Source of the DNA: Paragordius varius | Taxonomy: Eukaryota > Animalia > Nematomorpha | Length of the DNA stretch: 64,000 bases | Direction: 5' to 3' | NCBI GenBank assembly: GCA_964247055.1 | Contig: OZ176053.1 | Span: 9,362,001-9,426,000 of the forward strand | Part shown: in pieces, positions 1-64,000 of the stretch | How the letters are laid out: every line of letters begins with the position of its first letter | Position numbering within the stretch: the first letter of the stretch is position 1 | Notes under the pieces: generated by a model | Database searches by the model: none | Told to the model about the DNA's origin: nothing | Seen by the model: the letters and a program-made list of their open reading frames with translations, nothing else | Made by a program: the position numbers and the translations under genes

Positions 1-420
1 AACGCCGTACTTTTTGACTTAAAAATGCGGCCCGAGAAGCCATTGTGTTGGAATATCATTTTTTATAAAATATTTTTAAATCAAAAACATTTTTATCAAA
101 AAAATATTTTCTGTTTAGATATTTTTTCCTATATTTTTAATCGATAAACTTGACATGTTTAAAAACCAATTTGAAGCGTTTGTACCAATAGATAAAAATG
201 GTCAATTTTATATTTTTTCATCCACTATAGATTTTATAAGTTAGCCCTGAATATTAATGCGAACCACATCGATAAAATAAAAAATATTAATTATTTTTTT
301 AAAAATACTTAAATTCTATAAATATAACTTTTAAAGAATAAGTAATGATTTTGCATTGGAAATAATAGGAAAAATTGTCATTCAATAATTGTGTTTTTAT
401 AAAAAATAATACCCTAAAGT

Positions 421-610
421 ATTACGCTGATAATGGTTAAAAGTTATTTTTATATCCTGTTTTGATATTTATCATCAAAAATAAAACCGTTTTTATTGAC
501 TGGGAAAAGGTTTTATTGATTGGGAAAATGTTACTGACTGGGAAAACGTTTCGATTGACTGGGAAAATCTTTCGATTGATTGGGAAACCGTTTTTATGAC
601 CGGGAAATGG
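421..610 (+). repeat. Dispersed repeat ending in a ~20-bp tandem minisatellite (ttttattgactgggaaaacg-like, ~6 degenerate units)
   Basis: Units visible at ~487-610. The same sequence recurs reverse-complemented at ~61780-61873 and, interrupted by a MITE, at ~62643-63770. Confidence 0.8.
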
Positions 611-870
611 TATAGATTATTATTCTTTGCTAATTGGATTATAACGAAAGATTGAAAATTAGTGAATGGAATGCTAAATAAGTTTTTTTGGTATAAAGAT
701 GCTTCATTCTACAAAATATTAAAATCTTTCATACACTACACTTAACCAATCTTATATATTACTTTTAAAAAATGGACTCGGAAAGTATTAACTTTTTAGT
801 CCCTTTAAAATGAGTTGCTTTCTAATATAAAGGCATAAATGCCGATTTTACCATTGACAATATTTAATAT

Positions 871-1114
871 TGAAATATATTGTAAAATTACAAATAATAA
901 TTTTCATTTATTAAAATTTCTTTATACTTTTTATTAATTATAATTTTAACATGCATGTGCGTCACAATTGTAAGAATATGTCTTTTATTCTACGAATATT
1001 TATATTAGAATTCCACGAATAATGACGCACGAATATAAACGCCAAACGCGATTAATATAATAATAATATGATGTAAGTAAAATATAATAATGCAATGTTG
1101 TAATATCAACTACA
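871..1114 (-). repeat. 3' LTR of the gypsy element
   Basis: Aligns end to end with 4409-4659 with scattered substitutions and small indels; minus strand begins TGTAGTTG and ends TTTCA. Confidence 0.88.
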
Positions 1115-1117
1115 TAT

Positions 1118-1134
1118 CTTTCTCTTCCTCCTCT
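1118..1134 (-). other. Polypurine tract
   Basis: Minus strand AGAGGAGGAAGAGAAAG, 3 nt before the 3' LTR. Confidence 0.85.
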
Positions 1135-1149
1135 AAAAAACGCTTAGGA

Positions 1150-4100
1150 GGTTTGCGGACTCGATCTGGGTAACTCCTGGCGATTGAAATAATTAGCCTT
1201 ATCAGATATTAACATTCTTGGAAAACCATAAGAGGAAAACCATTTCTCCAATTGTTTCAAAATTACATCAGATGTAATACTGCTAAGTATCTCCACCTCC
1301 ACCCATCTTGAGAACGCGTTAATAAAATCAACTAATATTTACCACACATGGGACCCGTGATGTCCACATGGAGTCTTTCCCATATTCCCACATTGAAGTT
1401 CCATTTATATACCGGATTCTCAGCAATGTTCGCCCTGTTCCTCTGACAACACTGACAGTCGTGTACTAACTTTTCAATGTCCTTATCCATTCCGGGCCAA
1501 AACACCAACGACCTGGCTGTGTTTTTCATAGCAACGATCCCCGGATGTCCAACATGAAACCAAGCCAAAATTCGTCTTCGCGCAGCGGTTGGGATAATTA
1601 ACCGATCACCAACATATAAGAAACCATTAGCTTGTTTGAGATCATTTCTCACGGCTTTGAATGCGGATAATTCCTGTGTTGACCAACCATTATTAAGTGC
1701 TATAGTAATCGTTTAAACAGTTAATCCTCCAAACAATCTTTTTTTATTTGGGTTTTATTAAAATTTAAATCCACGAATGCGGTTTGTCGGATTTTTTCGG
1801 CCACATATTCATCATCATTGGCTAATGGTGTCTGACTTTCGGAAGTCTTGAAAACACATCGGCCATGTTTGTCGATCCCGCAATATATTTCACATGAAAA
1901 TCATGCGCGGCGACCTTGTAGATCCAACTTAACAATTTACAGTTTTTATTATCACTTAACTTCCGATTGTTTCCGAATAAATGAACTAACGGCTTATGAT
2001 CTGACCAGACCTCACATTTCTGGCCATATATATAATAATGGAATTTTTTTAACCCAAATAGCAAAGCCTTAGTTTCCAATTCAATCACAGAATAATTTTT
2101 CTCTGCATTCTGGCATTTTCTTGACGCGAATGCAATTGGTACCATTTTCTTATTCTCCATTTGCAGAAGTACAGCTCCAAAGCCTTTTGTTGACGCATCC
2201 ACACGTGACCTTTGTGTGATTATTTTGAGAGAGTTAGCTCTCATTTTATATGAGCGATATTTAGGAATTATTGTTTGATTATTTATATTATAAGGTAAAG
2301 ATTCTCTTGATATTATGTTTTTTGCTTGCTTAAATTCATTTTGATGTTCTTGTGACCATCTCTTCCTTTTTGGATCCTGTTAGTCCATGTAGATTACTAA
2401 CTTTGACATGAGTCAGGAATAACACGTTCATAAAAATTGAGCAATCCCAAAAATGATCTTAGCTCAGTTTTATTGGTAGGTGTCGCACATTTCGTAATGG
2501 CGTCAATTTTATCTTGTACAGGACGAATTCCTTGTTTTGATAGCTCAAAACCCAGGAATGTTCTGATAAAGTTTCAGTTTATCTTTCCTTAACGTAAAAC
2601 CGAATTTTAACCTTGTTAGGGTCTCCTTAAGATTTTTATCTCATCTTTCGTTTTACCAACAATCAATACATCGTCGAGATAAGCCATTGTGCCCCTGCAA
2701 TCTTTGAATACCTCATCCATTATTCTCTGGAAAAGCATGGGGGAAACCTTCAATTCAAATGGTAGACGATTAAATTGAAAATATCCCATCGGGCTAGTAA
2801 TAACCAAATATTTTTTGCTCTCCTCATCCACCGGAATTTGAAGGTAAGCGTCTTTTAAATCAATGGAACCATGTAGATCCCGCACATTTAGACGCGATCG
2901 TGTCAAATGTCGGGATAATCTGAGGTATGTTCTCCATCAAAGAATTGATAGTTACCCGGAAATCAGCGCACACCCTAATTTCCCCATTAGTTTTACGACG
3001 TTAACCGTAGGAGTCGCCCATTCCACATGGTGTTGTGTAGGATCAACTGAAATCACTATCCCCAGGTCTATCATTCTCTTCATTTCCATCTCTAATTTAA
3101 TCTGTAGTGCCGATGGAATTCGCCGTGCAGCGCAGACTTTTGGTATTGCATCTGATCGAACATACAATTTAACAGGATCACCGTTGTAACAACCCAATTC
3201 CCCGTTAAAGAGTTTTGGAAATCGCTTGAATATATCATCATGATCATTATTATTATTATTAGATGTTATTTGATTAATTTTCACGTTATCCGGTAAGGTC
3301 ATGCCACAACCATTGATCCAAGGCAGCCCAAATATCGGAGATAGCTCTTCTTCCGTCACAAAACATTCTAATTTCTTAGTAATGTTTCCCATTGTTACAT
3401 TGACAACTGTTTTTCCCAAGAGTTTGATTGGGTTGTTTCCGTAAGAAGTTAATCTGGGAGCACATTTTAGTAACGGTGCTCCCACCGTCTTCCGGACATT
3501 TTTATTAATCAGAGAAGCATCAGCTCCAGTATCAAAAACCATACTGACAGCTTGGCCATTAATCGTGGCGCAAATGTTTGCTTGTGTGCCCCATTTATTA
3601 TAAATAGTATTTATATTAACACTATATCGTTTTTTATGGCGACACATTGCCTGAAAATGATTTTTTTATTACAATTGTGGCATATTTTTCCGAACGCGGG
3701 ACATTGTTTTGGTATATGCGATTTACCACATTTGCCACATCTCCGCTTCCATTTATTATTATTGCCATTATCATTTTTTTATATTCCATATTATTACTCT
3801 TATAATTATTTTTATTATCATTCGACCGATTCTTTTAATTTTGAGGATACTGCTTGACGACACATGGGAGGCAATATCGGTCCTTGCAAGTTCCTGAGCC
3901 AAGGCCATGTCGACAATGGTGGTTAATGACACCGCCTTCCCATCACACTTCGCATCGGGGAATCGTGAATAAAGATCCACTTTTAATGATTGCAAGTTTA
4001 ATCCAGCCACAAAACTGTCTCTAATTCTCTCCTCCACCTCTGTTTGAAATTCAGCCTTTTCCGCCACACTCTTGACTCTTTGCGAAAATTCCGTGAATGT

Positions 4101-4407
4101 TTCTCCATCATTTCTACGCAAACTCAAACCTTGCAGCGAAGACAGACTTGGCGGGTGAGAAAAGTTTAAAACCAATGTCATGAATTATGGACCAAGGATC
4201 ATCACCAATAGATTCTGGAAAAATCATTGTTTCCTCCTTATTAATTGTTTTAAGACCAGCTCCAGCCAAAAACAGTACTTTGATATTATCATCATTAATA
4301 TCAACATTTTTGGAGATCATAACCCTTTTGACATATCTGATGTAAGTGGCAAAATCATAAGTGTCATCGTATCCTTCAATTGAAATTTTCTCCACACTCG
4401 TCGCCAA
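1150..4407 (-). pseudogene. gag-pol pseudogene (fragmented ORFs 4114-4407, 3771-4181, 2952-3647, 2616-2906, 1822-2244, 1332-1652)
   Basis: Successive ORF fragments carry gag, PR, RT, RH and IN motifs separated by frameshifts and stops. The integrase core breaks off shortly after FSSYGFPRMLISD. Confidence 0.9.
4397..4406 (-). other. Primer-binding site
   Basis: Minus strand TGGCGACGAG, 2 nt after the CA end of the 5' LTR; overlaps the first gag codons. Confidence 0.8.
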
Positions 4408-4408
4408 A

Positions 4409-4659
4409 TGAAATTTATTTTCGAATTAGAATTAATAATTTTCATTTATTAAAATTTCGTTATATTTATACTTCTTATTAGTTATAATTTTAACATGCAT
4501 GTGCGTCACAATTGTAAGAATATGTCTTTTATTCTACGAATATTTATATGAGAATTCCACGAATAATGACGCACGAACATAAACGCCAAACGCGATTAAT
4601 AAAATAATAATATGATGTATGATAATATAAAATGATGCAATGTTGTAATATCAACTACA
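4409..4659 (-). repeat. 5' LTR of the gypsy element
   Basis: Direct repeat of 871-1114; followed by the PBS. Confidence 0.88.
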
Positions 4660-6470
4660 TATCAAATATATGCTAGATTTTGTCAAAATCACTGAGAAAA
4701 TAAATAATTTTCTATTACTCAAGGTTGGTATAAATGGCATAAAAAACGTTTATACTTAATTCGATCATAGAGAACATTTTTATCATCTTATATTTTTAAA
4801 AATTGGTCTCTTCCATTTAACTTAAACATCAATTGTATTCGAAACATACTCAAATTTGAAAAAAAACTTTAAATTGAAATCTGAGGTAACACAAATGTTG
4901 AGCACAATATATAGAAAATTTTTATGCCCTCACCACCATACTTCGAAATGCCATAAAATGCACTTTAACGAAATTTTGCTAAAATTTAATTTATAAGTAG
5001 AGTGTAGATTCGGGGTATTTTTGGAGTTAAAATCTAGCAAATAGAAATTTATCGCTCGATCTCGGCATTTTTGCCTTTTTTAACCCATTTTACAGGGGGC
5101 CACAAATTGGGACTTTTGCATTTAACATCTAAAAAGTTAAATAAAATATAGTCTTCGTTTTAAATTGCAGTGTATATAATATTTTTATGATTTTTGTCGG
5201 AGTGAAGCATCTAGATTACCAATTAGCATAATGTGCGTTAATGCCATTCTTCACTATGGTCTAATTAGCACGAAAGTGTAATTTTTCTTAAATGACTCAT
5301 AAGGCCCAACCAAAACATGAAAATGCTGATAGATTTTTCACATAGAATGTATACTTTCATCATGATATTTTTATACCCCCCGATTTTGTACACTGTGTAA
5401 TTAGTTTCTGAAAACCAAAATATTTACTGTGTTGGACGATATAAAGCAATAAATAGGCGCTCTCAATGTTTGTACGATAAAATCATTTGCATTCAAATAT
5501 ACCTTCATCGCTGATTTGTCGCTCTTTGTTTCTTATACTAACATGGATAAATAAATGCAGTATAAAATAAATTCTTATGCGCATACTTATAGCATTGTTT
5601 TTCGATTAATAAACAACTGGTTGCATTTTCTGAATACCATTTCATATATTATTTAAATGGTCGGTAAATCCGGAAAATATGATAATTAAGTTATTTACGA
5701 ATCAAGTCATTTATTTAAAATTATTTATCTATATTTAGCCAAAATAAATACGCTTCGTTAATAAATAAATATAGTAATATATCAGAAAATTATTAAGCTT
5801 GTTATTTTCAATGAAAATATGAGTAACTCTGATTTTTGTTTTTATTTCAATTTAAGTACATGTTTGAATCGATTGTTGATAACCATAATAAATATTTAAA
5901 AAGGGGCTAAAACAATAAGAAAACGGCTAGGTTAGTATATTATTATAAAATCAAATTACTACATTGTCTATTAATGAAATATCACCAAAAAGAAAAGCGA
6001 TTTCTATTATTATTTAATAAATGATGATTTTCGTATGATTACCAAAAAACTAGAACTATAATGAATATTGTGTTTTTTCTTCCTTTTTCCAACATCAGAA
6101 AATCCTTTCTCTTCGTTCATTAGATCAGATTAATATAACAAACTTTATCTATGCCTAAATTTCTACTTGACGTAACAATTTTACAGGAAATAGTTCATCT
6201 TCAAAGATTTAAAATTATTATATGAACAAAATAATCTTAGTTGGTTTTTTAATGGTAATAAACTTAATTTCAGGCTATATTTTTACATATGATTTTTGGG
6301 TAGAGGCAAAATTTTTAAATATATTTATTTTTTAACCACTCCAATATCTGTTACTAATCGTGTACACCCAAATTCAAGAATAAAATTGAAGAGATTTAAA
6401 CTATATATTGATATTGATTGCGTTTACTGAAGTACATTTACGTAAAAAATATATATTTATGTATTTAATC

Positions 6471-7470
6471 CATCCTTCCGTTTTAGTTCCCAGGGGATCT
6501 GGGGTTACCATGCACAAACTCTCTGAACAATGTTCTATCAAAGACTTGTTCGTGTTCAATAGTGAATTGTAAGATATCTGGGCGGCCTTATCTGTTTGGG
6601 CCGGGTAGGTTTAATTGTTGTATTTTTTTGTAGCCAGTTATCGAAATTTATACGTTGAATATGCTTGTAATATCGCAATCGGTTGCAATGAACAGATATA
6701 TGGGTTTTACTTCTTTTATTGTATTATCAAAATTATTGTTGCAGATTTTTAGCATGTAATTTTTAGCTCTAATAAGTCTATTTGTATGTTGCTGTAAGGG
6801 CCCAGGTTTCTGTAGCTTATGTCATAGCTGGTCTTATCCCATTTTGTAAAGCTTTATCTTATGATTTGATATTTTTATTAGTTAATATATATTTAATTGA
6901 TCAAATTTGGCCCATCCCTGTCTGATTCTATTAGAAATGGCGTTCCCCAAGAACCATTAGGTGCTATAAAGATATGGAAAAGATGTTACAAGTTCTAGTT
7001 TGCCTCCATAAAAGTTTAAAGTACGCGGATTAGATATTGGCAGTGGTATCGATAAAGCACATGTTGCGCAGAAAAAATTATTATTAATAATATTTCTTTT
7101 ATATTGGAACATTTTTTATGGTCCCAATTCCTGCATTTTGTACAACAAAGTGAGTTTAGTTTACCTTAGTGGTAAAGACTGGGCATGGGAATTTGCTAGT
7201 TTTATGCTCATCTCCTGTGATTAAAATTTTGGTTTTGTTTTTATTAATCCTAAGACCGTGTTTTTGTAATTGTTTAAACATATTCAATATTTATTTTCGA
7301 GTATTGAAATAGTTTCAGCAGCAATTGTGAGATCGTCTGCGTAAAGAATTTCATAAGCCTTCTCTAATGTATTTTGTAATGTGGTCTAATATGGATATGA
7401 AAAGAAGATAGCTCAACCCCTGATGCAACCGGCTATCAATACTAAAATGCTCTGAATTCCCATCAGGTGT
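6471..7470 (-). mobile_element. Degenerate 5'-truncated RTE-clade LINE with PHD-like finger remnant
   Basis: Manual minus-strand translation across frameshifts: GLHQG..LLFISILDHITKYIREG, EILYADDL, PCPV...CCTKCRNWDHKKC, NAISNRIRQGWAKF, HIQR...NWLQKIQQLNLPGPNR*GRP. Same domain order as the element at 45120-48115. Boundaries approximate. Confidence 0.8.
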
Positions 7471-9232
7471 AAGAACACAACTGATTGAATTGTAGATTAA
7501 CTAATTAATTTATTAACAAATTTTATTACGGAATATATAGAATGCACATAAGTGTTAGCCAATTTATTATATTTTTGGCTAATTGAAACTTAGTATTGGA
7601 TTGGTTAAAACAACAAAAGGTTGAAATAAAAATTTTTTCCCATGAAACATTAATTTTATTTTATGGACAAAACTTGTTACAACACACGCTAGTGTATAAC
7701 CTAAAGGCCAACAAGAATGTTAAGCCAGTGCAATATGCATACTATATCAAAAACGCACCCAAGTAAATATCAGGAGGAAATAATTCTGTGGTGGTATAAC
7801 TTTAATGTATATATAAATTATTTATTTAACAAGGTTATTATAATTTTTGGTAATATTGTTGAGCGTATTAAAATTGAAATGTTTGATGTCAAATTTAAAA
7901 TTCTATAATATAATTATCATTTTACCTTTTGACATAAATCAACAATAATATCGGTATTTCGTGCACCAAAAAGATTTTCGATATAACTACTGAATTTATT
8001 CCAAAAAATAATTTCATTGATCGTTAAAGTTTTCTTATTACTGATATTATTTGCTCTTAATAAATTAATTTTCGAATTATGGGTAATTCCATAGTTTCTT
8101 AAACATTCGTAATCTATAATAAACGGTAAAAAATGCCTGATAAAGTTTTGCCTTTGAACACCAATTTTTGTTGATTGATAGGTATGTTAAAAAAATCGAC
8201 TAGCATAATTTTAAGTTGCAACACACTATCGTCTTCAGATATCTAAATTTAATCTTTAAATACCGTAATTTTAGCCTCTTCCCCGTTTAAAATTTTTACT
8301 ATCAAGATCATACTTAAAAATGAATGACTGTTTTAAAGTATGTATAAGCTAAAGGGGGTGATAAATTTTTTTCTTATGCAAGTTTATCAACACTTGTGCT
8401 TTCATGGAATAAAAAACATTTAACTTTAAACAACTTGGGTCAAGCCAGAAATCTTGATTCAAAAGTATTAAAAAATCATATATTAACACATGAAAATTTT
8501 GCAACTGGGTGTAGGGCCCACTTGACAGAATTAAAAACAGGATAAATTATTTGAAGCTATAGATGTATATAATTTAGGTTTTATATGTAAATAAAACTTT
8601 GTAAATGCTATAAATGGTTTGATAACTTTTGGATAATTAACCTATTCTAATTGAATGGATACAAAAGAGGATAATTAGTTTAAAAAAATGCTAATATTTA
8701 AATACAATGCATATAAAATCTGCTAAATATCAACTCTGTGAGCCCGAAAAAAATCGATTCACTCTTAAAAATTAATAATTAAATATTAAATTTAATTTTT
8801 AAATCTTCGTTCCACATAGAGTTTATTTCATCATAAATTTTCAGATAATCAATTAAAAATAATATTTTATATTGTAAAAACATCTTCCCAATATATTTGC
8901 AAATGGACTCCTAACAAAATGAGTAGTGTGAAATATTAAAGAGTGTTTTTAGGCCAAATCGTTTCCTCAGCTTAAAAGTTTTAGTTATCGGGCTCAATAT
9001 TCAGATCAATATTAATTAAGATAGGTGCCATTGTTTATGAAAAACTTCAATAAATGTATATTGCATTGATTGTTTATCTTTTTGTGCCTTATCTAAAAAT
9101 TTTGGCTGAAACTAATCAAAATATTTTTCGTACAATTCGAATTCGATAGCAAAAAATGTTACATTCATAAGCAAAAGACAAGTGTTTTTTATCATCGATT
9201 TTCAAATCTACACTTGCTGGCATAACACTTTA

Positions 9233-9793
9233 ATTCAAATTGGGGTATCTAAATACCCCAGACTAAATTTAAATTAATATTTCTAAAAAACTACTGTAGG
9301 AAGCAATCCCAATTTAAATTTATGCTATCCTAATAAATATAAAAAAGCCCATATATCTAAATATAATTTTGTTTTGGAAAAAAATTCCATGTCAAACTAC
9401 TTCGGCACCATTTTTTTTACAAAATTTTTGCAAAATATCGTGATTATTTAATTTTAACGTTAAAATTAAAGATAATTGTTTATTCAAATTACATTTAACT
9501 GGAAATAGAAATAGTCGTTTATTTTGTATAATTTTTTAATTTAGCAATACACATATGTTAAGTTGATTAAATTTTTACCTTTGGGTTTTACATTAAAATA
9601 AGTATTGTCAAGTATTTTTAAATAAAATTAATTATATATTTCGGTTTATTAATGTTATATAAGTGCAAACTTTTGCCATGGTTTCTATTCCTTCCATATA
9701 TTTTAAGGTCAATTTTAAACAGGCCTGGGGTATCCAACTACCTCAATTTGAATCGAAGGACTGAAATGAATGTATTGTATCCAAGTGTTAGTA
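9233..9793 (+). mobile_element. ~570-bp non-autonomous element with hairpin-containing subterminal inverted repeats, copy 1 of 3
   Basis: Homologous over its length to 29032-29612 (-) and 60536-61108 (+). Left end ttcaaattggggtatctaaatacccca, right subterminal tggggtatccaactacc(t/c)caatt(t/c)gaa. Confidence 0.8.
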
Positions 9794-10504
9794 AACTTGC
9801 TCAACTTGCCACGCTTAACTTACAGGTCAAGTGCGACTTCTTTATCACCCCACCCAATGTCTTGTAACCACATATTCTGAGTCGAATTTTTGTTAATAAT
9901 CATATTTTTGAATTATTTGTCAATCGCTAGGTTAAGTTTGTCATTATACATTTTAGGATAAATATGACAATAAAATGGACTAATCTTAATGTTATTTGAA
10001 AAAAAACATTTCCATTACGCAAAAAACATTGGGGGGTCTAAAAAATATTTAAATAAAATATGGATCCCATGCCATACTTATGAAGCATATTCCATATAAG
10101 AAAATTCCAAAATTCCAGCACACTGTCCTATAAAAAAAATTTTCCGATGAAAACTTATGCTTTGTTTAAACATATAGCATTATAAGATATTCAAAACTAT
10201 GCACAATATAATATAATTTAAAATAATGGTTGTGGCCTCCGAAAGTTTAAGGTTTTTGAACCACTCTAAAATAAACGTGAAATTGTCCATAAGAGTTTCC
10301 AATTTTTTCGTAAAATTACAATTACTAATGTTGGCAGTAGGAGAGGAAACAAAATGTATAATCATATGATATAAATTCGAAAAATGTAGATTTTAAAGAT
10401 AACTAATGATGAAAAATTTAAACGAATAAAAAAAATAAATTTTTTATAAATAATTTAAAGTATTAAAAAAGTATTTTTTTATGTAATCTTCGAAAAAGAG
10501 GGAA

Positions 10505-10566
10505 ATTTCAAAAACGTAGCGGGACGCCGGACAAAGTATGAAAAAGCGGGACGTCTGGTCACCCTA
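10505..10566 (-). mobile_element. Single hAT (Blackjack-like) terminus
   Basis: Minus strand TAGGGTGACCAGACGTCCCGC with a repeated GCGGGACG subterminal motif resembles hAT-Blackjack ends. The matching other end was not found. Confidence 0.4.
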
Positions 10567-10574
10567 CATATATT

Positions 10575-13291
10575 ATTATTGTAGCAAAGATCGTTGTCGA
10601 TTTATTGCTTTTTCGAAGGTGTATTTTCTCCAGTTTATTCGATTGTAAGTGAGTGATGTTAGCTGTTGTAAGAGAGATTGGTTTCTTTGGTTAGGTTTTC
10701 GATCCAGCGCATCTTGCAGCGTCCACGTTTCCTGGATCCTTCGACCTTGCCTGTCATTAGTTGGAATTCCAAGTCATTTGCTCTGGTAATGTGACCAAAG
10801 TATGATAATTTTATTTTGAGGCACATGCCAATTAGGTGTATCTCGGGGTTTATTTTGTCAAGGAATACAGTGTTTTTTATTTTGTCTTTCCAAGTGATTC
10901 GACGTATCTTCCGCCAGCACCAGTTTTCGAAGGCGTCAATGTATTTTTCGTCTACCTTTTTTATTGTCCAGCTTTCTGATGCATATAGCATGCTAGCAAA
11001 TATTAGGGCTTTAACTAAACGGATTTTTGTTTTATGTTTGATGTCGTGTGATGACCATAGTTTATTATATTTTATCATTTTTGTCTTAGCAATTCCTATT
11101 CTTCTTTTGATGTCTGGGGTGCTGTTGTTAGTTGTATTTATAAGACCTAGGTAAGTGTATTGGGACACTACTTCTATTTGTTGGTTGTGAAAAGATAAGT
11201 TGTTATAGTGGTTATGAGCGTTTATAATCATGATTTTAGTTTTTTTAAAGTTGATCGTCAATCCAAATTTTTGACATTCGTTTGAGAATTCAGTTAGGAG
11301 TTTTTTGAGGTTGTCCACTGAGTTTGACAGCAGTATAGTGTCATCAGCATAGTAAAGTGATGATATAATATTGCCGGCAACACATTCCATTAAACGGCCA
11401 CATAGAATATGAAAATCACATCCTATTATACTCAGGTCATGATACTCTTAAACGAAACGGTGTGGCCCTAATAGTGACCAAATCAATCGCCAACTCATCT
11501 GAAATTCACCATCCACACAGCGATCGCATAATATCACTTCGATTAAACTCGTCTCCACAACCAATAACGATATTCCAAATCTATACCCCTACCAAGTCTA
11601 ACAACGAAGAAGACTCCGAACAATTTTATGAGGATCTCAGTTCAGCTATTGAGAAAGTTCCTAAAAAAAACATGATATTTGTATTGGGCGACTTCAACGC
11701 GATAGTAGGCAACGATAATACACATCAAATCACTGGTGGGAAAGGACTGGGAAACAAAAATGATAGAGGAGACCGCCTCATAGAATTTTGGAGCGAACAC
11801 AAATTATTCATATCAAACTCCTTTTTCCAACAACCTAAGCGGAGGCTATACACATGGATTTCACCTTGCAAGAGGCACAGAAACCAAATTGACTTTATTC
11901 TCGGTATGCAAAAATATAAATCTTCCTTTATGAACGTAAAAACCTACCCCGGTTCCGACTGATCATAATCTCTTTGTAGCTAAACTAAAAATTAAAACAG
12001 TTCTCTCACGCAAACCAAAACTTCAGCATAAACCTAAATTAGATTTTTCTGCGATCTCCCCCGAGTTTCCTTTGTTACTTGAAAACAGATTTAAAACACT
12101 AGAAATAGACGATGACGCTGAAAATCTTTGGAATACAATACAAAATATCACTAGTACTACAGCCAGCGAATGCATCCCTATCCAAAAATCCCATCTTAAC
12201 AAAATTAAGCTATCACAAAAAAGTTTAGATTTAACGGACAAACGGCGCCAAGCTAAACGCAATACTAATATGACAGAGTACAAATCACTTAACGCAGAGT
12301 TCCAAAAAAGCGCTCGGGAAGACAAAAACGATCACTACAATCAGCTGTGCCTAAAACTAGAAAACGCTGCTAAACATAACAACAACTACTTTGCTGAAGT
12401 AGATCACATTGCTCCACGTAGGTCTAAAATCTACAAAGGCCCAATGAGAAAGGAAGATGGAGATATCATCACAGGCAAAAAAACACTGGTGGAACAATGG
12501 GAACAATATGTATTAAAACTATACGGCTCCAGTCCATCGAACGCCGATAAAAACAGTATTATCTATCAACATGACCCGCCGATCACCAAAGAGGAAGTTG
12601 AATGGGCGCTCAACCATTCCCCAAACAACAAATCTAAGGGGTACAACGATATTCCAACCGAACTCATTCGTTTTATCCCAATTCATATCCTAACTGACTT
12701 ATTCCAAGAGATATTTGCTCACGCCTCATTCCCCCAAGACTGGTGCAAATCAATACTCATCCCCATCTTGAAAAAAGGCGATCCTAAATCATTTAACAAC
12801 TATAGAACTAGAGCGTTAATCAATCAAGCATCAAAAGTTTTCCTCAAAATAATTCACGGCTTATCCAAGGCATAATTGAAGCCGAACTTTCTAATGCCCT
12901 AGCGGGATTTAGATCCAATCCCGGATGCAGGGACATGATCAGCAATATACGTTGGATATTCGAAAAACAAATTGAATTTCAAAAAGAAACCCACATCTGC
13001 TTTATTGATTTTACAAAAGCCTTCGACAGCGTGAAACACGACACGCTGTGGAAGGCACTATCTCAGATGGGAGTTTCAGATCACATTTTAAACATCATTA
13101 AATCCCTCTATTCCAATTCATCACTAAACAAAAAAACCCCACATGGCACAAGTAATTGGGTACAAATGAACAATGGTTTAAGACAAGGATGTGTCCTTTC
13201 ACCCACTCTTTTTAACGTCTGCATAGAAAGCGTATTACGGAACATAGATAAAACTAATGTATAAGCATTGCCGGCAATATTATATCATCAC
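10575..13291. mobile_element. RTE (BovB-like) LINE with 5' inversion: RT C-terminal part on the minus strand (10575-11380), APE/RT N-terminal part on the plus strand (11381-13291)
   Basis: Plus: APE (YSGHDTLKRNGVALIV, IFQIYTPT, VLGDFNA, NQIDFIL) to RT (FIDFTKAFDSV, GLRQGCVLSPTLFN). Minus: YYADDTILL to GRCKMRW plus a short (TAA)n tail. The 24-mer ttgccggcaatattatatcatcac occurs at 13268-13291 (+) and 11357-11380 (-). Several premature stops. Confidence 0.9.
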
Positions 13292-14169
13292 ATATATATT
13301 ATGTGTAAAAATTTTACGTATATTTATTTTCAAATATTTTATATAATTCAATTTTTATTTAAATAATATAAGGAAATTAATTATTCCATACTTATTCATT
13401 TAGCTTTTCGTTATAATATATTGTGCAAAAAACGTCGGAAACGAAAGACAAAACCTTTTCACATGATACCTTTCATAAAAATGTTAACGAGAATATTTGC
13501 CTTGGGGTTGAGTTTCTGCCGGTTTGTAAAAACAAGGAATTAATACCATATATCTTAAGTATAAAACAATCAAATATTCGATTTCGTTGGAAATCGTCGG
13601 TGTTAAAAATAAAATTATTGACGTTGTTCACGTATATAATAATAATATTTTTTTAGTTACGCTATTTTGTACGTTGGTTTTTTTCTATTATACTTGATAA
13701 TGTTGTAAGTCAGGGTTGAATGCATTTTGCCAGCTAAATAAAAATCAGGGCTTGGAACCCAGCCTAAATTCTAACCGGTTTCAAAACAGATCTTGAATTT
13801 CAAAATCCGGTTCTCACATTTTTTTCGGTTTCAGAACCAGTTCTCTGTAGAATGAAACCGGTTATTTCAAAAACATACACATGTAGGCATTTATTATTAA
13901 TTAAATTAGATAATATAATCAACAAACGGGAGAAGTGTAGATTAAGCATTTACATATTATATATATTAGTATATCTACAAAGTTAATTAATATAATTTAA
14001 ATCATATCTAATATATTATTGTTTAATTTTAAATGATTAATTTCAGATTCTCTTGTGACAATGATGATAATAGATTAAAAAATTAGGCATATCAAATGTA
14101 TAAATATTATATAAGAATGTAACAATACTTAAAGATTTGCCATAATAAATTTAAAAACTTGGTCTCGAA

Positions 14170-15675
14170 CACCGCGTCCAAAATTGGGGGTCTAAAAAAA
14201 TAACCTGAATAGTATATATTCTGATAGGAAAATGTATCAGGATTATCATCGTGCTTTTGGTTTCGGCCCCTACTAGTAATTTAACAAAGCATTATGGAGA
14301 GTGCTCCATATCAGAAAATGACGAAATTTGACCACATTTTTTAAATAAATTTTTTTTGGTGAAAGAGATAGGCTTCATTCCAAAAAGTATCACTAGAATA
14401 TACAGGAAAAACTAAAATTATACGGACACGTAAAAATATAAAGACAATAATTTTTTCTAAAAGACAACCATATTTTTTGAATCTTGATTTTTTTAAATTT
14501 AACTGATTGTTTTAAACTGAAAAATATAATAGAAATGTAAATTAGTAGCACAATCAATTATGTAGTTTAGGATTGTATTTAAATATTTGATATAGCAAAA
14601 ATTAAGGTTTTAAAAAGTATGGTTGTCTTTTGAAAAATAATATTTATCTTTATATTTTTACGTTTTGTATGTATAATTTCAGTTTTTACTGTATAAACCA
14701 CGTATATATAAAGCAAAACAATACTTTCAAAATTTAAAATTTTTAAATGATGTGGGCCTCGAAAGTCCCAAATTTTTATGCTCTTCCAAAATAAGCTATT
14801 AAAATAATCGATAAAATGCTGCGATGGGAGATAAAATTTTTAAACATATGCTAAATTTCATCAAATAAAAATATTTTTTAAAAAGGACATAATTTTTTCT
14901 AAAATTTAATTTTTAGCACAGTGAAACGTACTTCATATTTTTTGGAGTCAAGATGGTAAGAGTTTAAAAACGCTTTAAATATACTAAAAACACTTTATCT
15001 ATATAATACAATGATCTGAACATTTTTATCGCCTCAGAATTTCAATTAAAACATTCGTTCGTCCTTATTATGTTAAATAAACATTGTGTTTTTATATAAA
15101 AAATCACCAAAATCTTTAAGCAACCAAATCTTTAAATTTAAATTCTGAAGCGACAGAAATGTTCATCATTAAATTATATAGAAAAGGTGTTTTTATAATA
15201 TCTAAAAGCTTTTTATACCGTTTTCATGCTGCTTCAACTAGTATGAAGTGCTTCAATAATTAAATTTTTAAAAGTAAGCAATTTTTTAAAAAATTAATTG
15301 ATATCAAAATATTTAAAAAAAATTGCAGCGATTCCGCCATTTTATCGTTTATTTAAGAGGACTAGCTTTATTTATGAGAGCATTTTAGGACTTTCGGAGC
15401 TAATATCTAAAAATCATTTTTTATAAAAATATTATTTTACTATATGTAATTTATAATATATTTATTGGAAAGGCCTCTAGCTTTTACCAAAAAATTTATT
15501 TTAAAAAATGTGCAAAAAATTTCTCATTTTCTGATATAGAGCACTTAGCACAAAAGTATAAATAACTTTCTTAATCACACGTGAGGGCCAAAACCAAAAT
15601 TACTAAGATAATCAAGATACATTTCCTTTGGAGAATATATATATTTCATCAGGTTATTTATTTGTGGATACTGTG
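14170..15675. mobile_element. Long foldback (inverted-repeat) element, centre near 15085
   Basis: Arms pair by eye: ~14195-14370 with ~15470-15665, ~14740-14960 with ~15200-15440, ~14960-15050 with ~15130-15220. Ends approximate. Confidence 0.7.
14403..14691. mobile_element. Tc1/mariner-like MITE, 289 bp
   Basis: TIRs caggaaaaactaaaattatac / reverse complement cagtaaaaactgaaattatac, flanked by TA on both sides (14401-14402, 14692-14693). Absent from the opposite foldback arm. Confidence 0.75.
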
Positions 15676-16899
15676 TAATACAGAAAAACCGGTTATAAAA
15701 CGGTAAAAATTTTAACTGGATCGATTCCTCTTCTTTACATTTTTTCAGAATTTCAAACTGTTCTGGTTTCGGTTCTCATCGTTAACAACGCTAGTTCCGA
15801 GCACTGGTAAATATACATTACTAGTTTTCATTAAATATTGCAAAATAGCATTTTCACTAAGAAACAAGAAAAAGGATAAGTCCCTATGCACCAACTTTAA
15901 GCCTATAATAATGTTTTATTGTACATGTTATCTGGCAGTTTATGTATTTACGCATATCGTATAAAATATGGCTGCCATTTACTGGTTATATTAAACTTTT
16001 TTAGAAAAATGAGTTCATCACATTCTATAAACCAAAGAATGCTTACTTCAATGAGTATGGACTTGAACAACTTTTTGCCATCAAGTATTTATATGAGACA
16101 AGGTTAAAAATATTCCTACTACTATGGTTACTAATATTTTTGAATGACTTTATCATAAATTAACTTGATTATGGCTTTGAACGAATATTATAATATTCGT
16201 TTGTTATTAAATAATATTTGATGAGACAGTGTACTAATCTGGTGTCATAATTTTTAATTAAATATTTAGCTACTCTAATTAAATACTCCTCTAGTGCTTT
16301 TGGTTTGGAGACAATGTTATTTATTTAATTTTTTTAATAAAAGCCGAAAGTTACATATTATGAAGCCTATTTGTAGGAAAATTTTAAATATGGTAACATG
16401 GTAATAGAAAATGGAACTTGTTGGTTTGTAATCACCATGAAGTGTGCATGTAGACTAATGATTAATCATTTATTTATAAAATTCATATAATCTTATCTGA
16501 AAATTGACTTTATCCTTAAAAACATTAACATAATCTTATCTGAAAATTTACTCTACCCAAAAAAATGTTAAACCTTACTTTATAAGCTAAGTTTTGCAAT
16601 TTTAATTGTATTCACTAATTAGGCAAAAACGCTTTTTTATAGACCCTTAGATCATTTCAATTATAATATTAATTTTTCTTATTAAATCAATATAACATGG
16701 TCACACGAATTTCTTTTGTTCCACTTATGTATCCATTCCTCCAAGTTTTACACACGGAAGAGGGAAAGTACAGAAATTATGCTCTATCTAATACGCTTAT
16801 TTATTTATTATTTGTTAAGTAAAATAAAAATATTTTATAAAACTACTATCCGGACTTTTGGGGGGTAATTTTTTGTCTTTATACTCCTATGATATAATT

Positions 16900-19480
16900 T
16901 TGGCAAAAATAGCCTCAAAAACATATTGTTGAGCGGGTTTAAGGTTATAGACGAATTTCTATATTATATGGAAACGGCCTTCTATTTAGAGATGGCATTC
17001 CCAATAGAAGAGGCCTGTTTGATATGTGACAAATGTCCTCGATTTTTATCAAAGCTTCAATGAAAACTTCTGCCGCATCGTTATTAACATTATATTATTA
17101 CCTGAACAGGATTGCAGCAAGATATCATCAGATTTGATTTTTATGTTTTTCCCATAGGTCCGCCGGTGTTGAGGGTGAACAAAACGTTATTATAATAGCA
17201 AACAAAGTACGTATGTGATGAGGATATGATGTTTGGCAGGCATCATGGATACATAGATCCCAATGTTGATCATTTTCCAACAAACTGAGCGCCTGGTATG
17301 CACCGCAAAACGTAGCTGTAAAACCCCGTTTACGGTTTTTAAATAGTTAAATGAAGATGGTTCTCTAACATTCATCAATAGCAGACGAAGAAAACCTCTT
17401 GGTTTGGATAAATCGTGTATAATCTACGTACTGCCGCACCTTTGTATATACCAGAATAGCAACTAACTGGAATATCTCGCTCGCGCGGTTCTAATTTTAG
17501 CGTTCCATATGTATTAGGAAGGTAATTCGGAATAGAGCAATGTTTTCGCAAAGGCGTCCTTTTGGCATAACTTAAAGAAAGCAGTTAAAGTAGTATCTGG
17601 TTTTCTAGCTACCTCTATGTCATTAGAAGCTGTAAAATAAACACGCTGCCCACTTTCTAAATGTATTGCTAAGAATAAGACAACCTTCATGTATAGGAAA
17701 CAAAAAAAATCGGCAACAGCTTCTCGCTGCTTATATATCTTCATGACTGATACTGCGTTATTTCATTTTTAATATTTTCACTTTCAATATCGGATTGGAG
17801 GCGAAAAACAGCCATATCGCTGCCCGTATTTATATACTTGCATATGTATTTGATTTCACAGAATTGCAATATTCTACGTTTATGTTAGCTTTAACGGTTT
17901 TTAACAGTAAAGGAGAGTAGGGAATCACCCATCGATTATCTATTTCTACGTCACCATTCCTAAGATACAACAGAGCTGTTTTACCACCATCTTCTGGAGC
18001 TCTTCTTCTGTATAAAGGAAATCCATTGTTATCTGTAATCGTATTTTTTAATAAAGACCTGGGATATCGCTTGGAGCATCTTCCATCTTTCATACATGGG
18101 CACGTAGGGTTTAATTCGTTACAGGGTCCATGTAATATATTTCATAACAGCCTCATTTAAATCTTTATCAATCCTAGGATCAAGTATTTCAGCGGATAAC
18201 AGAATCTATTTCACATCATTTTTTGGAATAAAGCCAAATCAATAGTGCATGTGGTAGTCTTTCGACTGAGTACATTCAACGTTGCGCTGCATCAAACACC
18301 TATAATGTAACTATAAAATCATTCAAAGATCTAAGCCTCTGCCTAAACACTCGAGTTGTGATGTCGTGCCTATCTTTTGGCGCCTGTCCAGGGTGAGGAT
18401 AACTTTAATATAATCCCAAAGAGGATTTGTAAAGTAACAAATAAATCTGGGCGCCCACATTGTGCCACATACGCGAAAGCATCCTGGGCATATTCATGCA
18501 TATGGCGAGGGCTACCTATATAAGAGGATGGTAGTATTGTAAATCACCCAATATCGTTAATATTGCATTCATCAATTTAAGCACCTTAGGTGTATATATT
18601 CTTCCGAACGAAGTTTAAACTGATTTAACCGAAGATATAACATACGCTCTGTTTCTATTTTTTCATATATATCTACAATATATTGGTGAAATAATTGTCG
18701 ACATCTTAAAATATGAATTATCCTAGCCGTCCCTTATCATTAATCGATACTAATAATATTTCATTGTGCTACAATTTTGATTAATTTCTTGTTTGGGGAT
18801 TCCATTAATCATCTTAACATAAAAATTATATCGATCTGTCCCATGCCAGAATATTATTGGATATTGTAAGGGATCGATCGTAACTATGAGTCTCTGACAC
18901 TTTCCAAATTTTGTTTCTCGGGTGAAGAACAATTTTTCTTGAATAAAATTGATCTTAATCCATAACAATCGCCACCTCATCCATTGTAGAAGCATTAAAT
19001 CTACGTTCATGCTCGCCATGAGGCACTTTGTCGGTATGAATAAACAATTTTATGCGTATTAGACGGCATAATATCTATTGCTGTTTTAAACAATTTCACC
19101 GACTGATTATGCTGATGGTTCCTGTAACTCGAATAAAATTGGCCCCCTAAGATTGGGAAAATTATTGCACCGGTACCAAGTTCAACGGTATCATCACCAA
19201 CAAAATATAAATTTGTGATGGCTCCCTTGCGCTGAAAGCAAAGATCATGCCTTATGATAGATTTGGCCTTTCACTTTAAAAGTTTCTTCTTTAGTTGTTA
19301 CTATATCAGCTCCAAACGATGTCATTTAAAAGCAGGAATTTTACCTCCTAATATTTTTCAAAAATTGTTTAGAATCAGGAGTAATACCGGTTATAAGATA
19401 TTTAATGTTCTGGGTAAACTCCGAAATGATGGTAAATACACTTTACCTGATGCATAACACAACCATTGGGTTTATTTTTA
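16900..19480 (-). pseudogene. Helitron Rep-helicase remnant (Rep domain and start of helicase region)
   Basis: SKQFLKNIRR*NSCF*MTSFGA (~19320-19400); LPSSYIGSPRHMHEYAQDAFAY...GRPDLFVT (~18430-18530); degenerate HUH motif MYSVE..LPHA (~18250); CSKRYPR...GFPLYRRR...IDNRWVIPYSP; LAIHLESGQRVYF...TTLTAFFKLC. Many stops and frameshifts; ends approximate. Confidence 0.9.
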
Positions 19481-19589
19481 AATCTTAAAGCATTACAATA
19501 AAAACAAATTATATTCATGGAGCCAATGTCGTATAAAATTAAAATTGCTAAATAAATTATTCTGCATTAAATTATTTTACCGTGGTAAA

Positions 19590-20670
19590 CAATAGTGTAA
19601 GATGGAGCCTGAGAAGCCGCTATTGGGATCAACAAAATTGTGATCCATATATGTGGATTATTTCGAAACATTATTTTTTAGTTATGATCTCATAGAATTT
19701 TCAAAACTATGCATTCATACTAATATATTGTTTACTGGCGTGAAGGCCCCAAATTGACGGCTAACGGAAAAAACCGTTATACTATATTTTTTACCTTTTT
19801 GTGGGTATTTTTAAAGCCTTTATCAAACTCGATTGGCTTCTTTTTTAAAATCTCCAAAATCACGCCATTTTTGTAGCGTCTCAGTTTTAAACCGGTAGAC
19901 CCCTACCCATAGACCTATATGGAAAAAGCGCTGAGTTAAATTTTTTGCCTTCTATAGGGCAAATATTTGGAATCATCTGATACCTGTCTCTGGGTTATTC
20001 TAAAAAATATCTTATCACTACATAATCGTTATATGATGGAGTATTTTTAGGGCATAAAGACTCCAAATTAACGGCTAATAAAAAACGCCTAACCTTAATT
20101 TTTACCTAGTTACGGGGAATATTTCAAGCTTTTAATGAGCTCATATGCTTTCATAAATATTCTGTAAATTAGCCTCAAAACAACGCAATTTTTATATAGT
20201 GGCGCGACTTATTAAAATAACCCCCTATACTAAAATATTTGTTTTTTAAGGGTAAAAAATATTTTAGGCCCTTATTGAGCTCACACTCATAGGTTTTCTG
20301 AAATTTGGCTCCAAAGGTATCTATATCGATTTGATGACGCAGTTTTCCGCGGGTAACTTCCTAACCAGGGGCGAAACAAAAACGCCTGATTAAAATTTCT
20401 GCCTTAATTCGGGTTATACCTGGAACAATAATTGATTCCATATGCTCTCGTGGGATTTCGAAAATTTGCCTCAAAACCAAAAATTTATTTATGGTAGCGC
20501 ATTTTTCAGGGAAAGGGCCTAATTAAAGGGGAATTTAATTAAACCGCTTTACTAAAATTTTTGCCTTTTACGGGTAATATTTTAAGCCCTTATCAATATG
20601 GCCTGATAAGTTATCTGAAATTTAGCCCCAAAGGCATGCTATTTCGATATGATATAAAAATATAGATATA
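19590..20670 (-). mobile_element. Probable non-autonomous Helitron with internal subrepeats
   Basis: Minus strand starts near TCTATATTTTTATA (~20667). Its 3' region (tttcgaaataatccacatat.. then GC-rich ggcttctcaggctc) resembles 42840-42930. Several ~200-250-bp internal similarities. Confidence 0.4.
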
Positions 20671-22434
20671 TGGGTATATGTATTATTAGATTGGATTCGA
20701 TTATTTTTACATCATATAGCAGTTGATTTTAGCGTTAATTTGACTGACAATAGTACGAATATTACAACACTCTCAATTAACAAGCCATTTTTAAGTTTTT
20801 TGTTTTAAATTACCATCTCAAAAATATTAATTACTTATATTTAAAAAGCTTATAATTTCCAAATTTTAAAGGCTAAAAATATAGGTTAAGATCTTCTTGA
20901 TCTTTAACCATTATGTTATAAATTTACAGTTAACTATGCATTTTAGTATCCACTAGGTAAAATAATTATGATAATAATAATCTTTATTAAAAAAGCAAAC
21001 CAAAAGCTTTACGAAGATTTTTTTTAAATTATATGATAATACCCCAATAATTTTATTAAAATAATTTTTATGATAATCAAATTAGTTTGTCTCTTAAAAA
21101 TTTTGACAAATTTAAGGGTTGTGAATTTTGATCATATATATAAATATTAAATTTTATATTATATATATTGATTCGGTTAAAATTAATAGAAACTCGTTTG
21201 AATGTATTATATATAAATCATAACTTACTCTTCTTTTTTTAGAAATGATTTATACTAATTTTATTAATTTTTAAAATCTATTGTTGAGTCCATAAAATGT
21301 TAAAAGAACAAGCTCAAATTAGTACTCAAAAACCGAATATAGACAATAAAATCATTATTAATTTTAATATATTTATTTTATATCTGCCAATAATATTCAT
21401 TTTCACTGTTTGCATTTATAAAAATCCGTTCCTATATCAATAATATATAACACGAAAAAATATAAGCCAAAATAAAATAAATTGGACGATCAGACATTTT
21501 TTATTTAGCACATAACAATTGATCCTTATAATGATAATAATAACTAATGTGTCTTTAAATAAAAAAATTGTAGCGGCATCTTTTTTTAGCTATAAAAAGG
21601 ATATCACAAATAGCGTGCTAGCTTGTCAAGATTATATTATTATCTGTTAATTAAGAGATGACACGCGCCGTATATTTTACGCTAAAAGTGTACATTTTCG
21701 ATACCAATACCGTTAAATTTATTTTATAGATAAATTTTTATCTTTGACCAAATATAGACCTAAAACTATAAATCATAGTTTATCAGTATCTTATTAATAT
21801 AATGTCAATGTACTACTTATGTATGATATTATTAGTATAAATGCTATATCATCTCAAGGTCAACTAAAAATACATATATTAACGTTGAGCTTGCTTTCGA
21901 AAGCGTGGTGTGCCTTTCAAGAGTTAGCAACATTTATTTCTCTGACGATAAAATTATACTTGGGATAATTATCACATTTTCTTATAAACGATTATATTAT
22001 ATAGTAACATTTTGTATCGAAAAAATATGTTCTTACTGAACACTATCCGCATACATATGAGAGAGGCATTTTCTCACCAAAAATTGAATATATAACAATA
22101 AAAACTACTTTTTAACAGTACAAAAATGATATATAGATTTTTGGCTTGAAGTGTGCGTCTAACATTTATAATATCATCCAGTTATAAAGATAATTGCGTT
22201 GATAACCTTTATGGAAAATAAATAAATGTGCTATAATAATTCTAAAAAAAGGATTAAATTTACTCCAAGATATAGGTTCAGGTAAAAAGTGCGTTCATTT
22301 TTCATTTATTATTATTAAAATTTTAAATATAAATATTATATAAACAATTATTCAGAAAGATTGCTTTCTTTGCTTCTAACCTAAGTCCGAAAAAATCGTG
22401 TTCCAAAACATAAAAATTCAATTTCACTTTTATT

Positions 22435-23412
22435 TCACATGACTAAATAAAGTTTTTCAAGGGATGGGCTTGATCGAATACGGTGCCAATTACGGTTTAC
22501 ATCATTTTTTGTACTTAAGCATGCGTTATTCAGTTCAGAATTGTTGAATGCCGTATCTGAATTCTCGTGTGGATTATTTATATTTTGAGCTATTTGATTA
22601 TTTAATTGATCATGTCCGTATCGTTCACCATTCTCATGGATAGGAGATTGTTGAGGTTTAAATGTTTTCGGGCCAAATTTTAAAGATTTTTTGCAATGAG
22701 ATATGTGATATCTATCAGTTTCGGAAATCGAGGTTGTAAGGTCGACAGTTTGTGCTCGTGAAAATTTTTTGTGATTAATATTATTAGGACTGATGGTAGC
22801 CTGTTGTCGCTGGAAATAATTATTATCGGGTTCTATATTTTTGCAACTGGTTTTTTGAGTGTGAAAGGTAAACGATAAAGGAGATGCTGAAATAGTTCTT
22901 CCATAATAACGATGCATATGTTGTTTTCCAGAGGCTGTTAAGCAAATATTGTTTGTATCAATGTCATTATTGTTTAAATCTGTTTTTTTCTTCATCCTTT
23001 CTAAAGCTGGAGAAGAAAATATATTACCAATTTTGGTTTTTGGATCCAGTCTTGCAGACAAAGGAGGTGAAGGGGTCAGTCCTGTGAAAAAAGCTGGATT
23101 CGATAGCGATAACCGGTGTCGCGATTTTTCGATTATCGGGAATTCGTCTACACTTTGGAAATGGTATAAAAGATTCAATTTATCAAAAGAGGTTGGTAGC
23201 AACACACCTTTTTTATTGCAAGAGATATTGGAATGAGTTTCTTTTGAGCTATTACAAGGGGAAACCAATGTCATTTGTTTGACAAATTCCTCATTTTTCT
23301 GCCCGTTTTCATTCAATTTTTTTGTATGGTTATTTTCATCAGTCATTACCAATGTGAAATTAAAAATATGTTGAGATAAATTAGATGTAAGAACAATGTC
23401 CGTTTTAAACAA
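22435..23412 (-). CDS. Uncharacterised Ser/Thr/Asn-rich ORF (325 aa), possibly one exon of a larger gene
   Basis: A 978-nt open frame is unlikely by chance in such AT-rich DNA. SP and RxxS/T motifs (RTISASP, RAQTVD, RSSPSL). No recognisable domain; true start may be MTDENN. Confidence 0.55.
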   Translation of the reverse strand: MFKTDIVLTSNLSQHIFNFTLVMTDENNHTKKLNENGQKNEEFVKQMTLVSPCNSSKETHSNISCNKKGVLLPTSFDKLNLLYHFQSVDEFPIIEKSRHRLSLSNPAFFTGLTPSPPLSARLDPKTKIGNIFSSPALERMKKKTDLNNNDIDTNNICLTASGKQHMHRYYGRTISASPLSFTFHTQKTSCKNIEPDNNYFQRQQATISPNNINHKKFSRAQTVDLTTSISETDRYHISHCKKSLKFGPKTFKPQQSPIHENGERYGHDQLNNQIAQNINNPHENSDTAFNNSELNNACLSTKNDVNRNWHRIRSSPSLEKLYLVM

Positions 23413-25028
23413 TGACTTAATTAAAATAGCAAAAATTTAAATTTTAAAAGTTAGGAGGCTAAGTTATGAAAATTTTCAAAAACAAGAAACAATGAAAAAA
23501 AGTAAAAGCGCACATCTTTTATCTATTATGTTTTTTACCACAAAAAAAGTTAATCAATAGGTTGATTTCGTTGTCGCTATTATTTTTTTTGTAAAAAAAT
23601 GCGATTTTAAACATTTTTTTCCAACGTGGTTATCTATATTTAGTCAATGTTATTTATATATTATAGTAGTCTATATAATTTTTTGATTATTAGTGCGACT
23701 CTCTTACGATTTGCTGGTTATGCATTTTAATTTATTGTAAGTTTCATTATGATCTGCATGTATTCATGTGCATTCGAAAAGCTAACTATTTTGTCAAAGA
23801 TTACTTTTTGGCTCTGAAACTTATTTACGTTATTTTTTTTTTATCTAACTAAATATGTAAATCAATTGTAAGTTATCCATACGGCTGTGTGATCAAAAAG
23901 ATAGATGCTAAAAATACTCTTTTGATCCAAAACTAAATGTATTAATACAATCATAAATACAAGTGCAAAAATTTCTTTTAAATTCAATGCCAAATCAATT
24001 AAATGTAGCAGCTTCCTTGAGATTTTTTTATAGAGTTATTTTTAGAATGAAAAAATAAGAATTATCACATTGGTCAAAATTTTAACGGCAGCGTTGGTAA
24101 ATCGTGATTGATTAAATATTTTTCAGGTGATATTTTTGTATGTAACATACGAGATGTTATAGCCATAACTAATTTAAATAAAATGTAAAATATATATAAA
24201 TAATGGACAATTCTCGTAGAACAACCAAAATATTAAGTATTTTGTACAGTATGTAAAATAATAAATTTGTAGAAATAATTAATAATTATTCTATTTTAAT
24301 AGTATTTTTGGTGAAAATGTGCCGTTATTTATTCCTAATCGTGTGACATGCATCATTGAGAATGCTGAGCTTAAAATAAAAAAATGTGTATTATAATGAT
24401 CCCATGGGGATATTAGAAGGTTATCAGTTGGACCCTTACTTCTGTTAAAACACTACTCATTTCATTTTAATTATTATTAAAGCCTTATTTTGCCATTCAT
24501 GTAATCTCTTGTTAAAATCAATGTTTAGAAAAATTTAAATTTCATTTTTTGAAAAAAAACCTTGTACTAAATTAGCAATGTAAACGGTTAAATTTATCCT
24601 TAATTGAATTAAGACAAAAGTTGTTGTTTTTTATACACGTTTTTTAAACCGTTCAGTGTTTTATATAACCAATTTTATTTTCTTTGATATAATTAAATAT
24701 TTTGAGTTATATCAAATTAAATCCCTAACTTGATTGGACGTACAAAGCTGTATAAATTTCAAATTATTCATAAAAATTATAATTCACTATAAATCAATTT
24801 AAAAAATCCAAAATTACCTTGTTTTTTTGATGGATATACAATTTTTTTATTTAAAAACTATTGAACTATTGTTAAATTTCCTTTCATGAAAGGGCAAGAG
24901 CTTTTAAATATATTTTAAATCTGGCTAGGCATATTTTAATCAAAATTTATATATATTAATTAAAATTTATTGTATAAAAATGTAAAAGAGAGCATAAAAT
25001 AGACAGGATATGCATATTGTCTCTCAAA

Positions 25029-28000
25029 TCACCTTTTAATTTTCATCCAAAGAGCTCCAATGTCATATGGATTAATTAGGCGTTCATTAGATATGGGTAT
25101 GGTATTTAGATGACACCCATTATCATCATTATTGTGCAAAGGGTTTAACCAAGTCAGCATAACTATAAGGGTATTGCTGGGCAGTGCATTTATAATTTCG
25201 GCAAGTTTGTTATCAATCTCTATATTTGTTAATATAATAAAAAATATGAAATTAAAATAGTTTGATATTTTTGTTTTTTATCCAAAAATATTTATTTTGC
25301 CAATGTGAAGTCAGTAAATTGGGAATATCAAAAATTAAAGAATACAATAGAGAATTATCACTTATGTTATTTCAAAAGTTCTTAAAATGAGGAAAAACTG
25401 TTTTGTATGAAAAATCGGGAATTAAGAAAGTTTATACAGAAAATTAGTCAGTTGAATAATGTTTGCTAAAGCACACAGAAAAGATTAAAAACGTCCTTCC
25501 CTGCAAAGTGGTAAAAAAATGGGAAAATCCAAAAAATAGTCCACATAAAACTTTAATTATGAATTTTCTCACAGCATAATCCACCTAAAATTAAGTTTTT
25601 TTAACACACAAAACTAACAAAAAAAATTGTGTTAGTAACATTTCTAAGCACAAAAAGAAACTGTTATATTTTACGCTTCTTTTTTCACCAATTTAAAACT
25701 TTGTGATCCTTTAAAAAAAATTTAACTGTTTAAGCGGTCACGGTCATGAATGCATTCATAAACGATCCGACCCAATCCTAAATCCACCTACCTCATGTCT
25801 AAATTAATCAACGATTTCATGTTACTTTGGTCAAAAAAATCAAATATATGCCTACTTTGCCTCGTTTCACAAGTAAAATCTATGGGGATGCGAAAGTTGC
25901 TAAATGTCGCAAATTTATCCAACACATGGATATTTTGATATTCTAACAATGCTTCTACATCATAGAATGGAATGAGAGTTGAGGCCCCGGGCCTTTCAGT
26001 TTTTGATTTATAGCTATTGGCAGCTTTTATGGTGAAGTTTGTTGATTTTTTACACTTTTCTTTGCTACCTTCATCAATCATACTGTCCGTAGAAGTGTGA
26101 TGAGATCGCAGTGATTGTGTTAAAATTAACCCTATTATCAGAAATCATTATATAAATATTAAAAATTAATAAATTACAATAAAAGATTGGCCTATCACCA
26201 TAACGATAATAATATCTTTAAAAGTTAATATTTGGGAATGGTGTATATTTAAGCCACATATATAGTTATTAATGAACGAAATTCAAAAGCATCATTAACT
26301 AGCACAGATAAAATTTTGAATACGCACAATTTTCTAATGATATATAGAAGAGACAATCATTGAAATAATATTTTTAAGTTTATTTTAACCTTAAACATGT
26401 TTATGGTCAACAGCTAATTAAATTTTCTGAAGTAAAACAATTGAAGTTGCGTGTATATGAAATAAAAATTTTAAAATATGATATACTCATTATAAAAAGA
26501 GTACGGTCCAAGTCAAAACTGATTTATTATCAAGACAACATAATCGTTAAAAAATAATTTTGGCAAAGTTCGCAAAAGCCATGCTATACTTGTAATGAAA
26601 TCCCCGTTACATAAATTATTGATAAATATCGCATAATTATAAAAAAAATTAATTATTAATGAAGAAGGACACGAAATTGAAAATATGCTATACATGTTTT
26701 ATCCTGATTGCGTGGTACAATTCTGGCACACGGTTTAATGTTAAGGCCGACATCAACATTTGCCGATTGTTTGGTTTGCGTATTGATTTTATCATTTATT
26801 ATATTATTATTTTTATCATTTATGTCATCTATTGTATCCAATAATGTGTTGTCATCATATTTTTCCCATAACTTGATAGATTCATCATTTTCTAGGATAG
26901 AATAAACGTGGGGAATGCATTCTCCACAATATAATTCAGTATTGATATCTGTGGTTTTAGCTTCCTTTAAACTAATATCATCACAGAGATTATCATTATT
27001 ATGTTTTGTGTTGTTTTTACGGTTGTTTTGCATTTTTTGTTCCTTAGTGAATGTTGAAATGGTAAGTGCGGCAGAGTGTTTGAGGCTTGCTGCGATTTCT
27101 CCAAAATAACTTTGGCCTATTTAGAATGGAATTAATGCATTGTAAAGTAGTTATATAGATTAAACATCTTTTTATGTGTAATATTCAAGTATATCAAGCC
27201 ATTTTTACCTTTTTTTTTTACTTTTTTGTGAATAATTATTTGATTTTTTTGTATTCTTAGGCGAATACAAAAATTTACACACTCAATATGAATGTTAAAA
27301 AGGTATTTTGCAAAATCAGCCATTTATACATATTGTAGTAAAAATATTTGTGAGTGGATATTTTTAGGATGATAAAGAGATATTTTTAAACTGATTATAA
27401 ATTTAATTTTTAGTTCAGTCTCGCATTTTTACGAAAGATGTTAGCAAATAGATCATTTAAAAGCGTCAAAAAAATTTTCGAACATTAAGTCTAAAATATA
27501 TTAAATGTATACCACTTCGAAGCTTTAAAAGAACTAATTCCATTACAGTGCGGGCGTCTTCAATGCTGTCATGACCAATTTTATCTATTATATATGAAAT
27601 TATATATAATTTATGGTGAAAAAAGAATGCGATAGAGAGGATGAAAAAATTGAAATTATCCTAATAATGGAAAAACTATTCTTTTACGCATAATGTTGCA
27701 CCAATATAAATTATATTATTAGAATGAGGTATTCTCTCAAATAGTTGAAGGTAAGCGAGTCAGGTTCGATTATAATGGTGCTTTTTGTTTTTAATAAAAA
27801 CTTAGCGGAAATTTACAATTATTTCACTGTAAATTATAATGTTTTTTTAGTCCTAGTGAATCATAATATTTATGTAGATATAAATCGTTCTTATATAAAA
27901 AAATAGAGCTGGCTGTTACCCAAATAGGACTAAAATTAATACATTTTTTAACGAGTCCATTAAAAAAAATATTTGTGTGGCAAATACAGATTTTGTTTTG

Positions 28001-31000
28001 TGTATAAGCAATAAGAAAAGCAATAAAAATATTTTGTGCATAAAAATAAAATTTCGCTATGCGCCAATCAATTCTTTTAACCAATAAAATGGCTACTGTA
28101 AATATAGGATAACAACAATAAAAACTTTTATGTTAAAAGGAAAAATTCGCACATACTAAAAGATATATGGGGCATGGTTGAAGCTGTTTGAATTTCTCGA
28201 CCCAAAAAACATCTGGCCAATGTTTTAAGCTTACTTTTTCGATATTGCGTATCACCGGTAAGGTTATAGATTTGGGATGTATCAATGACATATGGGTGAA
28301 ACATTTTAAGCGCATCGAGATCAAAGTTAAGGCTATGGCCACAAAGTATAACTGGTCGAGTACCATATTTTTTCCCATCTAAAAATATAGATATGTCGGA
28401 ATTTAAATTTTAAAAGCCAGGTATTGGTACACAAACCTTTAGATTATTTTATTTTTTTGACCCTTTTAATACAATATTTAATGTTTTCTAATTTTTTACA
28501 TCAAAAAATTATTTTTAAGATAATCAGTGTCGATATCGCACAATTAAAATAAACGTTTCTTTTTCATACTTTTGGAAGTCGTTGTGCCAGAATGGTGCAA
28601 TACATTAATGATATGTTGTATATCTTTTTGGACATCTTGAAGCGTTACTGTAACGTCTATTAAATCAAATTTAGTCAATCCTGACCATTGAGTCAAATAG
28701 TCTTTAACCTAATAGGTGTAATGTGTTAATTGACTAGTTTGCTTGACAATTTATAATTTTTGACAGAAAAATTAGAAAAAAAATAAATATTTATTTTTTA
28801 AACCAAAAAGTGTGAAATAATTAATGTTAAAAAATAAACAAATTATTATTACACTTTTTGAATTCATAAAAATAAATGTAAAACATAAATACAGTGGATT
28901 AAATAAAAGAATATTTGTGATAGAGAAATTAAAGTTAGGAGTAAAAAATGAATATTAGTGAAAAAAGAGAAACAAAGGGCCATGGTGCACTAGCAAGCAA
29001 CCATACCCATTAAATAATTATTATTTTTTACTATTAACACTTGGATACAACACACTCATTTTAGTCCTTCGATTCGAATTGGGGTAGTTGGATACCCCAG
29101 GCCTATTTAAAATCAAATACTTTACAAAGTATGGAAGCAATCGAAACCATGGCAAAATTTTGCACTTATATAACATTAATAAACCAAAATATATAAAAAA
29201 ATTTATTCAAAAATACTTGATATTACTTATTTTGAGCTAAAACTGAAAGGTAAAAATTTAGTCAACGTGACATGTGTCAAATTGTAAAATTAAAAAATAA
29301 TACAAAATAAACCGCTTTTTCTATTTCAATCAATGTTAGATGTAATTTATATAAAAAATAAGCTTAAGTTTTACCCTTAAAATTAAATGAAGACGATATT
29401 TTGCAAAATTTTTGTAAAATAAAAATGGCGTCGAAGTAGTTTGAGATTGAACTTTTTTTTCAAAACATAATTTTATCAAGATATTTTGGCATATTTATAT
29501 AATATTTATCAGGATAGAAGCATAAATTTAAATTGGGACCGTTTCCTTCAGTAGTTTTTTAAAAATTTTAATTTAAATTTAGTCTGGGGTATTTAGATAC
29601 CCCAATTTAAATCGATAATGAGAGAAAAAAGGGAAAAGAAAGGCATTTATTGAGTATGTAATACCATACGTATATAATTTAAATATTTTTTATTTAAAAC
29701 TATTTGCAAAAATGATCTAAAAAATTAAATACAAAGTTAAACCTGATTGAAAGGTGGTTTAACTAAGGTATCGTAAATGCATGTTAAACTTTCATCCACT
29801 ATGCTAACTCTTATGAGAGCTGATGAACCGTCCATTAATTGACACATTTCACAATCAAGGGCTAATAGATAGGGTTGCTCTTGAGCAGGTGTTAAATTTT
29901 GGGATATCGCATTTTCTGAAGTTTTATTAGCCACTGGAGCTGTTAAAATAATTTCACAATATTAAATATAAAATAAATCATTAAATTAATTATTTGAATT
30001 TTAATATCCTGTTTTAAATAAGATTTTTTTCATACAAAAACAATAAATTTTTTAGACAACCTTTTTCAATTAACAATAAGGATCATTAATTTAAATAAGT
30101 CAAATTCTTGTTTCTGAAAGAAACCGTTTTGTCTTTTATAAGACACATCATTTATAGCCAGTTCTATGTCAAATATGTCTTAGGGTAAAGATTTTTAACG
30201 ATTCTTTATGATTTTAAGATGTAATTAAGGACTATATTTAAATCAAGGGCTTACGTTAAAAAAATTAAACCCCTTTACATCATTTTAATAATATTAAAAA
30301 GCCAAAACTATTGATATATATATATATATATATATGCTTGCTACTCTAATATAAGTAATAATGATTAATAAATCAAAGGTTTTATATTAATATGGGATTT
30401 CCCGTGTATAACCCATATGTATATACATTGTATTGTATAAATCTATAAAAATATTATTTAAGAAATCCAAAAAATATAAACAAAGTTCTTAAATGATTTA
30501 ATTAAAATAATCAACCCGTACTTTTTTTCAATGGGGGGTATCCATGAAGACTGCTATATACAAAATCGTAACCTTTGACTCTAATTTATAAAATATAATT
30601 AAAAAAATTCATAGATTTTTATGACATTAAACTTGGAAAAAAATAAAGATGATCTAATTATTACCATTTAATTATTTGTGTACAAATTATTTAATTCATG
30701 CACTAAAATTTAATAATCATATTCCAAATAGGATAACATTTTGAAATTAACATTATTCATTACTTAGTTTTTTTTGATATGTGGACCGTTCATCAATAGT
30801 AATCGCAGACTAATAATCATTCCAACATAATTATTTGTGATATATATTTACAATTATGCGATTTATAATACATATATAAAATCCAGGATATATATAAAAT
30901 GGTCATACTTATAACTTATGAATTACCTTTTTCCTTTGTCCATGCCATTTAAATCATGATTGTGCAATAAATTACTTTCAGTTTGTGATTTGTTATCATC

Positions 31001-32741
31001 ACTTGCTACTTCGTCCATAATTACATCACCATTTTGTTCAACTTCTTTATTGTTATGTTTTTGGTTACTAGGTAAATTCTTAGCGCTTTTATCAGGCGTT
31101 AAAGGCAAGGTAAAACAATCTCTCTTCAGCAATTTTTTGGTTGCGACTAAACTACCCCGTGGAAAGGTATCAAGATGTGCCGTACACGGTAATGGTAAAT
31201 GAAAAAAGGTATCATTGTTATCATAAAGACGCTGTTTTAAAGTACCAGAATCGTTTTTTACCAACAAGGCATCATTTTCAGTAATAATATGATGACCATT
31301 TAGCACAGTTTTTGTTTTCTTGGACGGTGATGTTTTACGTGCTAATTTAGCATTCTTCGAAATTAGGTTATCTTCAGAACTGTTTGAATCGCTTGATTCA
31401 GTGTTTAAGGAAATAGAGGTCGTGAATGATGATGAAGAGATTTGAGTTAATACGTTTCGAATGGCAAAATGATTGATATAGTTGAAAGGGGTGTGATGCA
31501 ATTTTCGGGGTTTCTCAGTTCCTGAAACAATAAAAAATGCAATCATGAATTGACAAATTATAATGCAGATTGTGAAATAACTATTAATGGGTAATTAATT
31601 AACAATATATTAATCAAGGCTGATGTGTGAAAACAAATTTTATGAAACACAGTTAGCACACTGTATTATTTATATATGGTAAAAGTGTTTTTAACAAGTA
31701 AAAATTGGCAGCATTCACAACTTAGCCATCAATATCCATGAGAATTAGCTTTTTTTAAATAATTATCTGAGAAAATCACTGATTTATTTAAACCATTATA
31801 ATCCATTTATAATATTAATTGTGTTCATAAAAAGATATATAAATTAAAAAAACGCTTGTTTAGCAATGAAAATAAGCATACTTTTCAATAATTCATCTTG
31901 ATGTTGAATAGCATGATGTAGATTGTGAAGTATTAAATCCATTCCCAAACAGCCATCAACCGGTTTAATTAGGGGTAAAATCAGAGGATGATTGACGAGT
32001 TGTTTAACATTATTTTTACGACTGAAAAAAATAAAAGATTAGTTAGAGAGCATCTCATAAAATTTTTATTACATTAAATTATATGTGGCCAAACAGTCAG
32101 TTTAAATCGTATTGTAAATTAATATTTAATAGATCATAAATTATTACATTTTCCGATAATCCAATCCATCTGCATTAAGTGCAACCAGTGTTTCAGAAAA
32201 ATTTTTGATAAAATTATAGTTTATTATATGATTGAATTCTGAAGTATCATCTGTTTTATAATTGTTATTGGTATTCTCTGCTTCAGGAGATATATCAGAG
32301 TCGGATAAAACTTCGCCTTGTTCTAGTTCAGATATTAAATTTGAATTAATGTTGGCAGTAGAGTTTTGTATTAATGCATTTGTCAAATTTGGTTTGACAT
32401 CTATTTCTATCGAGAATAGAGCAATCTGGCGAATTTTTTTAGAACTCGTTATTTCAGCCCATCTCTAATTTTATGTAATTTATACTTAATATATTTCTGA
32501 AAATTTGCATCCTCTTTTAGAGGAATGGAAAAGTTATGGATTAGATTAAAAATATTTTCTATAACAATGGGTTTAATTTGACTACAAATTGCACAATACC
32601 AAAGATGTTCATTATAGTGGTTCGGCATAGAATCTTGTAAAGATCGCAATTCAAAAAATGTAGGCAATTTAATTTGTGGATCATTCTAGCAAATAAATTA
32701 AAATATACCCAATAAGTTTTTGCTGGTTTTTTGTGTTTCAT
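25029..32741 (-). CDS. REXO5: DEDDh RNA exonuclease, REXO5/NEF-sp-like, ~13 exons
   Basis: Phase-consistent exons: 32148-32462, 31882-32021, 30927-31521, 29743-29939 (ExoI LLALDCEMC), 28570-28708 (DYLTQWSGLT), 28157-28378 (ExoII ILCGHSLNFDLDALKMFHPYVIDTS), 27513-27584 (ExoIII GHDSIEDAR), exon from 27116, and last exon 25029-25219 (IINALPSNTLIVM...LWMKIKR*). 5' exons 32709-32741 and 32486-32685 are less certain. The linkage near 30.1 kb and at 25.8-26.7 kb is unresolved. Confidence 0.8.
29032..29612 (-). mobile_element. Hairpin-subTIR element, copy 2 of 3, in a REXO5 intron
   Basis: Reverse-complement homology to 9233-9793 and 60536-61108. Confidence 0.8.
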
Positions 32742-33252
32742 GTGATTAACCGTTACCAGAAAATTACAGAGTATGTTTTTATTGTAAAAAATTATTGCGG
32801 ATTATTGAGTATTTGTAAATTATAATAATCCATTTTATAAAAAATAAAAACAAATACCTAAGGATCTTTTAAAACCGTATTTAAATATTAAACCCACAAG
32901 GCAAAATATATAATAAATTATGGACCTAAATTCACTTTTCTGAGACACTTTTAATCAAGCGACTTAAAAATAAATTTATTTATTTTGGGAGAAATTAATA
33001 TATGCAATATAGCATTTGCGGTGCTTATATATAAATATAAAAGATATAAATCCTCATTTCAAACATTTTGGCCGCTATTCATATTTGGGTTTTTTAACAT
33101 CATTATATTCTTATTTTTTTGTAAACTGCATGTTTCTCAGGGTATCAATTTATGAATATTGTTATGAAATTATAGCCAAAGTTTAATTATCAAACATCGT
33201 TCTCCTCTATTAAATAAAAAACGTATTTTTTACAGTTTTCTAACTTTCAGAG

Positions 33253-33713
33253 CAGTGGTACTCACCATTTTAAAAGGCGCAAAAAATAATAAGTCTTATG
33301 CAGGGCTCCATATAATATCAATAGGTGGTAGACACATTATCTAAAAATTTTATGAATAATTCAGATCCACTAAAAGCACTTTTAGGGTGGATGAGGCTCA
33401 TGGGCAAGGGTTTGAGCACCAATATCCTAAAGTAGCGGTTTCCAACATGCGGCCCTCCGATAATTTATATGTGCGAAAAATTTGGTTCATAATTTGCAAA
33501 AATATGCCCACAATATCTTAGCCAATTTGATATTCCTTTGAATTTTTTTAAATAAGTTATCCAAAAGGCAAGAACCAACAAAAATATTGCGTTGGCGATT
33601 TGCAGTCATATGTTTGAAATCTAATAAAATTAATTATATATGTATGCCAATATATATATATATATATATATATCATATGCGCCCCGCCAAGCCATTTGTG
33701 GTGGTCACTCCTG
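33253..33713. mobile_element. Two adjacent degenerate hAT-like MITEs (33253-33423; 33433-33713)
   Basis: Imperfect termini CAGTGGTACTCA / TTGAGCACCAAT and TAGCGGTTTCCAAC / GTGGTCACTCCTG resemble hAT TIRs. TSDs not evident. Confidence 0.35.
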
Positions 33714-35049
33714 TTCTAGTCCAAAATTAGGACAGCAGCACGATTAAAATTAACAGCTGATTTATCAATAAAAGTTTTTGCGAGTAAAATATAATTAGCT
33801 TTAAATTAATACTAATATCTGCATTTTCTAGCTATAATATACATTGCTTGATTAAAAACTTGAGGAAAAAATGGCGGAAGTTTAAGATGAGGTTTCTTTA
33901 TTATATGACATTTAACAACAAATTTTTTTAAAACCCACGCCTAAATGGCCAAAAAACCTAGTTTTTAAATTAGGACTATACCTTAAATATTTTTAGGATT
34001 TTTAAAAAAGGATTCTGATATATTATTATGCCATAAGGTAATGAAGTGTAAATCGCTTAAAGACAGGCAATAATTTGGTTTTAAAAATTTGAATAATTAA
34101 CATCTTTTAAATTGTATTTTAGCAACAACATTTTGATACCTATTCATTTAAAATCAGCGGTTTGTTTCAATTGAGTGTTAAGGCTATCCAAATTCGGACT
34201 CTAGAATTACAATTCTAAAAATCTGAACTTTTTATAGGAAAACCATTTTAGTAATTAATTCCAACACACTTTTCGGAGTAGTTTTACTCACATGTTCAAA
34301 CACTAGGCTGTAAAACTACCCCTAAAATACAATTTTGATTAAAAGAGTAATATGAAGTTGGAAAAGTATGGATGTTTCTTTAATAAAAATAATAATAATA
34401 ATATTTTCATGAACAAATATCCCGATATATACTTTGTGCAGAAGAATCTAAGTCAGGATGATTATAGTGCTTTTAATGTCGGGCTTACGACTGATATAAG
34501 AAAGTTATCATCACTTTTGATAACTTTTCCATACAAAATTGTAAAATCTGGACATATTTTACTTGAAAACCTTTGAAAACTCAATGCTTTTCTCCAGTAT
34601 TATAAAAATATATCATAAACTATAAACAATATTTAAAATTATTAATTTATATGTGAATCCCGAAAGTCTTATATTATACTCTTCTAAAATGGTCAAGTCT
34701 TTTGAAACTAAACGCAAAATTGATATTGCGGAAAATTTAAATATATGTGCTAAATTTTGACATCAAATTAGTTCAGTGTGTTTGACTCGAATTTTGGTTC
34801 CTTTTATGTAAAAACGACAATTTATGTTTAATTTAGATTGTAATTTGAGACATTTGCGGCTCATATCCAAAGATTAAAATTATAAAGGTTGAGCAGTTAT
34901 TTTTACCAAAAATATTTTATTTAGAAACATGTCCGCAAACTTTGCGATTTTTATATATGGAGCAATTACCAGAAAAGTAGTGAGGTCCAAAACCAAATGC
35001 ACCATGAGAATCCTGTTGCATTTTCTATCAGAATATATAATATACCACT

Positions 35050-35125
35050 TACAGTTCAAATTGACCCTTGAACAATTTATATTCACCCTCGAACAATTCA
35101 AATTCACCCTTGAACAATTCGAATT
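35050..35125 (+). repeat. Degenerate 21-bp minisatellite related to 50618-50840
   Basis: cccttgaacaattcaaattca-type units, preceded by a similar tatacca.tt.ca.ttcaa leader. Confidence 0.6.
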
Positions 35126-35392
35126 CATCCTAAAAATAAATTATATGTTTTTGAGAAATATAACTCTTTATTAATATGAAATACATCTTTACGGCATAGT
35201 TTATTATTTTTTCAGTAATATTTTAATTTTAAAACATAATTTTATTATTTAATATATATATATATATATATATATAGGTAATATAATTTAGAGGGTGAAT
35301 TTGAATTGTAAATGATATATATATATAATTTGTTTGATTATACTCGCCGAAATCGTGCACTACTTAATATTATTTATGGGTTAATCAATATA

Positions 35393-36901
35393 TTATTTAT
35401 TGACATTTTTGTTTATATTTTTGTCATCAACATTATTATCCTTCGCAGTAGTTCCTCCATGTATAATACCTTGATGTAAACACATTAGATTGGAAAGCAC
35501 ATCCCCTGGAGCTAAGGAGTGGTGAGAATCATTGGAAGACAACCCTTTTGTTTCTGGAATAGTTAGTGTCTTTCTAGAGATTTTGTACGAAAGCCTTAAA
35601 TGCTTTTGAGAAGTACTTGAAGATTTTTTAATTAATGTGGCTGGGTCAATCAGGAGATGAACATCAGATGATAGATTACCAGCATTTTTTTCAAAAGATT
35701 CAGGTATTAAAAAGTCTTTTGAGCCAGGTGTTAAAGTTGGTTTTTCATGGACATTAAACTTTCTTACACAATTGTATATCCTCTTAAGATCTCTAATAAT
35801 ATTATGATATTCCTTTAAATTCTCATCTAATGCGTTTAAAGCAACTTCTATCACTGCAATGTCTTTTGACCTAATTGTAGGATTTTTCATTGTTTCATAA
35901 TATGAAGTTGATGGGTTAGGGTCATCGATTAGTTCATCTTGTTTTTGTGATTTGTCTTTTTCTTTATTAACTTTCATTTTATCCTCACATTTTTTGTCAT
36001 TTTGCCATTTAATATTTTGTTTGACAGTTATTTCAAGGTTAGTTATAACAACGGCTACCAAAAGGTTAGATAAGAGAAAACCTCCTATTATAATTACAAT
36101 AGCAAAATACATTTTCGCTATCCTATAATAAATTGGATGTATGGCTAAAAGTTCATTGTCTGGATCGCTTATGTTTTCATTATGGTTATTTTTAAATTTA
36201 TTTAGCAAATATATCCATCCACTTTGTGTAACGCCCGTAAAAGTTGAAAAAGAGGCTCGACCAAGATCTCCAAAATCTTCATTAAAATCGGCACCAAAAA
36301 GTTTAACACCCCACAAGGAGAGTAATAGGGATAAATATATAATAAGAAGAACTAAACTCGTAATATCTGGCAATGATTGGATGATAGCCTTTATTATAAC
36401 TTGCAGTCCCTGAATCATATTTAGTATACGGAGAATGCGCATGGATTTGGCAACACGAACAAGCAAAATAAATTGGCGTCCAGGATTTTTTCTTTGGACA
36501 ACTGGGCTTATGAGCATTAAAACGACAATTAGAAAATCCACCGTATTCCAAAAATCTACTAACCAAAATAACTCAAAACTATAATACCATTTTAATAATA
36601 TTTCGAGAATGAAGAATGCTAAAAGACTTGTTTCGAATATCTGAAAAGTCTGATAATATGTTTCTGCCAAATTTTCAGATGTTTGTAGTCCAATAATTAT
36701 TGTATTTAATATAATTGCAGCAATAGAAAATCTTTGAAACCAAACATTATTAAGTAGTGGTCCTATGACTTGAACCTTTATCTTTTCATCCACTAGGTAT
36801 TGATCAAAGATGACCTTATTTTTCTGGCAATTACTGTTTTGTATGTTATTTTCAAAATCGGTTTTTGGAGTTATCGAAACTTTATGAGCTAGATTATCCA
36901 T
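35393..36901 (-). CDS. CATSPER4: Intronless six-TM voltage-gated cation channel, CatSper4-like (502 aa)
   Basis: S1-S3 (FILEILLKW..F..FW...WNTVDFLIV), S4 with periodic basic residues (VRVAKSMRILRIL), IIQSLPDI linker, pore FGDLGRASFSTFTGVTQSGW, S6 NLLVAVVITNLE, and C-terminal LNALDENLKEYHNIIRDLKRIYNCVRKFN matching the CatSper4-type coiled coil. Paralogue assignment is from recalled motifs. Confidence 0.78.
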   Translation of the reverse strand: MDNLAHKVSITPKTDFENNIQNSNCQKNKVIFDQYLVDEKIKVQVIGPLLNNVWFQRFSIAAIILNTIIIGLQTSENLAETYYQTFQIFETSLLAFFILEILLKWYYSFELFWLVDFWNTVDFLIVVLMLISPVVQRKNPGRQFILLVRVAKSMRILRILNMIQGLQVIIKAIIQSLPDITSLVLLIIYLSLLLSLWGVKLFGADFNEDFGDLGRASFSTFTGVTQSGWIYLLNKFKNNHNENISDPDNELLAIHPIYYRIAKMYFAIVIIIGGFLLSNLLVAVVITNLEITVKQNIKWQNDKKCEDKMKVNKEKDKSQKQDELIDDPNPSTSYYETMKNPTIRSKDIAVIEVALNALDENLKEYHNIIRDLKRIYNCVRKFNVHEKPTLTPGSKDFLIPESFEKNAGNLSSDVHLLIDPATLIKKSSSTSQKHLRLSYKISRKTLTIPETKGLSSNDSHHSLAPGDVLSNLMCLHQGIIHGGTTAKDNNVDDKNINKNVNK

Positions 36902-39772
36902 ATATGTTGCGAATCAAATATTTTCTTGTAATAAAGCTGATGTATTTGTTATCTTTCGGAGTTATTCTCGTCCGTTTGTAATGGACAAAATAATAATAAA
37001 ATGTTGAGCTTTTATAATATTACCATAACTTTAATATAGCAATTGGTGGGAATACTCTTTATTTATTAATTAATTCATATATAGAAAAACAGGCTGGTTG
37101 TATTCTATTATTTTTATGGTCCTTTGAATATATTTTATTATATTGTTTTAAATTATTATAAGATTGGCAGTTGGATCCGTTTTTTGAATTGAGTCTAATA
37201 TAATAAGTGATTTGCGTATTACTATCTGTAAACTATTAAACCGAATTAATCTTATATCATTGTTGTTATTAAGGAATATTAAAATCACTTAGAAATGTTT
37301 TTTCTATTCACGTATTATTTTGTTGGAAAGTTCCAACATGACAACTGCGCTCACATCCTTTAAAAAATGCATAATATTTATTAATTTTACAAGTTAATAT
37401 AAACGTCTCCGAATCATTAGACAAAGCTTTAATCTGCGTTAATTTATTTTCTCATTCCCCCTTTTTAAAGAGTTATAAAATTATATAAATTAATCGAATC
37501 CTCATATAACATTATTGAGAAAATAAAAAATTTGAGCTATTTTAAGTGCCATGTTAAGGAGCCGTTGGGTAGACTCAATAAACATGTGGGTGAGTTATAT
37601 CAATAAACCGGCTCAAACACTATTGAACTCATATTTTTACCTTTTAAGAATGGCTGTGGTTTTTAAAGACACGCCCAAAATTTTCCCATCTTAACTGAGG
37701 CCATAAGATACTAGAGGATTTGAACTTATATTGGCTTATCCAAAATGACTATAATGGTCATTCATGTGGCCCTAAAAGTAATGCAAAAATATTTCAAAAA
37801 TATAATACACCTTTATGGTTAAATTTTAAAAACGGGTCGGTGAACTGTTTGCATATATTTTTCTTCCATGCGTTTTTTGAAATACATATCATCATTCTAT
37901 ATAAAATAGTTTCCCCTGACGGTAAACATCAAATTTGACATACTATGTTATTCACTTAATAGCTCCAGAATTTAACTATGAAAATAAAAAACTAGTAAAT
38001 TGTCAATTTCCATTTAAATAAGCTAACTATAAACCAATTTTTATAAATACCTTATAGGACCACTTTCCCCATTAATTACCAATCTTATACCATGCAAAAA
38101 ACCACTAAAGTTTTGACTTTAAATTTTGTGTTTTACGTAAATAATGCACATGGTCCATAAGTATCACCTCAGCCACCGAATAATCTTTATGCTTTTGATA
38201 ATAGCCAATTCATATATTAAACAAGACTGTAAGTTTAATCCGCGATAGCCACAAAAAATTGGCGGACCGCACCACGCATTATCATATAATACACATATAT
38301 TAATAAATATATATATTTATGCATTTTAATATTCACACTTTTCAACTTTTCTTAAATATATGTAAAGGGGTATGTTAATAAAAATTCAGTAAAAGGGGTA
38401 TGTTAATAAAAATTCAGTAAATTCTACATTAACCAGCTGATAATTATTGATCAGAATATCAATGTGCTTTTCATCTGTAAAATTTAGAAAGTGAAATAAA
38501 CCTCCGTGTTTAAACCCACTTTGTATAAAGTGTGAATTAAAAAATTCCCAAAAATTGTGGAACCAAAGTACAACCTGAGAAAATAAAAACGCAAATAAAA
38601 TATAATATAAGTGATAACCTTGATCTATATATATTGAATTTACCACCAATCATCATTACCTTATGTTTTTAAATAAGTTAATAATAAAAAACCCAATTTT
38701 ACATAAATAATCAAAAGACTTAAAGCTTTTTTTGTAATTGTCTCAAAATTAACTTCATTTTAATAGTCTCCTTACAAAATATTGATGAGATGAATATCTT
38801 GAATAAGAGTCAGAATATCTTTAGCTCATTTTATAAAGTTTCAATAAAGATGTTAATTGATATACAGTATTACTGAGTTTCATTGATTAGTGCTAGATAA
38901 GATTAAAAGAAAATGCCATTATTATTAAATTAATGTTAATTTTTTTCACTTATATGGCTATTTGCCAAAAATAAGGCTCTTTGCTCTATATAAAATAAAA
39001 TTAATAACTAGCAATGTATATTTACTGTACTCATATTTATTATGAGCGACTTAGCTGTCAAAACTTGTCGTGCCACAATCGATAAATTTTTTCTGCGTCA
39101 GAGTAAAATTTAATGTTAACTAAATTGATGAAATTAACTGATATGCATTACCAAATATTTTGGAGAAACAATATGTAGGTCATTAAAATAATATCCTAAT
39201 AATATATATTTAAACATAGTGAAAAATGTCATGGTCTCATCCTGTTGGGTATGGCGTTTAATAATTATATAGGAAAGATATACTTTTATGGTAATAGGTC
39301 CTATCGCAAATTAAGCGCAAATTATGGTAGATAATCTTTTTCTGGAAGGTAATTCATTTAAAAAATACTAATCTTTTATTTTAAAGAACCCAAATCTAAG
39401 TTGAATTCAATTATTTGTCCCCAAAAGTCTCAAATTATTTACGCAATGGAGGATAAAATAAACACAAAAAGATTAGATTGTGTAAAGACTAGATTATAAC
39501 AACATTCCTAAAACAATAGCGAAATATAAATTTGGCAAACTTTTATTTAAACACAATTGACCAGTTTTTATTTAAAAATCATTGGTACTTCTTTATATGC
39601 TAAAATTTGCAGCTTAAGATAAAAGGGAATTATTTGGCTAAAATATTATTAAACAATATATAGTAAAAATACTTAAAATTACATTTTAATTATCCTATTA
39701 ATCCAATCAAAATAAATAGATTCTGAAAACCCATATAAAGTTTTAAAAAATAATTTTAATACATAAAGTTAA

Positions 39773-42700
39773 TCTATATATTTATAAAAATGGAAAATGC
39801 TGGCTTTGTGATCTGGTACAGGAAAACCGGTAGACCCAATCAAATCCAAATATCGAAAAAATATAATCATTAATAAATGTCCCGACAATAGCTTCGCCCT
39901 TTTTTTGAAATAGGCTCCCAGTTCGGGCCCACCCCGTATGAAAAACGGGTTTTTTTTGAAAAAAGAAGTCCACAAAATCGTGTTTTTGAGACAATTTTCC
40001 GGAGAACGTGTTGGACCATTCAATTTCAAATATAATTTTTGTTTACTTATTTTCGATTGCGCCGAACATAGTCGAGCCACTTTTTTGATTTAGGCCCTCT
40101 TTTTACCCGCTCCCCCCGTAAAATGCCATTTTTTTCAAAAAACAAAGTCCACAAAAATAATTTTTTAAATCGATTTTTCGTCCTAGGTATGAGACCTTAA
40201 AAATTCAATAAAGATTCCACGTATTCCCTGTTAAAAGGCAAAAATTTTAGTCCACCGTTTATTTGATGATAGCTGCTGGGTAAGGAGCTACCCGCTAAAA
40301 ACTGATTTTTCATATAACTTTGTGAACTGTTTCCGGAAAACCGGTGATCCCAATCAAATCCAAATATCGAAAAAATATAATCATTAATGAATGCCCCGAC
40401 AATAGCTTCGCCCTTTTTTGGAATTAGGTCCCCAGTTCGGGCCCACCCCGTGTGAAAATTGGGTTAAGTCAATTTTTTGGAGAACGTGTTGGACCATTCA
40501 ATTTCAAATATGAATTTTGTTTACTTATTTTTGATCGCGCTGAACATAGTCGAGTCACTTTTTTGATTTAGGCCCTCTTTTTACCCGCTACCCCCGTAAA
40601 ATGCCATTTTTTTCAAAAAACAAAGTCCACAAAAATAATTTTTTAAATCGATTTTTCGTCCTAGGTACGAGACTGTAAAAATTCGAGAAAGATTTTTCGT
40701 ATTGCCTGTTAAAAGGCAAAAATTTTAGTCAAGCGTTTCTTTGATGATAGATGCTGAGTAAGGAGTATCTATCATATGCATAGCATGTTAAAAGATATAT
40801 GGATATTAATACATTATTTATCCTCATCTATATATTTATAAAAATGGAAAATGCTGGCTTTGTGATCTGGTACAGGAAAACCGGTAGACCCAATCAAATC
40901 CAAATATCGAAAAAATATAATCATTAATAAATGTCCCGACAATAGCTTCGCCCTTTTTTTGAAATAGGCTCCCAGTTCGGGCCCACCCCGTATGAAAAAC
41001 GGGTTTTTTTTGAAAAAAGAAGTCCACAAAATCGTGTTTTTGAGACAATTTGCCGGAGAACGTGTTGGACCATTCAATTTCAAATATAATTTTTGTTTAC
41101 TTATTTTCGATTGCGCCGAACATAGTCGAGCCACTTTTTTGATTTAGGCCCTCTTTTTACCCGCTCCCCCCGTAAAATGCCATTTTTTTCAAAAAACAAA
41201 GTCCACAAAAATAATTTTTTAAATCGATTTTTCGTCCTAGGTATGAGACCTTAAAAATTCAATAAAGATTCCACGTATTCCCTGTTAAAAGGCAAAAATT
41301 TTAGTCCACCGTTTATTTGATGATAGCTGCTGGGTAAGGAGCTACCCGCTAAAAACTGATTTTTCATATAACTTTGTGAACTGTTTCCGGAAAACCGGTG
41401 ATCCCAATCAAATCCAAATATCGAAAAAATATAATCATTAATGAATGCCCCGACAATAGCTTCGCCCTTTTTTGGAATTAGGTCCCCAGTTCGGGCCCAC
41501 CCCGTGTGAAAATTGGGTTAAGTCAATTTTTTGGAGAACGTGTTGGACCATTCAATTTCAAATATGAATTTTGTTTACTTATTTTCGATCGCGCTGAACA
41601 TAGTCGAGTCACTTTTTTGATTTAGGCCCTCTTTTTACCCGCTACCCCCGTAAAATGCCATTTTTTTCAAAAAACAAAGTCCACAAAAATAATTTTTTAA
41701 ATCGATTTTTCGTCCTAGGTATGAGACTGTAAAAATTCGAGAAAGATTTTTCGTATTGCCTGTTAAAAGGCAAAAATTTTAGTCAAGCGTTTCTTTGATG
41801 ATAGATGCTGAGTAAGGAGTATCTATCATATGCATAGCATGTTAAAAGATATATGGATATTAATACATTATTTATCCTCATCTATATATTTATAAAAATG
41901 GAAAATGCTGGCTTTGTGATCTGGTACAGGAAAACCGGTAGACCCAATCAAATCCAAATATCGAAAAAATATAATCATTAATAAATGTCCCGACAATAGC
42001 TTCGCCCTTTTTTTGAAATAGGCTCCCAGTTCGGGCCCACCCCGTATGAAAAACGGGTTTTTTTTGAAAAAAGAAGTCCACAAAATCGTGTTTTTGAGAC
42101 AATTTGCCGGAGAACGTGTTGGACCATTCAATTTCAAATATAATTTTTGTTTACTTATTTTCGATTGCGCCGAACATAGTCGAGCCACTTTTTTGATTTA
42201 GGCCCTCTTTTTACCCGCTCCCCCCGTAAAATGCCATTTTTTTCAAAAAACAAAGTCCACAAAAATAATTTTTTAAATCGATTTTTCGTCCTAGGTATGA
42301 GACCTTAAAAATTCAATAAAGATTCCACGTATTCCCTGTTAAAAGGCAAAAATTTTAGTCCACCGTTTATTTGATGATAGCTGCTGGGTAAGGAGCTACC
42401 CGCTAAAAACTGATTTTTCATATAACTTTGTGAACTGTTTCCGGAAAACCGGTGATCCCAATCAAATCCAAATATCGAAAAAATATAATCATTAATGAAT
42501 GCCCCGACAATAGCTTCGCCCTTTTTTGGAATTAGGTCCCCAGTTCGGGCCCACCCCGTGTGAAAATTGGGTTAAGTCAATTTTTTGGAGAACGTGTTGG
42601 ACCATTCAATTTCAAATATGAATTTTGTTTACTTATTTTCGATCGCGCTGAACATAGTCGAGTCACTTTTTTGATTTAGGCCCTCTTTTTACCCGCTACC

Positions 42701-42957
42701 CCCGTAAAATGCCATTTTTATCAAAAAAAACAAAGTCCACAAAAATAATTTTTTAAATCTATTTCTCCCCCAAGTAAACAATAAATTAGTATGAATGCAC
42801 CGTTTTAAGATTCCTATGAAATCATAGCTATTAAATATTTTTTCGAAATAATCCACATATGTAGATCATTTTATTGTCCCTTTTTTCAAATAACCCCCTC
42901 CCCCCAGAAGTCCGAAGGACTTCCTCGGGCTGCGTAGCAGCACGAGATTTACGCTAG
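39773..42957 (+). mobile_element. Head-to-tail array of a non-autonomous Helitron (1054-bp period, three 5' termini, one 3' terminus)
   Basis: A|TCTATATATTTATAAAAATGG at 39773, 40827 and 41881. Hairpin CTCG-G-GCTGC-GTA-GCAGC-A-CGAG (42924-42946), then CTAG|T (42954-42958). Each unit holds a ~514-bp internal duplication. Confidence 0.85.
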
Positions 42958-44287
42958 TTAATTTATAATTGATGTGTTGTATAGTAGTATTAACGATTTG
43001 TATCTGAATTTTTTGCAAACAAGTTTGATATACAATTTAAAAAAGTTTTTGGCAGTACTGCAACATTCGTAGACATTTACGTTAAAAATCGCTCTGAGGT
43101 AGATAACTGATAATGTTAATAATATAAAGCGTTGTTATTTGGAAGCATGATTAAAACGGTATAAAAACGCTTTAAGATCACAAAAAGATTTTCTGTATTT
43201 GATTCCACCTGCTAAATTTTCCTATCACTTCTTCATACTTCTGTTTATATGAGTTAGACTTAAATTGAGGTTACAAATAATTCATATAAAACCTTCAATA
43301 CTTTTTTATATTTTTGCAGAATATTGTATTTGGGAGAAATCTTTTAGCATAGTGTTTATATTCATAAATAAACCTGTCTTATACAGTTTTTTGGTTAAAA
43401 TTTCTTAACCCTTCTCCTGTTTAAAAAGTACAGATTTTTTACATGCGTATTAGGTGTAAAATTGGGATGACCACAGGCCTCTTATCAAAAAAATGAAAAA
43501 ATATGTAATAAATCATAATTATTGCAAAGGTTAGCAATTGTATAACATTAATGCACCGGAATTTGGAAAAAATCTTATGAAAAATTAGATATTATTTTTT
43601 TTATGGAAAAACCTGAAGGTAAAAATCTAGACAACTTAGTGTTAGTGCATTAGTCAAATATCAACGATAATCATTTTTTTTCTGTTTATATTAATTTTAA
43701 ATGTGATTTATTGAAATTAACTTAATTTTACCGTTAGAATAAAAACACGAAATTTTGAAAAGAAGTAATTGACATGGAGCCTTTTCTCAAGACTAAATTT
43801 TAACTATTTTGGCCTATTTATAAAAATTTTATTGCGATTATGAATAAATTTTAATTAATAAACAATTCTAGGTTTCTTTAAACATTATTAATAAAGTCTG
43901 ATGATTATCACAATTTGAATCGAAGCATAATAAAATTAAGAAAAAATGGCGGTTAAAAAGTTTTAGATAAGTATATTTTACAATATATTTTTTTATTTGA
44001 CTTCGCCTAAAAATTATATTATATAAAATGTTTGGCCCAATATCAAAAATATTTGCTTAAAATACCCTTAGATTACAAAAATATAACAAAAAGCTATAAA
44101 ATAATAACTTAAATCCAATCGAAATTTTCAGGTAGAATGCTTGCTAGAAAGCGAATGTAGTCTTAGTGTTATAGTTGGGGTATACGCCTTGAGTATTAAT
44201 GCATTTGAATCTTTAACATTATGGTTGTTTTGAAACGAACAACTGATTATATAAATCAGATGATATCATCTTTTAACTATTTCTAAC

Positions 44288-47200
44288 ATGCTTATAATCC
44301 AGGGATTTTATTCGTTGTGCAGAAATCTTCGTCCCTTACATACTTCATCCATTTTGTTCCTTAGAAAAGGCACATTAATTGACCAAGCTAATATGAAAGA
44401 AGGTTATGTGCCTAATCTTGATCAAATTCTTGATACGAACGACGGCTATACCCATTTACCACTCCCTTATCACAAAACCGGTGGTAGAGATCTGGAAACG
44501 GGTTAGTTTATTTTTATAATTTTAAGGTCACAGAATAAATCGACGTGGTGGCGGGGGTAAGCGTTATTATGTGATTCCTGATTATAAGCGCGTTCAGTAT
44601 GGACAAGAACCATTTCATGAAAAGGTATATTTTATGTATATTGTATTTGAAAGTATTGAGACAAACAATTATTTTTATGGTGAGAATGTTCATTAATAAG
44701 TAAAATGATATAAGCTACGAGCTTAGAACATTTTAACCTAAGATTCGCTACAAGGAAGTTAATTTAACGTCTATTTTTGACATTTTGGTTTTTTCATCAA
44801 TCTCACCTTCATAATGGTCTTGCGAATATTTGCCGATGGCTGAAACAAATAAAATTATATATAAAGCCGTTTTCACAAAAAGCTGAAAATTATAGTGGAG
44901 AAACGAAAAAAATATTAAAGATGCTTTTAATCAACTATGATACAAAAATCCGACACTCATTATTCTGTCCTGATCAAATATGATGATATATAATCATTGT
45001 TCCAAAAAATTTAGATTAACTCTTTTATTAACATTTAATTCAAATATCTACCAAGATTGATAGTACCATTATTCTATTATAGGATACTTTTTAAAATATC
45101 GATGGATGTAAATTCATTTCAATCCATACTAATCATATCATTCGTCTGGCCACTTGGAATATAACATCTTTAACCAGAAGGAGTCAGGAAATAGCAGCTT
45201 TGCTCTTCTCCAAGAACATCGAAATATGTTGCGTCCAAGAAACTCGCTGGAAGAACACTGGTTCCAAAAACATTCTAGATTATAAATTATTCTGGTCTGG
45301 ATCTAATGGCCGTTCATCAGGTGTCGGAGTTTATGTCAAAAATTCCATTTTATCCAATATCATATCCATCGATTACTGTTCTGAAAGATTATTAGTATTA
45401 AAAATTCAAATCAACAAAAAATCTTTCATATTTTATCAGTATACGCCCCACAAATCAATTGTGATTCAAACTGTAAGGATTTATTCTGGTTGGCTTTATA
45501 TGAAAAAGTCACTGCTATTCCACACACTGATTTCATATTTATTGGGGGTGACCTAAACTCTCACTTTGGTAAAGAATCTTTACATTCAGTACATGGAGGT
45601 TTTGGAATGGATGATTTAAATGAAAATGGTAAAATATTATTAGATTTCGCAAGTAATAATAATTTATCCATCATTAACACCTTTTTTAAAAAAAATGATA
45701 ATAACTTGTTAACCTATATATCCGGCACAAATCGCTCGATGATTGACATAATTATGTCAAGAAAAGAAAACAAATCCCATTTTAAAAATATTAGATCTAT
45801 CCCCGCTCTAGAACTACAGCACAAACTCATTATTGCTGAATTATATAAATCTACATCAACGCAATCACCCATTGGACAAAATAAACCTAAATTTAGATAT
45901 AAAAAATTAGTCGATAATAATATCAATAATAGATTGAAACTCGACACGGAAAGTTCCCTTAAATTAAAAACAACCTCTCCGGAACAACTCTGGAATTCCT
46001 TAAAATATAGCTGCATTGAATCACTAGAGAAGAATGTTGGGAGAATGAAATCTAATAATAAAAAAGCATTTAAATGGTGGTGGCAAATATCCCTGATAGA
46101 TATAATTAAGAAAAAAAAATCTGCATTCCAAAAATGGAAAAAAGAAAAAAGTGCTGACAGCAAAATAAATTACCTCCAAACAAAGAAAGATTGCCGTAAA
46201 GCGATCAGAGCATCGATGAGAAAAATGGGTGAAGAAAAAGGGAAGGAACTAGAAAATGCCATATCTTCTCAATCTGTATATAGATGGGTAAAATATGATA
46301 ATAATATAAGGGCCGAAACAAATGCAATTAGATTACCCAATAATACCATAACCCACGACGCCCAAGTTATAAAAGCCACATGGTATAACCACTATTTTAA
46401 TATTTTTAATAAACCTATAATACCTATGGAAATCACGAACCCTCACCCAACATATTCTTCATTCCAACCATTTACTAATGATGAAATAGAATTTTGTTTA
46501 AACAATTTAAAAAGTAATAAATGCCCCGGTTTATCAGAAATCACAAATGATGTATTCAAAGCCCTAGATCATAATTTATTTTTGGACTATTTCAAAAATC
46601 TTGCGAACAACATAGCATTAAATAATATCATACCCTCTGATTGGCTGAAAAGCTACACAATTCCAATTTATAAGGGCAAAGGAGATCGTTTTAACGTTTC
46701 CAACTTCCGTCCCATACGCATCTTAGAACATGGTTTTAAAATCTTTGAAAATCTGATAGCCAACAGACTCCGTCGACACTGCACCATAGATTCTATGCAA
46801 TTTGGATTTTCAAAAAACAAGGGTACTATAGACGCAATATTTATAATCCGCCAATTACAAAATGCTCACCTGAGAAATCTTCCTCTCCACTATGCGTTTG
46901 TAGACTTGGAACAGGCTTTCGACTCAGTCCCGCAACACCTGATTGCTTGGTCGCTCAGAAGGCAAGGTATAGAGGAAAATATGATACAAATAATAGAAGC
47001 ACTATATAAGAACACCTCAACTGTAATCCGTACAAGCGTTGGCGATACGAACCCCATCCCACTTAAAAACGGCCTACACCAAGGTTCTATATTAAGCCCC
47101 CTTTTATTTATTCTAATTATGGAGGAGATCACAAAAGACATACGAAAAGGCTTACCTTTTGAACTTCTGTACGCTGATGACTTAATATTATGCGCCACAT

Positions 47201-50200
47201 CTGCACCGGAATTAATGGAAAAGTTAAATTTATGGAAGGATACCCTTAGTAAATTCGGTTTGAAGGTAAATACATCAAAGACTAAACTAATGTGCGATGA
47301 AAACAGGACAATAAAATGGCCCTGCTCCGTGTGCTCATTAAATGTAAAGTCAAACTCAATAAAATGTAACAAATGTTTAAAGTGGGTACATAAAAAATGC
47401 TCCACTTTAAAAAGTTTATATGATAATAAAAACTTTATCTGCCCCTCGTGCACTACAACAAATACATTAACCATAGAATCCCCCGAACCCTCCACTTCAT
47501 TCGAAATTGTCGACAAATTTACATATCTAGGCGATACTTTGGATGCTGGTGGTGGTATAGAATCGGCCTTATCGCATAGAATCAAAGCCGCCTGGAAAAA
47601 ATATCATAGTCTGCGCACAATAGTAAATAATAAGTACGTTTTACTCAGCTCAAAGGCAAAAATTTTTATGACGGCTATACGTCCTGCTATACTATATGGT
47701 ACGGAAACATGGCCTATGACTAAATCAAATCTACTATTACTGCAAAAGGGTGAGCAAAAGATCCTAAACGCCATTCTTTTCGCACATAACCCTAACATAT
47801 ACAATTTCCAAGCCAAATTTTGCCCCTATCAAACTCTAAAAATTAAACCAATTAATACAGCTATCCGGGAATACCGTTTGCGTTGGGCTGGTCACATCTA
47901 CAGAGCGCAAGACACAAACTGGATCAAGCTCATACAGTCTTATTCAACCAATAATAAAAACAAAAAAGGAAGACCGTATAAAACCTGGCAATCCACCATT
48001 CAAGAAGACCTAGATTCTCTTAGCATCGATATCGAACAAGCTCAAGATAGAAACAAATGGAAAACTCTAACACGCTTACCTCCTTTGAAAGGAGAAAATA
48101 GCGTATAAAGGTGATATGTAAATTCATTTATTATATGATGTTAATTAAAATCATAATCAATAATAATTTTAGGTCATCCAAATTATAAACAATTATCCAC
48201 TGTACAGTGCTAACCTTGCCCTAGTAGCCGGAGGGATGATGAAACGTTGGATAGTTGCTACGGAAAATATGAAAGTTGGTGATATTATCAAATCATCCGG
48301 TATTATTCCTAGAATTCCAGGTTTTTAATATGATAATACATAATCTTATAATTAATAAGCTATAAGTATAAATACAGAGCTAAATCATGTTTGTAAAACC
48401 CTTTTTTCATGGGTTATAGAATAGAGATAATAATCGGTAAAGAATACGATTTTTTATATTTTATTTAAACTTATAATATTTTCTCATTACAATCAATACA
48501 CTCACATTTAACAATGATTGCAGTAAATTCTAGGGAAAAAATGCATAGATCTAATATTTTAACTTTGTGAGAATGTGATTAGCCGACCAACATTTATATT
48601 CAATAATATTTTTAACAGTTCGCGCAATAGAAGGAGAGGCTCACCCCTTAGGAGCTTTACCATTAGGCACCATTATTAGCAGTGTAGAAAATCGGCCAGG
48701 TTGGGGCGCCAGTTGGGCAACGTGTGCTGGAAGCTTTTGTCAAATTCTTAGGCATTGTAAATCGCCAAACGCTAAAGGTATCATACTTATGCCCATAATT
48801 CATCATCATAAAACCGCGGGGACCTGGAAATAGGACTTTGTTGGCCACTTATGCACATAATATTTATTGTAATTGACGGAATTTTTTATTCAAAAAAGTA
48901 AGGAATCACGCATTTATAAATCAAGTTAAAGTAAATGGCAAAGGCGCGTATAAATGATTTTTGGAATTTTTTATTATGCAAAATCACGGCGGATTTTTCA
49001 ATAGTTTATGTAAGAATTATTGATTTAATTTAATATTTTATTGTACGAAATTAATCGGATTTATTTGTAAAGATAGATAAAATGTATTAATTGTTCATAG
49101 AAAATATTAAATTTTTGAGATGATCTCATCTAATTTATTTATACAATCTGATTGGTGTATTTCATAATAATATATAAATTAGACGATATGACAAAGCTCT
49201 GATCAGTATGAATTGTAATTACTTTTTTGGTTGGTTGCGAATTTTTTACGCATGAAATGATTATACTTATTTTATACAAATTTATTTGACTCAAAATTAG
49301 TTAATAAAAGCGTATTGTTAGTATGGCTCGGACTCTTATACCGTGTGTGTGCGCGAAAGTTTGGATCCCAAAACTACGCAACTCATTACTGTCAGTTACT
49401 AAGCAGGTAGTGTTAAGACTTACACGGGTCCTTATTACAATAATATCCTTACCCTTTAATAAAGGAAAAAAGCTAGGCTCTATTTGTTAAACATATAATA
49501 TCGATCACAATCATTAGATCCAAATATACAAAGCAGTCAAACGACAAATTCTGTCGACGATTACGTTGTTCTCCGACTCCCTTCTAAACTTGAAGTTTGT
49601 GTCAGTAAAAAGTGTATTGCAACTGTAGGCCGATGTTCGAATGTTGAACACAAAAATATGATCGTTGGTGGTCCTATGCAAAAGCTATATTTAGGGTACG
49701 GTATATGCATTTTCTTTTTTATATCTAAACTATAAAATGGTATATTTGAGATTTACAAAATTGTATACAATAAATATTATTTTCTAGCTAGGATCTAAAT
49801 TTTACAATATAAAGTTTTAGTGCAAAAAGTTTAAAAATATATAAATTTCTTAACACGGTTAGAACAGGTTTACAAATTTGAAAAGAAGTGTAATGAATGC
49901 ATTCATTCGCAAGTTAAATGTTGCTTAATACTAAATAAATATTTCTCTTCGATAATAATGCATACATTATTGTTAAATTTTTGAAATTATGTCCTCTTTA
50001 TTTATTGTATTATCATAAATATATCTTATCTAATACATTACATATGTGCTATTTACGATAATTAGAATATTTGTTAATTTTAAACAAACAAACTTTTACT
50101 TATGCCAAATTTAAAAAGTTTAATTTATTTAGACATCGCCCAAGAAGTGGATTATGGCATAGAAAAGATGGTACTCATGGACGAAAAATATATCCTACAC

Positions 50201-50572
50201 CCCCCATGCGAATATATGATGCACTAAATATGGCAAGTCAATTTGAGAACCCCATAAAGCGTTCAGAGTAAATTTTACATTAACATAAATGTGTATTTCT
50301 AACTTCTACTATATATAATTTTATATTTAACAAGATATTACATTGAATATGCCAAACAAGCTACTAAGGATAAAAAGGAAAAGGCAACGGAAAAAGCCAT
50401 TTTTCTTAAAAGAGTTGAACGAAAGCGAAAACATATAGCAATAAATGCATACGAACGTACAATCAAGGATCCTACCATATCCAAAAAAGATAAAATTCAA
50501 ATGTTTATGGTTACACCTAAAAAGATTAATTTAGATCCAAACAATCAAAATTTTGGTGTACTCTCGAGATAA
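44288..50572 (+). CDS. MRPL2: Mitochondrial ribosomal protein uL2m (MRPL2), 6-7 exons
   Basis: Exons 44288-44501, 44527-44624, 48173-48320, 48619-48777, 49518-49695, 50133-50267, (50335-50572), all GT-AG and phase-consistent. Spliced product contains [62 protein letters not shown]...[39 protein letters not shown]. The last exon is optional (in-frame stop at 50269-50271 if unspliced). Confidence 0.93.
45120..48115 (+). mobile_element. Near-complete RTE-clade LINE (APE-RT-PHD) in MRPL2 intron 2, sense orientation
   Basis: Exact 14-bp TSD atgtaaattcattt (45106-45119 and 48116-48129). APE ([33 protein letters not shown]), RT ([26 protein letters not shown]), Cys/His finger, [11 protein letters not shown]. 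Only one lesion seen, a 1-nt frameshift near 45430. Confidence 0.93.
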
Positions 50573-50617
50573 GCATTTAAATATTGTAAATAAATTTTTT
50601 TAATATTTGCTCTTGGT

Positions 50618-50840
50618 TTATATATACCATTTGCACTTCAAGAGTGTCCTTGAACACTTCAAGTTGGTCCTTGAACATTTCAAGTTGGTCCTTGAACAGT
50701 TCAAGTTGGTCTTTGAACAATTCAAGTTGGTCCTTGAACAATTCAAGTTGGTCCTTGAACAATTCAAGTTGGTCCTTGAACAGTTCAAGTTGTTCCTTAA
50801 ACATTTCAAGTTGGTCCTTGAACACTTCAAGTTGGTCCTT
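50618..50840 (+). repeat. 21-bp minisatellite (ccttgaacaattcaagttggt, ~9-10 units)
   Basis: Directly visible tandem units; they generate spurious heptad ORFs on both strands. Confidence 0.9.
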
Positions 50841-51261
50841 AAAATATATAAATTTTAATTTAAGCATAATTTTTGCATTTATTTTTTTATTTTATTATTA
50901 ATTTACCTATTTTCTTTATTTATTATATAATTATTCATTTAAAAATATAAATTTTTATTGAAAAACAACTTTTTTGTTTCAAACTTTTTTTTTCAATTGA
51001 ACAAAATTATTGACTTTTAAATGTTTTTAATAAAAATTTTTAATTAATAACCCAGAAAACTTATATATTTTTTCATTTCGTGTTAAAATCTCATCAATAT
51101 CTAAAATTATTTAAAAGAAATTAATAAAGTTATACGGTTTCTCAAAGATTAAATGATATCGATTTAAAATTTATGTTAAATAATAGAAAATAGGTTAAAA
51201 ACAATAAAATAGATGAATTATTTACGATTTGTTTGATAAAGTTCAAAACAAAACAAAAAGG

Positions 51262-51335
51262 TAAAAGGACCAACTTGAAGTGTTCAAGGACCAACTTGAA
51301 ATGTTCAAGGACACTCTTGAAGTGCAAATGGTATA
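51262..51335 (-). repeat. Inverted partial copy of the 21-bp minisatellite and its unique leader
   Basis: Reverse complement matches ~50622-50700 (tataccatttgcacttcaagagtgtccttgaac...). Confidence 0.85.
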
Positions 51336-51578
51336 TTCAATCATGAAATTTATTCATCCTACCTAATTTTGTTCAAATTGAACAATATATCGGTTATAAA
51401 AATTAAAACTTTTTCGATCAGTTAATTTTTTATGATTTTAGTTAATATTTTCCACATAACGTGATTTACCAAAACGACATGAAAACGAAATCAAATTTTT
51501 CCAAAAAATGATTTTATAAACAATAAAAATTTATGTAATAATTATAGTGATATAATAAATTGAGCTGCACAATGATCA

Positions 51579-54443
51579 TTATAAATACAATGCATAAAGT
51601 TTGGCCTCCCAATCATAATTAAATTTTGGCACGAAACCAGCCTCCAAAATGTCTGAAAATCCTTCATCCATTGATGGTTCTTCATATTTATTCCTAATTA
51701 TATATTTTAAATACGTTTTACCATTATTAAAATTGGTAATTTTAAATTTTGAGAAAAATATTTTATCCATCCGACAAGGAAATGGAATAAAGTCAAAAAT
51801 ATACATAAAATATTACTTAAAAAGTTTAAAAACTAATTCGGGCACCGATGGTTTATTGTAGGCGGCTAGCAATAAATTTTCAGAATCCTCTCCATCATCA
51901 TGGGTAGAAATATAGTCGCTTACAATAATATCATTATCTTTATTATTATTGGGTAATTTTATGGAGCTTGTTAAAGCTCTGCCTAATTTATTGTTATGGA
52001 CATAGGCTAACGTTCTACGAAACCTTTCATTGTGTAAACATTGTTCATATGGTGTGTTCATTTTTATCCCACGCACTTGGATATTATATTCTTGAGCTAA
52101 TTCCATATACAGTTTACGAGAAATTCTATCAGGGTTTGTATTGTCAATTATGATGGAGTGTGCTGTAAGTTAAACACGAAATTAATTTGTATTTTAGGTT
52201 ATTTTTGTAAATAAAGGTATACAAAGGTTTTTTGTGAGAAACACGGGCAAAACGAACCAAAATTAACAATAAAAATTACAAAGGTTATTTTGACGCTAAA
52301 AACTTTTCACCCTCCCTATATGTATATTTTTTCATGCATGTTTTTTAGAAGATATATCATATAAACTTCAACGCATGGCCCATTTCAACAGTTTTAATCT
52401 ATAAAAGTGGTTTTAAAAATACAATCATAAAAATTTCTCTGGTTGTGCACAAAAGGTAGAATATTATTTTGCAAAAAAAGATATTTACTCACAAAAAAGG
52501 GATACTGTGATTTATGACAACGGTAGTTTTTAAAAACACTAAAGAAACTTCTCTAAAATGGATATCTGGAAATGTTGATTGGAGCAAAAATTAAAAAAAA
52601 AGTTTAATTAAGAAAAATTAAATATCTTTTTATAGTCGTTTATTATTTGTTGTGAATTTATAAACAAACTTTTTTTAGTTAGAATTTGCCGACACTTTAA
52701 TAAACATTTCTCCTTAGACTTGAGTGTATCCATATCAATTTTGGCGTATTTTCCATTGGTTTGTTTAATTATTTGATTAACAAGTGTGCTTTTACCAGAT
52801 GCTGGAGATCCAATCAATATAATCATCTAATATATAAAATACATTTTCACTTTGGAATTAATTTTATTCTATCTCATTATGTATTCAAAAGTAACGTTTT
52901 TTATATTTTGTATTTTTTCGAAATAATTTAAAATATCCAAATTTTTTCAGCACATTTGCCTTTATTAACAAATAATCTATTATGCAAATTCAATGTAAAG
53001 AAAATATAAAAACTGAAATTTTACTATTATCATGCAATTTTGCATAGTTTTTACAAAAATATTATATATTATAGCTTTTTGTGTAACGTTAAAAAAAGTG
53101 TATAGATAACTTCCATTTCGCACTGGTAATCAAATTGAAATGGTCGAAAGTGATTTCGTTGTAAAAAATTTTGGGGGTCAAATGTAGGAAGTTGATATGG
53201 AATCTTTAAATACAAATCATGAAAATATTCTTCAGGTGTATAAAATTTTAGCCCTGTGTTTAGGGCAAAGAGGCGATCGGCACACGAAAAATCCCTTTTA
53301 AATTTTTTCCCCTTAAAATGATACGCTTCTCTTCCAGCTGCGTCTATTGTATAAATATAATTTAAAATATATAGCAAGCTAAACTGTTTATTTAAACAGG
53401 GTAAATTTAAATATAATTATTTTATTTTGTGGGCTAATATTAAAAAAGATATAGTGATTGATGGTAAAATAATATTATCAGTTAGATATTTAAATTAGTA
53501 GGATATATAAAGAAACAAAAATACTGTTTACATTGAATAAAGGTCTTGTCTAACGTGAATAATAACGCAAAATGAAAAATTATGGTATTACTGCAACTTG
53601 TGTAAATGGAGAATCAAGCCTTTTAAATAAAATTATTTTTTGCACGTCTTTTATCAAATCTGCATGCGGACATTGATAATTTAATTATAAACGTTTAAGG
53701 GTTATATATAATAATCTTAGTTAACACTTATATGGTTACAAAAGAGATAATTTGTGATATAAATCCTGAAATGAAGCTAATTCACTAATAGTGAAATTCG
53801 ACAAGAGTTTATCAGTGTTCGCATAATGCTTTTTTATGCAAATTCAAAGATAGAAATAATATGTTTTTAAAAAAAGAAAAAAATACCTCCTACATAAAAT
53901 GACTTCTCGATATCAACTGTAATTCCATCCATTATAATTTTTGTTAAATATTGCCACATTCCAATATTGGGTTTCCTAAATATATCGTCACTCAAAGCAG
54001 CCAAAACTGTAACGCAAGCGCCTTCAGGAAAAAGAGATTTAACTATTCTTTCGATACGAATTTCAAAAGTATTTAGATTAATATTTCCTTTTTTTGATAA
54101 TAAACCTTTCTAAAATTATTTAATGTATACTTGATTCGTAAAAACAACAAAATTACAACGCTGACTATGGATTTTATGAATTATATTGATGTCACCATGG
54201 TTGCATAATTCCCAATCATCCACATTTTTAGGAAAAACATTTCCAGATTTAGTAGTAATTAACGTTCCATCCAAGTCGAAACATGCAAGCTTTATTCTAG
54301 ATAATTTTTACCTCCTTCGTGAAACTTCTGTTATTGCTTTGATATATAAAAAGAGATCCGGTGTTGGTCCAACTACCATTTGTGTCCGGTTTTTTAATAT
54401 AATTTGTGATACTTTCACTTTTAATTTTTTTTGCTTTGGACAT
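51579..54443 (-). CDS. PNKP: Bifunctional polynucleotide 3'-phosphatase/5'-kinase, 7 exons
   Basis: Exons 54312-54443, 54131-54289, 53887-54109, 53111-53343, 52670-52826, 51817-52162, 51579-51693. HAD motifs [40 protein letters not shown]; P-loop GSPASGKST; IIDNTNPD; EEPSMDEGF. Confidence 0.92.
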
Positions 54444-54999
54444 TTAAATTTGAAATCATGCAGAAGCGTATATCATGTGATTTTTATTTTTACACATGGA
54501 CGCAAAAAATATCCAGATATCCAGAAAAGGGTATGACAGGCATGGTCTTAACCGTCACTGTTTTCCCGCCTTCCTGCGTATTTACACGCCTCAGGGCAAG
54601 GGGACACCAATTCCCTGTTGTGTTGTTCTAAGGCTATCTACAGTAAAATATGTGGTGCAACAGATAAATTAAATTAACAGTATTATAACTATAAAATACC
54701 CGACCTCCGAGCAACTAGATGGCTGTCACTAAACCACCATTGACTGGTGTATGAGGGCAGCAAGGGACATCTTTTGTGGACAGTGGCGACGTGGGTCTGC
54801 TATACCCTTTTCTTGATACAATTTGATATCCACTATCAAAGTAATAAAAGTTACACTCAACCACAAACGCTCCCCCATCGGATCCGCCTTTTTTGCAAAA
54901 AGTTGAAGGAGACGCTTACGTCGACGCTAACCCTTTGCGTAATGAAATGTTTCTCTTCCTCTAAGAATTCTTTCTTAATTTAACTTAATTTTCCAGCCC

Positions 55000-55420
55000 C
55001 CTTTTGACACTAGGGTTACAAAATCTGTGTCCGCAAGGCCCACACTCTACAAGAAAACAACACACGTCAAAGCCATGTTCTACTTGCAGTAGGCTGGGTG
55101 GGCATCACCATTCCAGTGCACCACATTCAGACAACAGTATTCCCAGCACGAGATGCAAGTTATCGGTCTTCAAATTAGTGGCGAGTTGGTATCGTGTTTT
55201 CTTAAAGTAAATATCGCCTGTGATGACTCTTAACAATTTATTCACAACTACCTGAGCCTTGAGGGTATATTAGATAGAATTTGGCCACAACAATCCATAT
55301 AAGATCTTAGGGACGATTAGACTACATATCTTTAACTTCAAACTTTATGTAATACTGATATAAAATGTAACATTAGAGGTGCATTTGGTTATGGGGCTTA
55401 AGAATGTTGGATTATTTACA
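55000..55420 (-). pseudogene. Remnant of a non-LTR retrotransposon RT C-terminal region (not RTE-like; I/Jockey-type?)
   Basis: Minus frame SLIVPKILYGLLW...LKAQVVVNKLLRVITG resembles the LINE thumb motif SLIRP.L.YG..W...LQ..QNK.LR.ITG. Contains stops; boundaries approximate. Confidence 0.5.
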
Positions 55421-55773
55421 CATATGGTTGTTTGATATCAAAAAACTAAAAATATTTATAACCTTGGCCAAATTGACAAATATACTTTCTTTAGCATTTT
55501 GACCGCATGATACAAATATATTTTTTAAAAAATGTAAAATTGTATAGGATTTTTATCACAATTCATCGCCATTTTTCCATTAGTTTTTGAATCGCTAATA
55601 CTACAAACAAATAAATGTATTCTATAATTAATATAAATAATTTACACTGCAAAGGTTTCAAATTAAATTTAGTAAATATTTGATATATACAGTTTATTAG
55701 AGTCTCTTTTTCCTTTTTTATAATAAAGGGTAAGGACTTAAACTCCATCCGGACATAGTGATGATGGAAAAAT

Positions 55774-55842
55774 TGCGTCGCGGGGTTCGAACTCTGGCAG
55801 CCAGTGTACGAGTCGCGCCCTACCTACTATACCATCAAGCGC
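55774..55842 (-). pseudogene. tRNA-derived sequence (degenerate tRNA or SINE head)
   Basis: Minus strand: A box TGGTATAGTAGGTAG, B box GAGTTCGAACC, then TTTTT. Acceptor and anticodon stems pair poorly, so it is not called a functional tRNA. Confidence 0.5.
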
Positions 55843-57458
55843 TGAAATATTTAATGTTAATATAAGTTTACTTCTATAATTTTTTGGAGGTGCCCGAAAT
55901 TCGGACTATAAATTTAAAACTGTAAGAATTATGACTTTTAACTAATACAGGAGAAGACATTAGGTAATTAAAATTTAACCGAATAAGAGTAGTTTGTTTT
56001 ATAATTTAGCCTCTGGAGTAACTACCCCAAAACATGGCATATAAAAATGAAGATTTAATGAAGTTTTATGTAATTGAAATGAGTTTTAAAAATCAAATGT
56101 TGGTAGACAATCTAATTGGTCAAAGTTTTGAGGTGATAGAAATGTTTAACGTCATTGTTCTGAAAAAGTTTCTAATAATATTGTTTTTATGCTGTTTCCA
56201 ACTATATCTCAAATCCCATAAGATACGCTCCAAATTTTTAAAAATTAATTTTTTAGGCAAAGTATGCATTTTTTAAATTTAACTTGTAACACTTAATTTG
56301 ATTATTTAATTACAAGATGACATTGGGGTAATTTTACATCCCAGAACTCAAGGTAAAAACACTACGGTTATAAAAAATTTTAGTAATAATCTAATTATTG
56401 GGCCTTTTTCGCGTTTATTACTTAAGCTTATATTTAACAGTTTTAAAAAGGAACTCCATAACACGGAACTAACAGCTGATTTACAATCAATAAGGATCAA
56501 GTATTTGCGGGTTAAATAAAACTAAGATTTCTCAAGTCAATATGAATTCTCACCATACATTTATTTGTCTGTTGATTAGCGATTAAAATAATTAAAAAAA
56601 AATCAGCGGTGAAAAAGGTTGTCAGATAACGAAGTTTTGTGATTATTTATTATAATTTTTAATTTTGGCCTAATAAGGTAAATAATTTTTAGGATATTCC
56701 AAGTTAATATTTTTGGATATAAAACTACCCGAAAAGATTATGAAGTGAATTAACTCTTAGATAATCAAATGTTAAATCGTTGCGCATTAAGATACCCCAA
56801 AAGCTAATTAAATGATAATAGACTATATATTTAAAATTTCGGCATTTTTCACTATTAAAAATACTAGGTCTTTTTGGAAGGGGCATAAAATATGATCGGA
56901 GAACGCATCTATAAATTTTTTCCAAAATAATTGACCTTAATTCTTATAACGACAACTTCCTCATGGTTTATATATACCAATGTACAATTTAAATTTTTGG
57001 CATATAAAATAAAATATTTTCTTAAAACCAAGTGCCGAGATTGCGGTTTAATTTTTACTGCATGTTTATGACATCAAAATAAGATTCAGACATACTTTGT
57101 TTATTCAAATTTTGAATTTTGTCGAGGCATATTTTATGAAATTTGACAAGCAGAAACAATATTAAGATATATAAAAACTCTTTATATTTAAAGCTGTTGT
57201 ATTCTGGAAATTTTCATTTAACGTTTCGCTCATCTTCAAAATTGTATAAAGTGTGCATTTTAAAATGACAAATTTGAAAAAAAAACATATTTTATAATAA
57301 ATCATAAGTGATATTTAAACAGATTAAGTAATTTACTTTGTTATTATAAAACTTTAAGTGCATAAAATGATTTCTGCAATCTGTATAAAATATATAAAGA
57401 TTGGACATCACAAATATCTAATCAAAATTTTGGTATTTATTTAAGCAAAAGAAAAATA

Positions 57459-57541
57459 TTAAACATTTATCATTCTACTTAATTTTTGGATACGATTGAG
57501 TAGGATATCTCCATGCTTAATGGTAGTCTGTTAGAAATTAA

Positions 57542-57587
<46 letters not shown>

Positions 57588-60426
57588 AATTGGTTATATT
57601 GATTAAAAAATGTAACTTGATATTGGAAATTCTTATTATCTGGTCTTGTTGTTTCAACTATATTAAGCATGGCATCAATTTTACAATGCAAACGCCCATC
57701 AGCAATAAATCTTGATAACTCTCTGCAAAATAAAACATTAGTTTAAAAAATTATGAAAACTCAAATGGGTGTGGTGTGTTTATGTATAAATATATGATAT
57801 AAAAATATATTGCGTAAAAATAAATTTGTATTCATTAATATAGTTTTAAAACTATATAAAATTATGCAATCCAATATTTTAACTTATTCTATATTAATAG
57901 TATTTATACTCATCCTTAGAAGAAAAGATATGAAATTAAGTACGATGGTTAAAATTTAATTTATCAATATAAAGAAAAATATTTAACTCATCATCAATAA
58001 GAATATGCGAAAATCACCTATCAATAAACTGGGTACTGACACCAAATGCTTTAGCCATAAAATCGAGCGATAAACTTTTGTAGGATTGTAGGAGTTGACT
58101 GTAAGCTAAAATACGCATTTCACGGCAATAGTATCTGTAATGAGGTGCCAAATATCGATCATACTTCAATATAGTTTCCACTTCGGCTAACCACAGAATT
58201 TAATTTTTTAAAAAACATATTTATAAAAATTTATAAGCTTATGTGAATAATTTGAATAGTGAAACAAGCAAAAATAAAATACAAAAGATATTTAAGTCTA
58301 TTCAATTAACCTAATTTCTGGAAAAATACATCATATCGACAATCATATAATGAGTGTAGGTATTCACGAATCAAAGGTATCCCATATAAAACCTCGGTAA
58401 TTTCAGCTCCCTTTATAATCTATAATTGTAAAATTAGGATTGTATATTTACAAATTAATTATGGTGAAAATATACAACAAATCAATAAAAAACAATAAAA
58501 ATCATAGAGCTTAGCATAAAAATTATAATGTTTTAGCATATAAATTATAAAAGGGTTGAATTTCGGATCGTGATGATACATTAAGTTTGTTTTAAATGAT
58601 ATTTAAAAATAATGATTGTTTATTTCAAACGGCTAAAATATTTAGATGTGAGGTATAAGAAATTATATGATTTTATAGATAAAAAAAACCTAATAACAAA
58701 ATATATTTATACTCATATAGAATTTAATAATCGTAGCAATATTCGAAAATAATTCAAGTTTTTATATTTTTTAAAACAATTTTCACAAAATATAGGATAT
58801 TTAGGGCTAATATACACATGTGCACATTAGTTTAAACCACTGGCTTATAAAACGAATTTATTATTGTTTACCATTTGATTTAGGTATAAAAAGAATATTT
58901 CAGAGTTTGCCGAGTAGCATATACTAAATGGTTTTAGTTTAAATGTGTATATTTATGTGATGATTAATTTTCAATATTGAATCAAAATAATCATGCTAAT
59001 TTTAAATTAACAATAGAACCGACATCTAAATATAAATCATTGGACCTAAATCCAATAGATATTAAAACTTTTCGTAACAGTAAAAATATGCAAAACTAAA
59101 GACTAAAAGTTAACTTAATACTAGTGGAATCAAAAAAGTTTAGAATTCGATCCCGATATATACCATATGTTTAAATTAATTACAAAGATAAAACGTGAAC
59201 ATATATTATACGATAGAATGAACCTTTGATTTTATATCTGTACGTGGAATCGCAACCACACTACATATCACAGCATATGTGATGTAATTTTTATAATCCA
59301 TAAGTTCGTAGGAAGTAAAAGTCGAAACCGTATCCAAAAACAATCGACTGGCCGTTTTAAAATCTCGAATACACATGGAATAAATGGCTTGATAGGCTTT
59401 TAGGCGATTTCTTCGGTCCCAATCTCCACCCTCTTCAATCAAACTAACACATGTTTTTTAGGAAAATAAACTTTAAATATTATAATGGTATTTAAGTAAA
59501 TTTATGGAGTTTTTTTAAAAAATTTTGGAGCAGAATGAATTATTAATTGGTTGTAATATTGCATTATATTTTGTTTATATTTGTTAATATTACTATCCCA
59601 CAGAAGTATTAAAATGTTACAAAGAGTAATCATTTTCTATTTAAATTGAAAAAAATGTAATTTTAATACAAGGTTTATATAAAACTAGCTAAATGTCATT
59701 GCATAAATAATTTCAAAGGTATTAAAAGATTGTCTTGATAAATATTAAAATATAAACTATTGGGCAAATTTTTAATAGAATGATTCTTTGAATATAACAA
59801 TAAACAAACCTCTTTGCCTTCTCGATATTTCGACTAATAATATCATGGTCCAAATAAAACAAACCAATTCTTATTTGGAAAAAAACCAAATCAAGTCTAT
59901 GACCGATAGCAGTAGTCTTTTCATTCGCATATCTAATTGCAGTCATCGTTGCTTCCTACATTATATAATTATAAATAAAAAATACATTCTAAAAAAGTAC
60001 TAAAATTATATTATAAATAAAAAATACATTCTAAAAAAGTACTAACAATAATTATATCCGCTTACTTTATCCCCGATTTTACATAAATATTCAGCTTTAG
60101 CCAATAGTGCAGCTCGAACCTCGGTATCTCCTGAATTTTGTTGTGCATCAGATATGGCATCTTCAAGCTCCTTTAATTTTTCTTGATTATTAATATTCAT
60201 ATTTTCAAAAAGTTTTTCATCAAAATGCCATTTTAGATCTTCACATACATTTTTATAAAACGGTGCCATATCTAAAAATTTTAAATATAAAAAAACGATT
60301 GGATCTAATAGCTTCTATAATTTTTTCAGTTAGCGCTTTATCATCTTTATACTTCGGAGTTTTCAACAGAAAGAGCCATTGTGCTATTTCTAAATCAGGG
60401 TTCTTTGCTAATGCTTCTTGTTCCAT
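57459..60426 (-). CDS. PSMD6: 26S proteasome non-ATPase regulatory subunit 6 (Rpn7), 8 exons
   Basis: Exons 60297-60426, 60066-60271, 59810-59955, 59224-59443, 58311-58419, 58018-58186, 57617-57722, 57459-57527, all GT-AG and phase-consistent. Product contains [82 protein letters not shown]. Confidence 0.95.
57547..57584. repeat. (TA)n microsatellite in the last PSMD6 intron
   Basis: Visible run; similar runs at ~30314-30335, ~33650-33672 and ~35252-35276. Confidence 0.9.
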
Positions 60427-60535
60427 GTATGAATGATAAATTGATGGTAAAGAAATAGCTGTATTTGTTACAATTTTTATACCGTAAAAATTACAACAAT
60501 ATTTTATATATGCATATATATAGACATTTAAGACA

Positions 60536-61108
60536 ATTCAAATTGGGGTATCTAAATAGCCCAAAATTAAAATTTTTGAAAAACTACTGAAGGAAACGGT
60601 CCCAATATAAATTTATGCTTTTTTACTGAAATATATTATATAAATATGCCAAAATATCTTGATAAAATTTTGTTTTGAAAAAAAAGTTCCACCTCAAACT
60701 ACTTCGACGCTATTTTTATTTTACAAAAATTTTGCAAAATATCGTCTTCATTTAATTATAAGGGTAAAATTAAAGCTTATTTTTTTATAAATTACATCTA
60801 ACATTGATAAAAATAGAAAAAGCGGTTTATTTTGTATTATTTTTTAATTTTACAATTTGACACATGTCACGTTGACTAAATTTTTACCTTTGAGTTTTAG
60901 CTCAAAATAAGTAATATCAAGTATATTGTATATTTGAATAAAATTTTTTATATATTTCGGTTTATTTTCTTATATAAGTGCGAAGTTTTGCCATGTCGAT
61001 TGCTTCCATACTTTCTAAATTATTGGATTTTAAACAGGCCTAGGGTATCCAACTACCCCAATTCGAATCGAAGGATTAAAATGAGTGTGTTGTATCCAAG
61101 TGTTAATA
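60536..61108 (+). mobile_element. Hairpin-subTIR element, copy 3 of 3, ~110 bp upstream of the PSMD6 ATG
   Basis: Homologous to 9233-9793 and 29032-29612. Confidence 0.8.
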
Positions 61109-61779
61109 ATAAAACGTTCTCTAAGGCGGGTTACTGACCGCATTTTTCCCATTATAATAATATATAAATATGGCTAATTACACTGGACAATAAATGTTGA
61201 CTATAATTAAGTTCCATTCTTGCAAAGTTCATAAATATATCTGAAAAAAATTGGTTTAACACCTAAGAAATATTTATTATTAGAGTTTATCGAAAATTTT
61301 TGGCCCCTATTAACTATTAAACTCGATATTTTCAAAATTTAAAGTTTAGATATAGAGCTTTTTATTTTCAATTATTTGAAAGGGCCCAAAATAAATCTTT
61401 TGAATAATAGTTAGTCATTTAAATCAATCAGATGTAAAAGTTATTTGGCTTAACATGGTCAAAATTTTATATCCTTAAGTCAAAAATTTTCAACAAACTA
61501 ATTAAAAAACATATGAATCATTTAATTATAAATATTGTGGGTTCACATTTGTATAAAATTTTAAATTTTTTTTTAAAAAGCTTCTAGTTTGCTAATTTAA
61601 TATAAATTATTATTATCATAATTATTTTGCCTAATGGATACAAAGCAATGATTACAACTGTAAATTTATTATCACAACCGCAAAAAAGATCACCCAATAC
61701 CTTAAACTATATTTTTAGTCTTTAAAATAAGCCTTCTTATACCATTTCCTAGTTAAAAAACGTTTTTTAGCCATTCGAA

Positions 61780-61873
61780 ACATTTTCCCAATCAATAAAA
61801 AAGTTTCCCCAGTCAATTGTGATAAATATCAAAACAAGAAATAAAAATAACTTTTAACCATTATCAGCGTAAT
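61780..61873 (-). repeat. Partial copy of the dispersed repeat at 421-610
   Basis: Reverse complement of attacgctgataatggttaaaagttattttta...gattgggaaaatg. Confidence 0.75.
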
Positions 61874-62674
61874 ATAAAGATATTATTATTGCAATTATAA
61901 TTCAGCTAAAATTGAATGAAATAATTAGAGTAAATTTCGAAATTTTATTTTTAGTTTATATTTTACAAAGCTTACTTATAGCAATCGAAAATTTACTTAA
62001 TAAATTCATTAATTTTTGCTGAATAATTGCAATAATAATCCAATAATACTTTAGCTTAAACAATATCCAATTAAGATATTATTTTTTATGTATACACAAT
62101 TATACAGCGCACAATCATTAATGACTTATTCTTTAAAATATATTTTATGGAATTTGGGTATTTATAAGAAATGTTTAATAATTTTTTGTTTTAACGATGG
62201 TGCGCATCAATATTTAGGGCTAAGATGTGTAAAGTTTGTCTAAATAAATCCTGTCGGAAAAGAATAATTAAATAAAAAATATTTTTTAGAAGAAAATAAA
62301 AAGCATTTGACTAAAAGATAAATAATTATATAAATTAGTGCAAATGAAAACCCAATTTGAAGTGTTCAATGACCGATTTGAGATGAGTAAGATTTTTTAA
62401 TTTAATATTAAGTTATATATTTTATGGGTTAGCCCCGATTTATAAACGCGAACCATTGATTGGATAAAAAAAGGTTATTAAATATTTTCTTAAATATCTC
62501 AAAAAATATACAATGCACATCCAGCTAATAAAATACTTGTAAAGAATAAGTCATTAATATTTATCCATTGGCATATAATAAAAATATATTTAATAATTGT
62601 GTTTTCTAAAAAATAATATCCTAATTAGTGTGCTCTTAATGATTAAAAGTTATTTTTATATTTTTGATAGTTAT

Positions 62675-63673
62675 CAGGGCTTGGACCCGAAACCGCATGG
62701 AACCGGAACCCGGTTCCAGGGATTTTGGCAAGAATCGATTCCATGTGGATGGAACGAACGCGCTTTCGGTTCCAATTCCCCAGGAACCAGCCTTGTACCG
62801 ATTCCAAAATTTCAGGAACCACCCCGGTTTTATCTATAAATTTTTCTGAACCAACCGGGTTCCGGTTCCAACCGTTCAGGAACCAACCCGGTTCCGATTC
62901 GACCCCCTTAATTACTGGTTCTCATATGATTTTTATTATAAAATTTTTTATTATTATTTAAATTTGAGTGTACCACTACATATTACATACATCAAATTTC
63001 AAACCTACAACTAAGCGCCTATTTATTTTAGGCGTACTCTCTGAATTTTGGGTGATTCGGCCTTCTAAAAAACTAAAAGTCAAAACTTAAGATTTTTTAT
63101 TATATACATGTTCGTATATATGGGTCTCCGTTGAAAGGTTTTTTTAACCCTTAATTTATTTTCAGATTTGAGAAACAGTTTGACCAGCGAATCGCTTGGT
63201 CCAATAATTTTTTAAAGATAAATTTTTTTGATGTCCTTAATTTAATACTCATTATATACCTTTGTACTTATAGATTTTTGTATTATATTTTTAAAATTTG
63301 TTTCATTTATGATGCTACATTATATTTATTTAACTATACATTTAGCAATTTATAATAAATTGTTTGATTTATAATTATCAGTATTTGGTTATATTTTTAT
63401 TATAATAATTTTGTAAGAAAATTTAATCAAAAGTCAGAAACCGAAAATGGAACCGGTTCTAAATGTCAAGAACCGGCTCCGGAACCGCTAAATTTTTAAG
63501 GAACCAACGCGGTTCTGGTTCCACATGTTCAGGAATCACCCTGGTTTCGGTTCCAAAGTTTCAAGAGCCGCCCGGTTCTTTTTTTAAAATTCTGAGAACC
63601 AAAGCGGATCCGGTTCCGCTTGTTAAGGAACCCCGGTTCCGGTTCCACTTTTTGTAACCGGTTTCAAGCCCTG
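62675..63673. mobile_element. hAT MITE, 999 bp
   Basis: TIR CAGGGCTTG(G/A)A, dense subterminal GGAACC/AACCGG motifs in opposite orientation at the two ends, AT-rich core, 8-bp TSD atagttat / atatttat (62667-62674, 63674-63681). Confidence 0.88.
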
Positions 63674-64000
63674 ATATTTATCATCAAAAAGAAGTCGTTT
63701 GACTTAGAAAATGTTTTTATTGAGTGGGGAAACGTTTTATTGACTGGGAAAACGTTTTTTCTGTCAGGGAATCGGTATATATATATTAATATAATGGTAA
63801 TTTTTTTTAAAAAAACAAAATTTAAAAATGACTGTTTGAAATGACATAATTGAAATGATATAAAAGCAATAAATAAATGTTTTAATCAAAAAACGTTCTT
63901 TTGTTATCTTATCAGTCATTGATTGCCATCTAACAAAATTTGAGCTAATTTCCTTTATTAGTTTAAACAAATGCTTTTTGCGCGTTTGTCGCTTCCAATA

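Follow-up and report, generated by a model that had tools for sequence, protein, structure and literature searches.

The MRPL2 locus of this hairworm raises the question of whether a segment of only 25 nt that interrupts the reading frame is a genuine spliceosomal intron and, if so, how it relates to the sub-30-nt introns already known in animals. The segment, located on the plus strand at positions 44502-44526 of the window (the whole 64-kb stretch of DNA analysed here), reads GTTAGTTTATTTTTATAATTTTAAG and has GT..AG ends. It lies in phase 1 within a Gly codon (G/GTTAGT...TTTTAAG/G). Cutting it out joins G to GT and leaves the MRPL2 frame open (311 or 389 aa), whereas keeping it gives ...DLETG*, with a TAG straight after the split Gly; the original prediction of a frame-restoring 25-nt piece was thus borne out. 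Possible cuts at this site (GT/GC..AG, 10-200 nt) were compared by local scoring with a profile built from 120 homologue segments. Seventeen cuts restored an open frame, among which the 25-nt cut scored 40.9 bits and the runner-up 22.7. The other 16 could in principle point to a longer intron, with its donor farther upstream (43 or 46 nt) or with a different acceptor, but each of them cuts into conserved sequence (RDLET or the Gly-rich loop), falls 18 or more bits short of the 25-nt cut and misses the orthologous intron position described below; a longer intron is highly improbable.

Composition and splice signals point in the same direction as the frame. The interior of the 25-nt segment has a G+C content of ~4.8-7%, against 32-39% in exons. 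In the window's genes, GT..AG stretches of 20-32 nt start at 76 of 4,217 exonic positions, and none of these 76 has an interior G+C of 10% or less. The donor GTTAGT agrees with GTRAGT at five of six positions. A candidate branch A is predicted at 44518-44519 (-9/-8) in TTATAAT, followed by TTTT, which is the sole pyrimidine run upstream of the AAG acceptor. XBP1-type introns are 23-26 nt long, and the size of the segment would therefore suit non-spliceosomal removal of the IRE1/XBP1 type; a tRNA-endonuclease-type mechanism belongs to the same group of explanations. An IRE1/XBP1-type intron is expected to have two CNG/CNG stem-loops, but no stable structure was detected (z = +1.08) and no paired CNG/CNG hairpin loops are present at the ends. 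A U12-type intron needs an RTATCCT donor and a TCCTTAAC branch site; the donor here is GTTAGTT and such a branch site is absent. The GT-AG ends also lie at the site of an orthologous U2 intron, and both non-spliceosomal removal and a U12-type intron appear extremely improbable.

The surrounding gene was modelled on the plus strand. Exon 1 (44288..44501) begins with ATG and probably encodes a mitochondrial targeting region; searched alone, it had no match in PDB or Pfam. Exon 2 (44527..44624, ending in HEK) has a weak uL2 match and was placed by tblastn of homologues. It is followed by intron 2 (44625..48172; 3,548 nt, phase 0), the position of which equals that of intron 2 in the nematode Soboliphyme, and by exons 3-6 (48173-48320, 48619-48777, 49518-49695 and 50133-50267/50271). 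The resulting six-exon model encodes 311 aa without an internal stop and contains five GT-AG introns of 25, 3,548, 298, 740 and 437 nt. A sixth intron (67 nt) is probable; its donor overlaps the apparent stop codon, and it would lead into a probable exon 7 (50335-50572), suggested by its ORF, codon score and splice sites, and would lengthen the protein to 389 aa. In this region (50268-50572, plus strand), the probable extra exon adds a Lys/Arg-rich C-terminal tail of ~78 aa that is unmatched in homologues. Searches with the spliced models took one exon at a time, joined translations being scored only in local scripts. Exon 3 matched solved uL2m chains (E 5e-10), and tblastn placed homologue matches on every exon, in order. 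Judged from these similarities, the gene is MRPL2. Profile and HMMER searches recovered no hairworm MRPL2 orthologue; the best local match, P0122, is a transcript that lies nearer to Lineus. The CatSper4 locus of the hairworm Gordionus showed no synteny with MRPL2.

Exact spliced alignment of MRPL2 orthologues onto their own loci placed intron 1 at the identical codon and phase in four other phyla: in the starfish Asterias (1,030 nt), the nematode Soboliphyme (59 nt), the horseshoe crab Tachypleus (3,801 nt) and the nemertean Lineus (1,566 nt). This conserved phase-1 position in the Gly codon therefore identifies the 25-nt segment, on sequence comparison, as an old bilaterian MRPL2 intron that has since shrunk. 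MRPL2 intron 1 of Glandiceps (450 nt) is annotated 4 nt off the conserved site. At that locus (L004:721-1170), where the annotation lies 4 nt downstream, a GC-AG intron (G/GCAAGT...CACAG) can be read instead, and it falls precisely on the ancestral site.

We compared four sequencing runs over 44260-50250 (5,991 letters). Three of them (X2, X3 and X4, from two studies) carry the segment and are genomic, since introns are covered. In X2 the 25 nt are present on both haplotypes, with a T>C difference at 44514 (intron position 13) and both ends intact. X4, which is ~6% diverged here, spans 44260-44878 with a single contig in which just 10 letters are gaps, too few for the 25 nt to be missing there. 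The check for an assembly artefact that accompanied the prediction therefore came out in favour of the segment, and with contigs of three runs carrying it, including both X2 haplotypes and the diverged X4, and with an SNP segregating inside it, the likelihood that it is an assembly or long-read error is vanishingly small.

The runs also bear on whether MRPL2 is a pseudogene here, in which the 25 nt would be an insertion that disables the gene, or what is left of a decayed intron that can no longer be spliced, with a functional MRPL2 located elsewhere. In X9, the sole RNA-like run, nothing was placed on the MRPL2 exons (44260-50250), a LINE has inserted into intron 2, and a paralogue less than 85% identical would escape the run comparison. 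Against this, the remaining exons and splice sites are intact, and the depth of X2 at MRPL2 (~388) equals the single-copy baseline. Among the SNPs listed (40 of 506), the five in the core domain (44543 and 44555 in exon 2; 48657, 48674 and 48749) are all synonymous when the gene is spliced, for an expected fraction of 0.23-0.27 (P~0.001); over all listed MRPL2 exon SNPs, again among those 40 of 506, five of eight are synonymous (P 0.02-0.04), and the three non-synonymous ones all fall in the N-terminal 59 residues. We take this synonymous bias, drawn from 40 of 506 SNPs, as indicative. Further points argue against decay: the GT..AG ends coincide with an ancestral intron site, the segment persists in the ~6% diverged sample, and a similar pattern recurs in the essential PSMD6 gene and in PNKP. 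Because the segment is present in both haplotypes and in a diverged sample and the listed core SNPs are synonymous, an artefact and a pseudogene are both very unlikely. We conclude that 44502-44526 is in all probability a real U2-type intron of 25 nt and belongs to a class of promoter-proximal micro-introns; its excision is inferred, since the RNA-like X9 covers no exon and the other three runs are genomic.

The neighbouring intron 2 had been cited as a kb-scale contrast of ~3.5 kb. Its length is indeed 3,548 nt, but 3,010 nt of this is accounted for by a LINE retrotransposon (45106..48129, plus strand) that carries an endonuclease, a reverse transcriptase and a PHD-like finger. The LINE lies in the sense orientation with an open stretch of 907 codons and is flanked by a 14-bp target-site duplication at 45106/48116. 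In X4 it is missing on one haplotype (an empty site with the joint 45110>48138), which leaves an intron of ~538 nt; the insertion is therefore polymorphic and recent. Thus, what the tiny introns should be set against is introns some hundreds of bases long that absorb transposons, and not inherently kb-scale ones.

Elsewhere, too, the window carries transposable elements. Both its G+C content (~28-30%) and the abundance of Gypsy-, Helitron- and LINE-like sequences agree with the published Gordionus genome, which has 26.9% G+C and 64% repeats (10.1101/2023.06.26.546503). By eye from ORFs, we noted a decayed Gypsy-like LTR element at 1100-4450 (minus strand), a LINE in two parts on opposite strands at 10575-13291 and Helitron-like Rep/helicase fragments at 17100-19500 (minus strand). 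A dispersed element of ~560 bp occurs at 9232-9794, 29026-29612 and 60535-61114 with 80-92% identity, and is placed just upstream of PSMD6 and within a REXO5 intron. At 39772-42764, a unit of 1,054 bp with internal sub-repeats ~90% identical is repeated ~2.8 times in tandem at >99% identity, either because it was duplicated recently or through an effect of the assembly. A 21-bp tandem repeat family (50646-50840, 51265-51324 and 35051-35131) generates spurious long ORFs on both strands. The window also contains a CatSper4-like single-exon gene (35396-36901, minus strand) with its best match in Gordionus (40%, E 1.8e-83), where CatSper4 is also single-exon, and matches of 30-32% in squamates. 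The CatSper4 pore motif is TQSGW in the window, TQNGW in Gordionus and TQDGW in squamates, so that loss of the pore Asp is common to the window and Gordionus. Judged by this one gene, the source of the DNA is likely to be a nematomorph. The window protein is without the N-terminal part of ~270 aa found in the Gordionus model.

MRPL2 is not the only gene in the window with an intron of this size. Intron 1 of PSMD6/Rpn7 (60272..60296, minus strand) is 25 nt long, and its flanking exons align without gaps on residues 6-48 and 50-117 of rat PSMD6, the split codon being residue 49. Intron 2 of PNKP (54110..54130, minus strand) is 21 nt long and contains in-frame stops; its flanking exons match positions 3-54 and 58-124 of Pfam PNK3P, in register. 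At both sites the exons around the micro-intron abut in homologues. Introns below 30 nt at conserved positions are therefore MRPL2 intron 1, as judged from its orthologues, together with intron 1 of PSMD6 and intron 2 of PNKP, as judged from these adjoining exons. PNKP intron 1 (54290..54311, minus strand) is required because the exon-2 frame lacks a Met ahead of the catalytic DLDG; it is most likely 22 nt long, although an open 15-nt alternative exists from the same donor. The 22-nt reading starts at the ATG at 54443 and the 15-nt reading at that at 54379, and an FHA domain is absent in both. A search with PNKP exon 1 gave chance lectin matches only. In a REXO5-like exonuclease gene, a candidate intron 1 of 23 nt (32686..32708, minus strand) is proposed from frame continuity and GT..TAG ends, and an uncertain candidate intron 2, also of 23 nt (32463..32485, minus strand), has an unusual GAG acceptor that is the sole frame-keeping one.

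The sample of the window comprises 23 modelled introns in four genes. Six of these are 21-25 nt long, all of them first or second introns that start within ~313-320 nt of the ATG; the 17 later introns are all 67-3,548 nt, none has a length between 25 and 67 nt, and the median over all 23 is 126 nt. The prediction of a 21-25-nt class alongside kb-scale introns therefore holds in so far as tiny introns sit next to introns of hundreds to thousands of nucleotides, with the kb-scale neighbour being mostly LINE. Micro-introns precede the others in every gene (P = 0.0016 over three full models, in a test that was not blind to the 5' bias). Confinement to the 5' ends of genes is the most distinctive feature of the tiny introns. 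Five of the six are not a multiple of three, and the sixth is the 21-nt PNKP intron with its stops. Donor and acceptor sequences look alike in micro-introns and long introns. TRAY occurs in three of the six micro-introns, against a 32% background, and no branch-point motif is enriched; a lean towards A at -9/-8 (five and four of six, respectively) and T at -6/-5 is not significant.

How would so short an intron be removed? The original prediction held that introns of this class need a modified spliceosome geometry. This requirement is not supported, and the case of myxobolid myxozoans suggests that a changed spliceosome is unnecessary: with median introns of 22-27 nt, they have retained U2AF1/2 and a U2 whose branch-pairing region is canonical (PMC13644364). 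A modified or second spliceosome that serves the tiny class would be compatible with a real intron, and the empty 25-67-nt range among 23 introns and the strict positional split would fit it; however, micro and long introns have similar splice sites and myxobolids splice 22-27-nt introns with an apparently canonical U2 and U2AF, and we consider a dedicated spliceosome unlikely. An Rfam search of the window gave no match, and genes for snRNAs, U2AF, SF1, SF3b and Prp8 are absent from the window.

Most likely, the ordinary major spliceosome would remove the 25-nt MRPL2 intron by intron definition. U1 and then U6 would recognise the near-consensus donor GTTAGT, and U2 would pair with the degenerate branch site TTATAAT, placing the branch A ~8-9 nt from the 3' end and giving a lariat loop of ~17-18 nt. 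The TTTT run may stand in for a polypyrimidine tract, and a sharp rise in A+T relative to the exons may mark the intron. MRPL2 copies that retain it would stop at once and be cleared by NMD, while later introns would stay at least 67 nt long and collect transposons. As for the 5' confinement, our preferred explanation, held with roughly even confidence, is cap- or promoter-coupled pairing of splice sites, which would lower the minimum length near the transcript start; the main alternative is a deletion bias near promoters. The absence of lengths between 25 and 67 nt speaks more for two regimes than for a gradient, although the number of introns is small.

Introns of similar size are known from several lineages. 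The precedents given in the original prediction omitted myxobolid myxozoans. In a 2026 survey of 51 animal genomes, sub-30-nt introns are reported only in myxobolids and Dicyema, and more cases are predicted (PMC13644364). Our literature search found no paper on short introns in nematomorphs. Myxobolid introns (Henneguya, Thelohanellus and Myxobolus) are 20-27 nt long at conserved positions, with genome-wide medians of 22-27 nt (PMC13644364). Myxobolids and the hairworm are alike in being animal parasites and in having GT-AG introns, conserved positions and reduced splice signals (PMC13644364), with weak A residues before the AG (the A lean in the hairworm being not significant) and a short or absent pyrimidine tract. 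They differ in that the myxobolids show genome-wide shortening in compact genomes, whereas the hairworm window is transposon-rich and its tiny introns are first or second introns only; the two are also separate lineages, the hairworm being a probable ecdysozoan. Within the window, a median of 126 nt with six of 23 introns tiny lies above the median of <30 nt that marks genome-wide miniaturisation. In dicyemids, about two thirds of introns are below 30 nt and the median is 27 nt (Dicyema; PMC6543705, citing Ogino et al. 2010). Dicyema and the hairworm both have sub-30-nt introns within a conserved exon-intron structure, but the tiny share is about two thirds in the former against six of 23 in the window, whose CatSper4 is nearest to that of Gordionus.

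The closest likeness in arrangement is with flukes. Microintrons of Opisthorchis felineus form a class <75 nt with peaks at 37 and 90 nt, clustered near the transcription start (PMC6530080). Like the hairworm, flukes have a short class beside kb-scale introns, adjacent and 5'-clustered, in a repeat-rich parasite genome; a lost pyrimidine tract is likewise common to both, and intron definition has been proposed (PMC6530080). The hairworm introns share the 5' clustering but not the length (21-25 nt against ~37 nt in flukes), and the 5' bias is statistical in flukes and absolute in the small hairworm sample of 23 introns. Flukes also have much SL trans-splicing. In a tapeworm study, a 36-nt intron class is placed toward 3' ends (PMC5036155). 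Among unicellular organisms, Paramecium introns are ~25 nt and the short introns of Oxytricha and Stylonychia are 5'-skewed (PMC5014332), and an intron of 23 nt is known from Trichomonas (PMC12316389). Ciliates and Trichomonas resemble the hairworm in size range and NMD-visible design, but they are unicellular and Paramecium has tiny introns only. Lengths that are not multiples of three, or internal stops, suit the hairworm introns to clean-up by NMD, as in Paramecium (PMC5014332). The hairworm class behaves like the fluke pattern at myxobolid size, and matches the full definition of neither.

Already known in animals are sub-30-nt introns, which predominate throughout the genomes of myxobolids and dicyemids, and 5'-clustered microintrons in flukes (PMC13644364, PMC6543705, PMC6530080). 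For the MRPL2 site, the present analysis adds its orthologous position in four phyla, the finding that other samples carry it and that it is polymorphic there, and the LINE account of intron 2. With tiny and normal introns in the same genes, the hairworm allows the effects of position, sequence and machinery to be told apart in a single organism, and so opens the minimum size of animal introns to direct testing. Gene finders with a minimum intron of 30-40 nt would be expected to shorten 5' exons or overlook them, and the number of genes counted as lost from such a genome could be too high as a result. More tentatively, and with somewhat less than even confidence, we propose that the hairworm adds a third lineage to the animals that have sub-30-nt spliceosomal introns, being the first ecdysozoan among them, and that its transcripts have two length regimes, a cap-proximal one of 21-25 nt that uses a cap- or promoter-coupled route and a distal one of ~65 nt or more. 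If this is true, minimum intron length would be set by position in the transcript and would not be a fixed property of each species' spliceosome.

Follow-up and report, generated by a model that had tools for sequence, protein, structure and literature searches.

The PNKP gene and its surroundings

The 64-kb window (the whole stretch of DNA that was analysed) carries a PNKP gene on its minus strand, at positions 51579..54443. An exon-by-exon build yielded seven exons and a coding sequence of 1365 nt, which corresponds to 454 codons plus a stop (Table 1). The introns are all of the GT-AG type and measure, in gene order, 22, 21, 543, 284, 507 and 123 nt; three codons, for Asp, Thr and Lys, are divided by them. 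No stop occurs in any of the seven exons (451 in-frame exon codons were examined and all are open) and the catalytic motifs DxDGT, FTNQ, RKP, GDAAGR, GxxxxGKS/T and IDNTN are intact. A profile search of the whole genome recovered a single PNK3P locus, with a match that spans exactly one TAG and one TAA. Judged from these data, the predicted gene is single-copy and intact, and encodes a HAD-type 3'-phosphatase together with a P-loop 5'-kinase.

The homology of the exons was assessed by querying them one by one. In this way, the Pfam profile PNK3P was matched by exon 2 at positions 3-54 (1.9e-12), by exon 3 at positions 58-124 (3.8e-14) and by exon 4 at positions 126-161 (3.5e-9), each with a score of 37-53 bits against a curated cut-off of 22. 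The AAA_33 matches to the kinase exons fell below the cut-off when scored exon by exon. In mouse PNKP (1yj5_A) exon 2 corresponds to residues 26-79, ending at FTNQ, and exon 3 to residues 85-148, while exon 6 corresponds to residues 275-322 of the kinase (E 1.5e-4). For exons 1 and 7 we found neither a Pfam family match nor a significant PNKP match in the PDB, and when exon 3 was used in a word search, no relatives of exon size came up as candidates.

An upstream exon is needed, because the frame of exon 2 has no ATG between its upstream stop and LACFDLDGT. The ends of intron 1 (GTAAAAATTATCTAGAATAAAG), which lies 159 nt upstream of intron 2, constitute the sole GT..AG pair that links the frame of exon 1 to that of exon 2, and it is from these frames that we infer exon 1 and the 22-nt intron. 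The first two introns, both tiny, are located no more than around 330 nt from the ATG; the four ordinary ones (123-543 nt) begin further downstream.

The domains, first a PNK3P HAD phosphatase and then a P-loop kinase, are arranged as in mouse PNKP (1yj5, 3zvl), and the motifs are conserved as well. The protein differs from mammalian PNKP in that exon 1 is 44 codons long, that a long low-complexity insert is present in exon 6 and that an N-terminal FHA domain, as found in the mammalian form, was not seen in exon 1, the exon searched for it, which lacks a Pfam match. PNKP forms without FHA may exist.

Table 1. Predicted exons and introns of the PNKP gene and two further candidate tiny introns of the window
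Feature	Position in window	Strand	Content	Basis
PNKP exon 1	54312..54443	-	ATG at 54443; 44 codons; ends in phase 0	Predicted from frame
PNKP intron 1	54290..54311	-	22 nt; GTAAAAAT...GAATAAAG; GC 0.18	Predicted
PNKP exon 2	54131..54289	-	53 codons, LACFDLDGT...FVVFTNQ; HAD motifs I and II	Pfam PNK3P, mouse PNKP
PNKP intron 2	54110..54130	-	21 nt; phase 0; GTATACATTAAATAATTTTAG	In-frame TAA 54118-54116 and TAG 54112-54110
PNKP exon 3	53887..54109	-	KGLLSKK...RKP...FYVG and first base of Asp codon	Pfam PNK3P, mouse PNKP
PNKP intron 3	53344..53886	-	543 nt; phase 1; GTATTT...CAATAG	Split codon G/AC is the Asp of GDAAGR
PNKP exon 4	53111..53343	-	DAAGR...FSCADRLFA	Pfam PNK3P
PNKP intron 4	52827..53110	-	284 nt	Frame joining
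PNKP exon 5	52670..52826	-	Kinase P-loop GSPASGKST	P-loop family matches, AAA_33 1.5e-4
PNKP intron 5	52163..52669	-	507 nt; phase 1	Frame joining
PNKP exon 6	51817..52162	-	IIIDNTNPD...HNERFR	Mouse PNKP kinase, AAA_33 profile 72-119
PNKP intron 6	51694..51816	-	123 nt; phase 2	Frame joining
PNKP exon 7	51579..51693	-	Ends in TAA	Frame continuity
Tiny intron	44502-44526		25 nt
Tiny intron	60272-60296		25 nt

Some other features of the neighbourhood can be mentioned. The region upstream of the PNKP start (54540-55300, minus strand) lies in a stretch of raised GC content (0.34 for 54001-56000 versus 0.24-0.26 on either side; the genome as a whole has a GC content of 0.28). None of the frames examined there is open over a long distance; a promoter, a 5'UTR and a repeat fragment are all conceivable. 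Just downstream of the gene, at 50580-50898, there is a tandem repeat with long open frames on both strands and units of the KDQLELF type, which is probably satellite-like and non-coding. At 39772-42197 (minus strand) three near-identical open frames of 106-109 codons are spaced around 1,050 nt apart in a tandem array, and frames like these are also present at other places in the 200 kb upstream of the window. Rfam and tRNA scans of the 64-kb window found nothing.

The 21-nt segment behind the FTNQ motif

Intron 2 has a GC content of 0.14 (86% A+T), starts with GTATAC and ends with TTTTAG, so that a run of four T residues lies just before the AG. The codons for F-V-V-F-T-N-Q precede it and those for K-G-L-L (KGLLSKK) follow it, which puts the segment directly after the HAD motif FTNQ. 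Translated in the frame of the exons it reads VYIK*F*, and its excision keeps the frame, as the segment is in phase 0 and its length is a multiple of three (3n). The first-pass annotation had the sequence, coordinates and frame of the segment right, as well as its length class and the TNQ/KGLL junction. It had also reported an in-frame stop; the TAA is indeed present, but there are two stops instead of one, the second being the TAG of the acceptor itself. The statement that this is the shortest well-supported intron of the window agrees with our inventory, in which the other credible tiny introns measure 22, 25 and 25 nt.

The homology on both sides makes it possible to evaluate where the segment begins and ends. 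The PNK3P profile matches that flank it abut, the first ending at position 54 and the next starting at 58, and at the junction of exons 2 and 3 the spliced product is 2 residues longer than mouse PNKP. Six frame-keeping GT..AG pairs of at most 60 nt would remove both stops, and the FVVFTNQ strand survives in the 21-nt choice alone. A different splice pattern, with an intron of 36-60 nt from an upstream GT or with the AAAG acceptor 4 nt downstream, could draw on the five further pairs, but each of these takes away part of FVVFTNQ (HAD motif II), which has aligned counterparts in both the Pfam profile and mouse PNKP. The 25-nt variant that uses the AAAG acceptor reads as a frameshift with a stop within around 10 codons. 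We consider such a pattern very unlikely; the other boundaries were rejected as they all cut into FTNQ.

Translation of the seven codons, with both stops read through or recoded, was considered as well. In many ciliates TAA and TAG specify Gln, and the two stops of the segment are precisely of this type. Within the PNKP gene, on the other hand, the 15 Gln codons are CAA (13) or CAG (2), the exons are not interrupted by TAA or TAG and the gene terminates at TAA. Long domain matches devoid of stops were found elsewhere in the genome (Ras 1-160, Arf 1-173, UQ_con 1-138, Proteasome 2-189 and AAA 1-130), and the seven residues would form an insertion relative to the PNK3P profile. A reassigned code or read-through had been named in the first-pass annotation as what would speak against the intron. 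Given the use of CAA and CAG for Gln and the stop-free exons and domain matches, we rejected a variant code: the code is the standard one, and read-through of the two stops is considered excluded on the evidence of these sequences, its probability being next to nil.

Then there are two readings in which the segment is no intron at all. It could be a recent 21-bp insertion, or a sign that the gene is a young pseudogene, in which case the GT and AG at its ends are a coincidence. What counts in favour of this is the size, as 21 nt is, to our knowledge, smaller than any intron size established for ecdysozoan-type animals. A difficulty for the intron itself is that its 5' splice site and branch site would be around 14 nt apart, much closer than animal spliceosomes, those of dicyemids excepted, are known to handle. 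Against the insertion or pseudogene reading stand the exact GT and AG ends at a codon boundary, a composition equal to that of the local class of tiny introns (see below), and the fact that another tiny intron is required 159 nt upstream in the same gene. In addition, the locus is the only one for PNK3P in the genome, and its 451 exon codons are open with catalytic motifs intact. A pseudogene is unlikely because the gene is the sole copy and every catalytic motif is preserved, and we regard the reading as a whole as improbable. An error in sequencing or assembly that created a spurious segment is more improbable still, considering the assembly of 110.6 Mb in only 44 contigs, the clean GT and AG ends and the repeated encounter with segments of the same class.

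On the basis of the above, intron 2 is very probably a genuine intron. Our confidence in this is the sum of two readings: one in which the stops are present by chance, which we moderately favour, and one in which they are selected, which is tentative. These are discussed in the following section.

Candidate tiny introns and the origin of the in-frame stops

To describe the tiny introns around the locus, we picked 16 candidates by hand from the window and the 200 kb upstream of it (264 kb together). They start with GT(A/T), are 82-92% A+T and end with A/T-AG. In an automatic scan of the same 264 kb, based on codon usage and open frames, 38 GT..AG candidates were obtained versus 31-34 for decoy dinucleotides. 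The local class, as picked by eye, is thus suggested by its sequences and not proven. No branch-site motif stands out among the 16; a TAAT near the 3' end is present in 4 of them, where 3.1 are expected.

Several apparent tiny introns outside the window deserve mention. A gene of the RRM type, which we take as PABPN1-like from its sequence (around C4:9189268-9189513, minus strand; window-relative -172732 to -172487), seems to hold three tiny introns (23, 27 and 25 nt) in a stretch of 250 nt, and the one of 27 nt is 3n and bears a stop. At C5:5361143-5361730 (plus strand) four abutting Ras-profile matches that differ in frame together span positions 1-160 of the profile over 588 nt, which implies that putative tiny introns, several in number, are distributed over a whole small GTPase gene and extend beyond its first exon. 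A gene with at least five cadherin repeats forms a single open frame of 881 codons (L015:4967-7609, plus strand), and its presence identifies the genome as one of the animal type. This frame includes an in-frame GT..AG segment of 30 nt that is 80% A+T and free of stops (window-relative -94567 to -94538), a candidate for a stop-free 3n intron.

The first-pass annotation had proposed that the stop in intron 2 fits selection, in the sense that tiny introns of 3n length keep a stop so that NMD catches the transcript when they are retained. There are reasons to take the proposal seriously. Intron 2 is of 3n length with two stops inside, gene families of NMD and the EJC were found in the genome, and the rule has been documented for short ciliate introns, as described in PMC5014332, which cites Jaillon et al. 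2008. To assess what chance would produce, we simulated introns of 21 nt whose composition was that of the local tiny-intron interiors (A 0.41, T 0.51, G 0.035 and C 0.04). At least one in-frame stop was present in 71% of them in phase 0, in 55% in phase 1 and in 53% in phase 2, and in phase 0 a TAG acceptor is a stop by construction. Among the local tiny introns that are not 3n, and which serve as controls, 7 of the 11 have a stop in their own phase. The argument from the stop hence does not carry: because a stop is expected by chance at a rate of 0.71, the single case of intron 2 is nearly uninformative on selection, with a likelihood ratio of around 1.4.

Neither can the local 3n introns decide the matter. 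They were found only through their stops, and that all of them carry one is an ascertainment effect, because a stop-free 3n intron looks like coding sequence. Such introns are not visible from sequence, lists of 3n introns that all have stops are biased, and the statement that every 3n micro-intron has a stop, when derived in this way, cannot count as evidence of selection. Moreover, a set of 16 candidates has no power to test for stop-free 3n introns.

A less biased view was sought in homology. For each match to a Pfam family in the genome search we subtracted the profile positions spanned from the codons spanned; an in-frame insertion of at least 6 codons is then either a 3n intron that was read through or a true insertion in the protein, which are not told apart. 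The criterion was fixed after inspection of the Ras matches alone, before the other families were considered, and later expanded to more families. The matches with and without stops numbered 6 and 4 for Ras, 5 and 0 for Arf, 1 and 2 for UQ_con, 1 and 1 for Proteasome, 2 and 2 for AAA and 4 and 3 for Mito_carr. Two more stop-free Arf matches were left out, being Ras-family genes picked up by the Arf profile, and one UQ_con match with 8 stops was left out as well. Both stop-free UQ_con matches have 12 extra codons from profile position 74 onward, which is presumably where UBE2G and UBE2R have their acidic loop. Examples of stop-free matches are C3:8184099-8184332, C4:7577877-7578173, C2:7965188-7965373, C6:4293977-4294183 and C2:11111457-11111621. 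The Arf insertions, 5 of 5 with stops, are what selection would predict, but over the six families 19 insertions have stops and 12 do not, counts in which introns and protein loops may be mixed, and for the intron-like sizes of 7-11 codons the numbers are 9 and 7. The stop-free share of 39-44% equals the value expected without selection, with the reservation that the matches may be introns or protein loops. There is no visible deficit, and the outcome neither supports nor refutes a depletion of stop-free 3n introns.

Given these numbers, selection on the stop of a genuine 21-nt intron is a possibility that we hold to be clearly the less probable one. The explanation that we lean towards as a whole, with moderate confidence, is that of a genuine U2-type GT-AG intron of 21 nt that has to be spliced and in which the stops are a by-product of composition.

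In the course of the genome searches two repeated loci were noted. The Arf loci C10:1742354-1742869 and C11:1307069-1307584 score identically (5.0e-75, profile 1-173), contain no stops and share the same open frame of 234 aa; they may represent duplicated contigs or haplotigs, or else an intronless copy of recent origin. At C2:1811658-1995730 there is an rDNA array with at least 12 identical 18S copies, 9-46 kb apart.

Proposed fate of the transcript and comparison with known tiny-intron systems

In the explanation that we favour, the segment at 54130-54110 would be a U2-type GT-AG spliceosomal intron in phase 0, the second of the PNKP gene. It would belong to a class in this genome of introns of 21-33 nt and around 85-90% A+T, which appear to be located near gene starts and alongside ordinary introns. 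Were the intron retained, translation of an otherwise intact PNKP would end at codon 102, past HAD motifs I and II only, which bears out the earlier claim that splicing must be obligatory if the gene is functional. A stop at codon 102 lies far upstream of four more exon junctions, and NMD should act on the retained transcript in the ordinary way. The genome has matches to the UPF1 zinc-binding, Upf2 and Mago nashi families. NMD of the retained form is plausible because its stop precedes these junctions and because the NMD families are present; both the excision of intron 2 and this fate of the retained transcript are what we infer from the gene model. The two in-frame stops themselves would most simply result from the A/T-rich composition combined with a TAG acceptor in phase 0, and would not have been selected. 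As a side observation, the UPF1 zinc-binding matches come in two sets around 24 kb apart (C1:5941468-5942484 and C1:5917851-5918458), possibly a tandem duplicate of UPF1.

The obvious reference is Paramecium, of which the introns measure 20-35 nt (around 25 on average) and those of 3n length carry stops (Jaillon et al. 2008, as cited in PMC5014332). According to PMC5014332, the ciliate rule rests on annotated introns, on a measured deficit of 3n introns and on controls of length 3n+1 and 3n+2. The likeness to the introns discussed here lies in the GT-AG ends, the A/T-rich composition and the size of around 20-30 nt, and in the principle that a stop in a 3n intron would make the retained transcript visible to NMD. 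The differences are at least as clear. The genome is of the animal type, as evidenced by its cadherin gene, it uses the standard code, and tiny introns stand beside introns of 123-543 nt within the single PNKP gene. The signatures of Paramecium, a 3n deficit and an excess of stops over the 3n+1 and 3n+2 introns, are not demonstrated in this genome, where the counts are 7 of 11 locally and 19 against 12 in the families. Furthermore, TGA is the sole stop codon in Paramecium. The parallel drawn in the first-pass annotation therefore applies to the principle but not to the individual codons. That an animal spliceosome removes introns of 21 nt while NMD-linked selection keeps the 3n ones stop-bearing, as in ciliates, which would mean that the 'translational control of splicing' arose independently in animals, is in our opinion doubtful.

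Among animals the nearest case is that of the dicyemids, with introns of 26.2 +/- 1.9 nt (n=16; PMC2222250). Dicyema shares with the present case an animal lineage and introns shorter than 30 nt, which in Dicyema are located at conserved positions. All introns of the Dicyema genes studied are tiny, whereas the PNKP gene described here has two classes, the first two introns, at the start of the gene, being tiny and the rest ordinary, and with its 21 nt intron 2 is well below the Dicyema mean. In two hairworm genome preprints the word intron is absent. Genes of this kind will be called wrongly by standard gene finders, which would split the PNKP gene or label it a pseudogene. If real, intron 2 would rank among the shortest introns known in any animal. 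Its confirmation by RNA would lower the size limit for animal splicing, with an intron of 21 nt next to introns of 500 nt, and would mean that two modes of intron recognition operate side by side in one transcript.
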